Positions 1 to 64,000 of a stretch of DNA of 64,000 nucleotides are shown piece after piece (the first letter of the stretch is position 1; every line of letters begins with the position of its first letter). The notes below the pieces were generated by a model. That model had not been told where the DNA came from. It did no database searches and saw only the letters and a list, made by a program, of their open reading frames with translations. The stretch comes from an uncultured Dehalococcoidales bacterium (GTDB taxonomy: Bacteria; Chloroflexota; Dehalococcoidia; GIF9; UBA5629). The DNA is taken from the NCBI GenBank assembly GCA_964605885.1, contig CAZSED010000001.1, positions 70,428-134,427 on the forward strand, read 5' to 3'. Made by a program: the position numbers and the translations under genes.

Positions 1-117
1 GCCGGCATTGTGCTGGGCAGCTTCATGAAGTTCAGGACACTGGTTTTCAAGGTCCTGATCTATGCCATCCTTTTCATTGCCGGCCTGCTTCTTTTGATAA
101 AACAGCTGACGGGGTAG
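1..117 (+). CDS. 3' end of a membrane protein (partial, starts upstream of window)
   Basis: Frame 1 reads AGIVLGSFMKF...LLLLIKQLTG then stop at 115-117. The hydrophobic C-terminus is only weak evidence. Confidence 0.3.
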   Translation, partial: AGIVLGSFMKFRTLVFKVLIYAILFIAGLLLLIKQLTG

Positions 118-179
118 TATGCGGGAGCCCTGGTTCCTGCTAAAATAGTGGAGTTTTATTTCCGGGAAAGGTTGATGAG

Positions 180-1193
180 ATGGCCAGGACAGCGGACAAA
201 CTGATTCCACCGGGGCTAGCCTACATAGCCGAAAATATTCACAAAAGCGATAACATACTTGGCCTTCCCAGGCAGGCCAAGTCTAAATGGGCCGAGGGTA
301 TCGAGTTCTCCAAGGACAGGTCAACCATCTTCTTTGCCGGCTGCGGCTACCAGTATTCCGCCATGCTTGAGCCGCTGGTGAACGTCATCGGCACGGCGGA
401 CAAGATGGCGGTCAATCCCGATTTACCGGTGCACCTGGCGAACCTGCCTAAGAAGCTGGGAATGGATGTGGCGGGCATTTTTTCCAAGACGGTAGCCGGT
501 GACAAGGGTGGCGAATCCGCGGTGCTGCGTGACGCGGTGAAAGTCCTGAAAGCTTTGGGCCTGGACATAGGCTACCTTGGAGAGCACGAGCCTTGCTGCG
601 GTGCTCCTCTCTACCATATAGGCGTGCGCAATAAGTTCTCCGCCCACGCCGGTAAAAGCCACCATGCCTTCAAGGAGGCGGGCGTGAAACGGATCATCAG
701 CATTGTCCCCTCCTGCACGTACGCGCTCAAGACGCTCTACAGCAGGTCGGGGGTGGAGCATGATATCGAGGTGCTGCATTTCACCGAGGTGGCGGCGGAT
801 AAAGTCAAAAGCCTCAAGCTGAAATACCCCGACCGGGTGAAGGTGGCCTATCACGACCCCTGCCAACTGGGCAGGTACATGGGCCTCATAGAGCAGCCGC
901 GCACCATATTGAAATCAATTGAGAATATCGAGCTGGTGGAAACGGCCTGGACCTCGGGCGAGTGGGCCACCTGTTGCGGCGGTGGCGGTGGTTTTGAAGT
1001 GGTCTTTCCGGATATAAGCCGCAAGCTTGCGGCCGGCCGCGTGGCCGAGCTGGCTGAGACAGGAGCGAATATAATAGCCACCCAGTGCCCGGGCTGCCTG
1101 ATGCAGCTCAAGAGCGGGCTGAAAGACTTGAAGAACGACAAAATTGAGGTTATAGACCTTGCCACCCTGATGGCCAGGTCCCTGCCCGGATAA
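180..1193 (+). CDS. (Fe-S)-binding protein with two CCG cysteine-rich domains, LutA/GlcF/HdrB-like
   Basis: CCG-type motifs EPCCGAPLYHIG and ATCCGGGGGF plus PCQLGRY and QCPGCLMQ. Directly followed by a LutB-like gene. Confidence 0.7.
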   Translation: MARTADKLIPPGLAYIAENIHKSDNILGLPRQAKSKWAEGIEFSKDRSTIFFAGCGYQYSAMLEPLVNVIGTADKMAVNPDLPVHLANLPKKLGMDVAGIFSKTVAGDKGGESAVLRDAVKVLKALGLDIGYLGEHEPCCGAPLYHIGVRNKFSAHAGKSHHAFKEAGVKRIISIVPSCTYALKTLYSRSGVEHDIEVLHFTEVAADKVKSLKLKYPDRVKVAYHDPCQLGRYMGLIEQPRTILKSIENIELVETAWTSGEWATCCGGGGGFEVVFPDISRKLAAGRVAELAETGANIIATQCPGCLMQLKSGLKDLKNDKIEVIDLATLMARSLPG

Positions 1194-2381
1194 ATGACGA
1201 TATCCAAGGACTACAGGAAGGAGCTCAGGGACGCCGCAGGAAACGAGCGGATACGCCTGGCCCTGTCGCGCGCCATCAAGAGCTACCGCGAGAACACGAA
1301 AAACACCCTCAAGAAATTCCCGCATACCGTCAGGATGGCGGAGGAGGTCTTGCTCATCAAGGAGCACTCCGTCCAGCACATGCGGGAACTGGCCGAGGAG
1401 GCCAGCCGCGCTATTGAGGAGAACAAAGGCAAGGCCTATATAGCCGATACTGCCGAGCAGGCCCTGGAGATAATCGGCGGGCTGGTGGGGAGCGGCAAGC
1501 TGATAGTCAAGGCCAAGAGCATGACCGCCGAGGAGATCGAGCTGCGCGAGCACCTGGAGGAAGCGGGCAACGACGTCTACGAGACCGACCTGGGCGAGTT
1601 CATCATTCAGAAACTGAACTCACGTCCCATGCACATACTATCACCCGCCATTCACGTACCGCGTGAGGACGTGGCCAAGCTGTTCTCCCAGATCACGGGC
1701 AAGGACCTGCCGCCGGACATCGCTACGCTGGTGGCCACCGCCCGTCAACTTCTGCGCGAGAAGTACTTCACGGCGGATATAGGCATGAGCAGCGCCAACG
1801 TGGTGGCGGCCGATACCGGCACGCTGTTCCTGATAGAGAACGAGGGAAATATTCGCCTGGCCACGGGTGCCCCGCCCATCCATATAGCTTTGATAGGCAT
1901 GGAGAAGCTTGTACCGACGCTCGAGGACGCTTTCAAGGTGGCCGAGGTCACCTGGCGCTACGCCAACTATGGCATACCCTCCTATGTAAGCCTTGTATCC
2001 GGTCCCAGCAAGACCGGAGATATTGAGAAGGTGACCACCTACGGCGCCCACGGGCCCAAGGAGTTCCATGTCATATTCCTGGACGGCGGCAGGACGGAGC
2101 TGGCCGCCGACCCGATTTTGCGGCAGGTGCTTTACTGCCTGCGCTGCGGGGGCTGCCTGTATGAGTGTCCCGTGTTCGGGCTTACGGCAGGCTATTTCGG
2201 TGACAAGTACTTCGCCGGCATCGGGGCTGTATGGGCCGCCAAGGTGCATAAGAACCTGGAGAAGGGCTCATCCATGGCCTATACCTGCCTGACCTGCGGC
2301 AGGTGCAAGGTCCGCTGCCCCATGAAGATAGACGTCCCCGAGATGATACTCAAGCTGCGCAATTCCATCGTCGAGCCGTAG
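1194..2381 (+). CDS. LutB-like lactate-utilisation iron-sulfur protein (LUD domain plus 4Fe-4S motifs)
   Basis: ATG immediately after the upstream stop suggests translational coupling. Cysteine-rich C-terminal region CLRCGGCLYECPV...CLTCGRCKVRCP resembles a LutB dicluster domain. Confidence 0.7.
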   Translation: MTISKDYRKELRDAAGNERIRLALSRAIKSYRENTKNTLKKFPHTVRMAEEVLLIKEHSVQHMRELAEEASRAIEENKGKAYIADTAEQALEIIGGLVGSGKLIVKAKSMTAEEIELREHLEEAGNDVYETDLGEFIIQKLNSRPMHILSPAIHVPREDVAKLFSQITGKDLPPDIATLVATARQLLREKYFTADIGMSSANVVAADTGTLFLIENEGNIRLATGAPPIHIALIGMEKLVPTLEDAFKVAEVTWRYANYGIPSYVSLVSGPSKTGDIEKVTTYGAHGPKEFHVIFLDGGRTELAADPILRQVLYCLRCGGCLYECPVFGLTAGYFGDKYFAGIGAVWAAKVHKNLEKGSSMAYTCLTCGRCKVRCPMKIDVPEMILKLRNSIVEP

Positions 2382-2492
2382 CCGGCTACTGGTACAAAAG
2401 TCACAGTCAAAACCCGCTTCCCGTGCTACCATGTGTTCGTAAGTGAGGAAAGGAAGAGGTTGGACGGCGGTAGCAAAGGAGGTGCAGTAGAC

Positions 2493-2612
2493 ATGATGAA
2501 AATACTTAGCCTGTTATGTCGAAGGAACTTGATCGCAGCAAGCCCCTCCGGAGCCGCCAGCGATGACAGCTCTGCAGGGGGCGGAGAAGGTTCCCGAGCT
2601 CCTCTAGATTGA
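2493..2612 (+). CDS. possible 39-aa small ORF (MMKILSLLCRRNLIAASPSGAASDDSSAGGGEGSRAPLD)
   Basis: Preceded by a strong RBS AAAGGAGG 9-10 nt upstream. Below the ORF-track size cutoff. Lies in a 450-bp gap with a terminator hairpin downstream. Confidence 0.2.
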   Translation: MMKILSLLCRRNLIAASPSGAASDDSSAGGGEGSRAPLD

Positions 2613-2690
2613 TTGGGAAAAAGGCGCAACAGGAACTCTAGCTATAATAGCTCAGGAGAGCTAAAGGGAGGAGTAGTGGAACGAAGCTCG

Positions 2691-2733
2691 GAGCAGGCTT
2701 CCAAGGGAAACTTTGGAGCCTGCTCTTTTAATT
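2691..2733 (+). terminator. rho-independent terminator-like hairpin
   Basis: Perfect 9-bp stem GAGCAGGCT/AGCCTGCTC with a 17-nt loop, followed by TTTTAATT. Confidence 0.45.
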
Positions 2734-2865
2734 ATCCGAGGCAGTACTAACGTACCGTGACTAAAATCTAAGTCAAAATAGGAGCAATGGGTCTTACGCT
2801 CGGAGCTGCGCCGGTATAAAGTTGATAGTGTGCGCGGAAGAAGTCCGGCATTAGGGGAAGGAGCT

Positions 2866-3957
2866 ATGAAGGCCCATTTTAATCCAGTTGGCTTGATAGC
2901 CGCGGTTGCACTGCTCACTGCTGCAGGCAGCCTGGCCTCAGCGACCAGCCACCAGGCCACAGCTGTCAACGGCGATTTCAACGGCAGTCAACCGTCTGCA
3001 GTCGCGTCCCATAGTGACCAGCAAAGCACGGGCACTGCTATCCCATCACAGGGGCCGCCCTGGAAACGTTTGGGCGTTGTGCTGGACTTGGGCAACAAGG
3101 GTGATGCAGACGACAAGAACATCGAGTCCCCTGTTGTCTTAAGACAGGGCGACGGCACCTACGTCATGTGGTACAGGGGGCAGACCTACGCCGATAGAAT
3201 CGGGCGTATCATGCGCGCCACTTCGCCCGACGGCCTTAAGTGGACCAGGACGGGCGTGGTGATGGTGCCGACCACCTCATACGAAGGTGATAAGATAGAC
3301 CCCATGTCTATTATATTTGAGGACGGCGGCTATAAGATGTGGTATGGCGCTGAGGGATACGGCGGATGCGCCTGCTTCGCCACTTCACCGGACGGCATAC
3401 ACTGGACCAGGTACACGGGAAATCCCGTGCTGCGCAAGACCAGCGGCAACTGGGACAGCGAAGGAGCGGGCGGACAGCACAGCGTAATCAAGATCGGTGA
3501 CAAGTATTATATGTACTACAAGGGCTATGGTAAGGCCGCTCCCGGCTGGACTTTCTATGGTCTGGCCGAGTCCCTGGACGGCACGACCTGGTACAAGCTG
3601 GGAAAGGCCGTATGTCCCGATCCAGCCCTCGGTGAGACGACCACCTTCAGGAATCTATTTGCCTTCAAGGCCGGCGATTACTATTGCATTATGCATACCA
3701 TGGCGGACTATCTCAACCTCTACCTGTGCACCAGCAAGGATGGCAAAAGCTGGCTGAAGGACGGCCTTTTCTTCAGCAAGGGCATGACGCCCGGAGGCGC
3801 GGACCTGAAGTGGGCCACTTCTCCCTGTATTAGAGTGGACGGGGACGCGGTGAAGATGTGGTATGAGGGCGGAGACCTGGACGGGCGCGTCCGCACACTT
3901 TATGCCGAGACCAGCCTGAACAGTTTCCTGCAGGCATCCGAAGGCTGCGTACGTTGA
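2866..3957 (+). CDS. secreted beta-propeller protein, glycoside hydrolase GH43/GH32/GH130-like fold
   Basis: RBS GGAAGGAG before ATG 2866. Signal peptide MKAHFNPVGLIAAVALLTAAGSLASA. Repeated blades SPDGxxWTR / MWYxG / YYMYYKGYG typical of 5-bladed propeller hydrolases. Confidence 0.55.
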   Translation: MKAHFNPVGLIAAVALLTAAGSLASATSHQATAVNGDFNGSQPSAVASHSDQQSTGTAIPSQGPPWKRLGVVLDLGNKGDADDKNIESPVVLRQGDGTYVMWYRGQTYADRIGRIMRATSPDGLKWTRTGVVMVPTTSYEGDKIDPMSIIFEDGGYKMWYGAEGYGGCACFATSPDGIHWTRYTGNPVLRKTSGNWDSEGAGGQHSVIKIGDKYYMYYKGYGKAAPGWTFYGLAESLDGTTWYKLGKAVCPDPALGETTTFRNLFAFKAGDYYCIMHTMADYLNLYLCTSKDGKSWLKDGLFFSKGMTPGGADLKWATSPCIRVDGDAVKMWYEGGDLDGRVRTLYAETSLNSFLQASEGCVR

Positions 3958-3999
3958 CGCTCAACGGCAACTGCTGTTGCGCTTAAAACCTCTGCAAAT

Positions 4000-4389
4000 T
4001 TAATGCAAAGCCAGACTAAGCGTAAGTACAACCAGCACGAAAGCAGTTATAAGCACGTACCACAGCTCTCTTTTCCAGATAAAGTACACGACAGAAAAAA
4101 TGACCCGTAAGTATACCATGACCAAAAGGACGGCCATGCCAGCCGTCATGAGCTGGATCGCCATCGGTTTTGAGTAGTCCGGCATGAACAGCCGCCACAG
4201 GAAATTGAAGAAGTCCTGTCCGTGGATATACATCAGTTGATCGGTCAAAGAGAGGCCGATGTTACCGTAATATAGGTAATAAAAAATGATCCCCGCGGCT
4301 ATCAAGGTCAGGCTGAGTGCTACTCCGCTTATCAGCAGATAGCTGATGGCCGTTTCCAGTTTTTCTTCCCCGCTTCCAACGTTTTTCAC
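4000..4389 (-). CDS. DUF1634-like small membrane protein, partner of TauE/SafE
   Basis: Multi-TM hydrophobic 129-aa protein. It overlaps the stop of the upstream TauE/SafE gene by 4 nt, the usual pairing. Confidence 0.55.
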   Translation of the reverse strand: MKNVGSGEEKLETAISYLLISGVALSLTLIAAGIIFYYLYYGNIGLSLTDQLMYIHGQDFFNFLWRLFMPDYSKPMAIQLMTAGMAVLLVMVYLRVIFSVVYFIWKRELWYVLITAFVLVVLTLSLALH

Positions 4390-5222
4390 AGGGATGTTAC
4401 CCCTTTATAGAGCATTTGCACTATGAGCAGCACGACGATGATGTAAAAAAGTATTTTAACGATCTTATCGTTCAGCCTGTTAAGGATGCGGCCGCCCAGC
4501 AGCGCACCTATGGTCGTGCCCACGGCCACGGGCGCCATCAGGGTTATATTGAGCAGGCCGGAAAAAAGATACACGCTGGTGGCGGCCAACGCCGTCATGC
4601 CGATAATGAAATTGCTGGTCGTGCTGGATACCTTGGTCGGCAGCTTGAGAATCACCTCATGGACGGTCACCTTGAATGCACCGGCGCCTATGCCCAGCAT
4701 TCCTGCCGCCAGCCCGGCGACAAGCATTCCCAGGCCTCCCGGGATGGCGTTGGTAGCCCTGTACTCAACGATTTTCTTTCTGGCTTCATCGTAGTAACTG
4801 CCCTTTAACCCGAGCGCCTTTGATACGCTATCCTGCTGCTGCACTTCCGGTATATAATCGCCGGTTATCTGTTTAACCGTGGCAAAAGACGTAAGTAAAA
4901 ATGCTGCAAAAAAGAAATATAGATAAACCGCCGGGATGAAGGTTGTTATGGTGGCGCCGATGATGGCCCCGCTGATGGTGAAGGCCTCGAGGAACATGGC
5001 TATTTTGACATTGGTTATCCGGTCTCTGACATAAGCGGATGCGGAGCCGGCAGAAGTGGCTATGATGCTTATCATTGAGGAGGCTATGGCCACCTTCACA
5101 GGGATACCGAACAGAATTAGAAGCGGAATGAGGATGCTGGCCCCGCCCAGCCCCGTCAACGCACCGAGAAAACCGATAAATACGGAAAAAATGCCCAGAG
5201 ATACCATGTTTACCATTTGCAT
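4386..5222 (-). CDS. TauE/SafE family sulfite/anion exporter (DUF81)
   Basis: Eight predicted TM segments. Gly-rich repeats GALTGLGGASILIPLL and GMLGIGAGAF are characteristic of TauE/SafE. Confidence 0.75.
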   Translation of the reverse strand: MQMVNMVSLGIFSVFIGFLGALTGLGGASILIPLLILFGIPVKVAIASSMISIIATSAGSASAYVRDRITNVKIAMFLEAFTISGAIIGATITTFIPAVYLYFFFAAFLLTSFATVKQITGDYIPEVQQQDSVSKALGLKGSYYDEARKKIVEYRATNAIPGGLGMLVAGLAAGMLGIGAGAFKVTVHEVILKLPTKVSSTTSNFIIGMTALAATSVYLFSGLLNITLMAPVAVGTTIGALLGGRILNRLNDKIVKILFYIIVVLLIVQMLYKGVTSL

Positions 5223-5263
5223 ATACGCCGCTACCCCAGCCGCATTCTAAGGGCTAGGCCTCT

Positions 5264-5788
5264 TTAAGGCCTGCCCGGCCAGCGCTGAATGATGCCCTCC
5301 CGGTTGACCTCGACGTATTTACAGCTCGGCGTGTCGCCACATTTGCGGCAGGCTTTATCATAGGCGGAGTTAATCGTGCCGCACTGCGGGCAAGAGTAGT
5401 GCTCCACCATTTCCTCGTACCAGCGCTCCCATCCTGCCTCTTTGATGCGCTCCAGTGATTTCCACAGCTCCAGCCTGTGGGGCAGTATGGACTGGAAGGC
5501 CTTCAATTCTTGGCAGGGGTACTCGGCGCATTGCACGCAGAAGTCGAAGCCCTTCTCTGCAGCGCAGGCATACATCTGGCAGCTCTCGCAGTGAATGTTT
5601 CTCACCTCCGCCCGGCACCCCTGGCAATTCAGCGATTCGACAGGCTGGTTGAAGATGGCCGCCATCGTCCTGAGCCTTTCAGGTTCCTCGCTGGAGCCAA
5701 TATAGATTGTGCAGGAAGGACAGAACAGGCCGCATACCGCAGCTTCCCGCTTATCAGGTCTTTTAGAGGCCGGATTTTTCCCTTTCAT
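5264..5788 (-). CDS. DUF3795-like cysteine-rich protein
   Basis: CGLFCPSCTIY...CQGC...CESC...CVQCAEYPC pattern. RBS GAGGAGG before the ATG at 5788, so the longer ORF start at 5806 is rejected. Confidence 0.6.
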   Translation of the reverse strand: MKGKNPASKRPDKREAAVCGLFCPSCTIYIGSSEEPERLRTMAAIFNQPVESLNCQGCRAEVRNIHCESCQMYACAAEKGFDFCVQCAEYPCQELKAFQSILPHRLELWKSLERIKEAGWERWYEEMVEHYSCPQCGTINSAYDKACRKCGDTPSCKYVEVNREGIIQRWPGRP

Positions 5789-5877
5789 CTTCCACCTCCT
5801 CAACATTATACTTAAACGTCCGGCCTTTCGCCCTGCTCTCGATTGCGGTCCCGCTAATCTGGAGTTTCACCCCGCAA

Positions 5878-6660
5878 TCAATTTTTAATCTCACCCCGGA
5901 TACCGATGATGGTCTCTTTAAAGGGGATATCCTTGCCCGAGGCCAGGATGGCCTGCATGGCCATACGGGTCAAACCGGCGCAGCAGGGCACTTCCATGCG
6001 CAGCACCGCCAGGCTCTTAATATCCGATCTGGTCAGGATATCGGTCAGCTTGGACAGGTGTGCTTCATAGTCGTCGAGCTTGGGACAGGCCACCAGCAGG
6101 GCATGATTCTTCAGGAAATCATGATGAAAACCGCCGTATGAGAAGGCGGTGCAATCGGCCGCCAGCAGGACGTCGGCTGCCTGCAGGAAAGGCGCACCCG
6201 GCGGGACCAGCGTAAGCTGCACCGGCCAGTGTGCCAGGGCGGACGGCATGCCGGCTGTCTCCTCACTTAACGCCGGCGTGGAGGTGGCTTTGAACTGAGA
6301 GACGCTGGAAGACGGGCAGCCGCAGGGCAGCTTCTCTTCTTTATCAAACTGTTTCACGGCTGTGGAAGGACACCCGCAGGCAGGCGGGGGTTGGGAGGAT
6401 TTGCCCTGGACATGTTTTTTAGCGGCCTGTTCATCGAAGGGCTCAGCTTCACGCTCTTCAATGGTTATGGCGCCCTGGGGACATTCAGAGAGGCAGGCGC
6501 CCAGGCTGTCGCAGTACCTGTCTGAGACCAGCCGGGCCTTGCCGTCTATGATCTGCAGCGCACCCTCGGCACAGGCGGGAATACAGGCCCCGCAGCCGTT
6601 GCACTTTTCTTCGTCGATTTTGACTATCTTCCTGAGCGTTTTAGACGTGGTGTTTTTCAT
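5878..6660 (-). CDS. 4Fe-4S dicluster ferredoxin-domain protein with a C-terminal Cys-containing domain of unknown function
   Basis: N-terminal CNGCGACIPACAEGA...CDSLGACLSECPQGA gives two 4Fe-4S motifs. The C-terminal 150 aa carry CTAFSYGG and VPCCAGL motifs. Confidence 0.6.
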   Translation of the reverse strand: MKNTTSKTLRKIVKIDEEKCNGCGACIPACAEGALQIIDGKARLVSDRYCDSLGACLSECPQGAITIEEREAEPFDEQAAKKHVQGKSSQPPPACGCPSTAVKQFDKEEKLPCGCPSSSVSQFKATSTPALSEETAGMPSALAHWPVQLTLVPPGAPFLQAADVLLAADCTAFSYGGFHHDFLKNHALLVACPKLDDYEAHLSKLTDILTRSDIKSLAVLRMEVPCCAGLTRMAMQAILASGKDIPFKETIIGIRGEIKN

Positions 6661-6677
6661 TTTGCACCTCTCTTAAC

Positions 6678-6917
6678 CTATGCGCTTTTACCCTTCAATT
6701 TTTCGTACAGCTCTGCGCCCAGGCACTGCTCGGCAAACCGGCAGTGCGCGGCGCATGTGGCTACGTTGTTGTAAACCGCCTGGCCACACTGCGGACAATC
6801 AACTTTCATATCCGTGGAAAACAGCTCCACCTCGCCCCCGCACTGCGGGCATCTCTTGGCATTGATGGTGGGCGTCCTGATATTGGAAGCACCCGGGCAT
6901 TTAAACAGCATGCTCAT
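6678..6917 (-). CDS. small zinc-ribbon protein
   Basis: CPQCGG...CPQCGQ paired CxxC motifs. Lies 17 nt upstream of the 4Fe-4S gene on the same strand. Confidence 0.45.
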   Translation of the reverse strand: MSMLFKCPGASNIRTPTINAKRCPQCGGEVELFSTDMKVDCPQCGQAVYNNVATCAAHCRFAEQCLGAELYEKLKGKSA

Positions 6918-6979
6918 ACCCCAGATTTTAATAGCAGGATCGGGAGGAGACTATGATTTAAATCACAGTTGGACTGAAG

Positions 6980-8302
6980 CTAGAATCTCTGGAGAAGCTG
7001 GCGAAGGGCGTCTGTGCCGAACTGCAGTGCCTGGACGGGGACGCGCTCGTCGGCGGCGTGGAAAAGCTCCTCAAACTTTATCTCCGGCGGCAGGTTCAGG
7101 GGAGTGAAACCATATGTCTGGATGCCCAGCCTGGAGAACAGGCGGGCATCCGTGACTGCCGGGAGCATCATGGGTATGGGAATCCCTTCCGGGTCGGCTT
7201 TCTTTAAAATAGCGGCCAGCGTGTAAAACAGGCCCATATTCGGCTCTGACGGGCCCGGGCTGAAGACCATTGTCTGGTATTCCACGTCTCTGCCTGCCAG
7301 CGCCTCCAGCTCATCGATGACATCATCCGCCGTGAAGCCGGGCAGAACGCGGACGTCCAGGAGAATGGACACCTGGCTGGGGATCATGTTGTAACTTTCT
7401 CCGGCCTGTATGGCGGTCACCGCCACGGTGTTGTGCAGTATGGGATCGAACATGCGCGCCGAGGGGCCGAGCATGTCCAGGAAAAGGTTTGTCATCGACG
7501 GTATCAGCAGCTGCCGCAGGGCATGATTCAAGGGAAAGGGCAGATTTTCCGCTGTAGCACGTATCTGCTCCCTGGCGACCGGGGTTATATGGACGGGCAG
7601 GCGGCGTTCCAGGCGGTACAGGTAGTAGGCCAGGTGCCGCATGATGCCACCTCTGGCAGGCCAGGCTCCGTGACCGCCGCGGCCGCGTATGGTGGCCAGT
7701 ATGCCGCAGCCCTGTTTCTCCGCCACCATGATAGGGTAAAAGCGTCTGCGCGACATGGTGACGGGAAAGCCTCCGAATTCTCCAATGGCGTACTTAACGC
7801 CCTGAAAAAGGTAGCCGTGATTGTTCACCAGGTACTCTGCACCGTAGGCGCTGGTACTTTCCTCATCGCTCAGCACAGCCAGTATGACATCGCCCGGAGG
7901 AGGGGGACCTTCCAGCTTTGAGGTCATTACCGCTGAAAGCATCATAGCCAGCGCGCCCTTCATATCCAGCGCGCCGCGGCCCCAAATATAGCCGTCTATC
8001 TCCTCACCGGCGAAGGGATTGACTTTCCATACCTGGTTGGCCGTGGTCACCACATCCACATGGCCGTAAAGCAGCAGGGGTGGAGAGTTGCCAAGGCCCG
8101 GAATGCGGGCAATCAGGTTGGGGCGTGATGGGTCGGCAGCCACGATGGTGTTCTGTATTCCCGACCAGTCCAGCAGACTCTTGACATATCCTATGCAGGG
8201 CGCCTCATTGCCCGGCGGGTTGGTGGTGTTGAACTTAATCAGGTGCTTCAGTATTTGAGAGGGGTTGGCGTATATCGGTATCTCGGCCTGCGAGTTGATC
8301 AT
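6980..8302 (-). CDS. M20 family metallopeptidase (ArgE/DapE/CPG2-like)
   Basis: LLLYGHVDVV, ALDMKGALAMM and SDEESTSAYGAEY motifs. Confidence 0.8.
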   Translation of the reverse strand: MINSQAEIPIYANPSQILKHLIKFNTTNPPGNEAPCIGYVKSLLDWSGIQNTIVAADPSRPNLIARIPGLGNSPPLLLYGHVDVVTTANQVWKVNPFAGEEIDGYIWGRGALDMKGALAMMLSAVMTSKLEGPPPPGDVILAVLSDEESTSAYGAEYLVNNHGYLFQGVKYAIGEFGGFPVTMSRRRFYPIMVAEKQGCGILATIRGRGGHGAWPARGGIMRHLAYYLYRLERRLPVHITPVAREQIRATAENLPFPLNHALRQLLIPSMTNLFLDMLGPSARMFDPILHNTVAVTAIQAGESYNMIPSQVSILLDVRVLPGFTADDVIDELEALAGRDVEYQTMVFSPGPSEPNMGLFYTLAAILKKADPEGIPIPMMLPAVTDARLFSRLGIQTYGFTPLNLPPEIKFEELFHAADERVPVQALQFGTDALRQLLQRF

Positions 8303-8363
8303 GAATTCCTCACGCTAACGCTCACGGGGTCTGAACAGGTCAAAGTCCTATCAATTCTATTCG

Positions 8364-9716
8364 ATGGACAATTTGATGTCCAGAAATCTTCGTTTATTTG
8401 CAGCTGTCAATCGAGGCGAACAGATTGACTTATTAAATATGCCAAATTATTATTACGCGGATAATGCCGTAATAAACCAGCTGTGTCTTACCATGTGGAA
8501 CGATATCAGAGTTGCGTTTTTCCTGGTCTATAAGGCCATCACCAGGGGCAATAAATTTACCCTGGTCCTGACCATACTGGTGACCACGCTGGCTTTTATC
8601 AACATCATCTTCAGCTCCGCCTTCATGAATGGGGCCATCAGCAAAGCCTATCAGCAGGCCAAGGAAAATTATGTTTCCAATATAGTCATACTGCCTGCTA
8701 CCGATGAGAAATATATCACGCAGGTACAGCAGCTCAAGACCAAGATTAATACCCTGCCCGGCGTGGTCAGCTCTTCGTCGCGCTATTCGCAGTCAGGCGT
8801 TATACGCTACGACCCGGATAAGGACAACGTTGATGTCCGCGAGAAGGCCTGGACCATAAAATCCATCAATCCCGACGAGGAAATCAAGGTCACAAACCTG
8901 CAGGATTACATGGTGGCCGGCATGTACCTGGAGGAGAACGACCGCGACCAGATCATGATGGGCAGGGAGATATCGGGAGGATACGAAGCCAGCTTTGAGA
9001 TATCTTCGCTCAAAGGCGCCAGGGTGGGCGACGAGGTTACCGTCACTTATGGGAACGGCGTAAAGAGAGACTACAAGGTAAAAGGCATTTATATGACCCA
9101 CTTCCCGCTGGCTGACCTTAACGTGTTTGTGACCGAGAAAGAGATGGAATCCGTACTACAGGTGCACAACAGGGCAACGGAGCTGCTGGTCAAAACGGAC
9201 GGCTCCGTCCCGGAGAGCGTGTATGTCGACCGGCTGAGGATGATGGGGGTGGAGAATGAGCAGATCAACGTCTGGCTGGACTTTATAGGCTACATAAGCG
9301 GCCTGACCCAGACTTTCAGCATCATAAACGGCATAGTGACATTTATCGGCCTGCTGGTGGCCGGCATCACCATTTTCATTGTCATCTTTATTGCTACCAT
9401 CAACCGCCGCAGGCAGATCGGCATTCTCAAGGCCATCGGCATGAAGGAGCGCATCATTATACTGTCCTACATCTTCCAGGCCGTCTTTTACGCTGTGCTG
9501 GGTGTGATAGTAGGCATGGTCGTGATCGAATACTTGATAATGCCATATTTCATACGGCACCCGTTTCCCATGCCCATCGGGCTGGTCAGCCTGGCGCTGG
9601 TGCAACGAGACCTGGCGATAAGTATATTGAGTATGGTGACCGTAAGCATAGTAGCCGGTTTTATCCCGTCGTGGATGGTCACACGGCAGAACATCATCAA
9701 GGCGATCTGGGGATAA
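8364..9716 (+). CDS. ABC transporter permease, FtsX/MacB-like (true start may lie downstream)
   Basis: N-terminal TM helix, large periplasmic-like domain and a C-terminal four-TM FtsX core (INRRRQIGILKAIG). Followed by the ATPase subunit 1 nt downstream. Confidence 0.7.
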   Translation: MDNLMSRNLRLFAAVNRGEQIDLLNMPNYYYADNAVINQLCLTMWNDIRVAFFLVYKAITRGNKFTLVLTILVTTLAFINIIFSSAFMNGAISKAYQQAKENYVSNIVILPATDEKYITQVQQLKTKINTLPGVVSSSSRYSQSGVIRYDPDKDNVDVREKAWTIKSINPDEEIKVTNLQDYMVAGMYLEENDRDQIMMGREISGGYEASFEISSLKGARVGDEVTVTYGNGVKRDYKVKGIYMTHFPLADLNVFVTEKEMESVLQVHNRATELLVKTDGSVPESVYVDRLRMMGVENEQINVWLDFIGYISGLTQTFSIINGIVTFIGLLVAGITIFIVIFIATINRRRQIGILKAIGMKERIIILSYIFQAVFYAVLGVIVGMVVIEYLIMPYFIRHPFPMPIGLVSLALVQRDLAISILSMVTVSIVAGFIPSWMVTRQNIIKAIWG

Positions 9717-9717
9717 T

Positions 9718-10413
9718 TTGATGCCGATAATTGAAGCGCATGGACTGAGAAAGACCTTTGGAGGCGCCGTGCCCGTGGAGGCGCTGAAGGGAATTGACCT
9801 GGATATAACCCACGGCGAGTTCCTGGCCATCATGGGGCCCAGCGGCTCGGGAAAATCAACTCTGCTGCACATGCTGGCGCTGCTGGACGATCCCACGGCC
9901 GGCAAGATAATAGTAGACGGCACCAATATTTCCACCCTGTCATCGACTCAGAAGACCAGTTTCAGGCTTAACAAGCTTGGCTATGTTTTCCAGGAATACG
10001 CCCTGCTGCCGGAGCTTAACGCATTGGAAAACGTCAGCCTGCCTCTTATGATGATGGGGGTTAAACGGAAGGACTGCGATAAGGCGGCCCTGGAGGTGAT
10101 GCGGACAGTGGGGCTGGGCGAGCGGTCAAAACACCTGATCAGCCAGATGTCCGGAGGCGAGCAGCAGCGCGTGGCCATAGCGCGGGCGCTGGTCAACAGG
10201 TCCACGATACTTTTCGCCGACGAGCCATGCGCCAACCTTGATACCCGGAACTCTGAGATTGTGATGAACCTGCTGCGGCTGTTATGCGACGAGCACAAGC
10301 AGACCATCGTGATGGTAACGCACGAGCCCGAGCACAGGCAATACTCGGACCGTGTTCTCTGGATCAAAGACGGCGTGGTGGAGACCGAGGAAAAAATCAA
10401 AGGTCAAAAATAG
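9718..10413 (+). CDS. ABC transporter ATP-binding protein (LolD/MacB family)
   Basis: Walker A GPSGSGKST, signature LSGGEQQRVAIARAL and Walker B ILFADEP. Confidence 0.9.
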   Translation: MMPIIEAHGLRKTFGGAVPVEALKGIDLDITHGEFLAIMGPSGSGKSTLLHMLALLDDPTAGKIIVDGTNISTLSSTQKTSFRLNKLGYVFQEYALLPELNALENVSLPLMMMGVKRKDCDKAALEVMRTVGLGERSKHLISQMSGGEQQRVAIARALVNRSTILFADEPCANLDTRNSEIVMNLLRLLCDEHKQTIVMVTHEPEHRQYSDRVLWIKDGVVETEEKIKGQK

Positions 10414-10440
10414 ACCTCCGCTCAGGTTAAGCGGAGGTCT
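10406..10440 (-). terminator. rho-independent terminator for the minus-strand trxA operon, overlapping the ABC ATPase stop codon
   Basis: Perfect 10-bp stem AGACCTCCGC/GCGGAGGTCT with a 9-nt loop. On the minus strand it is followed by ATTTTTG. Confidence 0.5.
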
Positions 10441-10460
10441 AAATACTTTATGAGCCCCGA

Positions 10461-10796
10461 TTACGCCAGGCTTTTAGTTAGCTCGCCCTCGAGTATTTTC
10501 TTGGGCAGTGCGCCGACTTTCCTGTCTGCCAGCTTGCCATCCTTGAATATAAGCAGCGTGGGGATGGCCTGGATCATGTATTTGCCGGCTATCTCACCGT
10601 TCTCATCGGTATTCAGCTTGGCGAAGGTTATTTTCCCCTGGTAGTCTCTGGCCAGCTCATCGATGACCGGAGACATCATGCGGCAGGGTCCACACCAGGG
10701 CGCCCAGCAGTCGACCACCAGTGAGGGATTATCTTTTACCGCCTGGTCGAAATTGGCGGCGTTCAGCTCGACAACAAGCCCGTTTCCTTTGTCCAT
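10461..10796 (-). CDS. trxA: thioredoxin
   Basis: WAPWCGPC active site in a 111-aa protein. Confidence 0.9.
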   Translation of the reverse strand: MDKGNGLVVELNAANFDQAVKDNPSLVVDCWAPWCGPCRMMSPVIDELARDYQGKITFAKLNTDENGEIAGKYMIQAIPTLLIFKDGKLADRKVGALPKKILEGELTKSLA

Positions 10797-10859
10797 TATT
10801 TCACCTCGAACAAAATAATGTACACATTTTATACGGGCCGGCCTGCAGCGAAAATGATT

Positions 10860-11105
10860 TTAGTCACCAAAGCCGGACAGGCGTTCGATTTCATGAATAA
10901 TATGCTCGAGGAGGCGGCTCTCGTCCTGGATTGTTCCCTGCAGGTTTTCGCCGGTTATCACTATATTGTGCCGGGCCTGCGACTTGATGTCATCCTTGTC
11001 AATGCAGGCGCGGCGGCAGCCACAGAGTATCACCGCCAGATCCAGGTCCGGCGATTCAAACGGTACAAACTGGATGTCCACCTTGCCCGCGCCATATTTT
11101 TTCAA
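10860..11105 (-). CDS. hypothetical small Cys-containing protein (TTG start, weak RBS)
   Basis: Same strand as trxA and the AbfD-like gene and sits between them. Codon third positions look coding. It conflicts with plus-strand ORF 10818-11168, so confidence is low. Confidence 0.3.
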   Translation of the reverse strand: MKKYGAGKVDIQFVPFESPDLDLAVILCGCRRACIDKDDIKSQARHNIVITGENLQGTIQDESRLLEHIIHEIERLSGFGD

Positions 11106-11196
11106 TCTGAGCGCCAGTGCGGACAGGTCAACCTCAGGATTGCACGATCCGCAGAACTTGAGCGCTAATTTAATGTTTCGCCTCGCATCGGCCGAT

Positions 11197-12647
11197 TCAG
11201 CAGACGAAGAAGGGTTGGTCGCCTATCTTGGCAAGCTTTTCAGCCAGCCTCTTCTTACGCTCCAGGCTGCCGCGCCTCTCGATCATGATTTTCTGAGCCT
11301 GCGGCGAGCCGGCGCCGTGCATGGATTCGACCAGGGCTGTGCCGCAGGTCATAGCCTCTATCAGCCGCATGAGCCGCATCCTGGTCTCAGGCGGCACCTC
11401 GGCGGTGCCAGCCATATATTTGCTGACCCATTTGCCCACGGTCGGATCGTGTAAATCGAACTCGGAAGGCATGGTGGCCAGCAGGCCGCCTGTTATGTCC
11501 TGGGCCAGCCTCGCTATCTCGTAGACGTTGCGCGTCACATTGAGCTTGGCGATATTGGCCAGCAGCGGGTCGGCCTGGTAGCTTCCGGCCGGCTGTGCAA
11601 AGCCCTGGCAGGAGCAGGCTATAGAGCAGCAGTAGATGGTCTCGGCCAGGTGAATCATCTCGGCCAGCTTGTCGCGGACGTGCGATGCTTTGCTGGTGCC
11701 CTGTGTCTGGGCCAGCGCATACACCGCACCTACCAGCACGTCGGCCAGCCCTCCCTTGCAGCCGCCGTAGTTCTGCCTGTGGAAGGTGGCGAACCTTTCT
11801 ACCAGCTCACCGGCGAACTCATACTCGCCGCACATGAATACGTACTCGTTAGGGATAAATGCCTTGTCGAATATAATCAGCGCCTCGCCGCCCACGCAGC
11901 CGTACTCGCAGTTGCCCTGATCCATGGAGCACTCGCATTTGCGCGTATCGTTTGACTCGCGGCCGAACACATGGATTACTCCGGGCGCATCGATGGGGAC
12001 ATAAAAACAGACTGCATAGTCCTTGTCCTCCGCTCTCATGGCGGCGGTAGGCATGACCAGGTGGCCGTGGGAATTGACGGCGCCTGTGATGTGCAGCTTG
12101 GCGCCGCTGACAACAATGCCGTCCTTTTTCTTCTCAACCACGTGGACGTACATGTCCGGGTCCTTCTGCTGGCTGGGCGAAAGGCTGCGGTCGCCCTTGG
12201 GGTCGGTCATAGCGCCGGAGGGCATCAGGTCCTTAGTCTGGATCATTTTCATGAACTCTTTGAAACGCGGGTGGTAGCTGGTGCCGAATTTCTTATCGAT
12301 ATCGTAGGTAATGGAATAGGTGGCGTTCATACCGTCGAAGCCCACGCAGCGCTGAAAACAGCTTCCGGTCTGCTGGCCGATGGCCCTCAGCATCTTGACC
12401 TTTTTCACCAGGTCGTCATGGTTCTGGTGGATGTGGGTAAAACGGTTTATCTTCTCGCCTGTTAAATGGGATTTGGCCGAACAAAGCTCCTCAAACTCGG
12501 GCGTCAGGGCCATCTCGTAGGTCAGGGCTGCCGAGTTGATATGAGGTATAAATGCCGGGTGGGTGGTGATATCATCGATTTTTTCTCCCATGTAGTAAAT
12601 CACCGGCTTGAGTTTCTTCAAACTCTCTTTGTACTGCTGTCCGGTCA
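11197..12647 (-). CDS. 4-hydroxybutyryl-CoA dehydratase / vinylacetyl-CoA isomerase family (AbfD/HpaB superfamily) Fe-S flavoenzyme
   Basis: Typical AbfD layout with conserved Cys/His (CECSMDQGNCEYGC). Start set at MAQMTGQ with RBS GGAGGT 7 nt upstream, so the N-terminal extension in the ORF track is rejected. Confidence 0.75.
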
Positions 12648-12733
12648 TCTGTGCCATGATATGTACCTCCCAGTATATTTCATTGATAGGTTTATATTTT
12701 AACGACTCAGGAATGTAATTATACATCATGTGC

Positions 12734-12777
12734 TTGACATCTGAATAGTTGTATATTACAATAGTTGTATCATACAA
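12734..12777 (+). promoter_or_regulatory. marR promoter (TTGACA-17-TACAAT) overlapped by palindromic operators TTGTATATTACAA and TTGTATCATACAA
   Basis: Canonical -35/-10 spacing. A perfect 13-bp palindrome at 12765-12777 and an imperfect one at 12749-12761. Direct repeat TAGTTGTAT occurs twice. A TATAAT on the minus strand at 12724-12719 could serve the AbfD-like gene. Confidence 0.45.
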
Positions 12778-12807
12778 CAATAATTTAGTAATGAAAGGAG
12801 GTTGACG

Positions 12808-13251
12808 TTGAAAGACAAGCAGTATATTCAGGTAAACCAGGCTCTTTTCTCGCTGGCGCATTCATACGAGCTGCGGCAGCAGCAGGATGAAAGGGCACGT
12901 GATGCCGGCCTCAGGCTCTCGGACTGTGCAGTGTTGATGGTGCTGGGTCAGACGCAATCTATAACGGCCAGCGGGTTAGCAGACAGAATGGCCATAAACC
13001 GGGGCACTATTTCGCTTTATGTGCAGCGGCTGGTGGAAAAAGGTTTTATACAGCGCGAACGAGACCAGAAGAATCGCAGGTTCTGGTGGTTGGCCTTGAC
13101 GGACATCGGCACGGAAGCATATCGGGCTATCCTTGAAGGCACCGTTCAGCACAGCAAGGATATTTTATCGGTATTAAACGCTGCCGAACAGCGCACGCTG
13201 CACCAATTGCTGCTGAAAGCCGCTCACGGGCTGGGGTTCGTCTGGCAGTAG
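12808..13251 (+). CDS. MarR family transcriptional regulator
   Basis: Winged-helix MarR pattern (SDCAVLMVLGQTQSITASGLADRMAINRGTISLYVQRLVEKGFIQRERD). An in-frame TTG at 12802 is an alternative start. Confidence 0.85.
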   Translation: MKDKQYIQVNQALFSLAHSYELRQQQDERARDAGLRLSDCAVLMVLGQTQSITASGLADRMAINRGTISLYVQRLVEKGFIQRERDQKNRRFWWLALTDIGTEAYRAILEGTVQHSKDILSVLNAAEQRTLHQLLLKAAHGLGFVWQ

Positions 13252-13261
13252 GGATTTTGCC

Positions 13262-14614
13262 ATGAAAAGAAAGCTTGTTTTAATAAATCCGGTCAATACC
13301 GCCCGGATCGGCTTGACAGTAAATAAGAGCTCTCGCTTCCCTCCTCTGGGACTGGCCATTATTGCCTCCCTGACGCCGGATTCGTGGGACGTCAAACTGC
13401 TGGATGAGACCTGGGAGCCTTTTGTTTACTGTGAAGCTGACCTGGTTGCAATCACCGCCTTTACGGCAACCGCGCCCCGGGCCTACGAAATTGCCCGGGC
13501 CTACCATGCCAACAATGTGCCGGTGGTTCTCGGTGGTATACATGTATCTATGTGCCCGGAGGAGGCTTTAAGGTATGCTGATTGTGTGGTCATCGGGGAG
13601 GCGGAGACGGTCTGGCCTCAGATCGTGTCTGACTTCGAGTCCGGAAAGCTTCAGTCTCTTTATCGGGGCTCGTGGGGTGACCTGGCAGGCATGCCTGCGC
13701 CAAGACGCGACCTGCTTGATCGGCGTTACATGTTTGCGTCCGTACAGACATCGCGCGGCTGCCCAATGGACTGCGATTTCTGCTCGGTGACTGCCTTTAA
13801 CGGACGGCGTTACAGACGGCGCCCTGCCGCAGAGGTGCTGGATGAGCTGTCTACGGTGCGTCAAAAGATGGTCTTCTTTGTGGATGATAACATTATTGGC
13901 TACGGGGAAGAAGCTAGAAGGAGTGCGCTGGAGCTGTTTAGAGGCATGGTTGAAAGGAAGCTGGATAAGTGGTGGTTCTGCCAGGCTTCCCTTAACTTTG
14001 CCGATGATGAGGAAGTCCTGAAGTGGGCGGCACGCGCAGGATGCAAATTGGTCTTCCTGGGCTTGGAAGCCGAAGACGAAGGCGCTCTTGCCCGGATCAA
14101 TAAACAGCTGAATTTGAAGCGCAGGCCCTCAGCCTATGCTCGAGCCTTTCAACGCATTCACAGGGCCGGCATCGCTGTCCTGGGGGCGTTCATCTTTGGG
14201 CTGGATGACGATACCACCGCCAGTATGGATGCTCGGGCAAAATATATGATGAAGAGCGCCATAGATGTTATGCAAATAACGCACCTGACCCCCTTGCCCG
14301 GCACGCGCCTTTACGCCAGATTGCAGGAGGATAAGCGGCTGCTCTACACTGATTTCCCGGGTGATTGGAGCCACTACGATATGACTCAGGTGGTGCACAG
14401 GCCTTTGTCGATGACAGAAGAAGAGTTCGCTGCCGGTGTTCTGCATGGCAACAGAAAGCTATATGCGTGGCCTGTCATCCTGAGAAAAGCATTACAGTGC
14501 CTGCTTTCAACACGAAATCTGACAGCCTTCATGTTCGCGCTGCAGTCCAACGTAAACTATCGCAATGTGGGCGAGCACGGTTTGAGCAGACGGGCAAATG
14601 AAATTAACGCTTGA
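13262..14614 (+). CDS. B12-binding domain radical SAM protein
   Basis: N-terminal cobalamin-binding fold (VLINPV...VVLGGIHVS) and a radical SAM CxxxCxxC motif SRGCPMDCDFCSV. Confidence 0.85.
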   Translation: MKRKLVLINPVNTARIGLTVNKSSRFPPLGLAIIASLTPDSWDVKLLDETWEPFVYCEADLVAITAFTATAPRAYEIARAYHANNVPVVLGGIHVSMCPEEALRYADCVVIGEAETVWPQIVSDFESGKLQSLYRGSWGDLAGMPAPRRDLLDRRYMFASVQTSRGCPMDCDFCSVTAFNGRRYRRRPAAEVLDELSTVRQKMVFFVDDNIIGYGEEARRSALELFRGMVERKLDKWWFCQASLNFADDEEVLKWAARAGCKLVFLGLEAEDEGALARINKQLNLKRRPSAYARAFQRIHRAGIAVLGAFIFGLDDDTTASMDARAKYMMKSAIDVMQITHLTPLPGTRLYARLQEDKRLLYTDFPGDWSHYDMTQVVHRPLSMTEEEFAAGVLHGNRKLYAWPVILRKALQCLLSTRNLTAFMFALQSNVNYRNVGEHGLSRRANEINA

Positions 14615-15566
14615 TCTTGCCGGGCAGGATATATACGTACGGCTTGTGATATACATTCCTGTGCAGCCAGCGGTCGAACTTGCGCAGCGCCAGGAACACC
14701 CTCCAGATGATGGCGTCCTCGCTGTAGTACGATTTTATCTCTTTTTCTGAAAGCGGCCTGATCCCCAGCTCCTTCCCCTCGCCGGCAAAGAACTCGTTGG
14801 CATCCTGAACCAGCAGCGGGACCATCTCGGGCCGCTGCTCCTTGTAAAAATTGGCGATGAGGTCGATGGTCACCAGCCTCTCATCGTAGTAACGCGTCAT
14901 GACGTCCTTGAGGAAGAGCCAGCGGATAAGCCACAGCATGAAAGAGGGTGCGCTGCGCAGGAAAAGCTCGGGGTCCAGCTGCTCAATCCCACCTTCTTTC
15001 ATCAGCGGTGTGCTGGTGTCGAAATACAGCAGACGGCAATTGGCGGGCAATTTCTTGCCGGCCGGATCGAAGCCGATTATGGCCCAGTTCGATATCTGTC
15101 CGTCTATGCCCAGCGCACGGTCGGGATACGCCTTGTTGAAGCTCCATACCCTGGTCAGCTGGTGTAATACGAGCTTGAAAAGTGCCCGAACATTTTCAGT
15201 GTCCAGTATATGTATGGCCCTATTGCCGATCGACTCGGGCGGCAGCTTTTCCTGTATGTCATAGGCAATGGTGCGGCCGCCGTCGCTGACAAACCAGGCA
15301 AAGCCATAGCGGGGAACTTCAATTCTAATCCCGGCCAGAGCTGCGTTATAGCGATTGTACAGCTCCTCGTAGCGGGTTATTTCAGCCTGTGTATTGAAAA
15401 TCGGCATGCGCTTGCAGGCCAGGTCCCTGCAGGAATCCGAATCTATCTCGAAGATGGTGCTTATCTCGCCGTAGCCCAGCACCCTGGCCGGTATCCTGCT
15501 CTCCTCGGGCCTGTCGGCATCGAGGCCCCGTTCAAATGCTTTTAATGCCTCCAGGTCAACATTCAT
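14604..15566 (-). CDS. hypothetical protein, possibly kinase-like
   Basis: Start chosen at MNVDLEAL with RBS GGAGG 4 nt upstream. No clear family motif recognised. Lies just downstream of the aminotransferase on the same strand. Confidence 0.45.
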   Translation of the reverse strand: MNVDLEALKAFERGLDADRPEESRIPARVLGYGEISTIFEIDSDSCRDLACKRMPIFNTQAEITRYEELYNRYNAALAGIRIEVPRYGFAWFVSDGGRTIAYDIQEKLPPESIGNRAIHILDTENVRALFKLVLHQLTRVWSFNKAYPDRALGIDGQISNWAIIGFDPAGKKLPANCRLLYFDTSTPLMKEGGIEQLDPELFLRSAPSFMLWLIRWLFLKDVMTRYYDERLVTIDLIANFYKEQRPEMVPLLVQDANEFFAGEGKELGIRPLSEKEIKSYYSEDAIIWRVFLALRKFDRWLHRNVYHKPYVYILPGKIKR

Positions 15567-15576
15567 GGGACCTCCT

Positions 15577-16833
<1,257 letters not shown>

Positions 16834-16846
16834 AGGCCGCTCTCGC

Positions 16847-17410
16847 TTATTTCTTTATTTTTCTGGCCAGGTCGACCAGGGCCTGCAGCAATTTGCTGAC
16901 TATGTCCCTGGTGGTTGCATCTGTCAGCTTGCCGCTCTCATCGAACTTCTGCGCAGAGAAGGTGACGAAGACCTCAGGCTTGGTGACGGGCACCACGTCC
17001 AGGAAAAGGAAGGACTGCCTGAGGTGATACTGCGCCCTGGACCCGCCCAGCATGCCGGTGGAAGCGCTCATAACGGCCACTGGCTTTCCAATCCAGGCGC
17101 TGTCCCCGTAGGGGCGCGAGGCCCAGTCGATGGCGTTCTTCAGAACGCCGGGCACGGAATAGTTGTATTCCGGTGTCACGATCAGGACGGCGTCGGCCTG
17201 CTTTATTGCAGCCTTGAACTCTTTCACGCTGTCCGGCGGCGTCCTTTCCATGTCCTGGTTAAAGGGAGGGATCCCGTCCAGCTCGAATGTCTGCAGTGTT
17301 GAGCCTTCCGGAATCAGCTCGGACGCGGCCCTCAAAAGCGACCTGTTGTACGAACCTTTTCTCAGGCTGCCGGCGAATCCCAGTATCTTGATAACTGCCT
17401 CACCTGCCAT
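16847..17410 (-). CDS. NAD(P)H-dependent FMN reductase (SsuE/ArsH-like flavodoxin fold)
   Basis: ILGFAGSLRKGSYNRSL and TPEYNYSVPGVLKNAIDW motifs. Confidence 0.8.
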   Translation of the reverse strand: MAGEAVIKILGFAGSLRKGSYNRSLLRAASELIPEGSTLQTFELDGIPPFNQDMERTPPDSVKEFKAAIKQADAVLIVTPEYNYSVPGVLKNAIDWASRPYGDSAWIGKPVAVMSASTGMLGGSRAQYHLRQSFLFLDVVPVTKPEVFVTFSAQKFDESGKLTDATTRDIVSKLLQALVDLARKIKK

Positions 17411-17504
17411 GGCGCAACCTCCTCGCTAATCCAGGTTATAAGGGATCTCACGAAAAGCACGTGTCAGATAATACTCTTTGGCACCAGAGCAGTCAAAGCT
17501 CGGC

Positions 17505-18182
17505 CTATTCATAAAATCGGGCGACTTTATCCAGGGGCTCACGCTCGGTGCGGAACTGGTTGACCGGGTTATTCTCATCTGCATAGCCCACCGCTATCCC
17601 GATGACCATAAGCTTGGAGTCAGGCAGCCCCAGCGTCTTGCGCAGTATATCCGGATAGAGGACGGGCATGATTGCCGGGATGGTGCCCAGGCCGAACGAG
17701 GTTGCCAGCAAAAGTATGTTATCCACTACCAGGCCGCAGTCAAAGATGTTCCAGAGGTTGCCGCCCTGCTCGCCCTGATAGAAGGAACGCTCGATCATTA
17801 CGTATATGCAGGCTGGTGCCCCCCATAATCGAAAGCCCTGCAGACCCCACTCCATGCGCTTCTGTTTGTCCTCGCGTGCAATGCCCAGTTTGGCCAGCAC
17901 GCCGGCCATCACGGCGCGGCGCCTTCCAGCCCACGGCTCCGGGTACTGGAAGGGGATGGGTATATCCATGTTCGGTACAGTGTTGGACCTTTCTACACAT
18001 GCCTGCTTTATCTGTTCCAGCTTGGGCCCGGTGACCACGGCGAACTCCCAGGGCTGGCTGTTGGAGGCGGAAGGCGCCCGCAGTGCCCCTCCCACAATCC
18101 CCTTGAGAATATCTACAGGAATAGGATCCAGCTTAAAGCTGCGTATGGACCTTCTTTTGTCTATGGCGTCAACTATATCCAT
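17505..18182 (-). CDS. nitroreductase family protein
   Basis: RRSIRSF and PSASNSQPWEF motifs. Start set at MDIVDAI with RBS GGGGTG. Confidence 0.8.
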   Translation of the reverse strand: MDIVDAIDKRRSIRSFKLDPIPVDILKGIVGGALRAPSASNSQPWEFAVVTGPKLEQIKQACVERSNTVPNMDIPIPFQYPEPWAGRRRAVMAGVLAKLGIAREDKQKRMEWGLQGFRLWGAPACIYVMIERSFYQGEQGGNLWNIFDCGLVVDNILLLATSFGLGTIPAIMPVLYPDILRKTLGLPDSKLMVIGIAVGYADENNPVNQFRTEREPLDKVARFYE

Positions 18183-18282
18183 GTATTGCTGCACCCCTTA
18201 GATTATATCGATGGAAAACAGGTTAAATAGTAGCTCCAAAGTATAATGCAACCAAATAATTTGAGCCAGGCCGGGCCGACGC

Positions 18283-18306
18283 TATAATGAGATATTGTAC
18301 AATATG
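18283..18306 (+). promoter_or_regulatory. TATAAT -10 element followed by 14-bp perfect palindrome ATATTGTACAATAT (putative operator) upstream of the aldo/keto reductase gene
   Basis: The palindrome at 18293-18306 shares the TTGTA/TACAA half-sites seen at the marR operator. Confidence 0.4.
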
Positions 18307-18328
18307 CTCGTCCCCTGAAGGAGCGTCG

Positions 18329-19375
18329 ATGATTGAGAAGATAAGGCTGGGAAAAACAGACATGATGGTAACGCGGGTGGGGTTCGGCGGCATACCCATC
18401 CAGAGGCTGAACGAAGAAGAGGCGGTTTCAGTCGTGAAAAGATGCCTCGAGCTGGGAGTAAATTTCCTGGACACGGCCAACGGTTACACCACCAGCGAGG
18501 AACGGATCGGCAAAGCGATTGCAGGAAGGAGGGAGGGGCTTATACTGGCTACCAAGTCCCTGTCCAGAAGCCGCGAGGGTGTGGCCAAGCACCTGCAGCA
18601 GAGTTTGAAACAGCTGGGAGTGGACTCCGTAGACCTTTATCAGTTTCACAGCGTCAGCGATACTAAATCACTGGATGCGGTGCTTGACCCCAATGGCCCC
18701 ATGTCGGTCGTCCAGGCGGCCAGGAAAGCTGGCAAGATCAAACACATCGGCATCACCAGCCATCAGATAGATGTGGCTAAAAAAGCCATTGAGTCAGACC
18801 AGTTTGAGACCATCATGTTCCCGTTTAATTTTGTCACTGACGAAGCTGCCAAGGAGTTGCTGCCGTTGACCAGGGAGCATGACATGGGCTTTATAGATAT
18901 GAAGCCGCTGGCCGGCGGCATGATCTCCAATGCCAGGCTGGCCTTCAAATACCTGTTCGGCTTTCCCGATGTAGTTACCATACCCGGAATTGAAAAGCCG
19001 GGCGAGATCGAGGAGATCATCGGCATACTCAGCGGGCCGCACAAGCTGACAGCGGCTGAAAAGAAGGAGATGCAGGCGCTGAAGAAGCAGCTTGGCACCA
19101 GGTTCTGTCACCGCTGCGACTACTGCCAGCCCTGCACCGAAGGCATAGCCATCTCCACCGTCATGATATACCCCAGCCTGGCCGCCCGTCTGCCCTCCAA
19201 CCAACTATACACAGGTTTCTGGGCGACTGTAATGGACAAGGCTGCAGAGTGCAGCCAGTGCGGCGATTGCGAGGAGCGCTGTCCCTACCATCTCCCCATC
19301 CGTGATATCATCGCCGAGCATTACGAGCAGTACGAACGTCAGAAGCTGCAGTACCACAAGTCAGCAGCTCTGTAG
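18329..19375 (+). CDS. aldo/keto reductase with C-terminal 4Fe-4S cluster domain
   Basis: RBS GAAGGAG before the ATG at 18329. AKR motifs (LDTANGY, LYQFHSV) plus CHRCDYCQPC...CSQCGDCEERCP. Confidence 0.8.
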   Translation: MIEKIRLGKTDMMVTRVGFGGIPIQRLNEEEAVSVVKRCLELGVNFLDTANGYTTSEERIGKAIAGRREGLILATKSLSRSREGVAKHLQQSLKQLGVDSVDLYQFHSVSDTKSLDAVLDPNGPMSVVQAARKAGKIKHIGITSHQIDVAKKAIESDQFETIMFPFNFVTDEAAKELLPLTREHDMGFIDMKPLAGGMISNARLAFKYLFGFPDVVTIPGIEKPGEIEEIIGILSGPHKLTAAEKKEMQALKKQLGTRFCHRCDYCQPCTEGIAISTVMIYPSLAARLPSNQLYTGFWATVMDKAAECSQCGDCEERCPYHLPIRDIIAEHYEQYERQKLQYHKSAAL

Positions 19376-19380
19376 AAAGC

Positions 19381-20493
19381 TTACGGCACTATTTGCACGG
19401 ACACTGACTGGCTGGTCGAAGCATAAGCATTGGTTGCGTTCAGCGTGTAAGTGGTATCCACGGTGGGCACGACCAGCACCACCCCGTTGGCAGGCACGCT
19501 GCCGACCCCGGTGATGTCCACCGAGGTAGCCCCCAGTACATTCCATTGCAACAGCGCGCCCTGTCCGAATTTTACCTGGTTAGGGCTGACGTTAAATATC
19601 TCGATGAACGGCGTGACAGACTGGTTTCCGCCCGGTGAACCGTAGGGATAAGGGTACGGCCCGTAAGGGAAGTAATAATAGTTATTGGGATAGCCGTAGA
19701 TCGGGCTGTTGTAGTAGCCATAGGGATATATTGTGCCCACGTTGACCACTGCGGCTTTGCTGACCACACAGCAGCTGCTGCTGGCAGTCAGCGTATAGCT
19801 GGTGGTGCTGTCAGGAGCTACCACCTTGTTGCCGGAGGCGGGTACCTGGCCTATGCCCTGGTCTATCGAGACGCTATCTGCCCCCGTCACATTCCAGGTC
19901 AGTATAGCCTGCTGTCCGTAGGTGATGCTGCTGGGAGAGACCGACAAATCCGCCTGTATGGGCGGATTGACTGCGACGGTAAGGGTCCTGCTGGTTTTTC
20001 CGGCGGCATTGGCGGCAGTCAGTGTGTAGGTCGTAGTGTTCTGGGGCGAGACAAGCTTGAAACCGGTGGAAGGGACGGGCCCTATGCCCTGGTCAATCGA
20101 TACATCCGTGGCCCCGGCCACGTTCCATTGCAGCAGGGATGAGCCGCCAGAGGATAGCACGGCAGGATTGGCGTAAAAGCTGATCGATACCGGCGCCGGG
20201 TTGACCGTTAATACGACCGACCGGCTGATTGTGCCGACGGGGCTGCTGACGCTAATAGTATATGCGGTGGTTACGCCAGGGGTTACCAACCTTGAGCCCA
20301 TGGCGGGCAGCGTACCCAACCCCGGCTCGATAGTCACCGTATTGGCGCCAATGGCATTCCAGATCAGGCTGGCGGATGAGCCGGCCGTGATCACCGGCGG
20401 GGTGATTTCAAAAGTTGTGATAGCCGGCACAAACGAGGCGCAGGCCGGCAAGAATATAGCGGTTAGTGCAAGGAGTAAAAATAGCCTTTTCAT
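19381..20493 (-). CDS. secreted lipoprotein-like protein with four tandem Ig-like repeats and a Tyr/Pro/Gly-rich low-complexity insert
   Basis: Signal peptide with Cys (LLLALTAIFLPAC). Repeats of LxWNVxGAxxVSIDQGIGxVPxSG...TTYTLTA. Confidence 0.7.
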   Translation of the reverse strand: MKRLFLLLALTAIFLPACASFVPAITTFEITPPVITAGSSASLIWNAIGANTVTIEPGLGTLPAMGSRLVTPGVTTAYTISVSSPVGTISRSVVLTVNPAPVSISFYANPAVLSSGGSSLLQWNVAGATDVSIDQGIGPVPSTGFKLVSPQNTTTYTLTAANAAGKTSRTLTVAVNPPIQADLSVSPSSITYGQQAILTWNVTGADSVSIDQGIGQVPASGNKVVAPDSTTSYTLTASSSCCVVSKAAVVNVGTIYPYGYYNSPIYGYPNNYYYFPYGPYPYPYGSPGGNQSVTPFIEIFNVSPNQVKFGQGALLQWNVLGATSVDITGVGSVPANGVVLVVPTVDTTYTLNATNAYASTSQSVSVQIVP

Positions 20494-20660
20494 CAGATTC
20501 CCCCTCCTATACTTTCCATAAGCTGGACGAATTCTAGCTGCAGGCAGCTTAAATAGTCATAAAGTCTAAAGGCTAAATGATGAAAAAGTTATAACATTTT
20601 GCTCTTGTTTATGATTTCAAACTATGTACGGCGTAGCAGTTATATTAAAATTATTATATT

Positions 20661-21962
20661 GTGCCTGTAAGCAATAGTGGGATGGAAAAATCATCCTCGG
20701 CGGATGTAACCAGCCTGGCGCACACCTTCCGGGCGCTGCGCTACAGGAACTACCGGCTCTATTTCATAGGGCAGGGTATCTCCCTGATCGGCACCTGGAT
20801 GCAGCAGGTAGCCACCAGCTGGCTGGTGTACAGCCTGACAAATTCTGCCTTCCTGCTGGGCGTGGTGGCCTTTTCCGGGCTTATCTGCACGTTTCTATTG
20901 ACTCCCTTTGCCGGGGTGCTGGTCGACCGGCTGAACCGCCACAGGATACTGGTCGTTACCCAGACGCTGGCTATGCTGCAGGCGCTGGCGCTGGCTGTCG
21001 TTGTATTCACAGGAGTGGCGGCTGTATGGAATATAGTGCTGCTGAGCATGACGCTGGGATTGATAAATGCCTTCGACATGCCTACCCGCCAGTCATTCGT
21101 GCTGGATATGATCGAGAACCGCGAGGACCTGAGCAATGCCATTGCCCTGAACTCTTCACTTTTTAACGGCGCCCGGCTGATCGGCCCGGCAGTGGCCGGC
21201 ATACTCGTGGCGGTCGTAGGCGAGGCCATGTGCTTTTTGATCAACGGCATCAGCTTTATCGCCGTCATCGCCTGCCTGCTGGCCATGAGCGTTCCTCCTC
21301 CCGAGATAAAGCCCGAGCACCCCGAGTTTTTCAAGGGCATGAAGGAGGGCGTAGCGTACGCATATGGCTTCCTCCCGATACGGTACATCATGCTGCTGCT
21401 GTCGCTGGTCAGCCTGGTGGCCATGCCCTACCCTGTGCTGATGCCAGTTTTTGCCAAGCAGGTACTGCAGGGCGGGCCCAATACCTTCGGCTACCTGGTG
21501 ACGGGAGCAGGCGTCGGTGCGCTTATCGGTGCTATCTACCTGGCCTCACGTAAAAATGTCCTCGGGCTGGGCAGGATCATTATCATCGCCGCCCTGATAT
21601 TTGGCGCCGGCCTGATACTGGTCTCATTCACCAGGGTGCTGTGGTTATCGTTGATCTTCATGGCCGTTACGGGCTTCGGCATGGTGGTGCAGCTGGCGTC
21701 CAGCAACACCGTTTTACAGACCATCGCCGATGATGACAAGCGCGGCCGCGTCATGAGCTTTTATGTGCTGTCGTTCATGGGCCTTTCACCTTTCGGCAGC
21801 CTGCTGGCAGGTGGGGTGGCCAACGTTGTCGGAGTCCCCCTGACTCTGCTGGGGGGCGGAGTCATTACGCTGGTGGCTGCCGTTGTGTTCGCCTGGAAAT
21901 ATTCGTCGGTCAAGGACATGGTGCATAAGGTCTATGTGGACAAAGGATTTGTTGCGAAATGA
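20661..21962 (+). CDS. MFS transporter
   Basis: 12-TM organisation with conserved MFS loop motifs. An ATG at 20682 is an alternative start. Confidence 0.8.
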   Translation: MPVSNSGMEKSSSADVTSLAHTFRALRYRNYRLYFIGQGISLIGTWMQQVATSWLVYSLTNSAFLLGVVAFSGLICTFLLTPFAGVLVDRLNRHRILVVTQTLAMLQALALAVVVFTGVAAVWNIVLLSMTLGLINAFDMPTRQSFVLDMIENREDLSNAIALNSSLFNGARLIGPAVAGILVAVVGEAMCFLINGISFIAVIACLLAMSVPPPEIKPEHPEFFKGMKEGVAYAYGFLPIRYIMLLLSLVSLVAMPYPVLMPVFAKQVLQGGPNTFGYLVTGAGVGALIGAIYLASRKNVLGLGRIIIIAALIFGAGLILVSFTRVLWLSLIFMAVTGFGMVVQLASSNTVLQTIADDDKRGRVMSFYVLSFMGLSPFGSLLAGGVANVVGVPLTLLGGGVITLVAAVVFAWKYSSVKDMVHKVYVDKGFVAK

Positions 21963-22064
21963 GTTTTTAGCCCTGGGCGGTTAACAATACAATAGACAAA
22001 AACTAACAAGACCAGGGCGGTTTTAACGCTGCCCTGGTCTTATAAATGTAAGCTTATAAAGTTA

Positions 22065-22205
22065 TTAGGCTTTGCCGATGCGGAACATCTTGGTGCCGCA
22101 TTTGGCGCAGACACCCTGGGTTGCCGGTTTGCCATTCTTCATTTTAATGGCCCTGGCGTTTTTAATTTCCCTCTTGGACCGGCATTTCATGCAATAAGCT
22201 TCCAT
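22065..22205 (-). CDS. DUF5679-like zinc-ribbon small protein
   Basis: MEAYCMKCRSKREIKN...GVCAKCGTKMFRIG. Strong RBS AGGAGGT 7 nt before the ATG at 22205. Confidence 0.55.
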   Translation of the reverse strand: MEAYCMKCRSKREIKNARAIKMKNGKPATQGVCAKCGTKMFRIGKA

Positions 22206-22410
22206 CAATAAACCTCCTATGTATTTGAGGTTTAGGATAGTCGATTGCTTGAAGCTTGTCAAGTATCATTTGTATACAAAATAGCTTCGGATTACCTGGT
22301 TTAGCCGTATCGAACGTAAAAAATACGGAAAGATACGTAAAATTTCATATATTCGAACTTCGTAAAAACAGGCTGCTTGCAGGCTTTGAGAATTTTCGTG
22401 CCGCAGCACT

Positions 22411-22439
22411 TTGCCAGCCAAGCTGGTTTTTCCTATAAT
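22411..22439 (+). promoter_or_regulatory. sigma-70-type promoter TTGCCA-17-TATAAT for the kinase/dCMP deaminase operon
   Basis: Near-consensus hexamers with 17-bp spacing, about 45 nt upstream of the TTG start at 22484. Confidence 0.5.
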
Positions 22440-22483
22440 TGGCTGTCGATCCAGCAATCAGTCTATAGCCGGTGTAAACAAAG

Positions 22484-23026
22484 TTGAAAGTCGTAGCTCT
22501 GGTAGGGATGCCCGGCTCCGGTAAATCGGAGGTCTCCCGGGTGTTTGAGTCACACCGCTATCGCCGCATAAGGTTCGGAGATATTACAGACAGGGAGGTT
22601 GCCAGGCGCGGACTCCCGCTAAGCGAGCAAAACGAGAAAATGGTGCGTGAGGATCTGCGGCGGCAATACGGCATGGCAGCCTACGCTGAGCTCAATCTCC
22701 CCGATATTGAACAGGCGCGAAAAAGCTCTAATGTGGTGCTGGATGGGCTTTATTCCTGGGAAGAATATAAGTGCCTGGCAGGCAAGCTTGGGGCCGACCT
22801 TAAACTGGTAGCGGTGTGGGCGCCGCCTGAGTTGAGGTACAGCAGGCTGGGTTCCAGGAAGGTACGGCCGTTGACGGCGGATGAAGCGCGTGCGCGCGAT
22901 CACGCCGAGATTGAAAACGTGAATAAAGGCGGTCCTATTGCCATGGCGGACTATACTATTAAGAATGACTCAACACTTGAATCGCTTGTCTCGCAGACAA
23001 ACTCCGTGATAGAGGCCATAAAATGA
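22484..23026 (+). CDS. P-loop nucleotide/nucleoside kinase-like protein (UPF0200 / dephospho-CoA-kinase-like)
   Basis: Walker A GMPGSGKS. Size and fold resemble adenylate or dephospho-CoA kinase. TTG start. Overlaps the next gene by 4 nt. Confidence 0.65.
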
Positions 23027-23505
23027 AGAAGTCTGGCAGGCCCGGGCTGGATGAATATTTCCTGAAGATAGCCTCCGTTGTTGCCGAAAGGTCCACCTGC
23101 AAGCGGCACCATGTGGGTGCGGTGGCCGTGCGGGACAAGCATATACTGTCTACGGGCTATAACGGGGCGGCTGCCGGCGTGAGCGACTGCCTGGAGCTGG
23201 GTTGCCTGCGTGACGAGCTGAAGATACCTTCCGGAACACGCCATGAGATCTGCCGGGGCATACATGCGGAGCAGAATGCCATTATTCAGGCTTCACTACA
23301 CGGCGTCAGCCTTGAAGGCGCCACCCTGTACTGCACGCACACGCCCTGCATCCTGTGTGCCAAGATGCTGGCCAACGCCCGCATCAAACGCTTCGTCACC
23401 TTCGGCAAATATGCCGATGACTCTTTCCTGGAGCTGTTCAAGGAAACGGGAATTAAATTTGAAGTTAAACCCAGGCCGCGTTTAGAGATAACCAGGCTTG
23501 ATTGA
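23023..23505 (+). CDS. deoxycytidylate (dCMP) deaminase, ComEB/Dcd-like zinc deaminase
   Basis: HAEQNAI and [10 protein letters not shown] zinc-binding motifs. Confidence 0.85.
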
Positions 23506-23525
23506 TTTTGCGGCGGAGAAACGGG

Positions 23526-23732
23526 ATGAGAGAATGCAATATTGCTGCTAATAAATCACGCTGCAACTGTACTTATGAGCCCTGCCCGCGCAAGGGCATT
23601 TGCTGCGATTGCCTGCGATATCACCTGGAGTCGGATGAAATGCCCGCCTGTTTCTTTCCGCCTGAAGTAGAAAAGACCTACGACAGGTCCATCGAAAGAT
23701 TCATCTCCTGCCGCAAACCAGGCCGGCGTTGA
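23526..23732 (+). CDS. small cysteine-rich protein (DUF6485-like)
   Basis: CNCTYEPCPRKGICCDCLRYH cluster. Translationally coupled to the deaminase. The longer ORF starts at 23502. Confidence 0.45.
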   Translation: MRECNIAANKSRCNCTYEPCPRKGICCDCLRYHLESDEMPACFFPPEVEKTYDRSIERFISCRKPGRR

Positions 23733-23744
23733 GCCAGCGCAGCC

Positions 23745-24122
23745 CTACCTGGACCACCTGACCTGTTTTACCAGCAGCCAGACAACGATGGGGCCGGTTA
23801 TTACCAGCGCTATGCCGCTGATAGAGCCGGCAAAATCAGGATAGCGGCCCGTGACCAGCGTTAGAACGATATGCCCTGCACCGTTCAGCGCCATGAAGCC
23901 GCCGTATAACATTCCAGCATAATATGCCCATCTCCTGTCCATCAGGATGAAATAAAAGAACACGGCCGGTATGCACAGCAGCAGCCAGTTCACCAGCAGA
24001 AACCAGCCCAAACCAAGCGCGTGTGAAATCCAGAAGCCGCCCCAGGCCTCCTCGAACATGTGGGCCACCGTGAACATGAATAACAGCAGGTAGGCAAGGA
24101 TCAGTCTATTTCTTATTGACAT
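23745..24122 (-). CDS. HXXEE domain membrane protein
   Basis: AHMFEEA motif and four TM helices. Confidence 0.6.
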   Translation of the reverse strand: MSIRNRLILAYLLLFMFTVAHMFEEAWGGFWISHALGLGWFLLVNWLLLCIPAVFFYFILMDRRWAYYAGMLYGGFMALNGAGHIVLTLVTGRYPDFAGSISGIALVITGPIVVWLLVKQVRWSR

Positions 24123-24660
24123 CCAACCTCTCTCCGGCTTGCTTTAAGCTGTATCGACACCCGCAGTAGTTCTGGCGGTAAAGCCCCCACTGCTTTGAAT
24201 ATTCCATGGCGTGTTTGAAGCCGTCCTTCTTTTTGAAGTCCCTGGCCATGAACGCCTCAGCCCCGATCTCCCTGCCAATGGAATTTATATCCGCGGCGGA
24301 TTTGTGCGGGCTGACGCTTAGCGTGGAGGTAAAGAGTTGTGCGCCCTGCTCCTGCATAAAGCTGAAGGTCCTCTCCAGCCTGAGGCGGTAACAGGCCAGG
24401 CAGCGCTTTCCGCCCTCGGGCTCTTCTTCCAGGTCCGCTACTGCCGCATTCCACAGTTCCGGCTCGTAGGGCCCCTCAATGATGGAATAGCCGCACTGCC
24501 GGGCCGCCTCTTTGGCGGCGTCCAGCCTGCGGCGGTATTCGTCCTCGGGGTATATGTTGGGATTGTAAAAGTACCCGGTTACCCGGCAGCCCTCAGCCAG
24601 GAGCACATTTGCCACCCCCGCAGCACAGACTCCGCAGCAAACGTGCAATACTATGTCCAT
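24106..24660 (-). CDS. queH: epoxyqueuosine reductase QueH
   Basis: LHVCCGVCAAG N-terminal motif and C-terminal YCGCRYS, both typical of QueH (DUF208). Confidence 0.8.
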   Translation of the reverse strand: MDIVLHVCCGVCAAGVANVLLAEGCRVTGYFYNPNIYPEDEYRRRLDAAKEAARQCGYSIIEGPYEPELWNAAVADLEEEPEGGKRCLACYRLRLERTFSFMQEQGAQLFTSTLSVSPHKSAADINSIGREIGAEAFMARDFKKKDGFKHAMEYSKQWGLYRQNYCGCRYSLKQAGERLDVNKK

Positions 24661-24675
24661 TGCCTTGACCGGGAT

Positions 24676-25452
24676 TCAGGACTTCTGTTTCTTGACCTTC
24701 TCCAGGAAGCGACGCTCGACCCTTTTTACAAAATTGGGATCGGAAAACGCCAGGCTCTGCACCAGGCCGGCGCACTCCAGCCCGTCGTTGAGGCTCATGC
24801 TCGTGCTCATATCTATGTTACGCTTTGACAGGCCCACGCTCAGCAGCCCATTGGCCATGACCTCTTTGGCCCAGCTGACGCCCGTGCTTTCCAGTTCATT
24901 AATCTTGACGATGGCGTTGACCAGGCCCCATTTATTGGCTGTCCCGGCGTTGATCGTCTTGCCGGTAAGGATCAGTTCCTTGGCCCTGCCCAGGCCTACC
25001 ACCTTGGGCAGCCGCTGGCTGCCGCCGCCGTCTGGCACCATGCCCATATCGACCTCAGGAATATTGAACAGGGCTTCTTCGCTGCAGATGCGCAGGTCGC
25101 AGGCCAGCGCCAGCTCGCAGCCTGCGCCGAAGCAAAAGCCGTGTATCAGTGCAATTACAACTTTTTCCAGGTGCTCAACCTCGTTAAAGGCGCGCTGGTA
25201 AACCCTGACAAACTTACGCAGGTTCTCCATGCCTCCGCTCTGGAAGGAGTTGAGGTCCGTGCCGGCCGAAAACCCCTTGCCCTCACCGGACAGCAGCACA
25301 GCCTGCACGCTCGGCCGCGTGGCGACCTCCGTAAAACAGTCGGTTATATCCTTTATAACCTGCTGGTTGACGGCGTTTCTTTTCTCCGGCCTGTTCAATT
25401 TCACATGGAGTATCCCGTCTTTTTCGCTGTAAGAAAGCGTTTGAAACTGCAT
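24676..25452 (-). CDS. enoyl-CoA hydratase/isomerase family protein
   Basis: LNRPEKRNA and GEGKGFSAGTDL crotonase motifs. RBS AAGGAG before MQFQT. Confidence 0.85.
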   Translation of the reverse strand: MQFQTLSYSEKDGILHVKLNRPEKRNAVNQQVIKDITDCFTEVATRPSVQAVLLSGEGKGFSAGTDLNSFQSGGMENLRKFVRVYQRAFNEVEHLEKVVIALIHGFCFGAGCELALACDLRICSEEALFNIPEVDMGMVPDGGGSQRLPKVVGLGRAKELILTGKTINAGTANKWGLVNAIVKINELESTGVSWAKEVMANGLLSVGLSKRNIDMSTSMSLNDGLECAGLVQSLAFSDPNFVKRVERRFLEKVKKQKS

Positions 25453-25558
25453 TGACTTCTCCTTATCAATTATCGGGGTGTGCGGCACTATAAAATAACT
25501 GTCGTAGAGCCGGTCTGTCAAGCGTAGCGGGCCCGATATTATTTTTGCCGGAACCTGC

Positions 25559-26896
25559 TCAATCCGCCGGTTTTATCCCTGGCTTAGGAGGCGTGCAGGT
25601 GGAGATAAGCAGAGCTCCCACCAGCGCGCTGCAGCAGCCGATCAGGATGGCGGGGCCGTAGCTCCCGTTTACATCGAATATAAATCCCGCCACCGCAGGG
25701 GCGGCAAACTGAACTACCGAGTTTATGGGGTTGATGATCCTCATGATGCCGGGGAATGATTTCACTCCGAAGTAATTGCCGGTGATCAGCGGCATGCATA
25801 CGTAGGCCGTGCCGAAGCCGAAGCCGGTGAACAACGGGAAAAGATAAACAGCCCAGAGCATTTGATTTGAGGCGACCCAGAATAAGACGCCCCCTATCAG
25901 CAGTGAAGCGCCGGCAATAGATATTAAGAACCTTGACTCTATGCGTTCCCCCAGGAAGGAGACGCTGAGCCTCCCCAGTATGCTGAAGGCCAGGATAAGA
26001 CCGTACACAAATGCGGGCTGCAGGAACAGGAAGGGATCTGAAGGTGAAAAACCTCGGTCGCACAGGTGCGGGGGCGTCTGTGTCAGTACGACCTGCCAGA
26101 GGAAAAGGATGAGGGACTCAGCCGCCACAATTATCCACAGCGCACGCGTCCTTATAGCGTCTCGAAACTCCCAGTCGATTGGCGACCGGTACGTTTTGAT
26201 GAGCCTGTGTTTGGTGTGCTCTGCGGCCACTGCCAACTGCTGGGGTGACAGGCCGTCAGGATGCTGTCCTAAATCCTCGGGGCGGTCCTTAACAGTGAGC
26301 AGGGCTATTATGCCCCCTATAAAACAGGTGGCCGCTATGATATACCAGCCCACCCTCCAATCACCCCCGGCGCTGATAATGCTGTTGCTGATTATCTGCG
26401 GAAAGATGAAGCCTCCGATGGCGCCGCCTCCCAGCACCAGCCCCATCACCAGGGCCCGGTGCACGTTGAACCATAGCAGCACCAGCGTCTGTATGGGGAC
26501 CACTGTTCCGAAGGAGATTCCAAGTCCAACCAGTATGCACAGCAGCCAGTAAACAAGGGGATATGAATGGCCGAACAGCACCACGGTCAAATGTCCGAAA
26601 AGGGCCATTAGCAGCCCCGAGACTGCCGTTATGAAGGCGCCGATGACGAGCGTTTTCCTGGGACCGAAACGGTCTATCAGCCAGGGGATGAAAAGGGCCC
26701 CGATGCCCAACAGCATGCCGATGAACGAATATCCGACGTTGATTTGACCTCTTGGCAGGTTAAGGTCGGTCGCCATAAAGGTGTTGATGATAGGCGGGCC
26801 ATAGAAGGCAAAGCCTATGGGGATGGCATAGATCAGGCAAAGGAACGGTAGCAGAATCCAGCCATAGAATTTCTGCTTTTGCACGTCTGAGGTCAT
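25559..26896 (-). CDS. MFS transporter (oxalate/formate-antiporter-like)
   Basis: 12 TM helices. Start chosen at MTSDVQKQ. Confidence 0.75.
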   Translation of the reverse strand: MTSDVQKQKFYGWILLPFLCLIYAIPIGFAFYGPPIINTFMATDLNLPRGQINVGYSFIGMLLGIGALFIPWLIDRFGPRKTLVIGAFITAVSGLLMALFGHLTVVLFGHSYPLVYWLLCILVGLGISFGTVVPIQTLVLLWFNVHRALVMGLVLGGGAIGGFIFPQIISNSIISAGGDWRVGWYIIAATCFIGGIIALLTVKDRPEDLGQHPDGLSPQQLAVAAEHTKHRLIKTYRSPIDWEFRDAIRTRALWIIVAAESLILFLWQVVLTQTPPHLCDRGFSPSDPFLFLQPAFVYGLILAFSILGRLSVSFLGERIESRFLISIAGASLLIGGVLFWVASNQMLWAVYLFPLFTGFGFGTAYVCMPLITGNYFGVKSFPGIMRIINPINSVVQFAAPAVAGFIFDVNGSYGPAILIGCCSALVGALLISTCTPPKPGIKPAD

Positions 26897-27099
26897 CGAG
26901 GATTGCTCCCGTGGTCCGCCGCATGGGGCGGGTAGCCCGATATTATAACATCGCCTGCAGCGATTATATAATCCTGCCATGTTTACAAAACAGCAGTTGC
27001 GCTTTTGCGCAACTGCTTATTAAGCAAAATGGCGGATGGCGCTATATACGGCCGGTGTTAAATTATGCTAAAGGCAAAGAAGTACAGGAGGCAACTAAA

Positions 27100-27441
27100 A
27101 TGGCTAAGACATTAGAAACGATTGCGACCAAGTCAGAGCCCAAGGAAGAGCGCGGTTTCAATTTCTGGACCGACAAGGCCCCGTGCTGGGAGGTCTCTCA
27201 CTGCACCAATATGATCAAAGCGGAGTGCCCGGCCTTCAGGTATCAGTTCCTGCCGTGCTGGGAGATAGAAGGGACCTACTGCAAGCTGGACGACTACGGC
27301 AACGACGGCAAGGACACCGCCATCTGCGAAGTGTGCCGCGTGTACAAGGCATATGGTGAGGGAAAGCCCATCCAGTTAAAGCTGCAGGGCAGGGGGATCA
27401 ATACCTCGCTCAAGACACTGGAAGAGGTAGCTGTCAGCTAG
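27100..27441 (+). CDS. small cysteine-rich protein, paralog A (unknown family)
   Basis: RBS ACAGGAGG. Seven conserved Cys, FLPCWEIEGTYCKLDD core and ICEVCRVYK. The long N-terminal extension in the ORF track (from 26911) is rejected. Confidence 0.65.
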   Translation: MAKTLETIATKSEPKEERGFNFWTDKAPCWEVSHCTNMIKAECPAFRYQFLPCWEIEGTYCKLDDYGNDGKDTAICEVCRVYKAYGEGKPIQLKLQGRGINTSLKTLEEVAVS

Positions 27442-27468
27442 CCAGGTTGCACTCTCGATAAATATAAA

Positions 27469-27501
27469 TTCCCCCCTCGTAAAAGAGAGGGGAATTTTTT
27501 T
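27469..27501 (+). terminator. rho-independent terminator
   Basis: CCCCCCTC-GTAAAA-GAGAGGGG hairpin followed by TTTTTTT. Confidence 0.6.
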
Positions 27502-27643
27502 ATGCCTTTTTGCGGCGCCGGCCCAACAGTTGCGCAAAAGCGCAAGTCTAATTTAAGCCTTAATACGGATGGCGCTGTTTGGTACGGCTGGTAAATTGAG
27601 GCATAACAAAAAAACAACCTGACAGAACAAGGAGGTAAATCAA

Positions 27644-27985
27644 ATGGCCGAGACTAAAGTAAGGACTAAGAAAGCTGCCGAAGTTAAAGCAGATAGCGGT
27701 GTGAATTTCTGGGCTGACAAGGTGTCATGCTTTGAGCTGTGCAAGTGCCCGGATATGATTAAGATGGAATGCCCCGTGGAGAAATACCAGTTCCTGCCTT
27801 GCTGGGAGATCGAGGGCACCTACTGCAAGCTGGACGACAAGGGAGCCACCGGGCGTGATACCAGCATCTGCGAGACCTGCAGGGTCTATAAGAAGTATGG
27901 CAACGGCGAGCCCATCGTGCTCAAGCTCTTCGGCAAGGGTATCGATACCCACCTGAGGGAGCTCGACAAAGTCGACGTAAAATAG
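27644..27985 (+). CDS. small cysteine-rich protein, paralog B
   Basis: RBS AAGGAGG. About 60% identical to paralog A with the same Cys spacing. Confidence 0.7.
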   Translation: MAETKVRTKKAAEVKADSGVNFWADKVSCFELCKCPDMIKMECPVEKYQFLPCWEIEGTYCKLDDKGATGRDTSICETCRVYKKYGNGEPIVLKLFGKGIDTHLRELDKVDVK

Positions 27986-28005
27986 GTCTGATCAGGTAAA
28001 TGCAA

Positions 28006-28037
28006 GGGGCCGGCCCACCAGGGCCGGCCCCTTTATT
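28006..28037 (+). terminator. rho-independent terminator
   Basis: GGGGCCGGCCC-ACCA-GGGCCGGCCCC stem followed by TTTATT. Confidence 0.6.
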
Positions 28038-28051
28038 ATGTGCTGAACAAT

Positions 28052-28597
28052 CTATTCACGGCAGGCATTATCGGAGGGAGTGCGCAACGAGAGCGATTCC
28101 CTCAGCTGTTTCAAGTTGACTACATCGTCCCGGTTGTACCTTAGAAGCAGGCTTAGGGCCTCCAGGTCATTCAACCTGCGGTAGCGCCGCCACAGCCGCA
28201 CGGCATCCATCCCCGTCAGTCCCTCGGTCTCGCGGTCGATGCCCAGGTTGTGCAATACTGCTTTCAAGCCGCCTCTCAGGTTACAGCGCCAGCAGTCGAA
28301 CATCAGGTCCTGGTGCTTATGCATGCGGCTGAGGTCGGGGCCGAGGCAGTCACGAATGAAGGGCAGGTCGAAGCGCTCACCATTGTAAGTGAACAGGTTT
28401 TCCGTACCCTGCATTACCTCCAGCAGGTGGCCCGGGGTAAGGTTCTCATTGTAAAGCTGCACCAGCCGACCGTCGTTTTGGCCGCAGAAATAAATGCCTA
28501 CGACCGTGATGCTGTTGTACCAGGAGTATAGACCGGTTGTCTCAATATCAAGGTAAGCGTCAGTATATCCCAGCATGCTGCATTGATTATACTGCAA
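28052..28597 (-). CDS. RNase H-like 3'-5' exonuclease domain protein (YprB-like)
   Basis: DIETTGL acidic motif, then further Asp/His motifs of the DnaQ-like fold. Confidence 0.55.
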   Translation of the reverse strand: MQYNQCSMLGYTDAYLDIETTGLYSWYNSITVVGIYFCGQNDGRLVQLYNENLTPGHLLEVMQGTENLFTYNGERFDLPFIRDCLGPDLSRMHKHQDLMFDCWRCNLRGGLKAVLHNLGIDRETEGLTGMDAVRLWRRYRRLNDLEALSLLLRYNRDDVVNLKQLRESLSLRTPSDNACRE

Positions 28598-28626
28598 ATA
28601 TTGGGGTGAATAGGCCCGGCCCGGGA

Positions 28627-29478
28627 TCAGCCCGCTTCAGATTTCAGAGCGGCGTTGACCGCGCTCAGCTTGGCGCAGAACAGCAATACCCATCCTGCCA
28701 GATAGATGAACATGAGCAGGGCTATCACCGCTCCTATCGGCCCGTATACCAGGTTATAATGGCTGAAGTTCTTGATGTACCAGATAAAGACAAACCTGAC
28801 TATCTCGAATCCTATTGCGGCCAGCAGTGCTCCCAGCCAGATATCCTTCCATCTCGGCCGACGGCTGGGGATGGCTTTGTAGAGCAGGAGAATTATCAGA
28901 AAGGCCAGGATTGAGCTTAAGATGGTAAAAACTGTGGCGGAGGTGACCGTGCTGTTCAGGACCTGGAAGGTGTCGCTGTGAAAATTGTGGGTATGCAATA
29001 TCCTCACCCCGGTCGTCAACCAGACATAGACTATCAGCAGAACAAATGCCGAGACCATCATGGCCATATCGATGGCCTTGCCTTTTATATAGGAGACGGC
29101 CTTGACCGACCAGGCTTTATTCAGGGATTCCCGCAGCGCTGAAAAGAAGGCGGAGGCGCTCCATACCAGGCCCACCAGGGCTATTATGCCGGTGGCGGCC
29201 CTGGCTTCTACCACACCGTGCAGGGTATTGGCTATCATGTTGCGCGCTACCGGGAGCAGCGTGCCCAGCGCGGCTATCACCGCGTCCTCGAATTTTGGCG
29301 ATTCCATGACAAATCCCGCGATGGATATTATGGCCAGTGCGAAAGGGAAAAGGGAAAAAAGCAAATTATAAGAAACTGCAGCCGCCAGCAGGCTGCCGCT
29401 GTCGGCATTGAACTGGAAATATGTCTGCTTGAGGACCGTTATGACGCTGGGCTTCTTAGCCTGTTTCACATTTTCCAT
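28627..29478 (-). CDS. YihY/BrkB family membrane protein
   Basis: LLAAAVSYNLLFSLFPF motif and six TM helices. Confidence 0.8.
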   Translation of the reverse strand: MENVKQAKKPSVITVLKQTYFQFNADSGSLLAAAVSYNLLFSLFPFALAIISIAGFVMESPKFEDAVIAALGTLLPVARNMIANTLHGVVEARAATGIIALVGLVWSASAFFSALRESLNKAWSVKAVSYIKGKAIDMAMMVSAFVLLIVYVWLTTGVRILHTHNFHSDTFQVLNSTVTSATVFTILSSILAFLIILLLYKAIPSRRPRWKDIWLGALLAAIGFEIVRFVFIWYIKNFSHYNLVYGPIGAVIALLMFIYLAGWVLLFCAKLSAVNAALKSEAG

Positions 29479-30902
29479 AGTCGTTCCCTCTCAAGATACA
29501 TTCGGGCTGCGTGAAAGCCGCACATGCCGTGCACCCCGGCGCCCGGCGGAGTTGAAGCCGAACAAATAAACACCCCTTTCAGGGGAGTCGAGTAGGGGTT
29601 GATCCGGCAGGAGGGGCGGCAAAATATCTGCTTTAGCGTCTGCGCGCCGCCGGTTATATCGCCGCCCACCAGGTTGGGGTTCTCCGCCTCAAGCGCTGCC
29701 AGAGACGATACGTGCCTGGCCAGAATCAGGTCTGTAAATCCCGGTGCGAAACGCTCCACCTGGGCTTCGATGCCGCCCGTCATATCGCGGCTGCCGCCGT
29801 TGGGCACGTGGCAGTAGGCCCAGGCGGTGTGCTTTCCTGATGGCGCCCTGGACGGGTCAAACAGGCTGGGCTGGGCCAGCAGAACAAAGGGCCTGGACGG
29901 CACCCTCCCGTGCCAGGCCGCGGACTCGGCTTCAGCTATCTCATCATAACTGCCGCCCAGGTGCACCGTGCCGGCCGAGGCGCAGGCGCTGGATTTCCAT
30001 GGGATGGGGCCGGAAAGAGCCCAGTCGATTTTAAAGGCGCCCGGGCCGTACGCATAGCGCCGCAGCGACCGGCGATAACCGGCAGTCAGCCTATCGCCGA
30101 ACACCTTGATAATCTGAGCCGGCGAGGTATCAAAGAAAAAAGCTTTTGCCGCGGGAAGGTCGGCGGCTGAGCTGACCTTAACGCCCGTCTTTACAGTGCA
30201 GCCCATTGAGACAAGATATTTAGAAAGGCAATCGGATATGGCGTCGGCTCCGCCCTGCGGTATCGGCCATCCCTGCCGGTGCCCCATGGCAGCCAGCACC
30301 AGGCCTATCCCCGCCGACGCAGGGCTATTCAGAGGCAATACCGAGTGAGAGGCCAGCCCGGCGAAAAAACCGCGGGCCCTCGGCCCGCGGAAGCGGCGTG
30401 AGATAACCTGCGCCGATTGCACAACTTCCATGCCGAATAGTGCCCAGGCCAACGGGTGGCGGGGAAGCCTCCTGGTCCCCAGCACGTCGTCCATAAGATT
30501 GTCCCACCTATTCAGAATCGGCTGTATCAGCCCGGTATAAGCGGCGGCATCCTTTCCCAGGGTGGCGGCCGATTCTTCCGGGCTGCCTTTTAACAGTGCG
30601 GGGGGGCCGTCGTCGAAAGGGTGGGCCATGGAGACCGGTGGAGTTATCCATTTGAGGCCGAGGTCTTTGAGCGGCAGGGCCGAGAAAAACGGCGAGGCTA
30701 CAGCTATAGGGTAAGCGGCCGGGCCGACATCGTGTATATACCCCGGAAGCGTAAGCTCCGCTGACCGCGCGCTGCCCCCGATATAAGCCGCGCCTTCCAG
30801 GACGATAACCTTTAAGCCGTGTTGGGCCAGCGTAATGGCCGCGGCCAGCCCGTTGGGGCCGGAACCTATAACAGCGGCGTCATATGAGGCGGACGTTGGC
30901 AT
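29466..30902 (-). CDS. phytoene desaturase family FAD/NAD(P)-binding oxidoreductase (CrtI-like)
   Basis: N-terminal DAAVIGSGPNGLAAA dinucleotide-binding motif. 478 aa. Confidence 0.8.
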   Translation of the reverse strand: MPTSASYDAAVIGSGPNGLAAAITLAQHGLKVIVLEGAAYIGGSARSAELTLPGYIHDVGPAAYPIAVASPFFSALPLKDLGLKWITPPVSMAHPFDDGPPALLKGSPEESAATLGKDAAAYTGLIQPILNRWDNLMDDVLGTRRLPRHPLAWALFGMEVVQSAQVISRRFRGPRARGFFAGLASHSVLPLNSPASAGIGLVLAAMGHRQGWPIPQGGADAISDCLSKYLVSMGCTVKTGVKVSSAADLPAAKAFFFDTSPAQIIKVFGDRLTAGYRRSLRRYAYGPGAFKIDWALSGPIPWKSSACASAGTVHLGGSYDEIAEAESAAWHGRVPSRPFVLLAQPSLFDPSRAPSGKHTAWAYCHVPNGGSRDMTGGIEAQVERFAPGFTDLILARHVSSLAALEAENPNLVGGDITGGAQTLKQIFCRPSCRINPYSTPLKGVFICSASTPPGAGVHGMCGFHAARMYLERERLWKM

Positions 30903-30926
30903 AAATACCTGTCGTCACTTATTTTT

Positions 30927-31970
30927 TTACGGGTGGGTAAGCGCGTAAAGCATGCTGGTCAACTGTGCGTTGCGCAGGAAGTTAAACGTCCTGGACCAGT
31001 GCAGCGAGCGGTCCAGGCATTGTTTGGTGAATTGCACCCTGGCCGGAACGCCCGTTAATCTTGCCAACGACTCCAATACATGGGTCCAGATCCCCTGTTG
31101 CAGTGCTGATCCTGCCATGCGGAAGGCCGCTTCGTAAATAGGATCGCTGGCCCGGGCCAGGCCGCGTACTTGCATGAAGGTCACACCCCTGTCTGCAAAC
31201 GAGCGGAATGTTACCCAGCCGGCTTCGGGGTGTCCCTGCGGGGTGATGAATGTGAAGGTGTCCCGGGCAGCGTATAAAACGGACACGGCTGTGGCCACCA
31301 GGCCCCCGGGAGTGGAGGCATTTATCAATACTATTTCGCCCGGCTTTATGCCGTTTTTTGCAGGGTAAAATTTGTTTTCCGCAGGCTGCAGCGCTGGAAA
31401 ATTGGATTTCACCGTGTCAATTACCTGTGATGGCGTAAGCCCCGCCTCCGATATATCGAGCGTGTAGGTCTTCTCCCAGAGCTGGCCGAAGCCCTGCAAG
31501 GGGCCCGCAGTCCGGCGTCCATTTACGTTAAGGTTAACCGCGCCCGGCGGGACCTCCGTCACAACCAGTTTTTGAACATACGGAGCCCAGTACTGGATGT
31601 CCCGCGGCTCCGGCTTGACGGCCTGCGTGATATCGGTCGTGCGGGCGGCCTTGATCACCTCGGAATCGCTGGAATTAATGTGAAATCCTGTGTCCAGGCC
31701 GGTCAATGTGAGCACTTCGCGATAATGCTGGCTCAGCCCCACTGCATAAAACCTGCAGCCCGTCCCGGCGTAGAGCGCATGCAGCTTGACCAGAACGTTG
31801 ATGGCGGTATTATCGAAGAACGCCACCCCGCTGAAATCCAGGATGATCAGCCTGTTGGCTGCGGGATTAGACGTCTTGATAACGTCTGCCAGCTCTTCTT
31901 CGCACGAGCCTGTGAACTCGGCGGCCAGTGCAATTTCAATGACGCCGGATCCTGCCTGGATGAGCCTCAT
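30927..31970 (-). CDS. STAS domain (anti-sigma-factor-antagonist-like) fused to a C-terminal domain of unknown function
   Basis: The N-terminal ~110 aa match a STAS fold (LIILDFSGVAFFDNTAINVLVKL). The C-terminal 230 aa are unassigned. Confidence 0.55.
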   Translation of the reverse strand: MRLIQAGSGVIEIALAAEFTGSCEEELADVIKTSNPAANRLIILDFSGVAFFDNTAINVLVKLHALYAGTGCRFYAVGLSQHYREVLTLTGLDTGFHINSSDSEVIKAARTTDITQAVKPEPRDIQYWAPYVQKLVVTEVPPGAVNLNVNGRRTAGPLQGFGQLWEKTYTLDISEAGLTPSQVIDTVKSNFPALQPAENKFYPAKNGIKPGEIVLINASTPGGLVATAVSVLYAARDTFTFITPQGHPEAGWVTFRSFADRGVTFMQVRGLARASDPIYEAAFRMAGSALQQGIWTHVLESLARLTGVPARVQFTKQCLDRSLHWSRTFNFLRNAQLTSMLYALTHP

Positions 31971-32117
31971 GACCTCTTCCTCCGGTGTTGTTTGCCGTGC
32001 ATGCCTCTTTCAACCATATATTAGCAGATTTCGTCTGCCATATTCGCCGGAGGGCAGGCACTTCCGCACGACATCGAGTAAAATTAGTATCGGGGCAAGA
32101 ATCTAAGGAGGTAGGTC

Positions 32118-32396
32118 ATGGAAGAGCAGAATCCAAAGAATAAGAGCGCTGCGGATAACCTGGGGGACATGTTTGACGCGCTGGGCAACGCAATGAGCCA
32201 GATATTTAATGACCCAAAGCTGAAGGACAAGGCCAAAGAGCTGGGCAAGGCGGCCAAGGAATCCGCCGAAACGCTGGGTGAGAGGTTCAAGGACGAGGAA
32301 GTGAAGGCCAAGTTCAAGGAGGTCGGCAAGGCCGCACAGGCCTTCGGCAAGAACGTCTCGGATATGTTCGGCGAAGAGAAGAAGCAGCAGCCTTAA
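32118..32396 (+). CDS. small hydrophilic Lys/Glu-rich protein (hypothetical)
   Basis: RBS AAGGAGG before the ATG. 92 aa with low complexity. Confidence 0.45.
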   Translation: MEEQNPKNKSAADNLGDMFDALGNAMSQIFNDPKLKDKAKELGKAAKESAETLGERFKDEEVKAKFKEVGKAAQAFGKNVSDMFGEEKKQQP

Positions 32397-33868
32397 GAGT
32401 TTTTCTGCATCATCTGCACGTAAGCGGCGGTTGCGGCGATGGCTGCAGCACGCTTGCTCTCATCGAACACCTGGGAAAGCTTCTCCTCCAGCGGCTGCTC
32501 GCGCGCCATGATGGCCAGCATATCGTCTATCAGGGTGGTCTCCTGGGTGATGAAATGGGTGCCCAGCTCGCCGCTGACAAAGCGCCTGTTCTCCATCACG
32601 GCCTTGTGGAAGGGGATATTGGTCTTGACCCCCACGATCACATATTCATACAGGGCACGCCTCATGCGCTGGATGGCCTCATCCCTGTTGCGGCCCCATG
32701 CTACAAGCTTGGAGATCATGGGATCGTACATCGGGGATACGGTGTAGCGCGTGTGTACGCCGCTGTCCACGCGGATGCCCACACCTCCCGGCGAACGGTA
32801 CCCCCTGAGCTTGCCGGGTGACGGCACAAAGTTGTTCAGCGGGTCCTCGGCGTTGATGCGGCATTCTATGGCCCAGCCGTTCATATGCACGTCTTTCTGG
32901 CTGACGTCCATGCGCTCACCCGAGGCGATTCTCAGCTGCTCTTTAACAATGTCTATTCCGGTTACCATCTCGGTCACGGGATGCTCCACCTGTATGCGCG
33001 TGTTCATCTCCATGAAATAAAACTCGCCCTTGGAGAAGATGAACTCAATCGTGCCTGCGCTCTCATACTTGATCTGTTTGGCGGCCTTAACGGCAAATTC
33101 CCCCATGCGTGCCCGCAGCTCGGGGGTCAATGCAGGGGAGGGCGCTTCCTCTATAAGTTTCTGGTGCCGGCGTTGGATGGAGCACTCACGTTCGCCCAGG
33201 TGTATCACGCTGCCCCGCTTGTCCGCCAGGACCTGGAACTCGATGTGACGCGGGTGTTCTATGTACTTCTCTATGTATACTTCCGGCATGCCGAAGGTGC
33301 TGGCGGCTATCTTGCTGGAAGATTCCAGGCCCTTTTTAAGCTTATCTTCATCTTGGACGATGGTCATGCCTATGCCGCCCCCGCCTCCTGACGGTTTGAC
33401 AATTATGGGGTAGCCAATCTCCCTGGCAATTTTGCTGGCTTCTTTGAAGTCCTTTACGGCGTTCCTGGTTCCGGGGGTTATCGGTACTCCGGCCCTGGCC
33501 ATTTCCTGCCGTGCGGCTATCTTGTTGCCCATCAGCTCGATGACCTTGCTTGACGGCCCGATGAACTTGATGCCGGCCCGCTCGCAGGCGTAGGCGAAGC
33601 TGGGGTTCTCCGCCAGGAATCCGTATCCGGGATGTATGCCGTCGGCCCCGCTTTCTTTGGCCACGGCTACGATCTTTTTAATATTGAGATAGCTTTCGGA
33701 TGCGGGTGGTGCGCCGATGCAGAAAGCCTCGTCCGCATACTTGGCGAACAGTGCGTCCTTGTCAGCTTCTGAGTAAGCGGCCACGGTGCGTATGCCCAGC
33801 TCGCGGCAGGCGCGCATCACACGGATGGCTATTTCCCCGCGATTGGCAACTAACACCTTGGAAAGCAT
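32393..33868 (-). CDS. biotin carboxylase, pyruvate carboxylase subunit A / AccC-type
   Basis: VLVANRGEIAIRV, an ATP-grasp and the biotin carboxylase C-terminus. The ATG lies 2 nt after the stop of the upstream carboxyltransferase gene. Confidence 0.9.
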   Translation of the reverse strand: MLSKVLVANRGEIAIRVMRACRELGIRTVAAYSEADKDALFAKYADEAFCIGAPPASESYLNIKKIVAVAKESGADGIHPGYGFLAENPSFAYACERAGIKFIGPSSKVIELMGNKIAARQEMARAGVPITPGTRNAVKDFKEASKIAREIGYPIIVKPSGGGGGIGMTIVQDEDKLKKGLESSSKIAASTFGMPEVYIEKYIEHPRHIEFQVLADKRGSVIHLGERECSIQRRHQKLIEEAPSPALTPELRARMGEFAVKAAKQIKYESAGTIEFIFSKGEFYFMEMNTRIQVEHPVTEMVTGIDIVKEQLRIASGERMDVSQKDVHMNGWAIECRINAEDPLNNFVPSPGKLRGYRSPGGVGIRVDSGVHTRYTVSPMYDPMISKLVAWGRNRDEAIQRMRRALYEYVIVGVKTNIPFHKAVMENRRFVSGELGTHFITQETTLIDDMLAIMAREQPLEEKLSQVFDESKRAAAIAATAAYVQMMQKNS

Positions 33869-33869
33869 C

Positions 33870-35588
33870 TTAATCAATCACCATCAGCACGTCGTCTTTG
33901 TTGACCAGTTCGCCGTTGAAAGAAAATATCTCTTTGACCGTACCGGCATGCGGACTGTGAACGTCACTCTGCATCTTCATGGCCTCGGTGACGACAACGA
34001 TATCGCCCTCCTTGACCTTGTCTCCAACCTTGACCTTAACGGTCAGCACCATGCCCTGCATGGGCGCCAGCACTGCGCCCCTGGGTATCTCCCTGGGCTT
34101 GCCTTTCTTCTCCAGTTCCACGGTCTTGCCCATAACAGGCGCTATCTTGATATTGAAGACCTCGCCGTCCACGTCCACGCTGAACTCGGTAGGGATGTCG
34201 GCGCCGGGATGGGCTGTGGCCGCCGGTGCGGCAGGGCTGGCCAGCACCTCTTCCTTGGCCTCGCCACGCAGGAATTTGACCGCTACCTGTGGATAAAGCG
34301 CATAGGATACGGCATCCTCTTCCTTGTGCAGGATGCCCAGCTTGTGGGCTTCAGCCTTCATTTTCTCCAGCTCCGGCTCCAGGTGCTCGCCGGGCCGGCC
34401 GTTGATTATCTGCATGTCCCCCACGATCATTTTTCGCACTTCTTCATTCAGCTGGCCGGGCGGCCTGCCGTAGTATCCCTGGAAATAGTCCTTGACCTCC
34501 TTGGTAACCTTCTTGTAGCGCTCGCCGTTGAGCACGTTGAGCACGGCCTGGATTCCTACGATCTGGCTGGTGGGCGTGACCAGCGGCGGGTAGCCCAGGT
34601 CCTCGCGTACGCGGGGTATCTCCTCAAGCACAGCGCCGATCTTGTCCAGGGCGTTCTGCTCCCGGAGCTGGCTGATCAGGTTGGAGTACATGCCTCCCGG
34701 TATCTGGTGCAGCAGCACATTCACGCTGGGCCGGGTGGCCTCCGAGGTAAGCAAAATGCGGTACTTGGCGGCCATGGCGGCGAAGTCCTCTCCGATCTCG
34801 TAAAGCAACTCGAGGTCGAGGCTGCAGTCGTAGGGCGTGCCTCGGAAGGCGGCCACAACGCTCTCGGTCGGAGGCTGGGAGGTGCCCCAGGCGAATGGCG
34901 AGAAGGCGGTGTCCAGGAAATCTATGCCCGCCTCGGCCGCGGCCTGGTAGCTCATGGGCGCCATGCCGCTGGAGCAGTGCGAGTGAAGGTCAACCGGCAC
35001 TTTGACCCTGGCCTTGATGGCCCTGACCAGGGCCGTCGTCTCGGGTGGAGAAATAAGGCCCGCCATATCCTTGACGCAGATGGAGTCGCATCCCAGGGCC
35101 TCCAGCTTTTGCGCCATGTCGGTGAAGCCCTCAACGCTGTGCACCGGGCTTATGGTGAAGCAGATGGTCCCCTGCACGTGGGACTTGTGTTTCTTACATT
35201 CCTCGATAGCCAGCTCCATGTTCCTGATATCGTTGAGCGCATCGAAGATGCGGAATACATCCACCCCGTTCTTCACCGCGAAGCGGATGAACTCCCTGAC
35301 CACGTCATCTGAGTAGTGACGGTAGCCGACCAGGTTCTGGCCGCGCAACAGCATCTGCAGGTGCGTGTTTTTGACCTTTTTGCGTATGTCCCTCAGCCGT
35401 TCCCAGGGATCTTCGTTAAGATAGCGTATGCACGTATCGAAGGTGGCCCCGCCCCACATCTCCAGCGAAAAGAATCCCACCCGGTCCATCTTCTCCACTA
35501 TGGGGAGCATGTCCCGGGTCCTCATCCTAGTGGCAATGAGCGACTGATGCGCATCACGCAGGGTTGTGTCCGTGATCTTTATTGCCAT
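33870..35588 (-). CDS. pyruvate carboxylase subunit B / oxaloacetate decarboxylase alpha-like (carboxyltransferase plus biotinyl domain)
   Basis: Carboxyltransferase TIM barrel (ITDTTLRDAHQS) and a C-terminal biotinyl-lysine motif EAMKMQ. Confidence 0.85.
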   Translation of the reverse strand: MAIKITDTTLRDAHQSLIATRMRTRDMLPIVEKMDRVGFFSLEMWGGATFDTCIRYLNEDPWERLRDIRKKVKNTHLQMLLRGQNLVGYRHYSDDVVREFIRFAVKNGVDVFRIFDALNDIRNMELAIEECKKHKSHVQGTICFTISPVHSVEGFTDMAQKLEALGCDSICVKDMAGLISPPETTALVRAIKARVKVPVDLHSHCSSGMAPMSYQAAAEAGIDFLDTAFSPFAWGTSQPPTESVVAAFRGTPYDCSLDLELLYEIGEDFAAMAAKYRILLTSEATRPSVNVLLHQIPGGMYSNLISQLREQNALDKIGAVLEEIPRVREDLGYPPLVTPTSQIVGIQAVLNVLNGERYKKVTKEVKDYFQGYYGRPPGQLNEEVRKMIVGDMQIINGRPGEHLEPELEKMKAEAHKLGILHKEEDAVSYALYPQVAVKFLRGEAKEEVLASPAAPAATAHPGADIPTEFSVDVDGEVFNIKIAPVMGKTVELEKKGKPREIPRGAVLAPMQGMVLTVKVKVGDKVKEGDIVVVTEAMKMQSDVHSPHAGTVKEIFSFNGELVNKDDVLMVID

Positions 35589-35756
35589 ACTGAGCCTCGT
35601 CGGTTCAAGTTATTATTCTGCCCTGGGGTGGACGGAGAAGGCCTAACCTGATAATGATATAAATTGGCGACCAGTTAGTCAATCGATGGAAATGCGTAGT
35701 AAATGTTGTAATGGAGCCGGCTTAATAATATAATCCCGAACCGGGCTTAACAGGAT

Positions 35757-36317
35757 TTGATTATGTCTGAATACGGATTTGGAGCGCCGCTTCCCGCTGA
35801 AGAGCTGGTGTTCGGCGCCAGGCGGCCGGGGTACCCGGGAAAATTCGTGCAGAGGCACTTTGTCGAAGAGTGGATAGCCTACATGAAGAAACAGGAGGTC
35901 AGCCGCATCGTTTGCCTGCTGTCCGAGGAAGAGCTGGGCTACTACCCGGCAGAGACGGGCGGCCTGCTGCAGATATATGCCGATGCCTTCGGCAAGGACG
36001 ATGTGCTCTGGGCTCCCACGGCGGACAGGCAGCTGTGCAGCGCGGAATCAATCAAGCACATCTGCTATTTTCTGTATAAAGGAGTTTCAGCGCAGCAAAA
36101 GACCGTTGTCCACTGCTCTGCCGGGCTGGGAAGGACGGGCCAGGTGCTGACCGCCTGGCTGTTGTATTTCCATGCCATGCCTGAACGCAAGGCGCTGAGG
36201 ACTCTTGAAGCTTTGAACCGCAACCCGCGCGAGCCGGTCTTCTACGGCAATGCCAGTGAAGCGGACTTACTGCGCATGCTGGGAGTGGCCCGGGAGCTGG
36301 ACAAGCCGGCCGGCTAA
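35757..36317 (+). CDS. protein-tyrosine / dual-specificity phosphatase
   Basis: CX5R P-loop HCSAGLGRTG. Confidence 0.7.
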   Translation: MIMSEYGFGAPLPAEELVFGARRPGYPGKFVQRHFVEEWIAYMKKQEVSRIVCLLSEEELGYYPAETGGLLQIYADAFGKDDVLWAPTADRQLCSAESIKHICYFLYKGVSAQQKTVVHCSAGLGRTGQVLTAWLLYFHAMPERKALRTLEALNRNPREPVFYGNASEADLLRMLGVARELDKPAG

Positions 36318-36321
36318 GAAC

Positions 36322-36867
36322 CTATTCTTCGAATTCCTGCCTGTATTTCTGCCAGATGGCGCCCGCTTTGAAAGCCTCAATGCAGGCACGCATCACGTCG
36401 AACTGTGAAAGGTTGGTCTCCATCACAGCCGTGATAATCTTGATCCAGTCCTCGGGAGGGGATATCTCCTCCGAGCTTTTTTCGTATCTCTTGATAAATC
36501 TCTCGAATTTATCCTGGATCCGCTGGCTGCGCGCCTTCTTGTTCACTTTGGCGGCTTCTTTTTTTAATATATCCTCGATTTGCCTCTGCCACAGAGGAAG
36601 TTCCGCCGCCGGTGACGCGGCCTCCGGCGTGCGGTCGCTCTTGCGATAAATGTATCGCGGGAAACGGTAACGTGAGAGCAGCACATCCCAGGAAAGCTTT
36701 ATCTTCCTGTTTTTCTCCATGTTGAGCAGCGCCGGAAGTATCTTCTTGAAGATGACGGTCTCTTTATCCCCGCCGGATACGTTGTGCGTAAAGTGGGCGA
36801 TGACCTCGGTCAGCCTGACTTTACCTGTATTCAGCCTGGATATGTACCTGTAAATCTTGTCTTCCAT
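36322..36867 (-). CDS. hypothetical protein
   Basis: 181-aa charged protein. No recognised motif. Confidence 0.45.
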   Translation of the reverse strand: MEDKIYRYISRLNTGKVRLTEVIAHFTHNVSGGDKETVIFKKILPALLNMEKNRKIKLSWDVLLSRYRFPRYIYRKSDRTPEAASPAAELPLWQRQIEDILKKEAAKVNKKARSQRIQDKFERFIKRYEKSSEEISPPEDWIKIITAVMETNLSQFDVMRACIEAFKAGAIWQKYRQEFEE

Positions 36868-36974
36868 GTCATGTCACCTCCCTGGAGGGCTTATATAATT
36901 TTAGCAAAAACTTGGACACCTGATGGTCAAAGCTATAAAATACATGTTTGCCGGATTAAATAAAGGACGGATTA

Positions 36975-38102
36975 TTGCAGGAGTTCGAGATAATTGCCAG
37001 GGGGAAGGAGAATGGGGAAGGGGTTGTACTAAGTTACTATACGACAGCAGGAGCCGAGATATTTTGCCTGGGAGTCCCGCTGAACTATTCCTCGGACGAG
37101 GACTGGGACCTGGGGCCTTCCTGGTGCTATGTAATTCCGGGAGATAAGACCACCCTGATTGACACCGGCCAGTTCGGAAAGTTCGAGCAGTTCAAATCAA
37201 TGCTCGGCAAGGCCGGTTTCAATCTTAAAGATATAGGACGCGTTGTGGTAACGCACGGCCACGAAGACCACGACGGCAACCTCTACGAGGTGCTTGAGGC
37301 CAGCGGGGCCGAGCTCTGGGCGCACTTCGCCTTCCAGAACATGATCTCTTATCATCCCGGCACCGATGACGGCGCCAGCCATCCGGAGTTTCCGGGCTCC
37401 TGCCGCTGCTGCCTGATGCCTGATCAGTTCAATGCCGGCTGCCGTGACTACCACCGCAAGAGGAGCGGACTGACCACAACCTTCCCGGTCCGGAACGGGA
37501 CGCTTACGCCGGGTGGAGACCTGCATTTCATGCTTACCCCTGGACACTCTCCAGACTCCATTTGCGCAATCTTTCAGGGAGAGGCATTTTTCAGCGGCGA
37601 CACGCTGCTGCCTACCATTACTCCGCACCCTTCCCTGATGCTGGAGTACCTGGTGAACAGGAACATCCTTCCCTCGGGCTACGGCGCTGATAACAATGCC
37701 TACGGACTGCTGGCCTATATATTGTCTCTGCATGCCATCAACCGCGGCTGCGGCAGGGCGGATGTACTGATGCCCGGCCACAGGCTCTATGAAAAAGGCA
37801 GGGTAAACTATCTGAGACCGGCCGAACGTGCCCGGGAGATCATCCTCTTTCACCGTCAGCGCTGTGAGAACATCCTTTCAATCATGGGCAATGTCAGCAT
37901 GGGCCTGGAGGAGATATCAGTGTCGCTGTTCCCTCCCAGGCTGCGTAAAGGCTATGGCAAATATCTCTCGCAGCGTGAGGTGATGAGCCACCTGGAGCTG
38001 CTGGCCACCTGCGGCGACATCGAGTGGGCGCACCGGGGGGACTTCATTGCTCATTCGCTGGGCTCCAGCAAATACAGGGCGTTTTTTGACCAGTTTGTGT
38101 AA
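36975..38102 (+). CDS. MBL-fold metallo-hydrolase
   Basis: THGHEDHDGN metal-binding motif. TTG start with an upstream AAGGA. Confidence 0.75.
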   Translation: MQEFEIIARGKENGEGVVLSYYTTAGAEIFCLGVPLNYSSDEDWDLGPSWCYVIPGDKTTLIDTGQFGKFEQFKSMLGKAGFNLKDIGRVVVTHGHEDHDGNLYEVLEASGAELWAHFAFQNMISYHPGTDDGASHPEFPGSCRCCLMPDQFNAGCRDYHRKRSGLTTTFPVRNGTLTPGGDLHFMLTPGHSPDSICAIFQGEAFFSGDTLLPTITPHPSLMLEYLVNRNILPSGYGADNNAYGLLAYILSLHAINRGCGRADVLMPGHRLYEKGRVNYLRPAERAREIILFHRQRCENILSIMGNVSMGLEEISVSLFPPRLRKGYGKYLSQREVMSHLELLATCGDIEWAHRGDFIAHSLGSSKYRAFFDQFV

Positions 38103-38114
38103 ACAGGAGGCAAC

Positions 38115-38402
38115 ATGATAATTATAACTGCGGTGATGAAAGCTAAAGAGGGACAGGGCGAAGAGCTCGAAAAGGTCATAAAGGACTATGCGCCTAAATT
38201 CCTCAACGACCCCGGCTGCAAAGCCTACAGGGTCCACAGGCGCGTTGACGACCCCACGCTGTTTTTTTTCTATGAAAATTACGAGGACAACGAGGCGCTG
38301 TCATACCATTCCTCGGCGCCGCATTTCAAAGAGATGTTCGCTGCCATGAGGCCGCTGCTCGGGGCCAAGCCCGAGATAGTAATGTACCAGGAAATTTGTT
38401 AG
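38115..38402 (+). CDS. antibiotic-biosynthesis-monooxygenase (ABM) domain protein
   Basis: 95-aa ferredoxin-like fold with an ABM pattern. RBS CAGGAGG. Confidence 0.6.
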   Translation: MIIITAVMKAKEGQGEELEKVIKDYAPKFLNDPGCKAYRVHRRVDDPTLFFFYENYEDNEALSYHSSAPHFKEMFAAMRPLLGAKPEIVMYQEIC

Positions 38403-38442
38403 ACTGAGTGCCCGGTTGAATTATTAAATAGGATGCCCTCAC

Positions 38443-39900
38443 GTGGTCCAGTTCGATAAATTCTTTTCCCCGGGCTCACTGGTGTTCCTGGGCGCCTCCG
38501 CTGACCCGGGCAAATGGGGTTACCGCATACTGTCCAACATACTCATGGGTGGATATCAGGGGAAAATATATCCGGTCAATCCCAAAGGCGGTGAAATCCT
38601 CGGACTCCCGGTATACGCAAGCGTGGCGTCAGTCCCCGGTACGCCCGACCTGGCGATAATCGTTGTGCCGCCGACCGGCATAGTGGAAGCCATCCAGGAC
38701 TGCGTGGACAGGGGCGTGAAGTCCGGGGTGGTGATAACCGCCGGGTTCGCCGAGACCGGCCGCCGGGGCGCAAACCTGCAGCAGAGGATGCTGGAGACAG
38801 CTAGGAAAGGCGGCATGCGGCTGATCGGCCCCAACTGTTTTGGCATTCTAAGCCCATCCCACCGGTTGTTTGCACAAATGCCGCCCATCTTCCCGCCGCC
38901 GGGCGAGATCGCCGTCGTATCGCAGAGCGGGAACGTTGGAGGCACCATAGCCCGCCGCGCCATGGCCCTGAATTTCGGCATCAGCCGCCTGGTTAGCACG
39001 GGCAATGAAGCAGACCTGCACGCTGAAGATTTTATTGAGTTTACGGGCTGGGATGAGCTTACCCGGGTGATCCTGGCTTACATTGAGGGCTTTAAAGACG
39101 GCCGCAGGTTCTTCCAGACGGCACAGAAGGTCAGCCTGGCCAAGCCCATAGTGCTGGTCAAGGTAGGCGAGACCGAGGCGGGCGCCAGCGCCGCCAGGTC
39201 GCATACGGCATCGTTGTCCGGCTCCAGCGCCGTCTTCGAGGGCATCTGCAGGCAGGCCGGCATTATCAAAGTACAGAACCTGCAGGAGCTGATGAACGTC
39301 GGCTACGGCTTCCTGTGTCATCCGCTGCCGCGCGGGCGGCGCGTGGGTATAGCCACGCTGGGAGGCGGGTGGGGAGTGCTGGCCGCCGATGCCTGCGCCA
39401 GGCTGGGGCTGGAAGTTGTGAAGCTGTCGGAAGAGGTGATACGGGAGCTGGATTCATTCCTGCCCGGCTGGTGGAGCAGGAATAATCCCGTGGACCTTGT
39501 TGCCGGGTCGCCTGACAACATCCTCCGTGCCATCGAAGTGCTGGCTAAATACGAACAGACCGACAGCGTGATTTCGCTGGGAGTGCCCTTTCCCCGCATA
39601 TCACGTGCATATCTGACGCTACCTGAAAGCGGGATTAAGAAGGCGCACCGCGGCATCGTGGAGCACTATGTCCATGCCTTTGGACAGATCAGGGAGATAT
39701 CCAGGAAATACAATAAGCCAGTCATTATCGCGGCGGATCTTTTCACACCTGCGGGCGACCGCGCCCTGGAGCAGGAGATCATGCGCTCCATTGCAGTTGA
39801 AAGAAGCGTGTGTTACAGCATGCCGCACGAGGCTGCCATGGTATTGAGCGCTATGGCCGGATACAGCGAGTTTGTCGCCGGCATAAAAGGGAACAGGTAG
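38443..39900 (+). CDS. CoA-binding protein / ADP-forming acetyl-CoA synthetase alpha-domain protein
   Basis: N-terminal CoA-binding Rossmann segment (FLGASADPGKWGYRI) and a succinyl-CoA-synthetase-like ligase domain. No ATP-grasp beta domain. Confidence 0.75.
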   Translation: MVQFDKFFSPGSLVFLGASADPGKWGYRILSNILMGGYQGKIYPVNPKGGEILGLPVYASVASVPGTPDLAIIVVPPTGIVEAIQDCVDRGVKSGVVITAGFAETGRRGANLQQRMLETARKGGMRLIGPNCFGILSPSHRLFAQMPPIFPPPGEIAVVSQSGNVGGTIARRAMALNFGISRLVSTGNEADLHAEDFIEFTGWDELTRVILAYIEGFKDGRRFFQTAQKVSLAKPIVLVKVGETEAGASAARSHTASLSGSSAVFEGICRQAGIIKVQNLQELMNVGYGFLCHPLPRGRRVGIATLGGGWGVLAADACARLGLEVVKLSEEVIRELDSFLPGWWSRNNPVDLVAGSPDNILRAIEVLAKYEQTDSVISLGVPFPRISRAYLTLPESGIKKAHRGIVEHYVHAFGQIREISRKYNKPVIIAADLFTPAGDRALEQEIMRSIAVERSVCYSMPHEAAMVLSAMAGYSEFVAGIKGNR

Positions 39901-40422
39901 CTACTTTAAAGACCTGTCTGTGAGCAGGTTCCACGTGCTGTCACATACGGCTGACACTATCTTACAGCCGGTCACCGTGATCTGCGCCGCGTGCTGCGTT
40001 ACTACTTCAGCCAGTACCTGGCCCTTCCTGTCGCCGTGGCCTGGATGCGCCGTCTTGAAGAAATAGAGAAGTTTCCAGGTCTTGCCGTTATCGGCTGACG
40101 TTTCGCTGTCCAGCTTGATGCTGTCCTTGATACCGTCGAAAGTAAAGGTCGGGCTATTCTTTATCAGGGTCAGGGCCAACCCGGCGGCCTGGGCGTCAGT
40201 ACAAACACCCTTCTTATAGACTTCAGTGGAGCAGGACCCTGCCTTGGACCCAAATAAGACAACAGCGAAAATGCCGCTGAGCACCAGGAAGCTTACGACA
40301 GTCAGTATTATACCGCTGAGTAAGCTCTTATTTTCAAATACATTTTTAAAGGGTACTTTCCTGGGTGGTTTTTTGGGTGTTTCCTCAGGCGTTTCCCTGG
40401 GCGCTTCTTTGGGTTCCTGCAT
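39901..40422 (-). CDS. membrane-anchored hypothetical protein
   Basis: Basic/Pro-rich N-terminus, one TM helix, and an extracytoplasmic domain with four Cys. Confidence 0.45.
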   Translation of the reverse strand: MQEPKEAPRETPEETPKKPPRKVPFKNVFENKSLLSGIILTVVSFLVLSGIFAVVLFGSKAGSCSTEVYKKGVCTDAQAAGLALTLIKNSPTFTFDGIKDSIKLDSETSADNGKTWKLLYFFKTAHPGHGDRKGQVLAEVVTQHAAQITVTGCKIVSAVCDSTWNLLTDRSLK

Positions 40423-40515
40423 GGATAATATTATAAGATCGCCGGTGAGCCGCTGGCAACGGGGTATAGCTTTTCACGAGCGGCCCATAATATACTATTA
40501 CTACAGGAGGTGCGT

Positions 40516-41073
40516 ATGCTGGAGACGTTGGTGCGCAACTGGTGGCTGATTGCACTGCGGGGCCTGGTGGCCCTCATCCTGGGTCTCGTCCTGTTGATAA
40601 TCCCCCCGGCAGCTTCAGCGATGTTCCTGGTGCTCTTTATTGGCGCCTATGCTCTGGTTGACGGCGTTTTCGCGCTGGTAGTGGGCATCATCAACAGGCC
40701 TGCCCACAGGGACAGGTGGTGGCTGATCATCGAGGGCACACTGGGCATACTTGCCGGCATCGTGATATTCACCTCGCCGCTGCTGGCCGGCGCAGTGCTT
40801 CTGTTCGTGATTGCCTTCTGGGCGCTGTTAACAGGCATATTCGAGATCGTCTTTGCCGCCATGCAGTGGAAATCCCTGCCGGACAAGTGGCTGCTGCTGC
40901 TGGGCGGCATCATCTCCGTGCTGCTGGGCATTTTCATCCTTTCCAATCTGGCCCTGGGTGCAGTGCTGGTGATAGTGATGATCGCCGTCTACCTGGTGCT
41001 GTTCGGCGTGGCGCTGATAGCCATGGGCTTCTCGCTCAAGGGCGCAGCCAAGGACCTGCCTAAAGCGGCATAG
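40516..41073 (+). CDS. HdeD family (DUF308) acid-resistance membrane protein
   Basis: Six TM helices with the HdeD pattern. RBS AGGAGGT 7 nt before the ATG. Confidence 0.75.
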   Translation: MLETLVRNWWLIALRGLVALILGLVLLIIPPAASAMFLVLFIGAYALVDGVFALVVGIINRPAHRDRWWLIIEGTLGILAGIVIFTSPLLAGAVLLFVIAFWALLTGIFEIVFAAMQWKSLPDKWLLLLGGIISVLLGIFILSNLALGAVLVIVMIAVYLVLFGVALIAMGFSLKGAAKDLPKAA

Positions 41074-41102
41074 CAGCAGATTACACCTGGGAAAAAGGTT
41101 GC

Positions 41103-41191
41103 TGGCGGAGGGGGCGGGATTCGAACCCGCGTTAGCAAAAAGCTAAAACGGTTTTCAAGACCGTCACCATCGTCCGCTCGGTCACCCCTCC
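41103..41191 (-). tRNA. tRNA-Ser (anticodon TGA), encoded CCA, long variable arm
   Basis: The minus-strand sequence GGAGGGGTGACCGAGCGG...CGGTCTTGAAAACCG...GGGTTCGAATCCCGCCCCCTCCGCCA folds as a class II tRNA. The anticodon loop CTTGAAA gives UGA. Confidence 0.85.
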
Positions 41192-41224
41192 ACGGACACA
41201 TAAGTATATTTAAACAGGGCTTGT

Positions 41225-41270
41225 GCTGGCAACTGGGTCATGCCTGGAAAGGCGCGGATCAATAGGAGAG
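41225..41270. repeat. left copy of a ~46-bp imperfect direct repeat (fossil 3' end of a ZnR-TlpA paralog)
   Basis: GCTGGCAACTGG...GCGCGGATCAATAGGAG matches 42255-42299. The minus strand reads ...SY-stop, as at the end of gene 42287-44551. Confidence 0.5.
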
Positions 41271-41377
41271 CATATCAGTTGCTAATATACAACCTATGTA
41301 TCGTCTGTTTCGTTTTCTGTAGTATTAATCTGCTTTTCTTATTAATAAGAGTACCATTTTCGAAGGAGACTTGAATT

Positions 41378-42121
41378 ATGGAAATTTTTGAGCTTATGAG
41401 CATCTCACACCGCTATATGGAGATACTGAATCCCTCCACGTCTGAAAAGATCATTAAACTTGGCAAGCTACTCAAATTGAACAAAGGAAGCCGGGTCATC
41501 GACTTCGGTTGTGGTTGTGCTGAGCCACTCACTCTCTGGGCTGAAGAATTCGGTATCACTGGTATTGGCATAGATATATCCGAAGATTTCTGTGACCGAG
41601 CTAGGAAAAAGCTGGCCATGAGAGGGTTGTCAGACAGAATCGAAATCGTTTGCTCCAACGGGGCTGATTACGTATTCGAAGAAGGGGCCTTCGATGCTGC
41701 AACGTGTATTGGGGCAACGTTTATTTTTGGCAGCTACCAGAAGACAGTCCAGGTACTGAAGCGGGCTGTTCATCAGAATGGACGCCTTGGTATCGGCGAA
41801 ACTCACTGGCTTAGCAATCAGGTGGATCCGGAATACTCCCAACGACAGGCAACTACCCACACAGAACCAGTACTAACTCAATTTACCCGGGACGAAGGCT
41901 TTGAGCTTGAATACATCATCCGTGCTAGCAGCGACGATTGGGACAGGTATATTTCAGATAGTTGGTACGGACTGATACGTTGGCTTAATGAAAATCCCAC
42001 TCACCCTGACCATGAACAGGTATTCAAATATTTTCGCACTGACCAGGATGATTATTTACAGTTCCAACGCCAATATATGGGTTGGGCTATGTACTGCCTA
42101 GCTCCCATCAAATCTCGTTAG
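41378..42121 (+). CDS. class I SAM-dependent methyltransferase (low-GC, likely horizontally acquired)
   Basis: VIDFGCGCAEP SAM-binding motif I. GC is visibly lower than the flanks, and AT-rich codons dominate. Confidence 0.8.
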   Translation: MEIFELMSISHRYMEILNPSTSEKIIKLGKLLKLNKGSRVIDFGCGCAEPLTLWAEEFGITGIGIDISEDFCDRARKKLAMRGLSDRIEIVCSNGADYVFEEGAFDAATCIGATFIFGSYQKTVQVLKRAVHQNGRLGIGETHWLSNQVDPEYSQRQATTHTEPVLTQFTRDEGFELEYIIRASSDDWDRYISDSWYGLIRWLNENPTHPDHEQVFKYFRTDQDDYLQFQRQYMGWAMYCLAPIKSR

Positions 42122-42254
42122 ATAGGTAGTCGCTCCTTTCGTCAATAGCTATTTACTTAAGTCTTGCCGCTCCCTTTGCCGCTCCCCGTGACACGGACAT
42201 CTACCTCACTCATTGACGAACGGCTTTAACTGGTACGATCGTGGAACAATGGTG

Positions 42255-42299
42255 GCTGGCAACTGGAGTTATGTGTGACGCGCGGGTCAATAGGAGTTG
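42255..42299. repeat. right copy of the ~46-bp direct repeat, overlapping the stop codon of gene 42287-44551
   Basis: GCTGGCAACTGG (12/12) followed by GCGCGGGTCAATAGGAG (17/18) relative to the left copy. Confidence 0.5.
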
Positions 42300-44551
42300 T
42301 ATAAGGCTTCAAGCTGGCTCAGGCTGGCGAACGAGCCGTCCTGTATCTTCCTGACGATGCCGGTGGAGTCCAGCATGAACGTCTTGGGCACCGAGGAGAT
42401 GTTGTAGTCCGTTCCCACCTGTCCGGTCTCATCCAGCGCCACGGTGAAGGTGTAGTTGCTGGTGGTGATAAGGTCTCCCACCTGGTATTTATTGACGGCG
42501 CCCAGCTGCGGGCCGCAGACGGCAATGATGGGCACGGTGGGATATTTTTCATGCATCTGCTGTATCAGCGGCATCTCGGACCGGCAGGGGCTGCAGTTAT
42601 AAGCCCAGAAATTGATTATCACCTTGCCGCCGCGCAGGTCCTTTAAAGCAATGTTGGTGGCGTCGGTACCGGGCAGCGTGAAGTCTGGCGCCTGCTGCCC
42701 TACTCCAGTCCCCGATGCAGGAGGCGTCTGGAACGTGGCATCGGGCGAAGCGGCCTCATTGCCGGCGGCATCCCTCGATTTCACCTTGTAATGGATGGTG
42801 CCCTGCAGGGGCAGACCGTTCAGCGTTATGCTGTGGTCTTTTATCATCGTTGTGTCCGTGCTGGACGGCTGCACCGTTCCATAGGTCTCGGTGTTGCCGT
42901 AAGCCACCTGGCTGGTAGCCGGCTCATCGGTCAGCCACTCTATCGTGGCCGAAGCATCAACGGAAGAGCTGATTATATTTGCTGCCTTGACTAAAGAGAT
43001 GACCGGAGGCGTTGTATCCCTCACGCCGGTGGTGATCAGCACGCTGGTGGCATCCAGCTGAGCGTCCGGCGCATCATCCGCGTCGCTGAGGCGCGATTTA
43101 ACGGTAATGTGATAGGACTTGTTGGGCTGCAGGTTGGTTAGACTTACCGTGTGGTCCGTGACCAGCGCGTCGTTTTTCGCATTCTCGCATTGCGTACCGC
43201 CCTCCAGGCAGTAGATGACGATGCTGCTTGATTTCTTATCCGTTTGCCAGGTGACCACCCCGCTCGTCTGTGTGATATCGCTGAACTGGATGTTGCTTAT
43301 TTCCGGCGGCCTGGCCACTATGGTCCCGGCGCTGGTTGCAGAAGGGTTTAGCTTGGCCGGCGGCGGCGTTTTAAGCTGGTCCATTACCATCACGACCGAG
43401 ACGATTATGATCCCGGCCAGTGCCAGGAGGGCCAGGAGTATTGGCAGGGGATGCTTCTTTTCCTTTGGTTCCCCTTCGCCCTCCAGCGCCTCCTCATAGG
43501 CGGCTTTCCCTTTCCTTTTCGGCTTGGGCCTTCTCTTTTCGTGCCGGGGCCTTTCTTTGATGCGAGGCGCAGGCGCCGGCATGGCTATGTCATATGGTTG
43601 CACGGCCGGCTGGCCGTAGTACTGGTCAGCTTGCTGCAGGACGGGTTGCCCGTAGTACTGGTCTGCCAGCGGCGCGGCGTTGGGCTGGCCGGCTGAAAGC
43701 GGAGACTCGGATGGCATTGTTGCCACGTGGGACTTGTAATAGTCCTCGGCCTTGAGCATGGGCCTGCCCTTCTCCATTGGCAGGCGATTCCAGCCGCAAG
43801 AAGGACAGATCTTGCTGCGGTCGGGGACCGGTGAATGGCAGTTGGGACACAGGCGCTGCTCCCCGGCGTAATCCTGGGAGGCGCCCGCCTGCATCATGGC
43901 ATCCTGCGGTGCTGACGGAATGGGATTCATTTGCGGATAAATATCCTGGGGTGGGGTGTGCCTGGGCTGCGTCCTCGTCTGCTCCGCCTCGGCGCTGGCG
44001 GCGCGCTTGGCCTCGATGCGCCTCCATAGGTCTCCGGTGTGCCTGCCCGGCATCAGGTTTTTTTCGTCCCTCATCACAGCTCCGCCGCCGAACTTACCGT
44101 GTACCGGGCAAAGGCTCGAGCCTGGCGGAATGGGCGTGCCGCACTTGGCACAGACCTTTTGTTTGGAGGGCGCCTCCGACTCACCGCGGTATAATCCGCT
44201 GGAGTGACCCCCATCGGCCGGCTGCATAACACCAAAGCCCTGGGCCGGGGACTGCGTGACCAGCTGTCCCAAGCGCCCGCAGTACGGGCATTTCCTGGCC
44301 CCCGGGCTGATCTTTGAACCGCAGTTGGAGCAGTAGAACTGGCTGCTGGATGAACCTGTTGAAGCGGGCGCCGCCGCGTATTTACCCGGCCTGAATGAGA
44401 GGTCCTTTTTCCCGCAATGCGGACAGACGCTGGCATCTGGTGATTCGATAATGAGGTGACAACTCGGGCAAAAGCGGGCGCCGCATTTCTGGCAGGTTAC
44501 AGCGTTTGGTTCATTGACCTCATGGCACCGTTGACAGACTATGCTGGGCAT
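42287..44551 (-). CDS. paralog 1: four N-terminal zinc ribbons, Pro/Gln-rich linker, TM helix, FN3-like domains and C-terminal TlpA-like thioredoxin (thiol-disulfide oxidoreductase)
   Basis: Four C-x2-C...C-x2-C modules. TM helix LPILLALLALAGIIIVSVVMV. FN3-like motifs VTWQTD and IEWLTD. Redoxin motif INFWAYNCSPC. Confidence 0.7.
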   Translation of the reverse strand: MPSIVCQRCHEVNEPNAVTCQKCGARFCPSCHLIIESPDASVCPHCGKKDLSFRPGKYAAAPASTGSSSSQFYCSNCGSKISPGARKCPYCGRLGQLVTQSPAQGFGVMQPADGGHSSGLYRGESEAPSKQKVCAKCGTPIPPGSSLCPVHGKFGGGAVMRDEKNLMPGRHTGDLWRRIEAKRAASAEAEQTRTQPRHTPPQDIYPQMNPIPSAPQDAMMQAGASQDYAGEQRLCPNCHSPVPDRSKICPSCGWNRLPMEKGRPMLKAEDYYKSHVATMPSESPLSAGQPNAAPLADQYYGQPVLQQADQYYGQPAVQPYDIAMPAPAPRIKERPRHEKRRPKPKRKGKAAYEEALEGEGEPKEKKHPLPILLALLALAGIIIVSVVMVMDQLKTPPPAKLNPSATSAGTIVARPPEISNIQFSDITQTSGVVTWQTDKKSSSIVIYCLEGGTQCENAKNDALVTDHTVSLTNLQPNKSYHITVKSRLSDADDAPDAQLDATSVLITTGVRDTTPPVISLVKAANIISSSVDASATIEWLTDEPATSQVAYGNTETYGTVQPSSTDTTMIKDHSITLNGLPLQGTIHYKVKSRDAAGNEAASPDATFQTPPASGTGVGQQAPDFTLPGTDATNIALKDLRGGKVIINFWAYNCSPCRSEMPLIQQMHEKYPTVPIIAVCGPQLGAVNKYQVGDLITTSNYTFTVALDETGQVGTDYNISSVPKTFMLDSTGIVRKIQDGSFASLSQLEALYNSY

Positions 44552-44629
44552 GAATTATTTTCCATTTGTACACACGCCTGTTTGCTATATTAAAGTTAAG
44601 GCAACATATCTGAGATGTCAAGTTTGACA

Positions 44630-46009
44630 TCAGTACGATTCGAGCATGAATTCCACTTCAGCCGGGCTGGTGAACATGCCCTGCTGGATCCTGCGGATTA
44701 CACCGCCTTTGTCTATAAAATAGGTCTTGGGTATGCTGACTATTTCATAACGGTTGAAGACGGCGTCGCTGGGGTCCAGGCATACCTCAAAATCAAACTT
44801 GTTCTCCATTTGGACATAGTCTCTTATAGCCGCTTCGTCGGACTGGCTGCCGGCAATGGTCAGCACCATAACGTTGGGGCTGTCGCGGTATTTATCCCAG
44901 AGTGCCTGCAGGTGCGGGAGCTCGATTTTACATGGGGTGCACCAGCTGGCCCAGAAGTTAAGTACCACCTTTTTGCCCATATACTGGCTAAGAGTAACCT
45001 GTGTGCCGTCGAGGTCCTTGAGCGTGAAATCGGGCGCCCTGCTGCCCATGTAAGGGGCAGCATTTGATACGGGCTCTGTCCTGAAGGTGTTGTCGCTGGA
45101 GGTAAGTGTGTTTCCCGAGGAATCCTTGGAGATAGTCTGGTAATGGTACAGGGAATCCGGCGCAAGGCCCTGTAACAAAATGCTGTGGTCGGTCTTCAGC
45201 TCGATTATCTCTATGGAGGGGAACGGGTAGGTAGTATCGTTTCCGTACCTGAGAAAAGAGGTTGACTTGATGTTGGTTTTCCAGCCGACCGTGGCTGAAA
45301 AACTGCTGGCCGACGCCGCGGGGCCATCGGTGAAGCGCAGTTTATCCGAATCCGGCTGAGGATTTGAGGGCGGCGGCTTGGTGTTGGCTACCGAAGCATT
45401 ATCAGCGGCTACCAGCGGTTTGTTCTTATTTACCTCGGGAGGCGTTGCAGGGGGCTTGATATCGTCGGGCTTTTTGGCTGTCGATTGGTTATCCGTGACC
45501 GTTACCGAAGGAGGGTTCTTAACAGTTTTATTGTCAGACGGGCTGCTGCGGGCCAGGGCGGCCAGCTTGCCGGGAAGGTTGGCTGACTCTATAGCACGCG
45601 CCATTGAGCCGGCATTGGCTGCTATGATTACCAGGCAGGCCACACCGGCCAGCACCACGGCAATATTGCGGACCGCCGTCTTATTAACGGGACGCCTGAC
45701 TGGCTTTCTGGCATAGAGGCTCCTTATATCGCGGTCATCGTCTGTTATTTCTCTCTCTTCTGATTTGCGGGCGCGCCGCGGCCTGATCTCGATATCGACT
45801 TCTTCGCTGATGAACACATCCTCTTTTTTAGCAGGCCTGTGTTTTTCCGGCTCAGGACGCCTTTCAGGTGTAAATTTAAGCTTGAACTGCCTTTTCCTGT
45901 CCGGCAATGAGACAGGTATATGCGGCCCTGTGGACTCACAATTAGGGCAGTACTGGTTTATGTAGTTCCGGGGTTTGCCACAACCCTCGCATTTAAATGG
46001 GTATGCCAA
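44630..46009 (-). CDS. paralog 2: zinc ribbon, TM helix, FN3-like domain and TlpA-like thioredoxin
   Basis: TTG start. CEGCGK...CPNCES ribbon. TM helix IAVVLAGVACLVIIA. FN3-like motif VGWKTN. Redoxin motif LNFWASWCTPC. Confidence 0.7.
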   Translation of the reverse strand: MAYPFKCEGCGKPRNYINQYCPNCESTGPHIPVSLPDRKRQFKLKFTPERRPEPEKHRPAKKEDVFISEEVDIEIRPRRARKSEEREITDDDRDIRSLYARKPVRRPVNKTAVRNIAVVLAGVACLVIIAANAGSMARAIESANLPGKLAALARSSPSDNKTVKNPPSVTVTDNQSTAKKPDDIKPPATPPEVNKNKPLVAADNASVANTKPPPSNPQPDSDKLRFTDGPAASASSFSATVGWKTNIKSTSFLRYGNDTTYPFPSIEIIELKTDHSILLQGLAPDSLYHYQTISKDSSGNTLTSSDNTFRTEPVSNAAPYMGSRAPDFTLKDLDGTQVTLSQYMGKKVVLNFWASWCTPCKIELPHLQALWDKYRDSPNVMVLTIAGSQSDEAAIRDYVQMENKFDFEVCLDPSDAVFNRYEIVSIPKTYFIDKGGVIRRIQQGMFTSPAEVEFMLESY

Positions 46010-46053
46010 TTTAGATCAGACCTCGCCGCAGGTGAAGAATATACCGGCACTAC

Positions 46054-46638
46054 TCACTGTGAGGGCTTGAAAACCTCGGGCACAGTGGGAGATGCCAGCC
46101 ATTTGGTGATTGTATCGTAGTTGTTAATTACGTACATTGCCAGCAGGATGAGAAGTATAACCAGGATAACGCTAACTATTATAGTGGTGAGGCTGCCGCC
46201 TTTGCTCCTTTCGGGCTGCTCTTCCTCCTCTTCCTCTTCATCGGATTCGTCCTCGTATTCAGCCTCAAAGTCCTCATCCTCATCTCTGCGTTTGCCCTTT
46301 TTATATTCTTTTTCTTCAAGCCGGTCCATATCTTCAATATGGTCCAGCATGGGGCTGCGCCGGCGGATGCCCGCCGGGAATTTGTCCTCGTCATCCTCCC
46401 GGCTGCCCCGCATCCTGGATGGCGCTTCGTCAGCAATATCTACCGGCCCGGCGTCGACAAAACCGCCGGCGGAAGGTGTGAAGCTCTCCCTTCGTCCTGC
46501 AGCCGGACCTGCGCTTGCCCCTGCAGCGGATTCAGTCCTATTCACAAAGTCATGCGGCCCCAGACTGCCGCAGGCATCGCACTTCTGATTGATGGAAGGC
46601 ATGGGATTTCCGCATTTACATCTGAACTGAGTTTCCAA
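46054..46638 (-). CDS. paralog 3 (truncated): zinc ribbon, poly-acidic tract and TM helix only
   Basis: Start chosen at a TTG with RBS AAGGAG 8 nt upstream (METQFRCKCG...). CKCGN...CDACGS ribbon. Acidic run DEDEDFEAEYEDESDEEEEEEEQ. C-terminal TM helix. No FN3 or TlpA domains. Confidence 0.5.
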   Translation of the reverse strand: METQFRCKCGNPMPSINQKCDACGSLGPHDFVNRTESAAGASAGPAAGRRESFTPSAGGFVDAGPVDIADEAPSRMRGSREDDEDKFPAGIRRRSPMLDHIEDMDRLEEKEYKKGKRRDEDEDFEAEYEDESDEEEEEEEQPERSKGGSLTTIIVSVILVILLILLAMYVINNYDTITKWLASPTVPEVFKPSQ

Positions 46639-46784
46639 TGTATTTTCTCCTTGAAAAAGAAATTTGCGGATGTGCGGAGGCAGTTGAACGGCTGCTGATT
46701 TGATCCATATACGAGGCAATTAGTATCATTCAATATCTACACTACAACGGGATAAAACTGATGTCAAGGTATTTTTGGGCAGTA

Positions 46785-48353
46785 TTATAAATCGTTGAGA
46801 ATCTGCTGCACCTGATCGATGTTAAAGTTGCCGAATTCAACAGCGCGAATAATGTTCTCGCCGTCGATGAAGAACGTGCAGGGGACCTTCTCAACGTTGT
46901 AGAGATGAGCCGTGGTCTTGTAGGCGTCCAAACATATGGCGAATGTAGGGTCGCCAAGGCGGGACTTGTAGGCCGAAATGGCCTTGTTTATCTCCTCCGG
47001 CTTGCTTTCCAGGAATACGCCGATTACAGCCACCCCCTGCGGGTTTCTGTTCCTAACCGTTTGCAGCAGCTCAAGCTCACGGTCACACTCGGGACAATAA
47101 ACGGCCCAAAAGCTCAGCAGGATTTTTTGACCCTTATAGGTGCGCAGGGAAATGCTTTCCTGTGAATTGACCAGCGGAAGGGTGAAATCCGGTGCGCGGT
47201 CGCCTATTTTCGAGCCCAGCGGCACGGAAACATAGGTTACAAAGCTGTCCGGCGGCTCCATAATCGCCTGATTGCCGTCTGCATCAACGGATTTTATTCG
47301 ATAGTAGTAAGTCTGGCCGGGCTGCAGGCCACTGACGCGGATTGAATGCTGGGTGATCAGCCTGGAGTCGACTGATGTTGAGCCCGAGGTCGACTGGTCC
47401 AGCCCGTAGAGTACCTGCGCGGTGGCAGGCTTGTCGGTCGCCCAGGTAACGACGGCGCTTATATCGGACGGCAACACTGTGAATTGTGAGACCACGGGCG
47501 GCTGGGTGTTGCTCCTAGCCAGCGTGCTGAATGTTTGGTCCATGCTGCGCGATAGCTCTTTGCCGTCTTTATCCATAGCCAGCACTGCGAAGTGGTAGGC
47601 GGTCGCAGGCTCAAGCCCGCTGAGAAGCACACGGTGCGATGCCGTCCGGTTGTCTGCCTGAGAGGCCAGGCCGTACAGGTCGGCCTTGCCGTACAGGACC
47701 TTGCCATAGGCCGCCAGGTCAGTAGTCCAGGCAATGCTGGCCCCGGTGGCTGTTACCTCGGACACTGCTATGTTTGCTACGGCCGGCATGGCGGTCGGGG
47801 TTGCAGACTGAGAGGGGGCCTTTGGCACGGTGAAAAGCGACCTGAAAAGGCCTGATTGATAGGCCAGCAGGCCGCATAAACCTACGATTATGACGACGAT
47901 GGCAGCGATAATAATGACGTCAAGCTTTTTAAGCCGTTTGACTCCGATGGCGGAACTGCGCCTGCCGATCTTGGCGCCGGCCTGACCCCTGGCCGGTTCC
48001 CCGCGCTTCTCCCCTTCGGGTCCGCTGCCGCCGGGCTGGTCCTGGGCCTGCGGGTAAATCTTGGGTTTCTGCGTGCTTTTACCGCAGTGGGGGCACTTGG
48101 GCAGCGCTGATGGCAGCACGGCCATGCAGTTAGGGCAGCGGTACTGTCTCTGTTCCTGCCCGGAAACAGAATCTCCCATGCCGGAAGCCGACCTCTTCTC
48201 TATAATCCTTTGCCAGAGGCTAACGCCCTGCTCCTCCACCCGGTCCATATACCAGCGTTTGCCGCAGGCAGGGCAGATTGCCGTGCCTTCCGGCACAACC
48301 TTGCCGCACTGCCGGCAGAACTTCGGGCCCGATTGTGATTCAGCTTCAGCCAT
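46785..48353 (-). CDS. paralog 4: two zinc ribbons, TM helix, two FN3-like domains and TlpA-like thioredoxin
   Basis: CRQCGK...CPACGK and CPNC...CPHCGK ribbons. TM helix VIIIAAIVVIIVGLCGLLA. Redoxin motif LSFWAVYCPEC. Confidence 0.7.
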   Translation of the reverse strand: MAEAESQSGPKFCRQCGKVVPEGTAICPACGKRWYMDRVEEQGVSLWQRIIEKRSASGMGDSVSGQEQRQYRCPNCMAVLPSALPKCPHCGKSTQKPKIYPQAQDQPGGSGPEGEKRGEPARGQAGAKIGRRSSAIGVKRLKKLDVIIIAAIVVIIVGLCGLLAYQSGLFRSLFTVPKAPSQSATPTAMPAVANIAVSEVTATGASIAWTTDLAAYGKVLYGKADLYGLASQADNRTASHRVLLSGLEPATAYHFAVLAMDKDGKELSRSMDQTFSTLARSNTQPPVVSQFTVLPSDISAVVTWATDKPATAQVLYGLDQSTSGSTSVDSRLITQHSIRVSGLQPGQTYYYRIKSVDADGNQAIMEPPDSFVTYVSVPLGSKIGDRAPDFTLPLVNSQESISLRTYKGQKILLSFWAVYCPECDRELELLQTVRNRNPQGVAVIGVFLESKPEEINKAISAYKSRLGDPTFAICLDAYKTTAHLYNVEKVPCTFFIDGENIIRAVEFGNFNIDQVQQILNDL

Positions 48354-48499
48354 TGCTATGGAAAAACGCCTGTCTGAATTTACCTAATTATATACATATT
48401 TATTTTTTATGTGAAAGGATTATAAATAGTATCTGCAGTCCGCTGCGTGATATTTGGGCGGAAAAGAGAATTTGGGGTGGACGGAAGGTCCACAAGAGC

Positions 48500-49762
48500 C
48501 TATTTAATGGCCTCCAAATTCATGTAGGGCCTTAAGGCTTCAGGCACCATTATGCTGCCATCCGCTTGCTGATAGTTTTCCATGACGGCTATCATCACCC
48601 TGGGCAGTGCCAGCCCCGAGCCGTTGAGCGTGTGTACCAGGACTGGCTTTGCTTCGACGTCCGGGCGATATCGCACATTGGCCCTGCGGGCCTGGAAATC
48701 GCCGCAGTTGCTGCAGGAGCTGACCTCGAGCCACTCCCCGCAGCCCGGCGCCCACATTTCGATATCGAAAGTCTTTGCAGCCGCGAATCCCAGGTCGCCG
48801 GTGCAAAGTTGGATTACGCGGTAGGCCAGCCCCAGCTTCCGGCAGACTTCCTCTGCGTTGGTAACCAGTTTGCTGAGCTCGTTATCAGACGTATCCGGCT
48901 GGACGAATTTGTACATCTCCACCTTCTCGAACTGATGGCCGCGTTTTATGCCGCGCGTGTCCTTGCCGGCAGCCATTTTTTCGCGGCGAAAGCAGGATGT
49001 ATGCGAGACGTAATTGAGCGGCAGCATGCCGGGGGCTAATATCTCGTCGCGGTGCAGGTTGGTCAGCGGCACTTCTGCTGTGGGGATAAACCAGTAGTCC
49101 TCTTCGGCATCGTGATAGAGGTTGTCGGCGAACTTGGGAAGATTGCTTGATCCCACCAGGCATTCCCTTTTGACCATGAAGGGTGGGAATATCTCGGTAT
49201 AGCCGTGCTGGTTAACGTGCAGGTCGAGCATGAAGCTGATCAAGGCGCGCTGCAGCAGTGCACCGGCGCCCGACAGCACATAAAAGCGCGTGCCGGACAG
49301 CTTCACGCCGCGCTGGAAATCGATAATTCCCAGCTTCTCAGCCAGCTCCCAGTGAGGGAGGGCCTTGAAATCAAGCTTTTTGGGCTCGCCCCATGCACGA
49401 ACAATTACATTTTCTTCTGCGCCTTTACCTTCGGGCACGTCCGGCGCAGGGATGTTAGGCAGCCGCAGCAGCCTGTCCTCCAGCTTATCAGCCAGCTCCT
49501 TGGCCTCTGCTTCAATGCGGGATATGTTATCTCCGACCTGCCGCATTTCCGCTATGAGATTGGCAGGCTTCTCTTTCATCTGGCTGATCTTCTTGCTCAC
49601 ATCATTGCGCCGCGCCCTAAGAGACTCAGCCTCTTTCAGCAGCTGCCTGTAAGCGTTGTCCAGGGTTATCACCTCATCCAGTTGTGTAGCGTCCTCGCCG
49701 CGCTTCTTCATGGCAAGGAAGACGGCGTCCGGATTTTCGCGTATCAGCCTGATATCTATCAT
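48500..49762 (-). CDS. serS: seryl-tRNA synthetase
   Basis: N-terminal coiled coil plus class II aaRS motifs. 420 aa. Confidence 0.95.
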   Translation of the reverse strand: MIDIRLIRENPDAVFLAMKKRGEDATQLDEVITLDNAYRQLLKEAESLRARRNDVSKKISQMKEKPANLIAEMRQVGDNISRIEAEAKELADKLEDRLLRLPNIPAPDVPEGKGAEENVIVRAWGEPKKLDFKALPHWELAEKLGIIDFQRGVKLSGTRFYVLSGAGALLQRALISFMLDLHVNQHGYTEIFPPFMVKRECLVGSSNLPKFADNLYHDAEEDYWFIPTAEVPLTNLHRDEILAPGMLPLNYVSHTSCFRREKMAAGKDTRGIKRGHQFEKVEMYKFVQPDTSDNELSKLVTNAEEVCRKLGLAYRVIQLCTGDLGFAAAKTFDIEMWAPGCGEWLEVSSCSNCGDFQARRANVRYRPDVEAKPVLVHTLNGSGLALPRVMIAVMENYQQADGSIMVPEALRPYMNLEAIK

Positions 49763-49772
49763 AAATTGTGTC

Positions 49773-51278
49773 CTACCTGGATTTGAGCTGGGGGAAAAGT
49801 ATCACTTCACGTATGGACTGCTTATCTGTGAATATCATTATCAGGCGGTCTATGCCGATACCGAGCCCGCCGGTAGGAGGCATGCCGTACTCCATGGCCG
49901 TCAGGAAATCATCGTCTATCAGTTCAATCTCGGGCATTTCGCCCGCCGCCCTGGCGCGTTCCACTTCCGCCGAGTGCATCTCTCTCTGTATTGTAAACCT
50001 TTCGCGCTGCTCCCGTGGGTCGTTCAGCTCCGAGAATGAATTGGCCACTTCCAGGCTGCCGATGAAGGCCTCGAAACGTTCCACGAGCTGGGGATTATCA
50101 CGGTGCTTTTTGGCCAGCGGCGACATTTCAACCGGGTAGTCTATAAGGAAAGTGGGCTGTTTGAGCTGCGGCTCGACGTAGGTGGACAGCAGTTCGTCTA
50201 TCAGCCTTCCCCTGTCCTTCAGGGGGTCAACCTGCATGCCCAGTTTCTCCATCCTGGCACGCAGGCTGTCGGCGTCCGGGTAGTCCATGAAGTCTATGCT
50301 GCAATGGTCGATAAGCGCCTGCCTGAGCGGAATGCGTTTCCAGGGCGGATCGAGCTTGATGGTTTCGCCGGCATAGGTAACCTGCGTGCTGCCGAGCACA
50401 TCCCGGGCAGCCTGGCTGATCAACGTCTCAGTCATCTGCATGACGTCATTATAATCAGCGTAGGCCTCATAGCTTTCCAGCATGGTAAACTCGGGGTTGT
50501 GCTTGGTTGAGATCCCTTCATTGCGAAAGACCCGGCCGATCTCGTAGACCTTATCGAAGCCGCCGATTATCAGCCTCTTTAAATACAGCTCCAGCGCTAT
50601 GCGCGGATACAGGTCCTGATCAAGTGCGTGGTGATGGGTGATAAAGGGACGCGCCAGCGCCCCGCCGTACATCGGCTGGAGCACAGGCGTCTCCACCTCT
50701 ATAAATCCATGAATGTTCATGAAGTTACGTATCGAGATGATTATTTTGCTTCTTGTAACAAACAGCTCTTTAATATCCCTGTTCGCGATAAGGTCCAGGT
50801 ACCTCTGGCGGTACCTTTTTTCCACGTCCACCAGCCCGTGCCACTTTTCCGGCAGGGGCATCAGCGACTTCGCCAGGAGCTCGAACTGTCCCACGTCCAG
50901 CGTGATTTCCCCGCTGCGGGTCTTGAAAAGCGTGCCCTTCACACCCAGAAAATCACCGATATCCACGTCGTGCAGCAACTGGTAACTTTCGTCGCCCAGG
51001 GAGTCACGCTTAAAAAAGAGCTGTATCTTGGCGGAGCCGTCCGTTATATCGAAAAAAGCTGTTTTGCCCATGAATCTTGCAGCTGTAACGCGCCCTGCCA
51101 GGCTGATGTCCGGGAGGGTTGATGCGGGGTCATCACCGGCGGATGAACGGAAAAGCTCCAGGGCTTCGAGGTTGGTATGCGTGCGGGCGTATCTGTACGG
51201 ATAGGGATTAATGCCGCGCTTAATAATCCTGGTCAGTTTTTCCAGACGCGGCTGTTCTACACGCTCCTGCCCGCCCAT
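49773..51278 (-). CDS. lysS: lysyl-tRNA synthetase, class II
   Basis: OB anticodon-binding domain followed by a class II core (GGLGIGIDRLIM). Confidence 0.95.
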   Translation of the reverse strand: MGGQERVEQPRLEKLTRIIKRGINPYPYRYARTHTNLEALELFRSSAGDDPASTLPDISLAGRVTAARFMGKTAFFDITDGSAKIQLFFKRDSLGDESYQLLHDVDIGDFLGVKGTLFKTRSGEITLDVGQFELLAKSLMPLPEKWHGLVDVEKRYRQRYLDLIANRDIKELFVTRSKIIISIRNFMNIHGFIEVETPVLQPMYGGALARPFITHHHALDQDLYPRIALELYLKRLIIGGFDKVYEIGRVFRNEGISTKHNPEFTMLESYEAYADYNDVMQMTETLISQAARDVLGSTQVTYAGETIKLDPPWKRIPLRQALIDHCSIDFMDYPDADSLRARMEKLGMQVDPLKDRGRLIDELLSTYVEPQLKQPTFLIDYPVEMSPLAKKHRDNPQLVERFEAFIGSLEVANSFSELNDPREQRERFTIQREMHSAEVERARAAGEMPEIELIDDDFLTAMEYGMPPTGGLGIGIDRLIMIFTDKQSIREVILFPQLKSR

Positions 51279-51282
51279 CTGA

Positions 51283-51750
51283 TTAACTTACTTCGATTAT
51301 TTGTAGTTTCATGATCCCGGCCGGTGTGCGCACTTCAACCTTTTCGCCCTTCTTTTTGCCCAGCAGCGCCTTGCCTACCGGGGATTCACTGGAGATTTTA
51401 CCATCGACGGGGCTTGCTTCTGTAGTGCCGACGATAGTATAGCGGTCGATTTTACCGTCCTGGTTCTGGATGAGCACTGTATCACCGAGCTCCACAACGC
51501 CGGGATGATGCGGCGCCTCTATGATACGTGCGTTAAGAATGATGTTTTCAAGTGAACTGATCCTGCCTTCGATGAAAGCCTGCTCGTTCTTGGCGTCCTC
51601 ATACTCGGCATTGTTTTCAGTCCCGCCCATTTCGCGGGCCCTTTTTATCTGCTCTGCCACCTCTTTGCGGCGAACCGAGATCAGCTGTTCGTACTCTACC
51701 TTGAGTTTTTCAAGTCCTTCCTTGGTAATGTCGAACTTTTTCTGGGTCAT
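51283..51750 (-). CDS. greA: transcription elongation factor GreA
   Basis: 155 aa with an N-terminal coiled coil and a C-terminal FKBP-like domain, the typical GreA pattern. Confidence 0.9.
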   Translation of the reverse strand: MTQKKFDITKEGLEKLKVEYEQLISVRRKEVAEQIKRAREMGGTENNAEYEDAKNEQAFIEGRISSLENIILNARIIEAPHHPGVVELGDTVLIQNQDGKIDRYTIVGTTEASPVDGKISSESPVGKALLGKKKGEKVEVRTPAGIMKLQIIEVS

Positions 51751-51894
51751 GGGTCACCTCCCGGCAGGCCTAATAGTAAAAAACTGAGAGTCGCATAACT
51801 CTCAGCTTTTCGATGACTTTCAAAACATTATATTCCGATGCAGGGGAGATGTAAAGAATGGTATAATGTCTGCCGGCTAAATTCAGGAGGGACC

Positions 51895-52947
51895 ATGGCT
51901 ATACTACAGATTTTATCCTACGAATCCTGCGGCAAGACAGCGTTGTGCGCCGGAATCGGCAAGAAACTGGTCAATGCCGGGACCAGGGTCGGCTATATCA
52001 AGCCTATACACGTGACAGGCCAGGCCAAGGATAGCTGCGCAGACGCTATTTTCATAAACGAAGCCCTGGAGTTGGGCGAAAACAAGGAACAGGTTTGCCC
52101 CATTCACCTTTCACAGGAGGAGCTGTGGAGCAAGCTTAGTGAGGATATCGATGGCTTTTCAAACACCGTGGTCGCAGCCTGCCAGAAGGTTTTGGCAGGC
52201 AAAGACGTCCTGATCATCGAGAGCCCGGGCAGCCTCAAAGGCGATAAGGTGTCAGGGCTGGCCGGCAGCACCATTGCAGAGAAAATGGATACCAGGATAA
52301 TTATGCTGGTCTGCTACTCGACCGGATTTAAAGACCCTGAAATTATTCAGTCTGCCAAGAAGTTCGGTGACCGGCTGGTAGGCGTAGTAGTTAACCAGGT
52401 GCCTGAATCAAAGCTGGACAGCATACAGACCGAGTGCAGCGACTATTTTAAGTCCCAGGGAGTTAACCTGCTGGGAGTTCTGCCTGAGTCCAGGACGCTG
52501 CTCGGCGTGACCGTGGGAGAAATTGCCACTGCACTGGGAGCGGAGATAATCTCTTCCAAGGATAAATCCGGCGAGCTGGTGGAGAACTTTATGCTGGGAG
52601 CCATGACCCCCGACCAGGTAAGGGAATATTACGACAGGAAGAAGAATAAAGCCGTGGTCACCAGTACGGAGAGGCCGGATATGCAGCTGGCCGCCCTAGA
52701 TACATCCACCAAATGCCTGGTGGTCGCCGGCAAGAAGCCCTCTACCTCGGTCATGGTCAAGGCGGAAGATAAAAAGGTGCCGGTGATGGTGGTGGACAGG
52801 AACATTGAAGATATTGTGCTAGATATTGAAAAGGCACTAAGCAAGGCCAGGTTTCATAACCTGCAGAAATTGAAGGCAGTATCGGCTATCCTAGACAGCC
52901 GCTTCGATTACAAGGCGTTAAATACAGCGCTGGGCCTGCCCCAGTAA
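51895..52947 (+). CDS. phosphotransacetylase-N-terminal-like protein (nucleotide-binding AAA/BioD-like plus DRTGG domain)
   Basis: RBS AGGAGG before ATG 51895. P-loop-like SYESCGKT. DRTGG-like C-terminal region. Confidence 0.6.
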   Translation: MAILQILSYESCGKTALCAGIGKKLVNAGTRVGYIKPIHVTGQAKDSCADAIFINEALELGENKEQVCPIHLSQEELWSKLSEDIDGFSNTVVAACQKVLAGKDVLIIESPGSLKGDKVSGLAGSTIAEKMDTRIIMLVCYSTGFKDPEIIQSAKKFGDRLVGVVVNQVPESKLDSIQTECSDYFKSQGVNLLGVLPESRTLLGVTVGEIATALGAEIISSKDKSGELVENFMLGAMTPDQVREYYDRKKNKAVVTSTERPDMQLAALDTSTKCLVVAGKKPSTSVMVKAEDKKVPVMVVDRNIEDIVLDIEKALSKARFHNLQKLKAVSAILDSRFDYKALNTALGLPQ

Positions 52948-53196
52948 CTATTCTGAATCGTCCGGCTCGCAGGAGCCTGAAACAATCCCCTTGGCCTGCT
53001 CTGAATAGCCTTCCGGCACCTGTACCTGCACCTGCCCCAGCCCGTCCACTGTGAGCCCGTACACGTTGCCCAGGCTCTCGTATTTCAGTATAACGGGGAT
53101 GCCCTCTACCTCCAGCCTGCCCTTGACGATCTCTGCCTCGGGCTGCCCGCAGGCCTTGTAAACCGTAACGAATTTATCGAATGTCATAGCGGTCAA
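52948..53196 (-). CDS. small DUF2007-like protein
   Basis: 82 aa with a pattern (FVTVYKA...EAEIVKGRLEVEGIPV) resembling putative signal-transducing DUF2007 proteins. Confidence 0.4.
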   Translation of the reverse strand: MTAMTFDKFVTVYKACGQPEAEIVKGRLEVEGIPVILKYESLGNVYGLTVDGLGQVQVQVPEGYSEQAKGIVSGSCEPDDSE

Positions 53197-53264
53197 AAAA
53201 AGAGAATAAATAAGCGCCGCCCGCGTGGGCGACGCTTATTTTATTGCTTAATTATACTTGGAGT

Positions 53265-53939
53265 TTATTTGCAGATCTTGCATTTGGCCAGGAGGTTGTA
53301 CTGCAGACACCAGGTCTGAGATACGCACTCCGGATGCGGACAACCTGAAATACCCCAGTCACCGCCGCCCAGTTTGCCGGTACCGTAGTGGTTTGGCTGG
53401 TTGTTGTTGATCAGTGAGTTGGTGCCGAGATCAGCAGCTCCCCAGCTCTTGTTGGCGAAAGATAGGCTTTTGCCCCAGCAGGCGGAGCACTTGGAAGTGC
53501 CCAGACCAGCAACGGTCGGGTTTGCGGGGCAGTTCAGGGGGCAGTCATCCAACGGCAGGGATGTGGGTTTAGTTGCCGGGTTCAGACATTTCTGGGAGTC
53601 GGTGCAGGCTGAACCAAGTGTGCCTGCCTCGGTGTTGCAGTTGCTGCAGCCGCCCAGGCACATATTGATGTCGTTACCAGTGTTCTTGGCGCTCTTCGAC
53701 GTATTGCAGACGCCGGGATTTAGTTTATCTGGGCCAGCTAATCCAGCAAGCCTGGACATGGCGCTGGTAGGCGTCCTGCCCCAATGCTGGAGGTATAGCT
53801 TCCAGGAGTTCTGGTTATTTTCCCATTTAACTTTGTCCCAACCCGTGCATTTTCCCAAGTCGGCTGAGACGGTGGCGGGTATCAGCACCAATGATACGGC
53901 CACAACTAAAGCGACGACGGTGCCAAAAATTCTCCTCAC
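53265..53939 (-). CDS. secreted cysteine-rich protein (~16 Cys), unknown function
   Basis: Signal peptide MRRIFGTVVALVVAVSLVLIPATVSA. Asn/Gly/Thr-rich mature part with many CxxC and CxxxC spacings. Confidence 0.55.
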   Translation of the reverse strand: MRRIFGTVVALVVAVSLVLIPATVSADLGKCTGWDKVKWENNQNSWKLYLQHWGRTPTSAMSRLAGLAGPDKLNPGVCNTSKSAKNTGNDINMCLGGCSNCNTEAGTLGSACTDSQKCLNPATKPTSLPLDDCPLNCPANPTVAGLGTSKCSACWGKSLSFANKSWGAADLGTNSLINNNQPNHYGTGKLGGGDWGISGCPHPECVSQTWCLQYNLLAKCKICK

Positions 53940-54122
53940 GGCATACGCCTCCTTAATAGTGAATTTGCCCGCATTTTACAAGTTCACCTAGACTTTGTCA
54001 ATAGCCGAGCGGGTACATTTTCTTGAAATTGCTCAACATAAAATATAAAATTACGCTCTGCTGAAAAAGTTTATAAAAATGTTATCGGGCCCAAAAGCCC
54101 GTTTTTAAAGGAGGAATGACCG

Positions 54123-54494
54123 GTGCCTGCCCTGGGCAAACATCTGCTGCTGGAGCTGAAGGACTGCAACCACGAGTTGCTGAACGACATTGCGTATTTG
54201 AAGACGGCGCTCAGCGAGGTTGCCACTCAGATAGGGGCCACGGTGGTCAAAGACTCCTTTTACCAGTTCACACCCCAGGGAGTGAGCGGGGTGGTCATCA
54301 TTGCCGAGTCGCATATTTCCATTCATACTTGGCCCGAACATAATTATGCCGCGGTGGACGTATTTACCTGCGGTGACGTAATCGAGCCCAAAAACGCGGT
54401 CAAACCTCTGACTGAAAAGCTGAAGGCCGGGTCGGCCACCTATATTGAACTTAAACGGGGTGTGCTGCTGGAGAGCGCCGCTCCCGTAAGCTGA
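54123..54494 (+). CDS. speH: S-adenosylmethionine decarboxylase proenzyme (pyruvoyl-dependent, SpeH type)
   Basis: GTG start with RBS AAGGAGGA. Self-cleavage motif ESHISIHTWPE. Confidence 0.85.
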   Translation: MPALGKHLLLELKDCNHELLNDIAYLKTALSEVATQIGATVVKDSFYQFTPQGVSGVVIIAESHISIHTWPEHNYAAVDVFTCGDVIEPKNAVKPLTEKLKAGSATYIELKRGVLLESAAPVS

Positions 54495-54496
54495 AC

Positions 54497-55423
54497 ATGG
54501 CCAGGCCCGACTATTTTAACCGGAAGAAGTGGCTCATAGACGAGCTTTCGCCCGACCTGGTGCAGGTCCACGGCATAAAGCGCGTGCTCCACGACAGGAA
54601 AACCAGGTTCCAGCACGCCCAGATCGTAGAGACTGCAACCTTCGGCATCTGCCTGGTGCTGGACGGCAAGATCCAGTCCGGCGAGAAGGACGAATTCATT
54701 TACCACGAAGCGCTGGTGCACCCGGCCATGCTGGCGCATCGGCGACCTGAGAGCATATTCATCGCCGGCGGCGGGGAGGGCGCAACGCTGCGCGAGGTGT
54801 TGAAGCACCGCACGGTCAAAACAGCGGTAATGGTGGATATCGACGAGCAAGTTGTCAGTTTATGCCGCAAATATCTTCCCACCTTTCATCGCGGGGCCTT
54901 CGATGATAAAAGGGCGGCGGTCTACTATGAGGACGCGCGCGCCTTCATTAAGAACACGCGGCAGAAGTTCGATGTAGCCATAATTGACCTGGCAGACCCG
55001 GTGGAGGAGGGGCCGGCCCGCCTGCTGTATACGGCTGAGTTCTATAGGCTGGTTAAGAATAAGCTGAAACCGGGAGGCATTATGGTGGTTCAGTCAGGCC
55101 AGTCCGGCTGGATCAACCTTCAGAATTTCTTTTACATCAACGGCACTCTGAAAAGCGTGTTCAAGGTGGTCAGGCCTTACCAGGTATACGTGCCGTCGTT
55201 CGTCGACCTGTGGGGTTTCCACGCTGTGTCGGACGGCACGGACCCGCTGAAGCTCTCACCAGCGGAGGTTGACCGCAGGATAGCCAACAGGGTAGAGGGA
55301 GCCCTGCTTTCATACGATGGTATAGCCCACACAGGCCTGTTTTCGCTGCCTAAGAGGCTACGCAGCAGGCTGGCCAGGGTGCGCAAGGTCATTACGGATA
55401 AGTCGCCGATTTCGGTTCAGTGA
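54497..55423 (+). CDS. speE: spermidine synthase / polyamine aminopropyltransferase
   Basis: GGGEGATLREVLKH and DLADPVEEGPA motifs. Confidence 0.9.
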   Translation: MARPDYFNRKKWLIDELSPDLVQVHGIKRVLHDRKTRFQHAQIVETATFGICLVLDGKIQSGEKDEFIYHEALVHPAMLAHRRPESIFIAGGGEGATLREVLKHRTVKTAVMVDIDEQVVSLCRKYLPTFHRGAFDDKRAAVYYEDARAFIKNTRQKFDVAIIDLADPVEEGPARLLYTAEFYRLVKNKLKPGGIMVVQSGQSGWINLQNFFYINGTLKSVFKVVRPYQVYVPSFVDLWGFHAVSDGTDPLKLSPAEVDRRIANRVEGALLSYDGIAHTGLFSLPKRLRSRLARVRKVITDKSPISVQ

Positions 55424-55977
55424 TTGCCCGCAAGCAGCTGTGGCTGTCTGATTTCCATCAGGATAAAGTTATATTCCCCTTTGGCTAAGCTGCCGCTTGG
55501 CCGGAAGCCGCACTTTTCAAAGCATTTCTGCGCCCGCTGGTTCCAGTCCAGCGTCCTGAGCATTACTCTCTGGATGCTGGACGTATCAAATACGTGCTGC
55601 AGGAAGGTATTCAAGGCGTCACTGCCATAGCCACGGTCCCAGTAGGCCTTTTCGCCGATCAGGATGCCGGTCTCTGCGCTGTTATTTAAAATGTCGAAGT
55701 TGAACATGCTGCAGTTGCCGATATGCCTGCCGTCCAGGGCATCAATAGCCAGAGTGTATGTAAGACCTGGATATTCGAGCTCAACGAAGTGGCGCTCCAT
55801 GAACTCGGGATAGGTGAGGTCTATAGGAGTGGTGGCATCCAGGCGGCACATTTCTTCATCAGTCCTCCACCTGTACTCGTCTGCGGCATCCTCAAGCCGG
55901 CGGGAACGCAGCCTGACTATCCTGCCGGCCAATGTAGGCCGCCGGTTTAAAAATTCAAAGATAGTGGATCTTCGCAA
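55417..55977 (-). CDS. GNAT family N-acetyltransferase (start uncertain)
   Basis: RimL-like pattern (RLRSRRLEDAADEY..., acetyl-CoA motif RGYGSDALNTFL). Confidence 0.65.
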   Translation of the reverse strand: MRRSTIFEFLNRRPTLAGRIVRLRSRRLEDAADEYRWRTDEEMCRLDATTPIDLTYPEFMERHFVELEYPGLTYTLAIDALDGRHIGNCSMFNFDILNNSAETGILIGEKAYWDRGYGSDALNTFLQHVFDTSSIQRVMLRTLDWNQRAQKCFEKCGFRPSGSLAKGEYNFILMEIRQPQLLAGNH

Positions 55978-56879
55978 GCTGAAAGCTCTGTCAAAGCGGT
56001 TTTAGCCGCCTCTTTGATACGGTTGTTGGGGTCCCTGGCAAGTTTCTGCAGCGTTTGTTTGGCCTGCTTGCCACCGATTTTACCCAGTGAGGCTATGGCA
56101 GCCTCCTGTACCTCAGGGTCTTCATCCTCCAGCAGCTTTAACAGGTACGGCACCGCCTCTTCATCGCCCACCTGGCCGCTGGCCTGTGCCGCTTCGTACC
56201 TGATCTCCGCTAAGCTGTTCTGCATCTCGCTGATGAGGAAGCTCAGCCAGCGGGAATCGCAGTTCAGCCCCATGGCATAAATAGCGCTGGCCTTTACCCT
56301 GGGGTCCTCGCTGTGATAATAGTCTTCAATATACTGCTCCACCACCTCGTCGTGGAAGGGGGCTATGGCCTCCAGCGCTCTGCGTCGAATAGATATCGGT
56401 TCCGCCGGATTTTCAAGCACCTTCATCAGTGCCTCAGATATGTCCTGTCCGATGACCTCGGGAAAATCGCCCAGCTCGGATAATAAGGCAAATTTGCCCA
56501 GCGTCCGGGCGGCGGCGGTCCTGACTTCCTCCGACTCGTCGGCCTTTAAGACCTTGATGACCAGGGGCGCAAATACATACTTGTCTTCAAGCTCCAAACC
56601 TTCCAGGGCCTTGATCCTTATTTTCTCCTCCGGGTCCTCCAGTCCGATCTTAAATATCCCCGTGAAATCAAGGATAAAGTCTTCTTCGCTGATGCTTACC
56701 AGCCTGGATATAAGGTTCAGTCGCTGGCCGGCGTCGATGCTGCCCCAACTCTGCCTGAATGCCTTGAGGCCCTCATCGTTCAAATCAGATAGTACGGCCA
56801 GCTCGGAGTTGAGCAGCTCGTTAGAGTGCTCAGGTAATTTCTGGACTAATTTATTGACCTGCTGCTCTTTAGATTCCAT
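55947..56879 (-). CDS. HEAT-repeat protein
   Basis: Repeated E(E)VRxAAAxALG-type HEAT/PBS-lyase repeats. Start set at MESKEQQ, 1-2 nt after the PAC2 stop. Confidence 0.65.
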   Translation of the reverse strand: MESKEQQVNKLVQKLPEHSNELLNSELAVLSDLNDEGLKAFRQSWGSIDAGQRLNLISRLVSISEEDFILDFTGIFKIGLEDPEEKIRIKALEGLELEDKYVFAPLVIKVLKADESEEVRTAAARTLGKFALLSELGDFPEVIGQDISEALMKVLENPAEPISIRRRALEAIAPFHDEVVEQYIEDYYHSEDPRVKASAIYAMGLNCDSRWLSFLISEMQNSLAEIRYEAAQASGQVGDEEAVPYLLKLLEDEDPEVQEAAIASLGKIGGKQAKQTLQKLARDPNNRIKEAAKTALTELSACEDPLSLNF

Positions 56880-56880
56880 A

Positions 56881-57696
56881 TCAGCCTTCCTCATCCTCCT
56901 CGTCTTCTTCGAACTCCTCCTCGTCTTCGGGAGGCGGCCAGATGGGCCTGGTGTAGCGGTCAATGTACTCGCCCATAGCCTGGGCAGCCAGCCGCTTCAT
57001 CTGCTGGTCCGAGTCCTCGGCTATTTTGGCCAGCTCTGCCAGGTCGATCTGCAGGTCGAGTATTTGCAGGAGGACCTTTAGTACAGCCAGGGCAGCCTTG
57101 GGATTAGGTATGCGGGTGGTATAAGAGGGCACCTCTCCCAGCAGGCAGACGCCCTCCACGCGGCGTTGCCTGGCCACGCCAAGAAGTAAGCCATTCAGGC
57201 CTGCTATTTGGAGCCTGCCGCGCAGCACAACCTGGAATTTCTTAAGATAATCGATAAGCGAGGATTCCGTGGCCACTCCCCAGACCCGGGGCTGCTCGGT
57301 ATGATGTATCTTGGCGATGGCGGCGGCAAAGGTATATACCCTCTGGACCTTGAATTTTTTGGCTATATCAAGGATGAAGTTGGCCAGGTCATAGCCCTTG
57401 AAGCTGGGTTGCTCGTCACTGATGAAGAAGAGTATATCCTTCTTGCCGGCCGAGTTGTGCCAGTAGTAGAATTTTCCCTCGGGGAACTGCGGCTCCTCGA
57501 CGATGTTGTCTTTCACCATTACGCCGATGGGATCAAAAAAGGTGAAAGGCTCAATCTCCCCTATCTCCTCCGCCTGGAGCTTCTCACGCAGGTAGCGGCT
57601 CACTATCAGGGAAAGGTTCCCGATTCCCGGCCAGGCCGCGATCATGTCACAGCTCTTCGGCCTGGGCTCCTTGTGGAAGTTAACCAGCTTTTTCAT
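56881..57696 (-). CDS. PAC2 family protein (proteasome-assembly-chaperone-like fold) with acidic C-terminal tail
   Basis: PAC2-like pattern (MIAAWPGIGNLS...). The ATG lies 2 nt after the upstream stop. Tail EDEEEFEEDEEDEEG. Confidence 0.6.
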   Translation of the reverse strand: MKKLVNFHKEPRPKSCDMIAAWPGIGNLSLIVSRYLREKLQAEEIGEIEPFTFFDPIGVMVKDNIVEEPQFPEGKFYYWHNSAGKKDILFFISDEQPSFKGYDLANFILDIAKKFKVQRVYTFAAAIAKIHHTEQPRVWGVATESSLIDYLKKFQVVLRGRLQIAGLNGLLLGVARQRRVEGVCLLGEVPSYTTRIPNPKAALAVLKVLLQILDLQIDLAELAKIAEDSDQQMKRLAAQAMGEYIDRYTRPIWPPPEDEEEFEEDEEDEEG

Positions 57697-57698
57697 TT

Positions 57699-59000
57699 TT
57701 ATTGCTTGGAGGATACCGCAATGGAAGAACAGTAGATGCTGGGCGTGTTGACATAGCCGGCTATCCAGCGTGCATCATTGCCGATGGCAACGATATTCTT
57801 GAGCAGCTCGTAGACATTGCCGTATACCATGGTGTCTTTCACCCGGCCCGTTATATTGCCGTTTTCAACTTTATAGCCCAGCAGGACGTTGCCGCTGAAA
57901 TCGCCGTTAAGTATGTTGCCTTGCTCAGCGCCCATCAGTTGCTCGATGATTATGCCTTCTTTTATATCTTTTAACATGTCATCCGGTGGAGCCTGGCCGG
58001 GGTCTATCACCAGCGCATGCGTCGAAGGCGAAGGCATGCCGCCGCTGCGGTTGCCGTTGCCCGTGCTGGCCGTGCCGGCCAGTGCAGCAGTGTGCAGATC
58101 ATAGTAAAACTGCTTAACTACACCTTTATCAACCAGCGTGTTCCTGCGTGCCGGCACCCCTTCATCGTCAAATGGCGTGCTTCCGGGCTGAAAGGGCAGC
58201 GTCGGGTCATCGCGAAACGAGAAACGTTGGTCAAATATCTTCTGTCCCTTCTTGTCTCTCAGGGGAGACGCACCATCCAGGACCGTTTTCCCGTTGAAGG
58301 CGGAAATGAGGGGCGCAAGCAGTGCGCCGGCTACTCCAAACGGGGTGAATATTGCAGGCAGAGAACCTGAGCGTATCGTAGCGTTGTTTCTGGCAAGCTC
58401 CAGCTGACGCGTAATTTCAGTGATGACAGGCTTGTGTTCGGTTATGGGCCGGCATGAGCTGCATATGTCTCCCACGTAAAGGATATCCCCGTCCCGCACC
58501 AGCTGCCCGTCCATGCTGATGCTGTAGGCCGTTCGCTTGTATCCCGCCCGGCCGCCGGATGTATTGGCGATGGCAATTTCCGCCGTGCCCCTGGAAACGC
58601 CCCCCTCGCATAGTATGCCGGGTGTATGGGAGCAGACGGCATCAATGATGGCCTGGCCCAGGCCGACCATGTCATCCAGCTTTATTTTCTCCACGGCGGG
58701 ATCATATATGTCCAATTTATCAAAGGACCTCAAAGGAGGGAACTGGAAGTCAATTTTAAATCCGAACTCGCTGGTTTCAAGGGCCATGTCCACCAGTTCC
58801 TGCGGTTTGATCGGGCCGCTGGCCTGTGCAAAGCCCATGCGGCCGTTTTTGGTAACTCGCAGGGCGGTAGCCACCGCCTCCTTGGTCTGTATCTGTTTCA
58901 GGCGGTTGGCTTCGAACTGGACCGGTGTCCTTTTAGATACCAGGTGGAAGACCTCAGCGCTTTCACAAGCTTTACGCGCTATTTCCAGTATCTCTTCCAA
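57699..59000 (-). CDS. pmbA: TldE/PmbA family metalloprotease subunit
   Basis: TldD/PmbA fold without the HExxxH motif. TTG start immediately after the tldD stop, with RBS GGAGGT inside tldD. Confidence 0.8.
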   Translation of the reverse strand: MEEILEIARKACESAEVFHLVSKRTPVQFEANRLKQIQTKEAVATALRVTKNGRMGFAQASGPIKPQELVDMALETSEFGFKIDFQFPPLRSFDKLDIYDPAVEKIKLDDMVGLGQAIIDAVCSHTPGILCEGGVSRGTAEIAIANTSGGRAGYKRTAYSISMDGQLVRDGDILYVGDICSSCRPITEHKPVITEITRQLELARNNATIRSGSLPAIFTPFGVAGALLAPLISAFNGKTVLDGASPLRDKKGQKIFDQRFSFRDDPTLPFQPGSTPFDDEGVPARRNTLVDKGVVKQFYYDLHTAALAGTASTGNGNRSGGMPSPSTHALVIDPGQAPPDDMLKDIKEGIIIEQLMGAEQGNILNGDFSGNVLLGYKVENGNITGRVKDTMVYGNVYELLKNIVAIGNDARWIAGYVNTPSIYCSSIAVSSKQ

Positions 59001-60359
59001 TCACTTACCTCCGACCAGGCAGCTCCTGATCCTGATGTGCGGGCTTCCGTTGGAAACAGGCAGGGGAGACTGGCCTGCCTTGCCGCAGCCGCCTCCCTGG
59101 TTCATATCCAGGTCGTTGCCTATGGCATCAATATTGTCCAGCGTGCTGAATACGTTCCCGGTCAGGACCACCGGCTTGACCATCTCGGCTATCCTGCCGT
59201 TCCTGATCATATAGGCTTCACCGGCCGAAAAAGTGAACATCTCCAGGCTGGTGGTGCCGCCGTACCATTCCCTGGCGTACATACCCTCCTTTATGTCGCC
59301 GATCATATCCTCAAAAGTAGTATTGCCGGGTTCTATGTATGTGTTGGTCATGCGGACGATGGGAGGATACTGGTAGTTGATGGCGCGGGCGTTTCCCGTC
59401 GGCTTTTCATTCATCTTGGCTGCGGTCTCCCTGGAGTGCAGCCTGCTGTTGAGCACGCCTTCTTTAATCAGGTATGTCTTGGTGGCCGGCGTGCCCTCAT
59501 CATCGTACTTATAACTGCCGCGCAGCCCCGGTACCGCCGCTCCGTCGACGATGTTGAGGTGCTTCCCGCCGAACCGCTTGCCCAAAACCATGATCTCCCG
59601 CAGTTGCTGGTTCTCATAAATATGGTCGGCTTCCGAAAGATGGCCGAAGGCTTCATGCACAAAGACGCCTGCCAGCACGGGATCGAGCACAACTGTGTAG
59701 TTGCCGCCTTGCACCTGCGGCGCCGACAGCAGGGCTACGGCACGTTTGGCGATCTCTTTCACCCGGTCATGCAGGTTCTCCACAACGGAGAAATCGCCTT
59801 TACTGCCTATGCTCACTCCGACCTGCTGCACATCGCCGTCGCTGCTGGCAATGGCGCTCAGCCTGAGGTTGACGTCGATGCGGCTCTGACCGATGAAGGC
59901 GCCGTCCGTATTGGCCAGTGTGACTGTTTTCCTGCTGTCCGTGTAGCCGATACTGGTGGTCTGTACGCCGGAAGTACCCAGCATCAACTTATTATATTCA
60001 TCCAGGATGGCCTTTTTCGTCGATAGGGGAATATCTAAGGGATTCTTGCCGTAGGCGGCTTCTACCCGGTCGTCGACGGCTGCCACCTGGCTGAATTTGC
60101 TCTCTTCCCGGCCGACTTGCCTGGCCTGTTCGACAGCTATTGCTACGTGGTCACCGAGGTTATCCAGGCTGTTAAAGCTGACAAAGCCCCAGCCGCCTTT
60201 CACCAGAGCCCGGACATTTCCGCCCGTGCTGGAGCTCCTTCCCGCTTCTTCAAGCCTCTCACCACGATATACGAGCCGGCTTGAGTTGCTGTTTTCCAGA
60301 CGTATCTCGATATAGTCCGCCTGCCGCCCTTTCAGAGCAGAGAAAAGTATGTCTCGCAT
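59001..60359 (-). CDS. tldD: TldD metalloprotease
   Basis: HEAFGHLSE zinc motif. 452 aa. Confidence 0.9.
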   Translation of the reverse strand: MRDILFSALKGRQADYIEIRLENSNSSRLVYRGERLEEAGRSSSTGGNVRALVKGGWGFVSFNSLDNLGDHVAIAVEQARQVGREESKFSQVAAVDDRVEAAYGKNPLDIPLSTKKAILDEYNKLMLGTSGVQTTSIGYTDSRKTVTLANTDGAFIGQSRIDVNLRLSAIASSDGDVQQVGVSIGSKGDFSVVENLHDRVKEIAKRAVALLSAPQVQGGNYTVVLDPVLAGVFVHEAFGHLSEADHIYENQQLREIMVLGKRFGGKHLNIVDGAAVPGLRGSYKYDDEGTPATKTYLIKEGVLNSRLHSRETAAKMNEKPTGNARAINYQYPPIVRMTNTYIEPGNTTFEDMIGDIKEGMYAREWYGGTTSLEMFTFSAGEAYMIRNGRIAEMVKPVVLTGNVFSTLDNIDAIGNDLDMNQGGGCGKAGQSPLPVSNGSPHIRIRSCLVGGK

Positions 60360-60513
60360 GCCCTCGTCCGATAAACAATTGTAGCAAATAAGTTATGACA
60401 ACATGAAAGAGCCCATCCCACAACCGAAAAATAGTGAAAATTACTAATTGACAGCCTCCCAGGCCGGTTATATCATGGCTGAGTTGTAGACGCCCGGCAC
60501 GGGGAAGGTTATC

Positions 60514-61428
60514 ATGATTTTCCAGGCTATCATACTCGCTGTATTACTGCTGTCTGCTGTCAACCTGCTGTTAAATCTGGCCCTTTTAAAACGGCCCTCC
60601 AAATCCAGCAGGCGGCTGCAGTCCGCCCCCTTCGTTTCCGTGCTGGTGCCAGCCAGAAACGAGGAAAAGAACATCAGGGCCTGCCTGAGCTCTCTGCAGC
60701 AGCAGGACTACCCTGACTATGAAATTGTCGTGCTGGATGACAGTTCCTCCGATGCCACTGCTGCCATTGTTGCACAAATTGAGGCCGTCGACGCCAGGGT
60801 GCGGCTGCTGAGAGGCAAGCCGCTGCCGGCCGGATGGGCTGGCAAGCCCTATGCCTGCCACCAGCTGGCGCAGGCTGCCCGTGGCTCGTGGTTCCTTTTT
60901 ACAGATGCCGATACTATTCACGAACCGCATATGCTACGCAGCGTGATCAGCCTTGCGGTCGAGGAGAAACTCTCCCTGCTCTCCGGCATGCCCCGGCAGC
61001 TTATGTCGGGCCTGCCGCAGATGATAGTTATGCCTTTCATGTATTTCATCCTTTTGACCATGTTCCCTATCTGGTTTCTCAACCATACACGAAGGCCATG
61101 GCCTACGCTTGCCATAGGGCAATTCATGCTTTTCCCCAGGGAGGAATACTGGAGAGTCGGCGGACATGAAGCCGTCAAGACCAGGATAATTGAAGACGTC
61201 TGGTTCGGCGCCGGGATCAAAAGGGCCGGCGGCCGTTTCATCTGTGCTGACCTGTCACAGGTCATGTCCACAGACATGTACCACAATGTTCCTTCCATGA
61301 TTGAGGGCTGGGGAAAATGGTTTTACTCGGTGATCGCCATGTCGCCGCTGCTGCTTTTCGGACTGTTTGCCATAGTTTACTTCATCTTCCTGGCGCCATT
61401 TTTCTGGCTGGCAAACGGGTTGATGTAG
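60514..61428 (+). CDS. glycosyltransferase family 2 (catalytic part), terminated by in-frame TAG 61426-61428
   Basis: VSVLVPARNEE...VVLDDSSSD and DAD motifs of GT-A/GT2. Confidence 0.75.
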   Translation: MIFQAIILAVLLLSAVNLLLNLALLKRPSKSSRRLQSAPFVSVLVPARNEEKNIRACLSSLQQQDYPDYEIVVLDDSSSDATAAIVAQIEAVDARVRLLRGKPLPAGWAGKPYACHQLAQAARGSWFLFTDADTIHEPHMLRSVISLAVEEKLSLLSGMPRQLMSGLPQMIVMPFMYFILLTMFPIWFLNHTRRPWPTLAIGQFMLFPREEYWRVGGHEAVKTRIIEDVWFGAGIKRAGGRFICADLSQVMSTDMYHNVPSMIEGWGKWFYSVIAMSPLLLFGLFAIVYFIFLAPFFWLANGLM

Positions 61429-61665
61429 GAAACAGGGCTTGCGGAATGGACGTTGCTGGCCCTGGCCCAGGTGCTGGTGGTGCTGGTTATGCGCTGGTCG
61501 GTCGATCATCGTTTCCGGGAGCCGGCCGTCTCATTCATCTTCCACCCACTCGGCGTATCATTTCTGATACTGGTGGCGCTGTACACCGCGGCACGCACAG
61601 CTTTAGGGGCCGGCATAGCCTGGAAAGACCGTCTTTACGACAGCAGATCCAACATAAAATAGGCC
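61429..61665 (+). other. in-frame continuation of the GT2 ORF after the TAG, encoding two C-terminal TM helices (likely a pseudogene or readthrough tail)
   Basis: Same frame as 60514-61428. ORF 61453-61662 sits in this frame, and the hydrophobic tail is typical of membrane GT2 enzymes. Confidence 0.4.
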
Positions 61666-61770
61666 TGCCGCACCTTTCCTCTTTGCTGCATTGACATAAA
61701 CAGTATTCTTTTAAATCTGTATAGACTTTCCGGAACCGGCCATTATATACTTTCACCGGGAGGTAAGAGC

Positions 61771-62022
61771 ATGCAGTCCAGCCTCATAGGAAAGATTGAA
61801 AAAGCCAAGCGTTACGCCCAGGAACCCGAACGTGTCACCATCACAAATTTTTCCGCAGAATTCAGGGGTGAGAACGACAGCCACATCCTGGGGTTAAGGG
61901 AAGGTAAATGGCACTGCAACTGTCATTTTTTCTCTCAGTGGGGCGAATGTGTGCACATCATGACCCTCCAGCGCCTGCTCGGAAAAATGATTCCGTCAGA
62001 TGATTCCACGACGCTGGAATAG
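61771..62022 (+). CDS. SWIM zinc-finger domain protein
   Basis: CNCHFFSQWGECVHIM gives a CxCx(n)CxH motif. RBS GGGAGG. Confidence 0.6.
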   Translation: MQSSLIGKIEKAKRYAQEPERVTITNFSAEFRGENDSHILGLREGKWHCNCHFFSQWGECVHIMTLQRLLGKMIPSDDSTTLE

Positions 62023-62026
62023 TCCG

Positions 62027-63373
62027 CTAGCGCCGGGGGTTGCCGGAGCGGGACATCTGTAACCTTATTTGTGCCAGTATGTCCGCGGCCAGGAACAGCG
62101 ATCCCGTAGCCAGTATTAAATCGTTCCTGCCTGCCTGTACCAGAGCTGCTTGCAACGCCTGCGCCGGATCCCTGGCCGTCCTCACTGCCAGACCGGCCTG
62201 GCTGAATATCGGCAAGAGGTCATCTATCTTGGCCGCTCTCTCATGGCTCGATCTGGCGAGAATAACCTGGTCCGCAAAGCCGTGCATTTCCCGTGCCATG
62301 CCCGATATATCCTTGTCCAGTGAAGCTCCGAAAATCACTACGGCGCGGCCGAAGGTGAAATGCTTGCGAATCGCCTCGATTATTTTTCTGATTGAATATG
62401 CATTGTGTGCGCCGTCGGCTATGACCAGCGGATGTCGTCTCAATACCTGTAACCTGGCGGGCCACTTCACCCTTTCAATACCGCGCCGCATGTCCGCATA
62501 GCTGATTTTTGCCCCCTTGGCTTTCAGCACCTCCAGCGCGGCAATGGCCAGGGCGGCATTCTCGAGCTGGAAATCGCCGATAAGGGGCACATTCAACCTG
62601 TACGTACCGAGCAGGCCCTTGATGTTGGCTGTCTGACCTTTCCAGCTGCCCTTCACAAGTTTCCAGGTTATAGCTTTACCGGTTTCGATTAATTTCACGC
62701 GGGCCGACCTGCATTTATTTTTGATTACCTCCGCGGCCTCCGGCGGCTGCGGCGCCGATATCACGGTACAGCCCGGCTTGATGATGCCGGCCTTCTCTGC
62801 AGCTATTAAGGACAGGGTGTTGCCCAGCACCTGTGTATGGTCCAGGCTGATGGAGGTGATAATGCAGGCTTCGGGATTAACTACGTTGGTGGCGTCAAGC
62901 CTTCCTCCCATGCCGGTTTCGAGCACCATGAAATCGGCATGTCTCTGCCGGAAATATAGCAGTGACATGGCAGTCAGCGCCTCAAAGGTGGTTAGCTTTC
63001 CGAAGCGGGATTCCCGGTTGATTGCTCTTACTTTTTCTTCAACGGAGGTAACGAGGCGGGAGAAACTCTGTTCCGTAATATGACGGCCGTTGATGGCTAT
63101 CCTCTCGCGCCAGGAAAAAAGGTGTGGAGAAGTAAACAGACCGGTCCTGTAGCCAGCAGCCTGGAGTACAGAGGCTATCATGGCTGCCGTGCTGCCCTTT
63201 CCCTTGGTGCCGGCTACATGGACTGCCCGCATCCCCTTATGCGGGTTGCCCAGCAGCTCTAAAAGCAGCTCAACCCGCCTCAGGTCATAGTTGGCCGCGC
63301 CATAGGCTACAGAAGGGCTTTTTTCATAATCAGTCAGGCCCTGTAGAAATTCTTCGGCCCGGGAATAATTCAT
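62027..63373 (-). CDS. folC: bifunctional folylpolyglutamate synthase / dihydrofolate synthase
   Basis: VHVAGTKGKGST P-loop and a Mur ligase fold. Confidence 0.9.
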   Translation of the reverse strand: MNYSRAEEFLQGLTDYEKSPSVAYGAANYDLRRVELLLELLGNPHKGMRAVHVAGTKGKGSTAAMIASVLQAAGYRTGLFTSPHLFSWRERIAINGRHITEQSFSRLVTSVEEKVRAINRESRFGKLTTFEALTAMSLLYFRQRHADFMVLETGMGGRLDATNVVNPEACIITSISLDHTQVLGNTLSLIAAEKAGIIKPGCTVISAPQPPEAAEVIKNKCRSARVKLIETGKAITWKLVKGSWKGQTANIKGLLGTYRLNVPLIGDFQLENAALAIAALEVLKAKGAKISYADMRRGIERVKWPARLQVLRRHPLVIADGAHNAYSIRKIIEAIRKHFTFGRAVVIFGASLDKDISGMAREMHGFADQVILARSSHERAAKIDDLLPIFSQAGLAVRTARDPAQALQAALVQAGRNDLILATGSLFLAADILAQIRLQMSRSGNPRR

Positions 63374-63421
63374 ATCAATGAGAATTATAACATTGGAACT
63401 GCCTGAATAACGCCATCGATG

Positions 63422-64000
63422 TTACGGTTTAACTGTGCGAGGCATGGCGCGTCCTTTCCATACGGCCTTGCCCTGGTAAGTAAGAACCATTGAACCCACC
63501 GCTATTACGATCATAATGATGGCGCTCACCGGGTAGACAACCAGCAGATAAGAGGGGAACTGGAAGCGGTGGTTGTTCACCCACCACAGGAACAGGCAAA
63601 GCAAGACGGCTATGCCAGCCGTGGCCGTGGCTTCAAATGGGATATTGGGCTGTGCCAGCCCGATTCCCAGCACAACGAGCGGGCTGATGAAGACCATCAG
63701 AACGACCAGGTACATGGCCGTCAGCAGCAGGGGGTCAAAGTTGAAAGAGGCAAAATTGCTCTTGGTCAGCCCGTGCCAGGTCTCGTCCAGGTTATGGTAC
63801 ATGCGGCAGAAGACCTGCCCGTTGCCATCCAGCAGTCTGTAGCACAGGCCCATGCTGTGTATGCGCCTGCCTATGGCGATGTCGTCCACGACATTCTGTC
63901 TCACCGCAGCGTAACCACCGGAAGCGAAATACGCCTCCCGGGCGAACAGCAGGAATTGACCAAGGCACGAGAATAACAGAGGGTTGCGTGAGAGCCGGGT
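63422..64000 (-). CDS. glycosyltransferase family 2 with C-terminal TM helices (partial, N-terminus beyond window end)
   Basis: The reading frame is open to the window edge. A GT2 core segment is followed by four TM helices, similar in layout to the 60514-61665 gene. Confidence 0.55.
   Translation of the reverse strand, partial: TRLSRNPLLFSCLGQFLLFAREAYFASGGYAAVRQNVVDDIAIGRRIHSMGLCYRLLDGNGQVFCRMYHNLDETWHGLTKSNFASFNFDPLLLTAMYLVVLMVFISPLVVLGIGLAQPNIPFEATATAGIAVLLCLFLWWVNNHRFQFPSYLLVVYPVSAIIMIVIAVGSMVLTYQGKAVWKGRAMPRTVKP

Follow-up and report, generated by a model that had tools for sequence, protein, structure and literature searches.

The closest described relatives of the two small proteins encoded in the window (the whole 64-kb stretch of DNA analysed here) belong to the NCBIfam family NF045718, the two-CW domain. 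This compact domain, some 65 to 80 residues long, contains seven cysteines and a pair of Cys-Trp motifs and is represented by about 3,200 protein clusters. It has neither a Pfam model nor a solved structure, and our literature searches gave no paper on it. Two-CW domains can be found in a range of signalling proteins. In chemoreceptors and histidine kinases they adjoin partial HAMP matches; they also lie C-terminal to MCP signalling domains and after receiver domains, and they are doubled in GGDEF and kinase proteins. For example, in the HAMP-associated forms (P0228, P0252, P0217 and P0265), which are membrane signalling proteins, the HAMP match has one half on either side of the domain, which sometimes comes as two tandem copies. 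In Thermodesulfobacteriota it is joined to an N-terminal XRE-type helix-turn-helix (HTH) in small one-component regulators (e.g., P0313 and P0328), and XRE-HTH plus two-CW proteins of 127 to 150 aa were the best matches of our core profile. A further protein of this kind, P0387, is annotated by name as a two-CW domain-containing protein. Since the domain is fused to or adjoins XRE, HAMP, GGDEF and receiver domains, the company it keeps points to a role as a sensor input module.

Other described systems offer looser comparisons. The WhiB-like (Wbl) proteins of Actinobacteria have four cysteines in a different motif and bind sigma factors. They serve as an analogy only: they and the window proteins are alike in small size, richness in cysteine, confinement to one lineage, a connection with redox stress and, in each genome, several paralogs transcribed as separate units, but the two groups have no sequence similarity (no match to the Whib model in a scan of the whole Pfam-A library at E ≤ 10). 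Desulforedoxin, rubredoxin and the ferredoxins are small Cys-rich metalloproteins, active in the oxygen defence of anaerobes, and one desulforedoxin gene shares the promoter described below. The window proteins, in contrast, have no CxxCxxCxxxCP motif, no paired CxxC knuckles and no match in fold to these proteins; the Rubredoxin, Desulfoferrod_N and Fer4 models gave no match to them, nor was there any match to the ferredoxin, rubredoxin or desulforedoxin families. An uncharacterised Cys-rich Pfam family, DUF2769 (PF10967), was weakly matched by 7 of 54 two-CW relatives and by P0209 (best E 2e-4), but the window proteins do not match it, and the 19.4 bits of P0209 fall below the Pfam cut-off of 22.8.

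The two genes, which come from an uncultured anaerobe of the Dehalococcoidia, lie in tandem on the + strand, at 27100–27441 (gene 1, orthogroup 1) and 27644–27985 (gene 2, orthogroup 2), and were recognised as open reading frames and by homology. Each encodes a stand-alone two-CW domain protein of 113 aa. The two products align without gaps over 112 aa at 59% identity (E 3e-50), and they share seven cysteines (C29, C35, C43, C53, C61, C76 and C79), to which gene 2 adds an eighth at position 33. Both contain the core YQFLPCWEIEGTYCKLDD...ICE(V/T)CRVYK, and their pI values, 5.5 and 7.5, are near neutral. The tandem paralogs, the seven conserved cysteines and the core had all been picked out in the sequence-only reading, and they stand. 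A longer frame for gene 1 (26911–27441, 176 aa, GTG start) was rejected, as homologs are 107 to 143 aa long and it is the ATG at 27100 that follows a Shine-Dalgarno sequence. The neighbours of the pair are an MFS transporter gene and an RNase H-like gene.

Two alignments of different depth show how far these residues are conserved. All seven shared cysteines are invariant among 22 sequences of the family, which also show strong conservation outside the cysteines, at the two tryptophans and in an EGTYCKLDD block. In a more diverse alignment of 54 sequences, no change is seen at C29, C35, C43, C53, W54, C76 or C79, and conservation reaches 90% or more at W30, G58, T59 and C61. C61 is swapped in some relatives, leaving a strictly invariant set of six cysteines. 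These six fit no textbook Fe-S motif, which counts against an Fe-S reading. The stand-alone family also keeps a conserved C-terminal tail, G.G.PI.LKL.G.GI.

On sequence grounds, both proteins are divergent, sub-threshold members of NF045718. Against a curated cut-off of 35 bits, the gene 1 product reaches 24.7 bits (E 2.3e-5) and the gene 2 product 20.6 bits (E 4.4e-4); both align to positions 2–77 of the 80 in the model. They have the seven-Cys order of the model (C-x5-C-x7-CP...CW-x6-C-x14-C-x2-C-V-Y), and each carries two Cys-aromatic motifs of the Cys-Trp type within one domain: C29-W30 and C53-W54 in gene 1, and C29-F30 and C53-W54 in gene 2, where the first motif is CF. A profile of the window family, searched against 1.84 billion proteins, matches P0228 (E 5.5e-7), whose domain scores 43 bits against NF045718 and so passes the cut-off; the window proteins are thereby homologous, transitively, to bona fide two-CW members. 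In addition, 43 of the 54 members of the diverse alignment match NF045718 (best E 9e-22). The two_CW model was the sole match in an NCBIfam scan of the window proteins; a scan of the whole Pfam-A library found no family for either protein at E ≤ 10, and PDB sequence searches with two profiles found no match. The sequence-only reading had called the family unrecognised and had looked to a ferredoxin or rubredoxin match as grounds for dropping the idea of a new one. No well-characterised class was matched, and the family is indeed uncharacterised, but it is already catalogued as the NCBIfam two-CW domain, with the window scores below threshold.

Relative to these known members, the window proteins are distinct in several ways. 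Compared with NF045718, they are stand-alone, with an N-terminal tail of about 20 aa and a conserved C-terminal extension of about 25 aa, and they belong to a multi-paralog family specific to Dehalococcoidia/Chloroflexota that has its own promoter. They share the seven-Cys domain of the XRE-type regulators but lack the N-terminal HTH. The domain core is common to the HAMP-associated proteins as well, but those have a longer C61–C76 loop and lack the C-terminal tail of the stand-alone family. Structure prediction depended on the alignment used: with 22 close homologs AlphaFold gave an unusable model (pLDDT 43), and with the diverse 54-sequence alignment it gave a pLDDT of 83.8, with the core above 90. 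The predicted fold is compact, with short helices, and a fold search of this model against the PDB found no match and no detectable structural relative.

Each gene appears to be expressed on its own. AGGAGG stands 8 nt before the ATG of gene 1 (27086–27091, + strand) and of gene 2 (27630–27635, + strand), and AGGAGG or GGAGG precedes most family genes. Gene 1 is followed by an intrinsic terminator at 27466–27501 (+ strand), a GC-rich hairpin and then a T-run, which a terminator scan called at 27473–27501. The terminator of gene 2, at 28004–28033, is a 13-bp GC-rich hairpin whose tail is only moderately T-rich; lying between convergent genes, it probably also ends the minus-strand gene at 28052–28597. 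Terminator-like sites in the scan numbered 7 against 1.5 expected, and a hairpin with a T-run is found within 100 nt of 83 of 105 family genes (median MFE z-score -4.6). The strong Shine-Dalgarno sequences, individual terminators and independent, regulated expression proposed earlier are thus supported, as genes across the family form monocistronic units that have their promoter and terminator.

The promoter region can be described from the window pair and from a family logo, a gap-free alignment of 85 non-identical loci. In the logo, four elements follow one another at fixed spacing: a TGCGC-N4-GCGCA palindrome, a (T)TAAGC box, CGGATG and the extended -10 TGnTAAATT. Upstream of gene 1 these are a perfect 16-bp palindrome, TTGCGCTTTTGCGCAA, at 26997–27012 (a candidate operator), TTAAGC at 27020–27025 (logo positions 22–27), a CGGATG core within GGATGGCGCT in the -35 region (27033–27043) and the extended -10 TGTTAAATT at 27056–27064 (logo positions 58–66), with a putative transcription start near 27071. 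Upstream of gene 2 the corresponding features are the perfect 16-bp palindrome TTGCGCAAAAGCGCAA at 27530–27545, also a candidate operator, TTAAGC at 27553–27558 (from pair alignment and logo), the CGGATG core within GGATGGCGCT at 27566–27576 and the extended -10 TGGTAAATT at 27589–27597 (from alignment and logo), with a putative start near 27604. All boxes and -10 elements read on the + strand; both palindromes came from the window search and the logo. GGATGGCGCT itself is exact at 27034–27043 and 27567–27576, in the same register in both copies, as is TGnTAAATT, so that the conserved upstream motif of the earlier reading holds in the pair and, in its main elements, across the 85 loci. The same cannot be said of ACGGCYGGT, which that reading had included. 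Its copies, at 27048–27056 and 27584–27592, are shifted by 3 nt relative to the other elements, the 85 related promoters show next to no conservation at this point, and the match is probably due to chance. A third exact GGATGGCGCT, at 46417, has neither box nor palindrome and was likewise treated as chance.

Conservation within the logo is high. TGnTAAATT is nearly invariant, as are T23, A24 and G26 of the TTAAGC box; each position of CGGATG is kept in at least 84 of 85 sequences, with the trailing GCGCT only partly conserved. The extended -10 has TGn followed by a hexamer with T1, A2 and T6, the form of a sigma-70 extended -10, and is accordingly a predicted promoter. A generic promoter scan gave no call at these sites because there is no -35 match. 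Two other readings of the motifs were rejected: a sigma-54 promoter (TGGCAC-N5-TTGC) at GGATGGCGCT, which has no GC at -12 and whose trailing bases are not conserved, and TTGCGC-N17-TTAAGC as a -35/-10 pair, since TTAAGC is without the key A2 and T6.

The palindrome, which along with the TTAAGC box was absent from the sequence-only reading, is the most distinctive regulatory element of the region. TTGCGC-N4-GCGCAA occurs only twice in the window, once per gene, and all 85 aligned family promoters have TGCGC-N4-GCGCA placed 58 nt upstream of the extended -10 TG. The central A-tract of the gene 2 copy is inverted relative to that of gene 1, and it flips between TTTT and AAAA among orthologs, which fits a two-fold symmetric DNA site and does not fit an RNA hairpin. 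A riboswitch or leader RNA was rejected: the spacer orientation flips, no conserved promoter lies upstream of the palindrome, and Rfam searches of the upstream regions gave only sub-threshold matches, mostly over terminators. A terminator of the upstream minus-strand gene was rejected too, because that gene starts, rather than ends, there. Literature searches on Cys-rich HAMP chemoreceptors and on the palindrome sequence returned nothing relevant apart from the FixK2 boxes (e.g., TTGCGCGAGCGCAA), whose half-site can be likened to the TTGCG of the palindrome (PMC9104804). Set beside the CRP/FNR-type forms, TTGNN-N4-NNCAA (FNR/FixK) and TGTGA-N6-TCACA (CRP), which are centred near -41.5 or -61.5, the half-site is similar but the spacer is longer by two bp, and the gene 1 palindrome has its centre about 66 bp upstream of the putative start. 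Such a spacing and position would depart from the canonical geometry of the FixK2 boxes, a point against the main reading given below. Of 186 palindromes in 1.31 Mb of related DNA (a sample covering about 1% of these genomes), 178 lie upstream of family genes and 7 are at contig ends. The one remaining copy, in L102, precedes a cluster of desulforedoxin, NADH-oxidase (Pyr_redox) and rubrerythrin genes, and its desulforedoxin gene has the same complete promoter as the two-CW family. The (T)TAAGC/CGGATG box is found in paralogs without the palindrome as well.

Gene neighbourhoods can also give insights into function. Several Dehalococcoidia genomes carry at least five copies of the stand-alone two-CW family, and the tandem pair of the window is kept in about 28 species genomes. 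A cluster of rubrerythrin, flavin-reductase-rubredoxin, ODP and desulfoferrodoxin genes adjoins 24 of 79 genome loci, which are 24 of the 25 members of one orthogroup; this oxygen-defence cluster includes rubrerythrin, rubredoxin, flavodiiron-like and superoxide reductase functions, with the flavin-reductase-rubredoxin encoded as a fusion. NuoE-like genes adjoin 14 of the 79 loci; here the neighbour of another orthogroup is a cluster with NuoE, NuoF and formate-dehydrogenase-like genes. Genes for an HMA P-type ATPase and for MntP occur near some of the paralogs. The rubrerythrin clusters have their own, different promoter, so adjacency to the paralogs is not co-transcription. The window pair has no adjoining redox gene, and its link to oxygen therefore comes from the paralogs and the single non-family promoter instance.

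Our leading interpretation, which we regard as having an even chance of being right, is that the pair are metal-binding redox sensor proteins within an oxidative-stress regulon. Both genes are probably part of a redox or oxygen-stress circuit, because a dedicated promoter is common to the family and sister copies lie beside oxygen-defence genes. The suggestion of a redox or sensor protein made from the sequence is strengthened by the signalling-domain fusions and by the synteny of sister paralogs with oxygen-defence and Fe-S enzyme clusters. Each protein would bind an Fe-S or zinc centre through its cysteines and switch state with oxygen, oxidants or the cellular redox condition. As a stand-alone protein without its own output domain, it would relay that state by protein-protein contact, for which the conserved C-terminal tail may serve as a surface. 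Each gene would form a monocistronic unit, with a start at the extended -10, a strong ribosome-binding site and an intrinsic terminator. A normal -35 would be replaced by the (T)TAAGC-N7-CGGATG box near -42 and the palindrome near -66, counted from the putative start, and the fixed spacing of these suggests dedicated, probably activator-dependent control of the family promoter by a putative regulator. All paralogs of one genome, sharing this promoter, would then make up a small oxidative- or redox-stress regulon.

Alternatively, the proteins could be small redox carriers that feed rubrerythrin, superoxide reductase, flavodiiron proteins or a NuoEF-type complex, co-induced with oxygen-detoxifying enzymes and sensing nothing. 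The high-expression signals suit an abundant carrier as well as a sensor, and this idea draws on the strong ribosome-binding site and terminator of each gene, the near-neutral pI, the orthogroups beside rubrerythrin/desulfoferrodoxin or NuoE-/NuoF-like genes and the desulforedoxin gene under the same complete promoter. Even so, we consider it unlikely, while deserving a serious hearing: HTH, HAMP, kinase, MCP, GGDEF and receiver partners in other phyla are what one expects of sensor inputs rather than electron carriers, the adjoining clusters already supply the flavin-reductase-rubredoxin fusion as an electron donor, and the proteins resemble no ferredoxin or rubredoxin either by family or by fold.

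The near-exclusive placement of the palindrome invites another explanation, that two-CW proteins are WhiB-type transcription cofactors acting on their own promoters, with the palindrome and box as the sites at which they would associate with RNA polymerase or with a partner that binds DNA. Such autoregulation would explain why, in 1.3 Mb, the sites occur essentially only at family genes, and it accords with the direct XRE-HTH fusion in Thermodesulfobacteriota and with a lineage-specific set of small, Cys-rich, separately transcribed paralogs. However, the proteins have no DNA-binding domain and no basic pI, a search of the window and of 170 related loci turned up no XRE-type HTH gene like those in the fusions, one target lies outside the family, and the exclusivity was seen in about 1% of these genomes, all of which makes this explanation rather improbable. 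A purely structural zinc-binding or metal-buffering role (as a metal chaperone or store that takes no part in redox reactions or signalling) is very unlikely, for while the seven or eight cysteines without a classical Fe-S motif, the predicted compact short-helix fold, the nearby HMA P-type ATPase and MntP and the weak matches of a few relatives to zinc-finger-type Pfam models would suit it, the extreme conservation of the two tryptophans and EGTYCKLDD is unlike that of metal buffers, the signalling fusions argue against a passive role, and the conserved synteny is with oxygen-defence rather than metal-homeostasis genes.

The redox-sensor reading can be taken further, into a more doubtful proposal. 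The stand-alone two-CW proteins might be an unrecognised class of redox/oxygen-sensing transcription cofactors with a new metal-binding fold, a Chloroflexota counterpart of the WhiB-like proteins that autoregulates through palindrome and box and switches on oxygen defence in strictly anaerobic Dehalococcoidia, and the domain might be a general redox input module of chemoreceptors, kinases, cyclases and XRE regulators across anaerobic bacteria. The uncharacterised two-CW domain spans chemoreceptors, histidine kinases, diguanylate cyclases, receiver proteins and XRE regulators, and in some of these it apparently lies between two HAMP helices, which, if true, would make for an uncommon link between a sensor and signal transmission. 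At 113 aa and probably abundant, the Dehalococcoidia proteins are the simplest two-CW form and a good entry to the cofactor and the signal. Dehalococcoidia are anaerobes with a bearing on bioremediation and the carbon cycle. To our knowledge their oxygen response is not understood, and our literature searches found nothing on it. The link to rubrerythrin and superoxide reductase, combined with a dedicated three-part promoter, offers a directly testable oxygen-response circuit in these organisms.

The two small cysteine-rich genes lie in tandem at 27100-27441 (+; gene 1) and 27644-27985 (+; gene 2), each of 113 codons; aligned over 112 residues with no gaps, the two products show 59% identity (E 3e-50). 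Seven cysteines are common to both products (C29, C35, C43, C53, C61, C76 and C79), and that of gene 2 has an additional eighth at position 33. AGGAGG is found 8 nt 5' of both ATGs, and a GC-rich hairpin follows each stop codon, at 27473-27501 with a T-run for gene 1 and at 28004-28033 for gene 2. The tandem 113-aa paralogs, strong Shine-Dalgarno sequences and individual terminators described in the sequence-only reading are thus all borne out. A longer reading frame from a GTG at 26911 was rejected as an artefact, since the promoter lies inside it and homologs are all about 110-140 aa.

Neither product matches Pfam, and NCBIfam gives a single sub-threshold match, to the two-CW domain (NF045718, two Cys-Trp motifs), at 24.7 bits for gene 1 and 20.6 bits for gene 2 (cut-off 35). 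An exhaustive search of 1.84 billion proteins with a family profile returned only 261 representatives. Some are long signalling proteins: chemoreceptors, histidine kinases and a GGDEF cyclase all carry the domain, and it also follows receiver domains and adjoins HEAT repeats. Because the domain of one relative, P0228, reaches 43 bits against NF045718, above the cut-off, and the model also picks up 43 of 54 diverse relatives, the window proteins are divergent stand-alone members of the two-CW superfamily. The family was earlier not recognised and thought possibly new; it is in fact catalogued, but its match is sub-threshold and the entry is uncharacterised. No paper mentioning the domain was found in the searched literature. 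When the embedded type was used to build the search profile, the hits were mostly proteins of 127-150 aa, many with an N-terminal XRE-type helix-turn-helix and one bearing the NCBI name two-CW domain-containing protein, and a wider profile gathered about 3,250 protein clusters. Six chemoreceptors and kinases (P0252, P0228, P0217, P0265, P0218 and P0209) have partial HAMP matches that break off near profile position 31 immediately ahead of the two-CW domain, or start near position 33 immediately behind it. The two-CW domain thus appears to interrupt HAMP between its two helices, a location unusual for a sensor. Weak matches to Pfam DUF2769 (best E 2e-4) were seen in 7 of the 54 aligned relatives and in P0209 too; the two uncharacterised Cys-rich groups may be remotely related.

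AlphaFold reached a pLDDT of 43 with close homologs only and a confident 83.8 with a diverse alignment (residues 21-100 mostly >90), and the predicted fold is made of short helices. Superfamily-wide, C29, C35, C43, C53, C76 and C79 are invariant and C61 is conserved in at least 90%, a pattern that suggests a metal centre.

Ungapped alignment of the two upstream regions reveals the common blocks CAGTTGCGC-N4-GCGCAA, TTAAGC and CGGATGGCGCT; after a further 15 nt comes TAAATT with TGn in front of it, and the series closes with the Shine-Dalgarno sequence. Only two copies of the perfect 16-bp palindrome TTGCGC-N4-GCGCAA exist in the 64-kb window, one per gene; the sequence-only reading does not mention it. 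Upstream regions were taken from 114 family genes, and 85 non-identical promoters, anchored on the palindrome and numbered from its core start, align with zero gaps. The resulting logo consists of the anchor TGCGC-WWNW-GCGCA(A) at 0-14, whose central four bases form an A/T tract; (T)TAAGC at 22-27, with T23, A24 and G26 in at least 83 of 85; CGGATG at 35-40, every position in at least 84 of 85; and a nearly invariant TGnTAAATT at 58-66. Positions 44-57 carry almost no information, and ACGGCYGGT, which is present in both copies but 3 nt out of step with all other elements, falls there and is therefore not a family feature. Of the upstream motif proposed earlier, then, CGGATG in the CGGATGGCGCT region and TGnTAAATT are conserved and ACGGCYGGT is not. 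A third exact copy of GGATGGCGCT, at 46417-46426 (+), lacks a neighbouring TTAAGC box, palindrome or family gene and fits a chance occurrence, with about 7.5 matches expected when up to one mismatch is allowed.

No -35 hexamer is recognisable in the shared promoter of these 85, so the simplest reading is an extended -10 promoter aided by bound factors. Taking TAAATT as the -10 hexamer would place the centre of the box (T)TAAGC-N7-CGGATG at about -42 from the predicted start and that of the palindrome at about -66. Among orthologs the central tract of the palindrome switches between TTTT and AAAA. A DNA site with two-fold symmetry would be indifferent to such a flip, an RNA hairpin would not; Rfam found nothing in the upstream region. 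The half-site is similar to that of FixK2-type boxes (PMC9104804), but spacing and position differ.

Related DNA totalling 1.31 Mb holds 186 palindromes: 178 precede a family gene by 60-330 nt, 7 are at contig ends and 1 is elsewhere; the box is distributed likewise and also occurs in paralogs without the palindrome. The full promoter pattern matched 83 sites in a metagenome scan (74 family genes, 6 cut by contig ends), of which 3 are probably chance, as they have no palindrome and no recognisable downstream gene within the available stretch. The one real non-family target is locus L102, where a complete family promoter precedes a 41-aa desulforedoxin gene, followed by genes for a pyridine-nucleotide-disulfide oxidoreductase, rubrerythrin, a CoA-disulfide-reductase-like protein with a rhodanese domain, DUF488 and a hemerythrin-domain protein. 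The oxidoreductase gene (L102 360-1814, +) has an in-frame TGA (VSYAP*GIPYLIG) that aligns with the redox-active Cys of its paralog at L102 2745-4463 (VSYANCGLPYYIG), and may hold a selenocysteine codon rather than being a pseudogene. On the terminator side, 7 terminator-like sites were detected, where shuffles lead one to expect 1.5; a hairpin and T-run lie 3' of 83 of 105 family genes, and the 70 nt downstream of family genes have a median folding z-score of -4.6.

A genome scan placed all 158 relatives in Dehalococcoidia or Chloroflexota metagenome-assembled genomes, several of which have several loci each. Clustering of 106 family proteins separates a gene 1 type (30 members, 29 with the palindrome) and a gene 2 type (30, 28 with it), each with 28 members in tandem loci, so the window pair is an old conserved arrangement, not a recent duplication. 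In a third orthogroup (25, palindrome in 24), 24 adjoin a cluster of rubrerythrin, flavin-reductase-rubredoxin, ODP/flavodiiron-like and desulfoferrodoxin genes, with SufC and SufB added in one variant. Where a two-CW gene lies beside a rubrerythrin cluster it still ends in a terminator of its own, and the cluster is preceded by a promoter of another kind. Two such clusters share the promoter-like sequence GTGACTTT..TTAC..GCATA..TTGCTATAATG (at L165 5405-5470 and L168 5420-5475), which is distinct from the two-CW promoter and may be the operator of a second regulator. The fourth orthogroup (10) has the box in all 10 and the palindrome in none, and every member lies upstream of NuoE-like, NuoF-like and formate-dehydrogenase-like genes and beside a NarL-type two-component system. 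The window pair itself neighbours an MFS transporter and an RNase H-like gene. A few kb upstream are two other small Cys-rich ORFs, DUF6485 (23502-23732, +; about 68-76 aa, many Cys) and the zinc-ribbon-like DUF5679 (22065-22262, -), and the identical contig L001 carries annotations for both. An amino-oxidase/phytoene-desaturase-type flavoprotein (29466-30902, -) has as its neighbour a 347-aa protein (30927-31970, -) whose N-terminal domain is STAS-like; both are outside the two-CW finding. The sole RNA gene found by Rfam and ARAGORN in the window is a tRNA-Ser (anticodon TGA; 41103-41191, -).

The fusion pattern (XRE-HTH, HAMP/MCP, kinase, GGDEF and receiver) is that of an input (sensor) domain, and conserved synteny together with the L102 promoter ties the Dehalococcoidia family to oxygen and redox defence. 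Taken with the seven cysteines, these observations favour, with about an even chance of being right, stand-alone redox-sensing modules that would signal via a partner protein and be expressed as a small dedicated regulon. The earlier proposal of a metal or Fe-S redox or sensor protein accordingly gains backing for "sensor" from the fusions and for "redox" from synteny and L102, with the metal centre suggested by the cysteines. The main rival sees the protein as a small carrier that passes electrons to the enzymes encoded alongside; it would account for both the expression signals and the synteny but leaves the domain fusions unexplained, and we consider it unlikely. A more specific form of the sensor idea, an autoregulatory cofactor resembling WhiB proteins, is attractive because the palindrome and box occur almost only at family genes; against it stand the lack of a DNA-binding domain in the protein, its near-neutral pI and the failure to find a partner HTH gene nearby, and we hold it to be rather improbable. 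A passive zinc or metal-buffer role is the least likely reading and would be quite surprising. The two-CW domain is already catalogued but uncharacterised. New, as far as the searched sources show, are the family of stand-alone proteins in Dehalococcoidia, the way it divides into orthogroups, the three-part promoter of its genes and its link to oxygen-defence clusters.

Follow-up and report, generated by a model that had tools for sequence, protein, structure and literature searches.

In the 64-kb stretch of DNA that was analysed here (the window), a methyltransferase gene (MT) lies between the gene for tRNA-Ser(TGA) and par1, a member of a tandem array of paralogs (par1, par2 and par3), and two similar sequences of about 45 bp are found on its two sides. 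The locus raises the question of how MT came to be placed there and of where the two copies of the flanking sequence come from. An earlier note on this DNA had suggested that a foreign gene was inserted, or a fifth paralog replaced, by recombination at the conserved 3′ end and UTR of the paralog family next to a tRNA gene. The results given below agree with an insertion of foreign DNA, and the event was probably a single horizontal acquisition in which a foreign segment of ~986 bp entered the par1–tRNA-Ser junction and ~45 bp of the target was duplicated. This reading builds on four findings that were demonstrated: relatives do not have the segment, its composition is foreign, its boundaries are precise, and the left copy stands in the ancestral position. 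The features of the locus are listed in Table 1.

The non-coding gaps on the two sides of the MT ORF measure 186 nt (to tRNA-Ser) and 165 nt (to the 3′ end of par1). Those flanking ORFs that were covered by a Pfam scan or by source annotation are housekeeping or unknown genes, among them GreA, pyruvate carboxylase subunits and tRNA synthetases of the seryl and lysyl/aspartyl types. In the Rfam search, the tRNA alone scored above threshold, and no riboswitch or other RNA was detected.

Table 1. Features of the tRNA-Ser–MT–par1 locus (positions in the window)
Feature	Position	Strand	Basis or remarks
tRNA-Ser(TGA)	41103-41191	minus	ARAGORN; Rfam RF00005, 55.9 bits; syntenic in relatives
Putative tRNA-Ser promoter: TTGCCA (-35), 18-nt spacer, TATACT (-10)	41203-41232	minus	promoter scan, 10/12 match
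Left direct-repeat copy	41225-41268		par1 3′ end, 3′ UTR/spacer and tRNA -35 box, detached from par1
Probable fossil of the last codons of par1 (..SY-stop), without a gene	41259-41268	minus	translation ...MLSY*, 17-codon ORF
Inserted segment, ~986 bp	41269-42254	plus	missing in relatives; GC 0.452; 89% nt identity to L036/L037
AT-rich 5′ region of the cassette	41269-41377	plus	presumed own promoter, 5′ UTR and RBS; upstream homology in L036/L037
YjhP-like class I SAM-dependent methyltransferase (MT), 247 aa	41378-42121	plus	Pfam and PDB matches
3′ non-coding part of the insert	42122-42254	plus	TTGCCGCTCCC tandem pair and 12-nt inverted repeat
Right direct-repeat copy	42255-42296		working par1 stop and last codons, UTR, duplicate -35 box without -10
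par1: zinc-ribbon, TM, FN3-like, AhpC/TSA redoxin protein, 754 aa	42287-44551	minus	Pfam
par2	44630-46009		paralog of par1
par3	46785-48353		paralog of par1

The direct repeats and the junction in related genomes

The imperfect direct repeats reported on either side of the segment are real. In the gapped local alignment of 41225-41268 with 42255-42296, 36 of the 45 columns are identical and the score is 43, compared with a mean of ~16.7, a standard deviation of 2.1 and a maximum of 27 for a null set made up of 2000 shuffles and 2000 other pieces of the window. The first block, GCTGGCAACTGG, is identical at 12/12 positions between 41225-41236 and 42255-42266, as had been reported, while the second, GCGCGGRTCAATAGGAG, is identical at 16/17 positions between 41252-41268 and 42280-42296, and not at 17/18. 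The starts of both copies had been placed correctly, but the similarity ends at 41268 and 42296, which is 2–3 nt short of the earlier ends (41270 and 42299). Today the two copies share only 80% identity, and their differences are bunched in the centre.

In agreement with the earlier reading, the right copy overlaps the end of par1 and holds its last codons and stop (...YNSY*), and the left copy reads LSY-stop on the minus strand (...MLSY*) in a geneless ORF that is open for 17 codons only. An SY* ending is common to all of the par1 orthologs except that of L017. The repeat had also been described as the conserved 3′ end of the whole paralog family. This description fails, because the 3′ ends of par2 and par3 showed no similarity when aligned with the repeat, and each of its blocks has only two copies within the 64 kb.

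In terms of position, the repeats lie 34–77 nt upstream of the tRNA 5′ end and comprise the last part of par1 together with the spacer and the -35 box. The tRNA gene was not the target of recombination. The cassette occupies the 5′ (promoter) side of the tRNA-Ser gene and not its 3′ end, and since the insertion is on the promoter side, tRNA-Ser is not the attachment site. The -35 box of tRNA-Ser falls within the 12-mer of the left copy, and when the nine related loci were aligned, most of them were seen to keep GGCAAnnTG and ATAGTATATTTAA upstream of the tRNA. In the right copy, a duplicate -35 box stands equally far from the stop codon and is followed by no -10.

Species-representative genomes were scanned with the neighbouring CoA-binding protein, and 15 loci from Dehalococcoidia/Chloroflexota (L015–L029) with 61–69% amino acid identity were obtained. 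The same tRNA-Ser(TGA) is present in the same orientation downstream of the CoA-binding gene in 9/15 of these loci, and tblastn detected no MT homolog in any of the 15. Full synteny is seen in L024, where the gene order is CoA-binding, hyp173, DUF308, tRNA-Ser, par1, par2, hyp221 and par3 with no MT, and par1 directly adjoins tRNA-Ser in L026 and L029. The nearest par1 orthologs found by protein search, those of L033 and L034 (57–59% identity), also run straight into the tRNA; across the relatives, par1 orthologs beside tRNA-Ser have 49–59% identity. Between the par1 stop and the tRNA, L024 has a spacer of 67 nt, L026 and L029 have one of 69 nt, and L033 and L034 one of 71 nt. The empty site that the earlier note proposed to look for in related genomes thus appears, by gene order and spacer length, in these five Dehalococcoidia genomes, which have no MT between tRNA-Ser and par1.

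Between the stop codon of the left copy (41259-41261, minus strand) and the tRNA 5′ end (41191) there are exactly 67 nt, which places this stop where the par1 orthologs end (67–71 nt) in the genomes with an empty site. This spacing indicates that the left copy is the original junction, consisting of the displaced 3′ end of par1 itself, the 3′ UTR/spacer and the tRNA -35 box. The right copy fits a duplicate of the par1–tRNA junction that is now joined to par1, and because its duplicate -35 box keeps the same spacing from the stop, it would be the junction itself that was duplicated.

Metagenome contigs gave 0 matches to a pattern specific for the empty site (CTCGGTCACCCCTCC-N55-80-TCAATARGARKTGTATAAG), and only one distant locus when scanned with the C-terminal part of the par1 protein. 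Outside the same species, no par1 orthologs above 59% identity were found. The polarity of the insertion rests on the more distant genomes, since the searches turned up no close relative with an empty site; the same-species contigs recovered via the DUF308 neighbour all carry MT. The junction has other occupants in some relatives. A small conserved minus-strand gene lies between the tRNA and par1 in L016, L017 and L023, and the junction in L022 holds this small gene and a 7.7-kb cluster of acyl-CoA dehydrogenase, CoA-transferase, MFS and AsnC genes; none of these four fillings has flanking repeats. Beyond the tRNA, L033 and L034 carry differing genes, including an IS1595 transposase, an AAA_15 protein and a type I restriction gene.

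The inserted segment and its relatives

The segment between the repeats had been described as AT-richer, and its composition is indeed the most deviant found. When the 53 non-overlapping ORFs in the window with at least 150 aa are compared, MT ranks last both in GC (0.466, z = -3.1) and in GC3 (0.484, where the mean is 0.690; z = -3.25), and the GC of 41269-42250 is 0.452 vs 0.552 for the whole window. When the non-coding ends of the insert were compared with the rest of the window, no further copy and no par coding or upstream sequence was found.

The assignment of the encoded protein as a SAM-dependent methyltransferase was upheld by Pfam matches to Methyltransf_25 (E = 8e-13, 49.4 bits against a cut-off of 27) and Methyltransf_11 (E = 5e-12, 46.7 bits against a cut-off of 21.2), and the glycine-rich motif DFGCGCAE is present in the translation. 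Full-length matches in the PDB, with E values of about 1e-38, were 1nkv (E. coli YjhP, E = 3e-38), 5bp7 and 5epe. No NCBIfam model scored over its cut-off, the best being the DVU_1556 family with 44 bits vs a cut-off of 155. These matches indicate that MT is a YjhP-like class I SAM-dependent methyltransferase. The literature continues to regard YjhP as uncharacterised (PMC12096079).

The MT protein has hundreds of relatives at 73–89% identity. Its 90% cluster contains 1115 members with annotations from Chloroflexota, Dehalococcoidia and Methanosaeta/Methanothrix, and the identity is 86% to proteins of Dehalococcoidia and Dehalogenimonas etheniformans, 85–86% to Methanothrix, 83% to Ca. Saccharicenans and 78% to Bathyarchaeia. 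By comparison, the nearest relatives of the adjacent CoA-binding protein and of par1 are only 69% or less and 59% or less identical, respectively. MT is far better conserved across phyla and domains than the host genes. Identities this high (78–89%) between proteins from Chloroflexota, Methanothrix, Bathyarchaeia and Saccharicenans imply that MT was recently exchanged across domains in anoxic habitats and that it serves some selectable function. Together, the empty sites, the composition and this cross-domain conservation indicate that 41269-42254 is foreign DNA, and they bear out the proposal of a foreign gene inserted at the par1 3′ end and UTR near tRNA-Ser.

In the seven other loci examined, the MT homologs are solitary genes amid unrelated neighbours. 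The nearest DNA relatives of the insert are L036 and L037, which have 89% nucleotide identity and a different context. Their homology starts at 41268, just where the left repeat has its inner edge, includes 110 nt upstream of the MT gene and runs past the ORF to the contig ends, while L009, L035, L038 and L039 share only 22–43 nt with the window upstream of the MT start codon. The 3′ non-coding part of the insert is partly homologous to L036, as far as the end of that contig; the right end of the cassette has no independent definition because the L036 and L037 contigs stop too early. At the left junction there is a microhomology of 1–3 nt (G/GAG). Nothing like the 45-bp sequence flanks the cassette end in L036 and L037, and no significant flanking repeats were found at the other MT insertions, so that the duplication is not a property of the cassette. 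A 14-nt exact repeat around the MT insertion of L005 was considered and set aside, since it lies inside the coding regions of the neighbours and is probably due to chance.

MT is the sole ORF in the cassette. No integrase or transposase domains were found in the cassette or in the Pfam-scanned or source-annotated ORFs over about 32.4–57 kb of the window, and no terminal inverted repeats join the ends of the insert. Single-stranded DNA folding of 42122-42254 gave no attC-like structure on either strand (z of 0.17 and 0.00 vs shuffles), and no R″/R′ core pair was seen by eye in the 3′ part of the insert. Plasmid searches with MT returned only matches below 60% identity, those listed being at about 31–33%, and searches of phage and viral contigs returned no matches.

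History of the two copies and competing explanations

The 80% identity of the two copies and the central clustering of their differences could mean that the copies came from two different lineages, which would speak against a single insertion. A strain variant of the same species, L004, bears on this point. It is identical to the window over 38808-42269 and again up to 42802, and is unrelated beyond. In between, over a divergent tract of 59 nt (42270-42328), there are 20 differences, which cover the centre of the right repeat, the par1 stop and roughly the last 14 codons of par1. The polarity of this tract is ambiguous. With the left copy as a third sequence, the right copy of the window is derived in its centre (C-to-T changes and a 3-nt deletion), and that of L004 is derived in the stop-proximal part. 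Since the two right alleles depart from the left copy in separate segments, a right-copy ancestor built by majority rule comes out nearly the same as the left copy. We infer that the duplication, of about 45 bp, was near-exact when it was made, and that local changes since then, one or more short recombination tracts among them, have lowered the identity to 80%. The uneven divergence was considered as proof of two source lineages, and this argument was weakened once the L004 allele was used as the third sequence.

The course of events that we favour as probable would be as follows. A foreign segment with a YjhP-like MT and its own 5′ region would have entered the ancestral 67-nt gap between the par1 stop and tRNA-Ser(TGA). 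About 45 bp of the target, running from the last three codons of par1 through the 3′ UTR to the -35 box of tRNA-Ser, would have been duplicated, either because a long staggered break was filled in or through a Campbell-type single crossover of a circular fragment. The left copy would retain the whole tRNA promoter and the right copy the C-terminus and stop of par1. Because the tRNA promoter and the par1 end are each kept complete by one copy, neither neighbour would have been harmed and the insertion could be fixed. The copies would have been near-identical at insertion and have diverged later, partly via a recombination tract of the L004 type.

A duplication of ~45 bp is far longer than those typical of transposases and fits no enzyme that can be named, which counts against a single insertion. 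The lack of mobile-element machinery in the insert and among its housekeeping neighbours, and of relatives on plasmids, phages or viral contigs, is in its favour.

It is possible, though unlikely, that the two copies did not arise by duplication and that homology-facilitated illegitimate recombination, with displacement of the 3′ end, brought in the segment from a related Dehalococcoidia donor whose cassette already lay downstream of its own par1. Homologous recombination in par1 and an illegitimate joint 10 nt inside the 3′ end of the recipient par1 would make the right copy the donor allele and the left copy the displaced original of the recipient. A displaced 3′ fossil downstream of incoming DNA matches the models of C-terminal displacement for Rhs and T6SS loci (PMC5361080), and the 80% identity with clustered differences, the microhomology at the left junction and the L004 allele, which shows that recombination tracts replacing the par1 3′ end and UTR occur in the population, all point the same way. 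However, the donor would already need a cassette abutting a -35 box, so that the problem of origin is merely moved back, and the illegitimate joint would have to coincide with the left end of the cassette, which is set independently by L036 and L037. Moreover, the comparison of the three alleles suggests an ancestral right copy that hardly differed from the left, and no such donor was found in the metagenome-contig and par1 protein searches.

Direct repeats of 40–60 bp that reconstitute the 3′ end of a target gene are typical att sites of integrative elements. The locus might accordingly be read as the remnant of a site-specific integrative element, or a non-autonomous one (a CIME-like islet), in which the 45-bp repeats are attL and attR and a tyrosine or serine recombinase is encoded elsewhere in the genome or was encoded on a part of the element since deleted. 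The length of the repeats, the foreign composition of the segment and the variable surroundings of tRNA-Ser among relatives (L033, L034 and L022) are in keeping with this. On the other hand, the cassette and the examined ORFs over about 32.4–57 kb contain no integrase, the same cassette end in L036 and L037 has no flank resembling the 45 bp, the other MT loci and the junction insertions of L016, L017, L022 and L023 lack repeats, and the repeat is not derived from the tRNA. We regard this explanation as quite unlikely. A somewhat fainter chance is given to an uncharacterised integration mechanism acting in trans, through long staggered cuts or a host-encoded integrase, of which the near-exact ~45-bp duplication around a 1-kb cassette with a sharp end and no recombinase could be a sign. 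If true, such a mechanism might help to explain the spread of the MT cassette among Dehalococcoidia, Methanothrix and other anaerobes (78–89% identity).

The other origin put forward in the earlier note, in which a fifth paralog (a tandem par1 duplicate with its UTR) stood beside the tRNA and was replaced by MT so that only its last codons remain, is very improbable. The family is tandemly arrayed and the fossil ends in ..SY*, like members of the family. Yet in all of the array-bearing relatives a par1 ortholog adjoins tRNA-Ser, with the same three members and hyp221, and the fossil stop is at the ancestral 67-nt distance of par1 from the tRNA, which marks the left copy as part of par1 and not as a relic of another paralog. 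In addition, no par coding or upstream trace is left in the insert, par2 and par3 are without the repeat, and two events with very precise end points would be needed. Finally, the idea that there was no insertion, with MT ancestral here (it is in all sampled same-species contigs), lost in relatives and flanked by a chance or functional motif, is effectively refuted by a repeat score far beyond chance, by the empty sites, which would call for at least three independent precise deletions that each restored a spacer of 67–71 nt, and by an MT composition that is the most deviant in the window together with a cross-domain distribution at 78–89% identity.

Comparison with known systems

The probable single insertion can be compared with several known systems. 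As in the tRNA-associated islands inserted by tyrosine recombinases, low-GC foreign DNA lies beside a tRNA gene between direct repeats of ~45 bp, of which one restores the 3′ end of the target gene and the other is a displaced copy. Unlike in those islands, the repeat consists of the 3′ end of a protein gene and of the spacer that precedes the tRNA on its promoter side, an integrase is missing, a single gene is carried by an insert of only 1 kb, and the cassette occurs elsewhere without an att-like flank.

Orphan 3′ ends at Rhs, CDI and T6SS effector loci have been ascribed to homology-facilitated illegitimate recombination (PMC5361080). The locus resembles them in having a fossil 3′ end downstream of the incoming DNA and in the population tracts of the L004 type. 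It differs in that there is no new C-terminal domain or immunity gene, the fossil has only 10 coding nt, the repeat reaches into the spacer and the tRNA promoter, and the incoming gene is on the opposite strand and functionally unrelated to par1.

With the target-site duplications of transposable elements and casposons, the locus shares a direct duplication of the host target that bounds the insert at precise junctions. The duplication is ~45 bp here vs 2–15 bp there, and terminal inverted repeats, a transposase and a casposase are lacking. With integron cassettes it shares a ~1-kb unit with a single ORF that is found in many unrelated contexts, but it has its own 5′ region, no attC-like hairpin and no array, and there is no integron integrase among the examined ORFs around MT. 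In terms of the cargo, MT is similar over its full length to the E. coli YjhP family (1nkv, 5bp7 and 5epe) and has the Rossmann-type methyltransferase Pfam domains, while being ~32% identical to the enterobacterial copies.

Set against these systems, the locus is an ordinary horizontally acquired gene islet that is bounded by an unusually long target duplication, and it represents no new class of element. It is mildly unusual that so long a duplication occurs with no recombinase in cis, and that the cargo gene is conserved across domains. The locus provides a tidy, bounded example of a single foreign gene entering a core housekeeping region of a streamlined Dehalococcoidia genome with its neighbours unharmed, in which the target duplication regenerates the par1 stop codon and the adjacent tRNA promoter.

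The paralog array and its surroundings

The three tandem paralogs that lie next to the cassette each combine zinc-ribbon, TM, FN3 and AhpC/TSA redoxin regions, and the array also contains a small acidic protein. The order of these four genes is kept across Dehalococcoidia at approximately 50% identity, as was seen in the window and in the related loci L017, L024, L026 and L034. An ..SY-stop ending was found in every paralog 1 ortholog checked except that of L017, and in paralog 2 of the window. Just past the array is a pair of tRNA synthetase genes, approximately 7 kb from tRNA-Ser and followed by GreA; because these genes adjoin it, the array lies in a core housekeeping region.

Coordinates of features in the window and in related loci
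Sequence	Position	Strand	Feature
Window	42287-48353		Redoxin paralog array
Window	46054-46719		Small acidic protein, in the array
Window	48500-51278		Seryl-tRNA synthetase and class II (Lys/Asp/Asn-type) tRNA synthetase
L016	3372-3775	minus	Small conserved ORF, tRNA-Ser/paralog 1 junction
L017	4053-4486	minus	Small conserved ORF, same junction
L023	3578-3979	minus	Small conserved ORF, same junction
L022	12381-20050		Same junction, 7.7 kb in addition to the small conserved ORF: acyl-CoA dehydrogenase, three CoA-transferases, MFS transporter, AsnC regulator
L005	4467-4480, 6022-6035		Direct repeat copies around methyltransferase homolog
L033	3584-7583		Beyond 3′ side of tRNA-Ser: cation ATPase, IS1595 transposase
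L034	6206-10205		Beyond 3′ side of tRNA-Ser: AAA_15 ATPase, type I restriction HsdR

The cassette and its methyltransferase in other sequences

A contig of the same species, L004 (ENA ERZ27247965 k141_557892), matched the window over 3.5 kb at 100% identity, the entire cassette included. At the 3′ end and UTR of paralog 1 (window 42270-42328), the two differed at 20 of 59 nucleotides; the next 474 nucleotides were again the same, and from window position 42803 on, inside the FN3 region, L004 was wholly unrelated. This alignment pattern suggests either mosaic recombination in paralog 1 or a chimeric contig end.

In Dehalogenimonas etheniformans (CP058566, L005), the methyltransferase homolog is bracketed by an exact 14-nucleotide direct repeat, AGCGGCAGATACTT, that is probably due to chance; both copies are within the coding regions of the flanking genes, Fpg-like and NrfD. 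The 90%-identity cluster of the protein comprises 1115 members, among which are Bacteria (Chloroflexota, Dehalococcoidia) as well as Archaea (Methanothrix/Methanosaeta). Such mixed membership points to recent cross-domain exchange of this YjhP-like methyltransferase, or possibly reflects some binning errors.

Both sides of tRNA-Ser in relatives

The tRNA-Ser/paralog 1 junction is occupied by other cargo in four other Dehalococcoidia loci (L016, L017, L022 and L023), and flanking repeats were found around this cargo in none of the four. In L033 and L034, which carry the closest paralog 1 orthologs outside the species, the genes past the 3′ side of tRNA-Ser are unlike those of the window and unlike each other. 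With gene content differing in this way, the 3′ side of the tRNA looks, from sequence comparison, like a classical variable integration hotspot.

Follow-up and report, generated by a model that had tools for sequence, protein, structure and literature searches.

A conserved gene cluster of Dehalococcoidia encoding predicted membrane-anchored thioredoxin-like proteins with zinc ribbons and FN3 domains

Among the closest known systems, ResA and StoA of Bacillus subtilis and the CcmG/DsbE proteins combine a thioredoxin fold with a TlpA-type insertion, a CxxC motif, a cis-proline and an N-terminal membrane anchor that leaves the catalytic domain outside. DsbD consists of an alpha Ig-like domain with a Cys pair, a beta membrane domain and a gamma thioredoxin domain. 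Uncharacterised 'zinc ribbon + TM' proteins of the DZR and Zn_Ribbon_1 kinds, from Gram-positive bacteria and archaea, carry N-terminal CxxC-x10-14-CxxC ribbons followed by one transmembrane (TM) helix and an outside domain. In Streptococcus pneumoniae, the surface thioredoxins Etrx1 and Etrx2 are reduced via CcdA1 and CcdA2, in a system that also includes MsrAB2 (PMC3914529).

The locus considered here is a lineage-specific conserved gene cluster in a Dehalococcoidia (Chloroflexota) bacterium. Three of its four products (P1, P2 and P4) share the above features of ResA/StoA and CcmG/DsbE, but they have, in addition, one or two FN3 domains separating the membrane from the catalytic domain, and one to five zinc ribbons in a cytoplasmic tail, they form three paralogs in one cassette, and they have no resBC or ccm neighbours. 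Like the Etrx system, the array has more than one paralog, with probably overlapping roles, and thioredoxins predicted to be surface-exposed in a cell without an outer membrane; however, the Etrx proteins are lipoproteins whose genes adjoin ccdA (and msrAB2), whereas the anchor of the array proteins is a TM helix preceded by zinc ribbons, and neither ccdA nor msr occurs in the window (the whole 64-kb stretch of DNA analysed). P1 may be compared with DsbD, by analogy, in having an Ig-like (FN3) domain with a Cys hairpin and a thioredoxin-like domain outside the membrane, but it lacks the multi-helix cysteine-bearing membrane domain, its domain order is unlike, and the DsbD family gave no Pfam match at E ≤ 0.1. 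The array shares the N-terminal layout of the DZR/Zn_Ribbon_1 proteins and differs from them in that its outside domain is FN3 plus thioredoxin. The enzyme part is of a familiar kind, while its combination with zinc ribbons and an FN3 stalk is unstudied. As the initial annotation had supposed, no characterised system of this combined architecture was found in the published literature, and the existing database names are generic ('redoxin / zinc-ribbon / FN3 domain-containing protein', 'peroxiredoxin', 'hypothetical protein').

The four adjoining genes lie on the minus strand, with the lengths announced by that annotation (P1 754, P2 459, P3 about 194 and P4 522 aa), in the order serS, P4, P3, P2, P1, tRNA-Ser(UGA). 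The seryl-tRNA synthetase gene serS (48500..49762, minus strand), preceded by lysS and greA, is the conserved upstream neighbour, and tRNA-Ser(UGA) (41103..41191, minus strand) is the conserved downstream boundary; in this genome a methyltransferase gene (41378-42121, plus strand) is inserted between P1 and the tRNA gene. Each of the four proteins contains one strong hydrophobic segment, taken as its TM, and is a single-pass membrane protein. In this housekeeping neighbourhood there is no CcdA/DsbD or ResB/C gene nearby.

P1, P2 and P4 begin with five, one and two zinc ribbons, respectively, and end in a TlpA/ResA-like thioredoxin domain; between these lie a single TM helix and then one or two FN3 domains. 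The cis-Pro and the CxxC cysteines of the thioredoxin domain do not vary among orthologs. Pfam matches, TM segments, AF2 models and Foldseek agree on this architecture, which had been proposed from the start; AhpC-TSA, standing for the thioredoxin fold, was matched in all three and DZR in P1 and P4. The proposed paralogy was borne out by sequence identity between P1 and P2 (38% over 225 aa, E 2e-45), P2 and P4 (31% over 244 aa, E 2e-27) and P2 and P3 (54% over the 26-aa ribbon, E 3e-5); P3 has neither an FN3 nor a thioredoxin domain. The three proteins are predicted to be of type II (N-in, C-out), with the Cys4-type ribbons in the cytoplasm and the thioredoxin domain outside, atop one or two FN3 'stalk' domains. 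Lys plus Arg in the 20-residue TM flanks of P2 and P4 number 7 on the N side versus 2-3 on the C side. The AF2 models of P1 and P4 have pLDDT values of roughly 80-90 over these outer domains (FN3 about 90, P4 thioredoxin about 80, P1 thioredoxin about 90).

P1 (42287..44551, minus strand) has its ribbons at aa 6-252 (nt 43796-44536), four of the CCCC type and one, the fourth, CCCH, so that the earlier count of up to four ribbons was one short. A P/Q/Y-rich linker leads to the TM (aa 369-390, nt 43382-43447), which is followed by FN3-1 with the Cys hairpin C448-x6-C455 (nt 43187-43210), FN3-2 and the thioredoxin domain (aa 615-754), where the NCSPC motif is found (CSPC at nt 42584-42595, first Cys 653). 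In the alignment of 27 orthologous sequences all ribbon ligands, C448, C455, C653, C656 and P722 are invariant. The active-site dipeptide varies among P1 orthologs (C[SGA]PC versus CH[YF]C), and the redox properties of P1 may therefore differ between species. Pfam gave Zn_Ribbon_1 (5.8e-21, five stretches), DZR (5e-14), Pur_ac_phosph_N (1.7e-11), fn3 (6.7e-9) and AhpC-TSA (8.8e-21). The cytoplasmic module is limited to this lineage: among 1.84 billion cluster representatives, the full five-ribbon module had three matches below 1e-30.

P2 (44630..46009, minus strand) contains one ribbon (C7/C10/C21/C24), a fast-evolving basic linker, the TM (aa 116-137), an S/T/P/N-rich linker, one FN3 domain (aa about 219-311) and the thioredoxin domain (aa 320-459) with the WCTPC motif (CTPC 357-360, nt 44930-44941). 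It matched AhpC-TSA (1e-25) and Pur_ac_phosph_N (3.9e-5), and its nearest solved sequences were Etrx2 (4hqz/2yp6, E 6e-24), then ResA and StoA (E 1e-20 to 1e-18). P4 (46785..48353, minus strand) contains two ribbons (C13/C16/C27/C30 and C73/C76/C87/C90) with a conserved helix (38-56) between them, a disordered, basic linker, the TM (aa 144-164), FN3 domains at aa 192-276 and 288-372, and the TlpA/ResA-like thioredoxin domain (aa 383-522) with CPEC at 420-423 (nt 47085-47096) and cis-Pro491, directly followed by Cys492. The ortholog alignment shows no variation at C420, C423 and P491 or in the second ribbon. Pfam matches were AhpC-TSA (2.6e-18), Pur_ac_phosph_N (8e-17), fn3 (1e-11) and DZR (2e-6), and the best Foldseek match of the P4 model was ResA (1su9, TM 0.88, rmsd 1.7 Å), followed by DsbE-like proteins, Etrx2, StoA, SdbA and CcmG. 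The three CxxC motifs are those that had been read from the sequence.

P3 (46054..46638, minus strand) is taken as 194 aa from a TTG at 46638, in agreement with the start of its orthologs; a longer ORF of 221 aa runs from the first TTG, reaching 46719. It comprises a zinc ribbon whose first knuckle is CxC rather than the C-x2-C expected of all ribbons (the second is CxxC), a conserved FPAGxRxRSxxLD motif, a poly-acidic tract, a TM (aa 150-171, nt 46126-46191) whose flanks break the positive-inside rule, and a short WLASPTVPE tail. The Pfam search yielded no family, and its 15 database homologs are all named 'hypothetical' and likewise lack one. The initial annotation had regarded P3 as merely a truncated paralog. 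Sister lineages have, in place of P3 and P2, one protein of 583-631 aa (P2long) in which P3 (42% over 217 aa) is followed by the P2 C-terminus (59% over 222 aa); P3 is collinear with its N-terminal about 215 aa, which indicates gene fission, and the trees are consistent with one fission event, the fused form lying at the base. On these sequence comparisons, P3 is a conserved stand-alone protein that corresponds to the N-terminal part (ribbon, acidic tract and TM), now separate, of a P3+P2-type protein.

The arrangement greA-lysS-serS-[array]-tRNA-Ser is kept in more than 20 Dehalococcoidia species representatives, a sign of functional constraint, and remoter Dehalococcoidia have two such genes in the same serS-linked slot. 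Each paralog has 1:1 orthologs (40-62% identity) of constant length (P4 about 530, P3 about 210, P2 about 455 and P1 about 735 aa). The array is an old and stable cassette with a fixed place between serS and tRNA-Ser(UGA), and the idea of a diversifying family is not supported by these data. The related reading of a fast-diversifying or decaying family with P3 as a pseudogene-like remnant is highly improbable: strongly unequal paralog lengths and low-complexity linkers with small lineage-specific repeats speak for it, but the 1:1 orthology at constant length and the retention of the P3 ribbon, motif, TM and C-terminus, with an identical end point in all orthologs, in at least 10 genomes and 15 database clusters speak against it.

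The reading preferred here, with a probability of about 0.6, is that P1, P2 and P4 are thiol-disulfide reductases that work outside the cytoplasm, tethered to the membrane on FN3 stalks and supplied with electrons by CcdA. On the model of ResA, StoA and Etrx, cytoplasmic thioredoxin would provide electrons that reach the three ectodomains by way of a CcdA-type membrane protein whose gene lies elsewhere in the genome. The ectodomains would act as reductases, although the TlpA fold also includes oxidants. A cytoplasmic TrxA (CGPC) is encoded in the window (10461-10796). No ccdA/dsbD was found in the window or, in any of the relatives, less than 10 kb from the array. Dehalococcoidia MAGs do contain a trxA-ccdA-tlpA locus with ZnR-TM-FN3-Trx and TM-FN3-Trx proteins, of the same FN3-thioredoxin family as the array, and two of them, CAZDXZ01 (L020 and L038) and DFZI01 (L021 and L041), hold both this locus and the serS-linked array; the putative CcdA link is thus one of co-occurrence in relatives' genomes, not of adjacency. 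The three different active-site dipeptides and the extra cysteines could provide three substrate or redox specificities, and the FN3 domains may keep the catalytic domain at a distance from the membrane. No conserved cysteine occurs in the single TM helices, and the conserved cytoplasmic ribbons and motifs would most likely serve assembly or positioning rather than electron transfer. The four proteins might form one complex.

It seems unlikely that P1, P2 and P4 are ordinary cytochrome c maturation thioredoxins, reducing the heme-binding CxxCH cysteines of apocytochromes outside the membrane as ResA or CcmG do. ResA is the best structural match, and the ResA subfamily NF002854 is the best NCBIfam model for the three (E 5e-24, 1e-30 and 1e-18), but the scores of 67-107 bits are far under the ResA cutoff of 170 bits, and no equivalog model reaches its cutoff. 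Moreover, no resB/resC/ccsBA-type gene occurs in the window or, in relatives, less than 10 kb from the array, no characterised ResA or CcmG is known to have FN3 stalks and zinc ribbons as these three paralogs do, and the CEPC dipeptide of ResA is in none of them. An equally doubtful reading takes the ectodomains as disulfide-forming oxidases or isomerases for secreted or envelope proteins, in place of a DsbA-type system. Some TlpA/CcmG-fold proteins have such activities, the oxidants DsbE and DsbF of Mycobacterium tuberculosis among them. PMC5909903 describes HP0377 as a reductase/isomerase. CcdA is not adjacent to the array, and the invariant Cys pair of the P1 FN3 must be formed or held reduced. 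On the other hand, the nearest characterised relatives (ResA, StoA, Etrx2, SdbA-type, CcmG) are mostly in CcdA-fed reducing pathways, the same protein family directly adjoins trxA-ccdA in related genomes, and a DsbB/VKOR-type partner was not seen near the array.

Less probable still is a signalling role, as the initial annotation had suggested, with the proteins as trans-membrane redox sensors: the redox state of the outer thioredoxin would be passed to the cytoplasmic ribbons and a regulator bound or released, as by an anti-sigma factor. The cytoplasmic modules are conserved as much as the catalytic domains (20/20 P1 ribbon ligands are invariant, and P1 and P4 have conserved helices and motifs in common), and that of P1 is lineage-restricted. 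However, zf-HC2/ZAS gave no Pfam match at E ≤ 0.1, genes for sigma factors, kinases or transcription factors do not adjoin the array, either in this window or in annotated relatives, its surroundings are housekeeping genes, and in the models the ribbons are strung like beads along disordered linkers, without a defined output domain.

In the serS-P4 spacer, a promoter-like site, TTCACA-17-TATAAT (48387..48415, minus strand), matches the consensus at 11/12 positions, 34 nt upstream of the P4 start; it is a match only, and the total of such sites across the region is not above that in shuffles. The P1 linker contains an imperfect direct repeat of 2 x 36 bp (43595..43666, minus strand), ADQYYGQPVLQQ (43631-43666) and ADQYYGQPAVQP (43595-43630), identical at 28/36 nt. 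An internal repeat had been reported there with a period of 39 bp; the repeat is present, but its period is 36 bp (12 aa), and it gave no TRF call. Orthologs have the QYYGQP motif once in the linker, together with other small repeats specific to their lineages, the 36-bp repeat being confined to the present lineage.

The four genes of the array were found as same-strand open reading frames where the initial annotation had placed them, all on the minus strand: P1 at 42287-44551 (754 aa), P2 at 44630-46009 (459 aa), P3 at 46054-46719 (221 aa) and P4 at 46785-48353 (522 aa), P4 being the nearest to serS. Depending on the start chosen, P3 has 221 or 194 aa. Independent assemblies carry the same four genes with P3 called as 194 aa, and the corresponding start, a TTG at 46638 with AAGGAG before it, agrees with the ortholog start M(E/D)SQFRC. 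The zinc ribbon/FN3/redoxin architecture claimed for the proteins was recovered in Pfam searches for P1 and P4, and its FN3 and redoxin parts for P2. P1 gave five zinc-ribbon stretches (Zn_Ribbon_1, 5.8e-21; DZR, 5e-14), two FN3/Pur_ac_phosph_N stretches and AhpC-TSA/Redoxin (8.8e-21); P4 gave DZR, two FN3 and AhpC-TSA (2.6e-18); P2 gave Pur_ac_phosph_N (3.9e-5) and AhpC-TSA (1e-25), and no Pfam family matched P3. The paralogy of the genes is real by pairwise alignment, with 38% identity between P1 and P2 over 225 aa (E 2e-45) and 31% between P2 and P4 over 244 aa (E 2e-27). In addition, the ribbon-helix-ribbon module of P4 aligns to residues 124-253 of P1 (E 6e-8), and the ribbons of P2 and P3 are 54% identical. 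The tandem duplication described in P1 exists (43595-43666), but by direct comparison its period is 36 bp rather than 39 bp and it is imperfect (28/36 nt identical); it was not called by Tandem Repeats Finder and is absent from the orthologs. A terminator scan of the spacers between the four genes gave nothing convincing, and the only Rfam match was a tRNA.

This tRNA, a tRNA-Ser(UGA) at 41103-41191 on the minus strand, marks one side of a setting that is shared with other genomes. Besides the window, two contigs, of 2.47 Mb and 121 kb, and 23 GTDB species representatives have greA-lysS-serS-P4-P3-P2-P1 in this order. Identities to the window were 85–93% for GreA, 76–82% for SerS, 48–62% for P4, 49–56% for P1, 40–49% for the whole of P2 (53–60% for its FN3 plus thioredoxin part) and 38–51% for P3. 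The database relatives of P4 (81) and P1 (76) are nearly all full-length, with 46–60% identity and generic names only, the closest being only about 60% identical; the homologs come from metagenome-assembled genomes (MAGs) named Dehalococcoidia or Chloroflexi. GC content does not vary along the window, so the array is native. In close and distant relatives, the tRNA-Ser(UGA) follows the last array gene in the same orientation at a distance of about 70–160 nt, as seen in the related loci L003 (16264-16352), L005 (11896-11984), L022 (16201-16289), L031 (11314-11401), L034 (10784-10869), L035 (9525-9610) and L037 (10971-11055). The distant loci L031, L034, L035 and L037, with only two array-type genes, still have it. 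Therefore, the cassette always lies between serS and tRNA-Ser, and this position, together with the shared gene order, means that the array is old, fixed and not diversifying. So, the 'diversifying family' of the initial annotation has to be replaced by a stable ancient cassette.

A class-I SAM methyltransferase gene (41378-42121, plus strand) is inserted in the window between P1 and the tRNA-Ser. It is absent in L003, L005 and L022, where the tRNA is within about 70 nt of P1, and L007 and L011 have different inserts of 1.3–2.5 kb in the corresponding place. This spacer, next to the tRNA, appears to be a hot spot for insertions. On the same side, the array is flanked in most relatives by two further genes, encoding a conserved single-TM protein of 145–175 aa with no Pfam family (window 39901-40422, minus strand) and a DUF308 protein with six TM helices (40510-41073, plus strand).

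The C-terminal domains of P1, P2 and P4 have a TlpA-like thioredoxin fold (AhpC-TSA, E 1e-18 to 1e-25) in which helix 1 begins with a CxxC, a domain that P3 does not contain. Structure prediction of the ectodomains, which had been suggested as a check, recovered FN3 and ResA-like thioredoxin folds (AF2 models, Foldseek). The thioredoxin domain of P4 superposed on ResA with a TM score of 0.88 and an rmsd of 1.7 Å, the next matches being DsbE-like proteins, Etrx2, StoA, SdbA and CcmG. By sequence, the closest solved chains were those of pneumococcal Etrx2 (4hqz/2yp6, E 6e-24), ResA and StoA. The surface thioredoxins Etrx1 and Etrx2 receive electrons from CcdA1/2 and in turn reduce MsrAB2 (PMC3914529). 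In the alignments of the three paralogs, the CxxC cysteines are invariant across orthologs, and so is the proline of the cis-Pro loops that face the active site (VPKTF in P1, IPKTY in P2, VPCTF in P4); on this conservation, P1, P2 and P4 are predicted to be active enzymes. Their active sites are not equivalent: that of P2, WC[TSGN][PA]C, is the most ResA/Etrx-like, that of P4 is an invariant CPEC, and that of P1 varies in its dipeptide (C[SGA]PC or CH[YF]C). In P4, Cys492 (window 46878-46880) directly follows the cis-Pro and is kept in 12 of 15 orthologs; it is possibly a third active-site thiol. Concerning topology, each of the four proteins has one strong hydrophobic helix, which precedes the catalytic domain where there is one, and the positive-inside bias favours an N-in orientation for P2 and P4. 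The catalytic domain is thus predicted to lie outside the cytoplasmic membrane.

Known classes to which the proteins could belong were compared with these features. The nearness to ResA in fold and sequence recalls the reading as ordinary ResA cytochrome-maturation genes, which the initial annotation had itself set against its proposal. ResA sensu stricto, of System II cytochrome c maturation, was rejected, since the scores with the NCBIfam ResA model NF002854 were 85.2 bits for P1, 107 for P2 and 67.5 for P4 against a curated cutoff of 170, and since no resB/resC (ccsB/ccsA) gene was found in the ORF map of the window, among its membrane proteins checked with Pfam, or among the annotated neighbours in L003, L004 and L005. 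Many homologs carry the JGI name peroxiredoxin. The peroxidatic cysteine of peroxiredoxins is part of a PxxxT/SxxC motif, and this is absent here: the contexts FWAYNCSPC, FWASWCTPC and FWAVYCPEC are of the thioredoxin type (WCxxC), with no Pro at −7 and no Thr/Ser at −3, so this identity was also rejected. DsbD was rejected because these proteins, with one TM helix each, lack its central multi-helix membrane domain and the two essential cysteines in it. As for the cytoplasmic side, identity with membrane anti-sigma factors of the ZAS type was discarded since neither a zf-HC2 (HxxxCxxC) match at E≤0.1 in Pfam nor, among the array neighbours in annotated relatives, a sigma factor gene was found. 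Fold, motif and profile all place the catalytic domain in the TlpA/ResA/CcmG/Etrx group, and its chemistry is probably conventional.

The FN3 domains are beta-sandwiches of about 90 aa with a W...Y..G-type core that match fn3 and Pur_ac_phosph_N. In both AF2 models their pLDDT was about 90, that of FN3 and thioredoxin domains together was about 80–90, and Foldseek matched tandem FN3 pairs. The first FN3 of P1 contains a C-x6-C hairpin (C448-C455, window 43187-43210) that is invariant in all P1 orthologs. This Cys-hairpin subtype, with the pattern W.T...C-x4-6-C...LVT.H, occurs also in proteins of ccdA loci (L032, at 9587-11302 and 11382-12326; L033, L036 and L039), in some of which the thioredoxin-like domain has lost its CxxC. 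The hairpin could serve by itself in redox reactions or recognition, as a second redox centre for example, or be a plain structural disulfide, both interpretations fitting the data equally well.

The zinc ribbons have two CxxC/CxxH knuckles about 10–14 residues apart, with four putative ligands, in the manner of zinc ribbon/DZR families (PF13240, PF12773). The presence of ribbons agrees with the earlier description, but not their number, given as one to four per protein: P1 has five, one of them CCCH. The first knuckle of the P3 ribbon is CxC. The ribbons of P1 and P4 were recognized by Pfam, and those of P2 and P3 only by motif and conservation. In P1, the predicted metal ligands are invariant across 27 orthologs; in P4, those of the second ribbon are invariant across 15. 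In the AF2 models they showed moderate confidence and were set apart by disordered linkers, with an inter-ribbon helix at residues 38-56 of P4 and 172-190 of P1. When the cytoplasmic module of P1 (residues 1-262) was searched with HMMER against 1.84 billion cluster representatives, only three proteins scored below 1e-30 and six below 1e-10, other matches being generic zinc ribbons. Apart from these generic hits, nothing but the family of the module itself was recovered, and no ectodomain swap hinting at its role was seen in this set. The only cysteine in a TM helix, C159 of P4, is not conserved, and with no conserved cysteine in the single TM helices the ribbons are not an electron path. It is more likely that they are assembly or positioning modules.

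Concerning P3, the relatives show two configurations: four genes, as in the window, or three genes in which a single protein of 583–631 aa (P2long) takes the place of P3 plus P2. P2long is 42% identical to P3 of the window over 217 aa, the whole length of P3, the two having in common the ribbon, an FPAGxRxRSxxLD motif, the acidic tract and the TM helix. Beyond this part, a linker of P2long leads into a pair of FN3 domains and then into a thioredoxin domain 59% identical to the C-terminus of P2. In a joint alignment, the stand-alone P3s all stop at one position, after a conserved WLASPTVPExxKPS tail. The P2 of the split type retains a conserved ribbon of its own, with four invariant Cys, and a TM helix; its linker, however, is basic and evolves fast, and it has a single FN3. 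P3, described earlier as a truncated paralog, is collinear with the N-terminal part of P2long and has a common end point; it is probably a product of gene fission. The neighbor-joining species tree by itself left the ancestry of fused and split forms unsettled, and the added domain trees are suggestive, not decisive: the fused-type L027 is basal and the split forms are mostly together in the trees of SerS plus LysS, of the P2 C-terminus and of the P3 module. The simplest history suggested by these data, including its direction, is that a P2long-type gene was duplicated once and that the two copies then lost complementary parts, so that P3 would have kept the cytoplasmic module and P2 the ectodomain. 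Since both fused and split forms exist, P3 is functionally tied to P2, and the ribbon-acidic module seems still to work when it is not covalently joined to the ectodomain. The 15 relatives of P3 are all named 'hypothetical' and have no Pfam family. The fused and split forms offer a direct way into the role of the 'zinc ribbon + single TM' modules that are widespread in bacteria and unexplained.

Within Dehalococcoidia, the ribbon-TM-FN3-thioredoxin design is present in several loci and paralog families. The relatives recovered outside the class are ordinary TlpA-like proteins of 160–280 aa whose N-terminus has one TM or signal segment, or CcdA-thioredoxin fusions, and none of them has ribbons. 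Nothing on the zinc ribbon/TM/FN3/thioredoxin architecture was found in the literature. The array is real, conserved and uncharacterised, and the initial annotation described it accurately. Three aspects of it are new: the combination of a ribbon array, a TM helix, an FN3 stalk and a TlpA-like domain in one protein; the organisation as a cassette of three or four genes with a fixed place between serS and tRNA-Ser; and the division of P3 and P2 into a split pair. A 798-aa longest ORF of L031 (6654-9050) joins a DctM-like transporter N-terminus (296/413 profile positions) to InlB-B-repeat, FN3 and redoxin parts at the C-terminus. It was excluded as evidence: a genuine fusion is possible, but so is a frameshift, or a run-on into the upstream gene produced by longest-ORF calling.

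Extracytoplasmic thioredoxins keep envelope proteins reduced in cytochrome maturation, methionine sulfoxide repair and spore cortex synthesis. Dehalococcoidia are a mostly uncultured class of anaerobes, abundant in peat, sediments and aquifers, and to our knowledge almost nothing has been reported on their envelope redox homeostasis. As to the source of electrons, no ccdA was found in the 64-kb window by the ORF/TM map, by Pfam on multi-TM ORFs (which were TauE, BrkB, DUF308 and DUF1634) or by tblastn with the CcdA of L032. More broadly, genes for CcdA/DsbD, ResB/C, Msr or a sigma factor were recognized neither in the ORF map of the window, part of whose ORFs were Pfam-scanned, nor at distances of up to 10 kb from the array in relatives. 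A separate locus of Dehalococcoidia MAGs (L032, 7870-13435; also L033, L036, L038, L039 and L041) encodes in its first half TrxA, CcdA and a lipoprotein TlpA (CKEC), and in its second half a ribbon/TM/FN3x2/Trx-like protein without CxxC, a TM/FN3/Trx protein (CSAC) and a double-Trx lipoprotein. This locus appears to be an expanded, uncharacterised envelope thioredoxin set, and two MAGs contain both it and the serS-linked array: CAZDXZ01 (L020/L038) and DFZI01 (L021/L041). From this separate occurrence of the same protein family next to ccdA, we infer that the thioredoxin ectodomain is a reductase fed by CcdA. Being conserved in part of the class and located among housekeeping genes, the cassette is probably part of core envelope biology in that part of Dehalococcoidia.

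A more specific interpretation is that the cassette encodes a hetero-oligomeric machine for envelope redox reactions that is unique to Dehalococcoidia, the cytoplasmic ribbon arrays assembling P1 to P4 into one complex and the hairpin FN3 of P1 acting as a second redox centre; we consider it improbable, at roughly one chance in eight. In such a machine, the P1 FN3 would behave in a DsbD-alpha-like manner, passing electrons from the thioredoxin domains to envelope substrates, and, if true, it would be a new modular solution for trans-envelope thiol redox transfer.

Other genes of the window encode thioredoxin-type or Cys-rich proteins. A cytoplasmic thioredoxin (CGPC) is encoded at 10461-10796, near genes for an HpaB-like flavin monooxygenase/dehydratase-family protein (11197-12861) and a B12-binding radical SAM protein (13262-14614). 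At 5264-6917 (minus strand), a run of small Cys-rich genes adjoins those of TauE/SafE and DUF1634 membrane proteins (4000-5222); the run encodes a DUF3795 protein whose C-terminus is a zinc ribbon, a protein with a 4Fe-4S ferredoxin domain, and a zinc-ribbon protein of 79 aa.

Follow-up and report, generated by a model that had tools for sequence, protein, structure and literature searches.

The 64,000-nucleotide stretch of DNA analyzed here (the window) contains a GT2 glycosyltransferase gene in which a stop codon lies within an otherwise continuous reading frame. We asked whether this stop is real and, if so, whether it inactivates the gene, divides the enzyme into two pieces or is decoded as an amino acid.

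Reading frame of the interrupted gene

In the sequence of positions 61420-61440 (...TTG ATG TAG GAA ACA GGG...), a TAG codon occupies 61426-61428, in frame with the ATG at 60514. The GT2 ORF (60514-61428) encodes 304 amino acids and is terminated by this TAG, past which the frame remains open for 77 further codons up to a TAG at 61660-61662, giving a read-through product of 382 aa. Gene finders called a 304-aa product and, in the same frame, a 69-aa product from TTG 61453. There was no second stop or frameshift elsewhere in the interrupted gene. The initial annotation had described ORFs 60514-61428 and 61453-61662 as sharing a frame and split by a single TAG; rereading of the sequence bore this out, and only its end coordinate of 61665 required correction, being 3 nt beyond the actual stop.

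All parts of the gene lie on the plus strand. The first 304 codons (60514-61425) encode an N-terminal TM helix, the GT-A catalytic domain and the first C-terminal TM helix. Codon 305 is the in-frame amber TAG, and the continuation (61429-61662; 77 codons plus TAG) encodes the last two TM helices and a conserved C-terminal GAGxxWKxRxY tail. The 69-aa ORF from TTG (61453-61662), which exists as a gene finders' call, is a putative reinitiation product. Coding scores were 0.24 for the N-terminal part and 0.23 for the downstream part in frame, as against -0.82 and -0.39 out of frame. A Shine-Dalgarno-like element (GGGGAAGG) is located 6 nt before the GT2 ATG. Upstream of this start, at 60448-60476 (+), is a sigma-70-like promoter match (TTGACA-17-TATCAT, 11/12) that is a match to the consensus only. 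The 1.8-kb region held 6 promoter-like matches compared to 1.3 expected.

Homologs and syntenic orthologs

A homolog search with the read-through product as query returned 3105 relatives, and protein lengths were taken from the best 120 of these. Among the best 120, 119 are single proteins that span nearly the whole query, with lengths of 379-399 aa (mostly 382); the sole exception is the 304-aa product of this same lineage. The read-through length of 382 aa is shared by more than 100 homologs, and the top full-length matches reached E ~1e-179 at 100% coverage. The initial annotation had named homologs that end at this position, with a separate small TM protein gene downstream, as the finding that would count against an interruption; there were none among the best 120 of the 3105 relatives. 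By these sequence comparisons, the interruption is confirmed far beyond chance, as full-length 382-aa homologs match the read-through product.

The nearest relatives (63-69% identical) are encoded in MAGs of Dehalococcoidia from fens, peat and soils. Identity above 71% was not seen for any relative in the protein collection, in the genome collection or in a protein-guided scan of metagenome contigs, and so no near-identical intact allele was recovered. An exact-pattern scan of metagenome contigs with the flanks of codon 305 around NNN returned no match in a collection that does not include the source contigs.

Seven syntenic orthologs were identified in species-representative Dehalococcoidia genomes (loci L004, L005, L008, L009, L011, L012 and L021). 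The gene order common to these loci is HEAT-repeat, PAC2, PmbA and TldD genes, then the GT2 gene, an 83-aa ORF, FolC and a further GT2 gene. In 7/7 loci the GT2 gene is a single 382-aa ORF with a sense codon at 305. Because gene order is shared and the 382-aa ORFs are uninterrupted, we consider the seven loci to be orthologs and the ancestral gene to have been uninterrupted. At the column of the TAG, the closest clade reads Leu (CTG or CTT), and other sequences read ATG, ATC, TCC, GTA, GTT or ACT. Alignment at position 305, proposed in the initial annotation as a check for a conserved sense residue, thus gave a sense codon throughout but not a conserved residue, as the column is variable among homologs and Leu is found in the closest clade. 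Since TAG is one step from TTG and the closest clade has Leu, a change from Leu (TTG) to amber is the most economical history; the ancestral codon was most likely Leu TTG, altered by a single T-to-A change.

The same ortholog from another MAG, on a 217,732-bp ENA contig, was called as its C-terminal 265 aa only (P0136, in the cluster of P0003). The short call may reflect a long-read frameshift error or another disruption that arose independently at the N-terminus.

Protein family and predicted structure

The interrupted GT2 matched Pfam PF00535 (Glycos_transf_2) over residues 42-155 with 89.2 bits against a cutoff of 23.3, and PF13641 and PF13506 likewise exceeded their own cutoffs. The NCBIfam HpnB profile aligned unbroken across the stop, with residues 26-376 of the read-through product matched to profile positions 31-385. 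The homologs share residues D131, D133, E227, D228 and G265 (in EGWGKW) without exception, and the interrupted gene has them too. We take D131-A-D133, E227-D228 and the G265 region to be the GT2 catalytic motifs (DxD; ED/TED; Q/ExxRW-like helix).

P0004, the closest intact homolog, was examined as an AlphaFold2 model with a mean pLDDT of 88 and a pTM of 0.87. In this model helices 278-304 and 310-333 are joined by a five-residue loop (305-309) that holds residue 305, and the last helix spans 340-363. The initial annotation had assigned two C-terminal TM helices to the downstream part, and this agrees with both lines of evidence: two hydrophobic segments lie past the stop, at approximately 311-331 and 338-362, and match the last two helices of the model. 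The top solved structure for the P0004 model in Foldseek was PcManGT (6yv7; E = 7e-14, TM-score 0.56-0.61), a membrane-embedded GT2 mannosyltransferase that resembles the model in combining a GT-A domain with membrane helices, although sequence identity between the two is only 19%. Membrane-embedded synthases followed in the structural ranking. Hyaluronan synthase and BcsA are synthase-type GT2s, and a processive, polymer-forming role was not supported for the window GT2.

The HpnB (TIGR03469) and CruC/CruG lipid-acceptor GT2s have, like the window GT2, an N-terminal TM helix, a GT-A domain, C-terminal TM helices and a WK/RxR tail. However, the read-through product scored far under the NCBIfam equivalog cutoffs for HpnB (173.6 bits versus 379.25) and for CruG (NF045692; 128.6 bits versus 600), and it was assigned neither to HpnB nor to the CruG/CruC type. 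Its neighbours also differ, being PlsY genes and GT2 paralogs, with no hopanoid or carotenoid genes in the neighbourhood. The JGI label on homologs, 'chlorobactene glucosyltransferase', is automatic. On sequence, the interrupted gene resembles a conserved membrane GT2 glycosyltransferase of an HpnB/CruC-like subfamily.

Gene neighbourhood

The locus has four paralogous GT2 genes, of which the interrupted one is 30-37% identical to the other three. The order past the window end (contig stretch L041, 5167-9952) is PlsY-GT2 (386 aa)-PlsY-GT2 (381 aa)-GT2 (385 aa)-FolC-83-aa ORF-interrupted GT2. The paralog at 63422-64000, described in the initial annotation as partial, is so within the window; it lies on the minus strand, is cut by the window end only, and is 385 aa long in L041. 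PlsY, the glycerol-3-phosphate acyltransferase, precedes two of the four GT2 genes, a pairing that suggests a membrane glycolipid synthesis locus. The arrangement is conserved in related Dehalococcoidia at least from the interrupted gene through the next two GT2 paralogs. Literature searches on Dehalococcoidia glycolipid glycosyltransferases and on the sample accessions returned nothing.

The 83-aa ORF next to the interrupted gene (61771-62022, +) had no Pfam match even at E <= 10. It is 76-86% identical in relatives, which puts it level with or above the adjoining genes (approximately 71% for the GT2, 62% for FolC and 80% for TldD). It contains a C-x-C-x(9)-C-x-H pattern (CNCHFFSQWGECVH) that by eye looks like a small zinc-binding (SWIM-like) motif.

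Elsewhere in the window, positions 42287-48353 (-) encode an unusual paralog set of three large proteins (754, 459 and 522 aa), with a 194-aa ORF lacking a Pfam match between the last two. Two of the three had AhpC-TSA/redoxin matches together with fn3, purple-acid-phosphatase-N and zinc-ribbon matches, several of them weak or faint; the third had redoxin and thioredoxin domains only.

Conservation of the segment past the stop

The segment cut off by the stop comprises a two-helix hairpin and the C-terminal tail, and it is kept in all four local paralogs. Its 77 codons align to residues 306-382 of the 382-aa homologs. Eight residues that are invariant in 52 homologs lie past the stop (Q319, F334, P345, G365, W370, K371, R373 and Y375), and all are retained in the window gene. 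Judged by this conservation, the truncated 304-aa product is most probably inactive or badly impaired.

We compared the two parts of the gene for signs of decay. The ratio of C-part to N-part identity was 0.89 for the window gene versus its orthologs, and 0.84 +/- 0.06 for intact ortholog pairs at similar divergence. In a leave-one-out analysis over 119 homologs, the window GT2 violated 1 of 80 columns conserved at >=97% (E234G); intact homologs had a mean of 0.65 violations, and 46% had at least one. Neither the identity ratio, the conserved columns nor a count of lesions gave evidence of relaxed selection or further decay, and the promoter-like match and Shine-Dalgarno-like element ahead of the gene are intact. 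This absence of decay fits a very young lesion and a gene still under selection equally well.

Codon 234 itself (61213-61215, +) is GGG (Gly) in the window gene, where Glu is found in at least 97% of 118 intact homologs and in 52/52 sequences of alignment A2. E234G may be a change of this lineage unconnected with the stop, or the earliest indication that constraint has relaxed.

Occurrence of the stop codon in several datasets

The exact 304-aa protein was found on 9 contigs from NCBI, JGI, ENA and Logan. Contigs from JGI 3300022556 (L001) and Logan SRR5214703 (L003) were identical to the window. The contig from JGI 3300010302 (L002) differed by 4 SNPs over 8487 bp (0.05% divergence), all four outside the GT2 gene, and had the same TAG. 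The stop is common to at least three datasets and to at least two genotypes from different samples. No intact allele at 72-99% identity was present among 5.8 billion clustered proteins.

Stop codon usage and search for UAG decoding

We searched 84 kb for genes and signals associated with UAG decoding, consisting of the window and four overlapping or flanking contig stretches and representing about a third of one 241-kb contig. The only tRNA gene in the 84 kb was a tRNA-Ser, and an Rfam search of the window gave no match besides it. No tRNA-CUA, pylTSBCD or methylamine methyltransferase genes or domains were found in the 84 kb. The region has 83 complete gene calls, of which 31 end in TAG, 27 in TAA and 25 in TGA, making TAG the commonest stop; the interrupted GT2 also uses it as its final stop. 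Other TAG-ended genes in the window had no coding-like extension past the stop (scores of -0.65 to 0.02). Together with the 31/83 genes ending in TAG in the 84 kb, this led us to reject genome-wide reassignment of the codon. The predicted fold of 61400-61540 was no more stable than shuffled sequences (z = 0.00), which rules out a PYLIS-like or readthrough-stimulating structure after the stop. The TAG was not conserved in any ortholog, all of which have a sense codon at this position; given a stop unique to one lineage and the absence of a stimulatory structure, there was no support for programmed readthrough.

Search for a two-gene form of the enzyme

A start at TTG 61453, in frame and 8 codons (25 nt) past the stop, makes reinitiation possible in principle. 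The 17 nt before this TTG paired with the anti-SD at -3.5 kcal/mol, the 31st percentile of random window positions. Window genes with a clear Shine-Dalgarno ranged from -8 to -12 kcal/mol, and the median of 32 gene starts was -4.6. TTG 61453 lacks a distinct ribosome-binding site, as its pairing is at background level.

Many short proteins came up when the 77-aa C-terminal segment was searched exhaustively; 12 of their sequences were retrieved, and 3 of the 12 were examined in context. None of the three gave evidence of a stand-alone C-terminal family: L042 is a contig-edge fragment, L043 adjoins a HisKA gene on a low-coverage scaffold with Ns, and L044 is on a 686-bp contig. In L043 (1360-1653; 2.3x coverage) the last ~97 GT2 codons are directly adjacent to a HisKA histidine-kinase ORF, the N-terminal part of the GT2 is missing upstream, and the sequence may be a chimera of the assembly or what remains of a gene. 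With 119 of the best 120 matches being single proteins and the three short ones an edge fragment or remnants, no natural two-gene form of the enzyme was found.

Evaluation of alternative explanations

It is very unlikely that the stop arose in sequencing or assembly, or that the consensus took up a minority allele while the living population carries a sense codon. Several public records may share read sets, but the same TAG is found in JGI 3300010302, a genotype of its own. The recurrence of the exact product across four data sources, the lack of an intact variant and the fact that a substitution is an atypical assembly error all argue in the same direction, and the error option of the initial annotation can largely be dismissed given the TAG in JGI 3300022556, JGI 3300010302 and Logan SRR5214703. 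Just as unlikely is that UAG is decoded as pyrrolysine or via a suppressor tRNA, which would place a non-standard amino acid in a tolerant loop of a full-length enzyme. In favour of this, position 305 accepts many residues, and the gene search covered only 84 kb of the genome. In addition, some Dehalococcoidia lineages carry Pyl systems with pylS/pylSn (PMC5424206), so pyrrolysine is not dismissible on taxonomy. The initial annotation considered pyrrolysine unlikely, and this stands with regard to the missing pyl context in the 84 kb, but taxonomy provides no argument for it. Against decoding are the lack of pylTSBCD, methylamine methyltransferase and tRNA-CUA genes in the 84 kb, the use of TAG as the commonest stop, the lack of coding-like extensions after other TAG-ended genes, the absence of TAG at 305 in every ortholog and the lack of a PYLIS-like structure. 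The window GT2 has in common with the Pyl-decoded mtmB, mtbB and mttB an in-frame TAG inside an otherwise continuous coding sequence. Unlike in those genes, the TAG is not conserved, there are no nearby pyl genes and no structure, and the residue is not functionally conserved.

Function despite the stop would require either a split enzyme of 304 and 69 aa, formed by reinitiation at TTG 61453, or low-level near-cognate readthrough of UAG, and we regard this as unlikely. The break is in a short, variable inter-helix loop, and inter-helix loops are where membrane proteins best tolerate splitting; an in-frame TTG follows within 8 codons, and the downstream segment is undecayed with full coding statistics. 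The lack of decay, however, is equally expected at a strain divergence of 0.05%. A split is further opposed by the background-level pairing before TTG 61453, by the absence of a natural break at 305 in any ortholog or in other homologs among the best 120 of the 3105, and by the nature of the short C-terminal homologs examined (L042, L043 and L044), which are an edge fragment or remnants. Counting together the two-piece enzyme (304 + 69 aa) and decoding of UAG by a Pyl system or suppressor tRNA, it is rather improbable that the stop leaves the gene functional. A young nonsense mutation in an otherwise intact, conserved GT2 gene of an uncultured Dehalococcoidia population is the probable explanation, and it is favoured because TAG terminates normally and no signal supporting either decoding or a split was found.

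A probable young nonsense mutation and its meaning

The nonsense-mutation option of the initial annotation is the best supported. The gene has two features of a nonsense pseudogene, with uninterrupted syntenic orthologs that carry a sense codon and a stop that removes conserved sequence which activity presumably requires, and since there is no further decay, the mutation would be very young. Young nonsense-mutation pseudogenes of bacteria likewise show one lineage-specific premature stop against uninterrupted syntenic orthologs, with paralogs nearby. In contrast to these, the window GT2 is without secondary decay, and its loss of function is one that we infer.

We propose that one T-to-A change turned Leu TTG at 305 into amber, at a variable residue that, in the model, lies in the short loop joining the third-last membrane helix to the second-last. 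Ribosomes would normally terminate at this codon, as expected because TAG is the commonest ordinary stop of the organism, and would release a 304-aa protein. That protein would retain the GT-A domain, but its final two membrane helices and the invariant WKxRxY tail would be missing. The three intact adjoining paralogs may make this loss tolerable.

A lineage-specific amber mutation is of an ordinary kind and involves no new coding mechanism. For annotation, the 304-aa and 69-aa calls are best joined into a single gene that is marked as broken by an amber codon. A two-piece enzyme or UAG decoding, if true, would explain the perfect-looking preservation of the downstream 77 codons, and expression of the downstream part, whether as a split enzyme or through UAG decoding, would bear on the reach of Pyl and suppression in Chloroflexota. 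As a probable nonsense mutation, the locus would illustrate cleanly a very young lesion that has become fixed in the population of one environmental lineage of Dehalococcoidia, affecting one of four clustered lipid-type GT2 paralogs.
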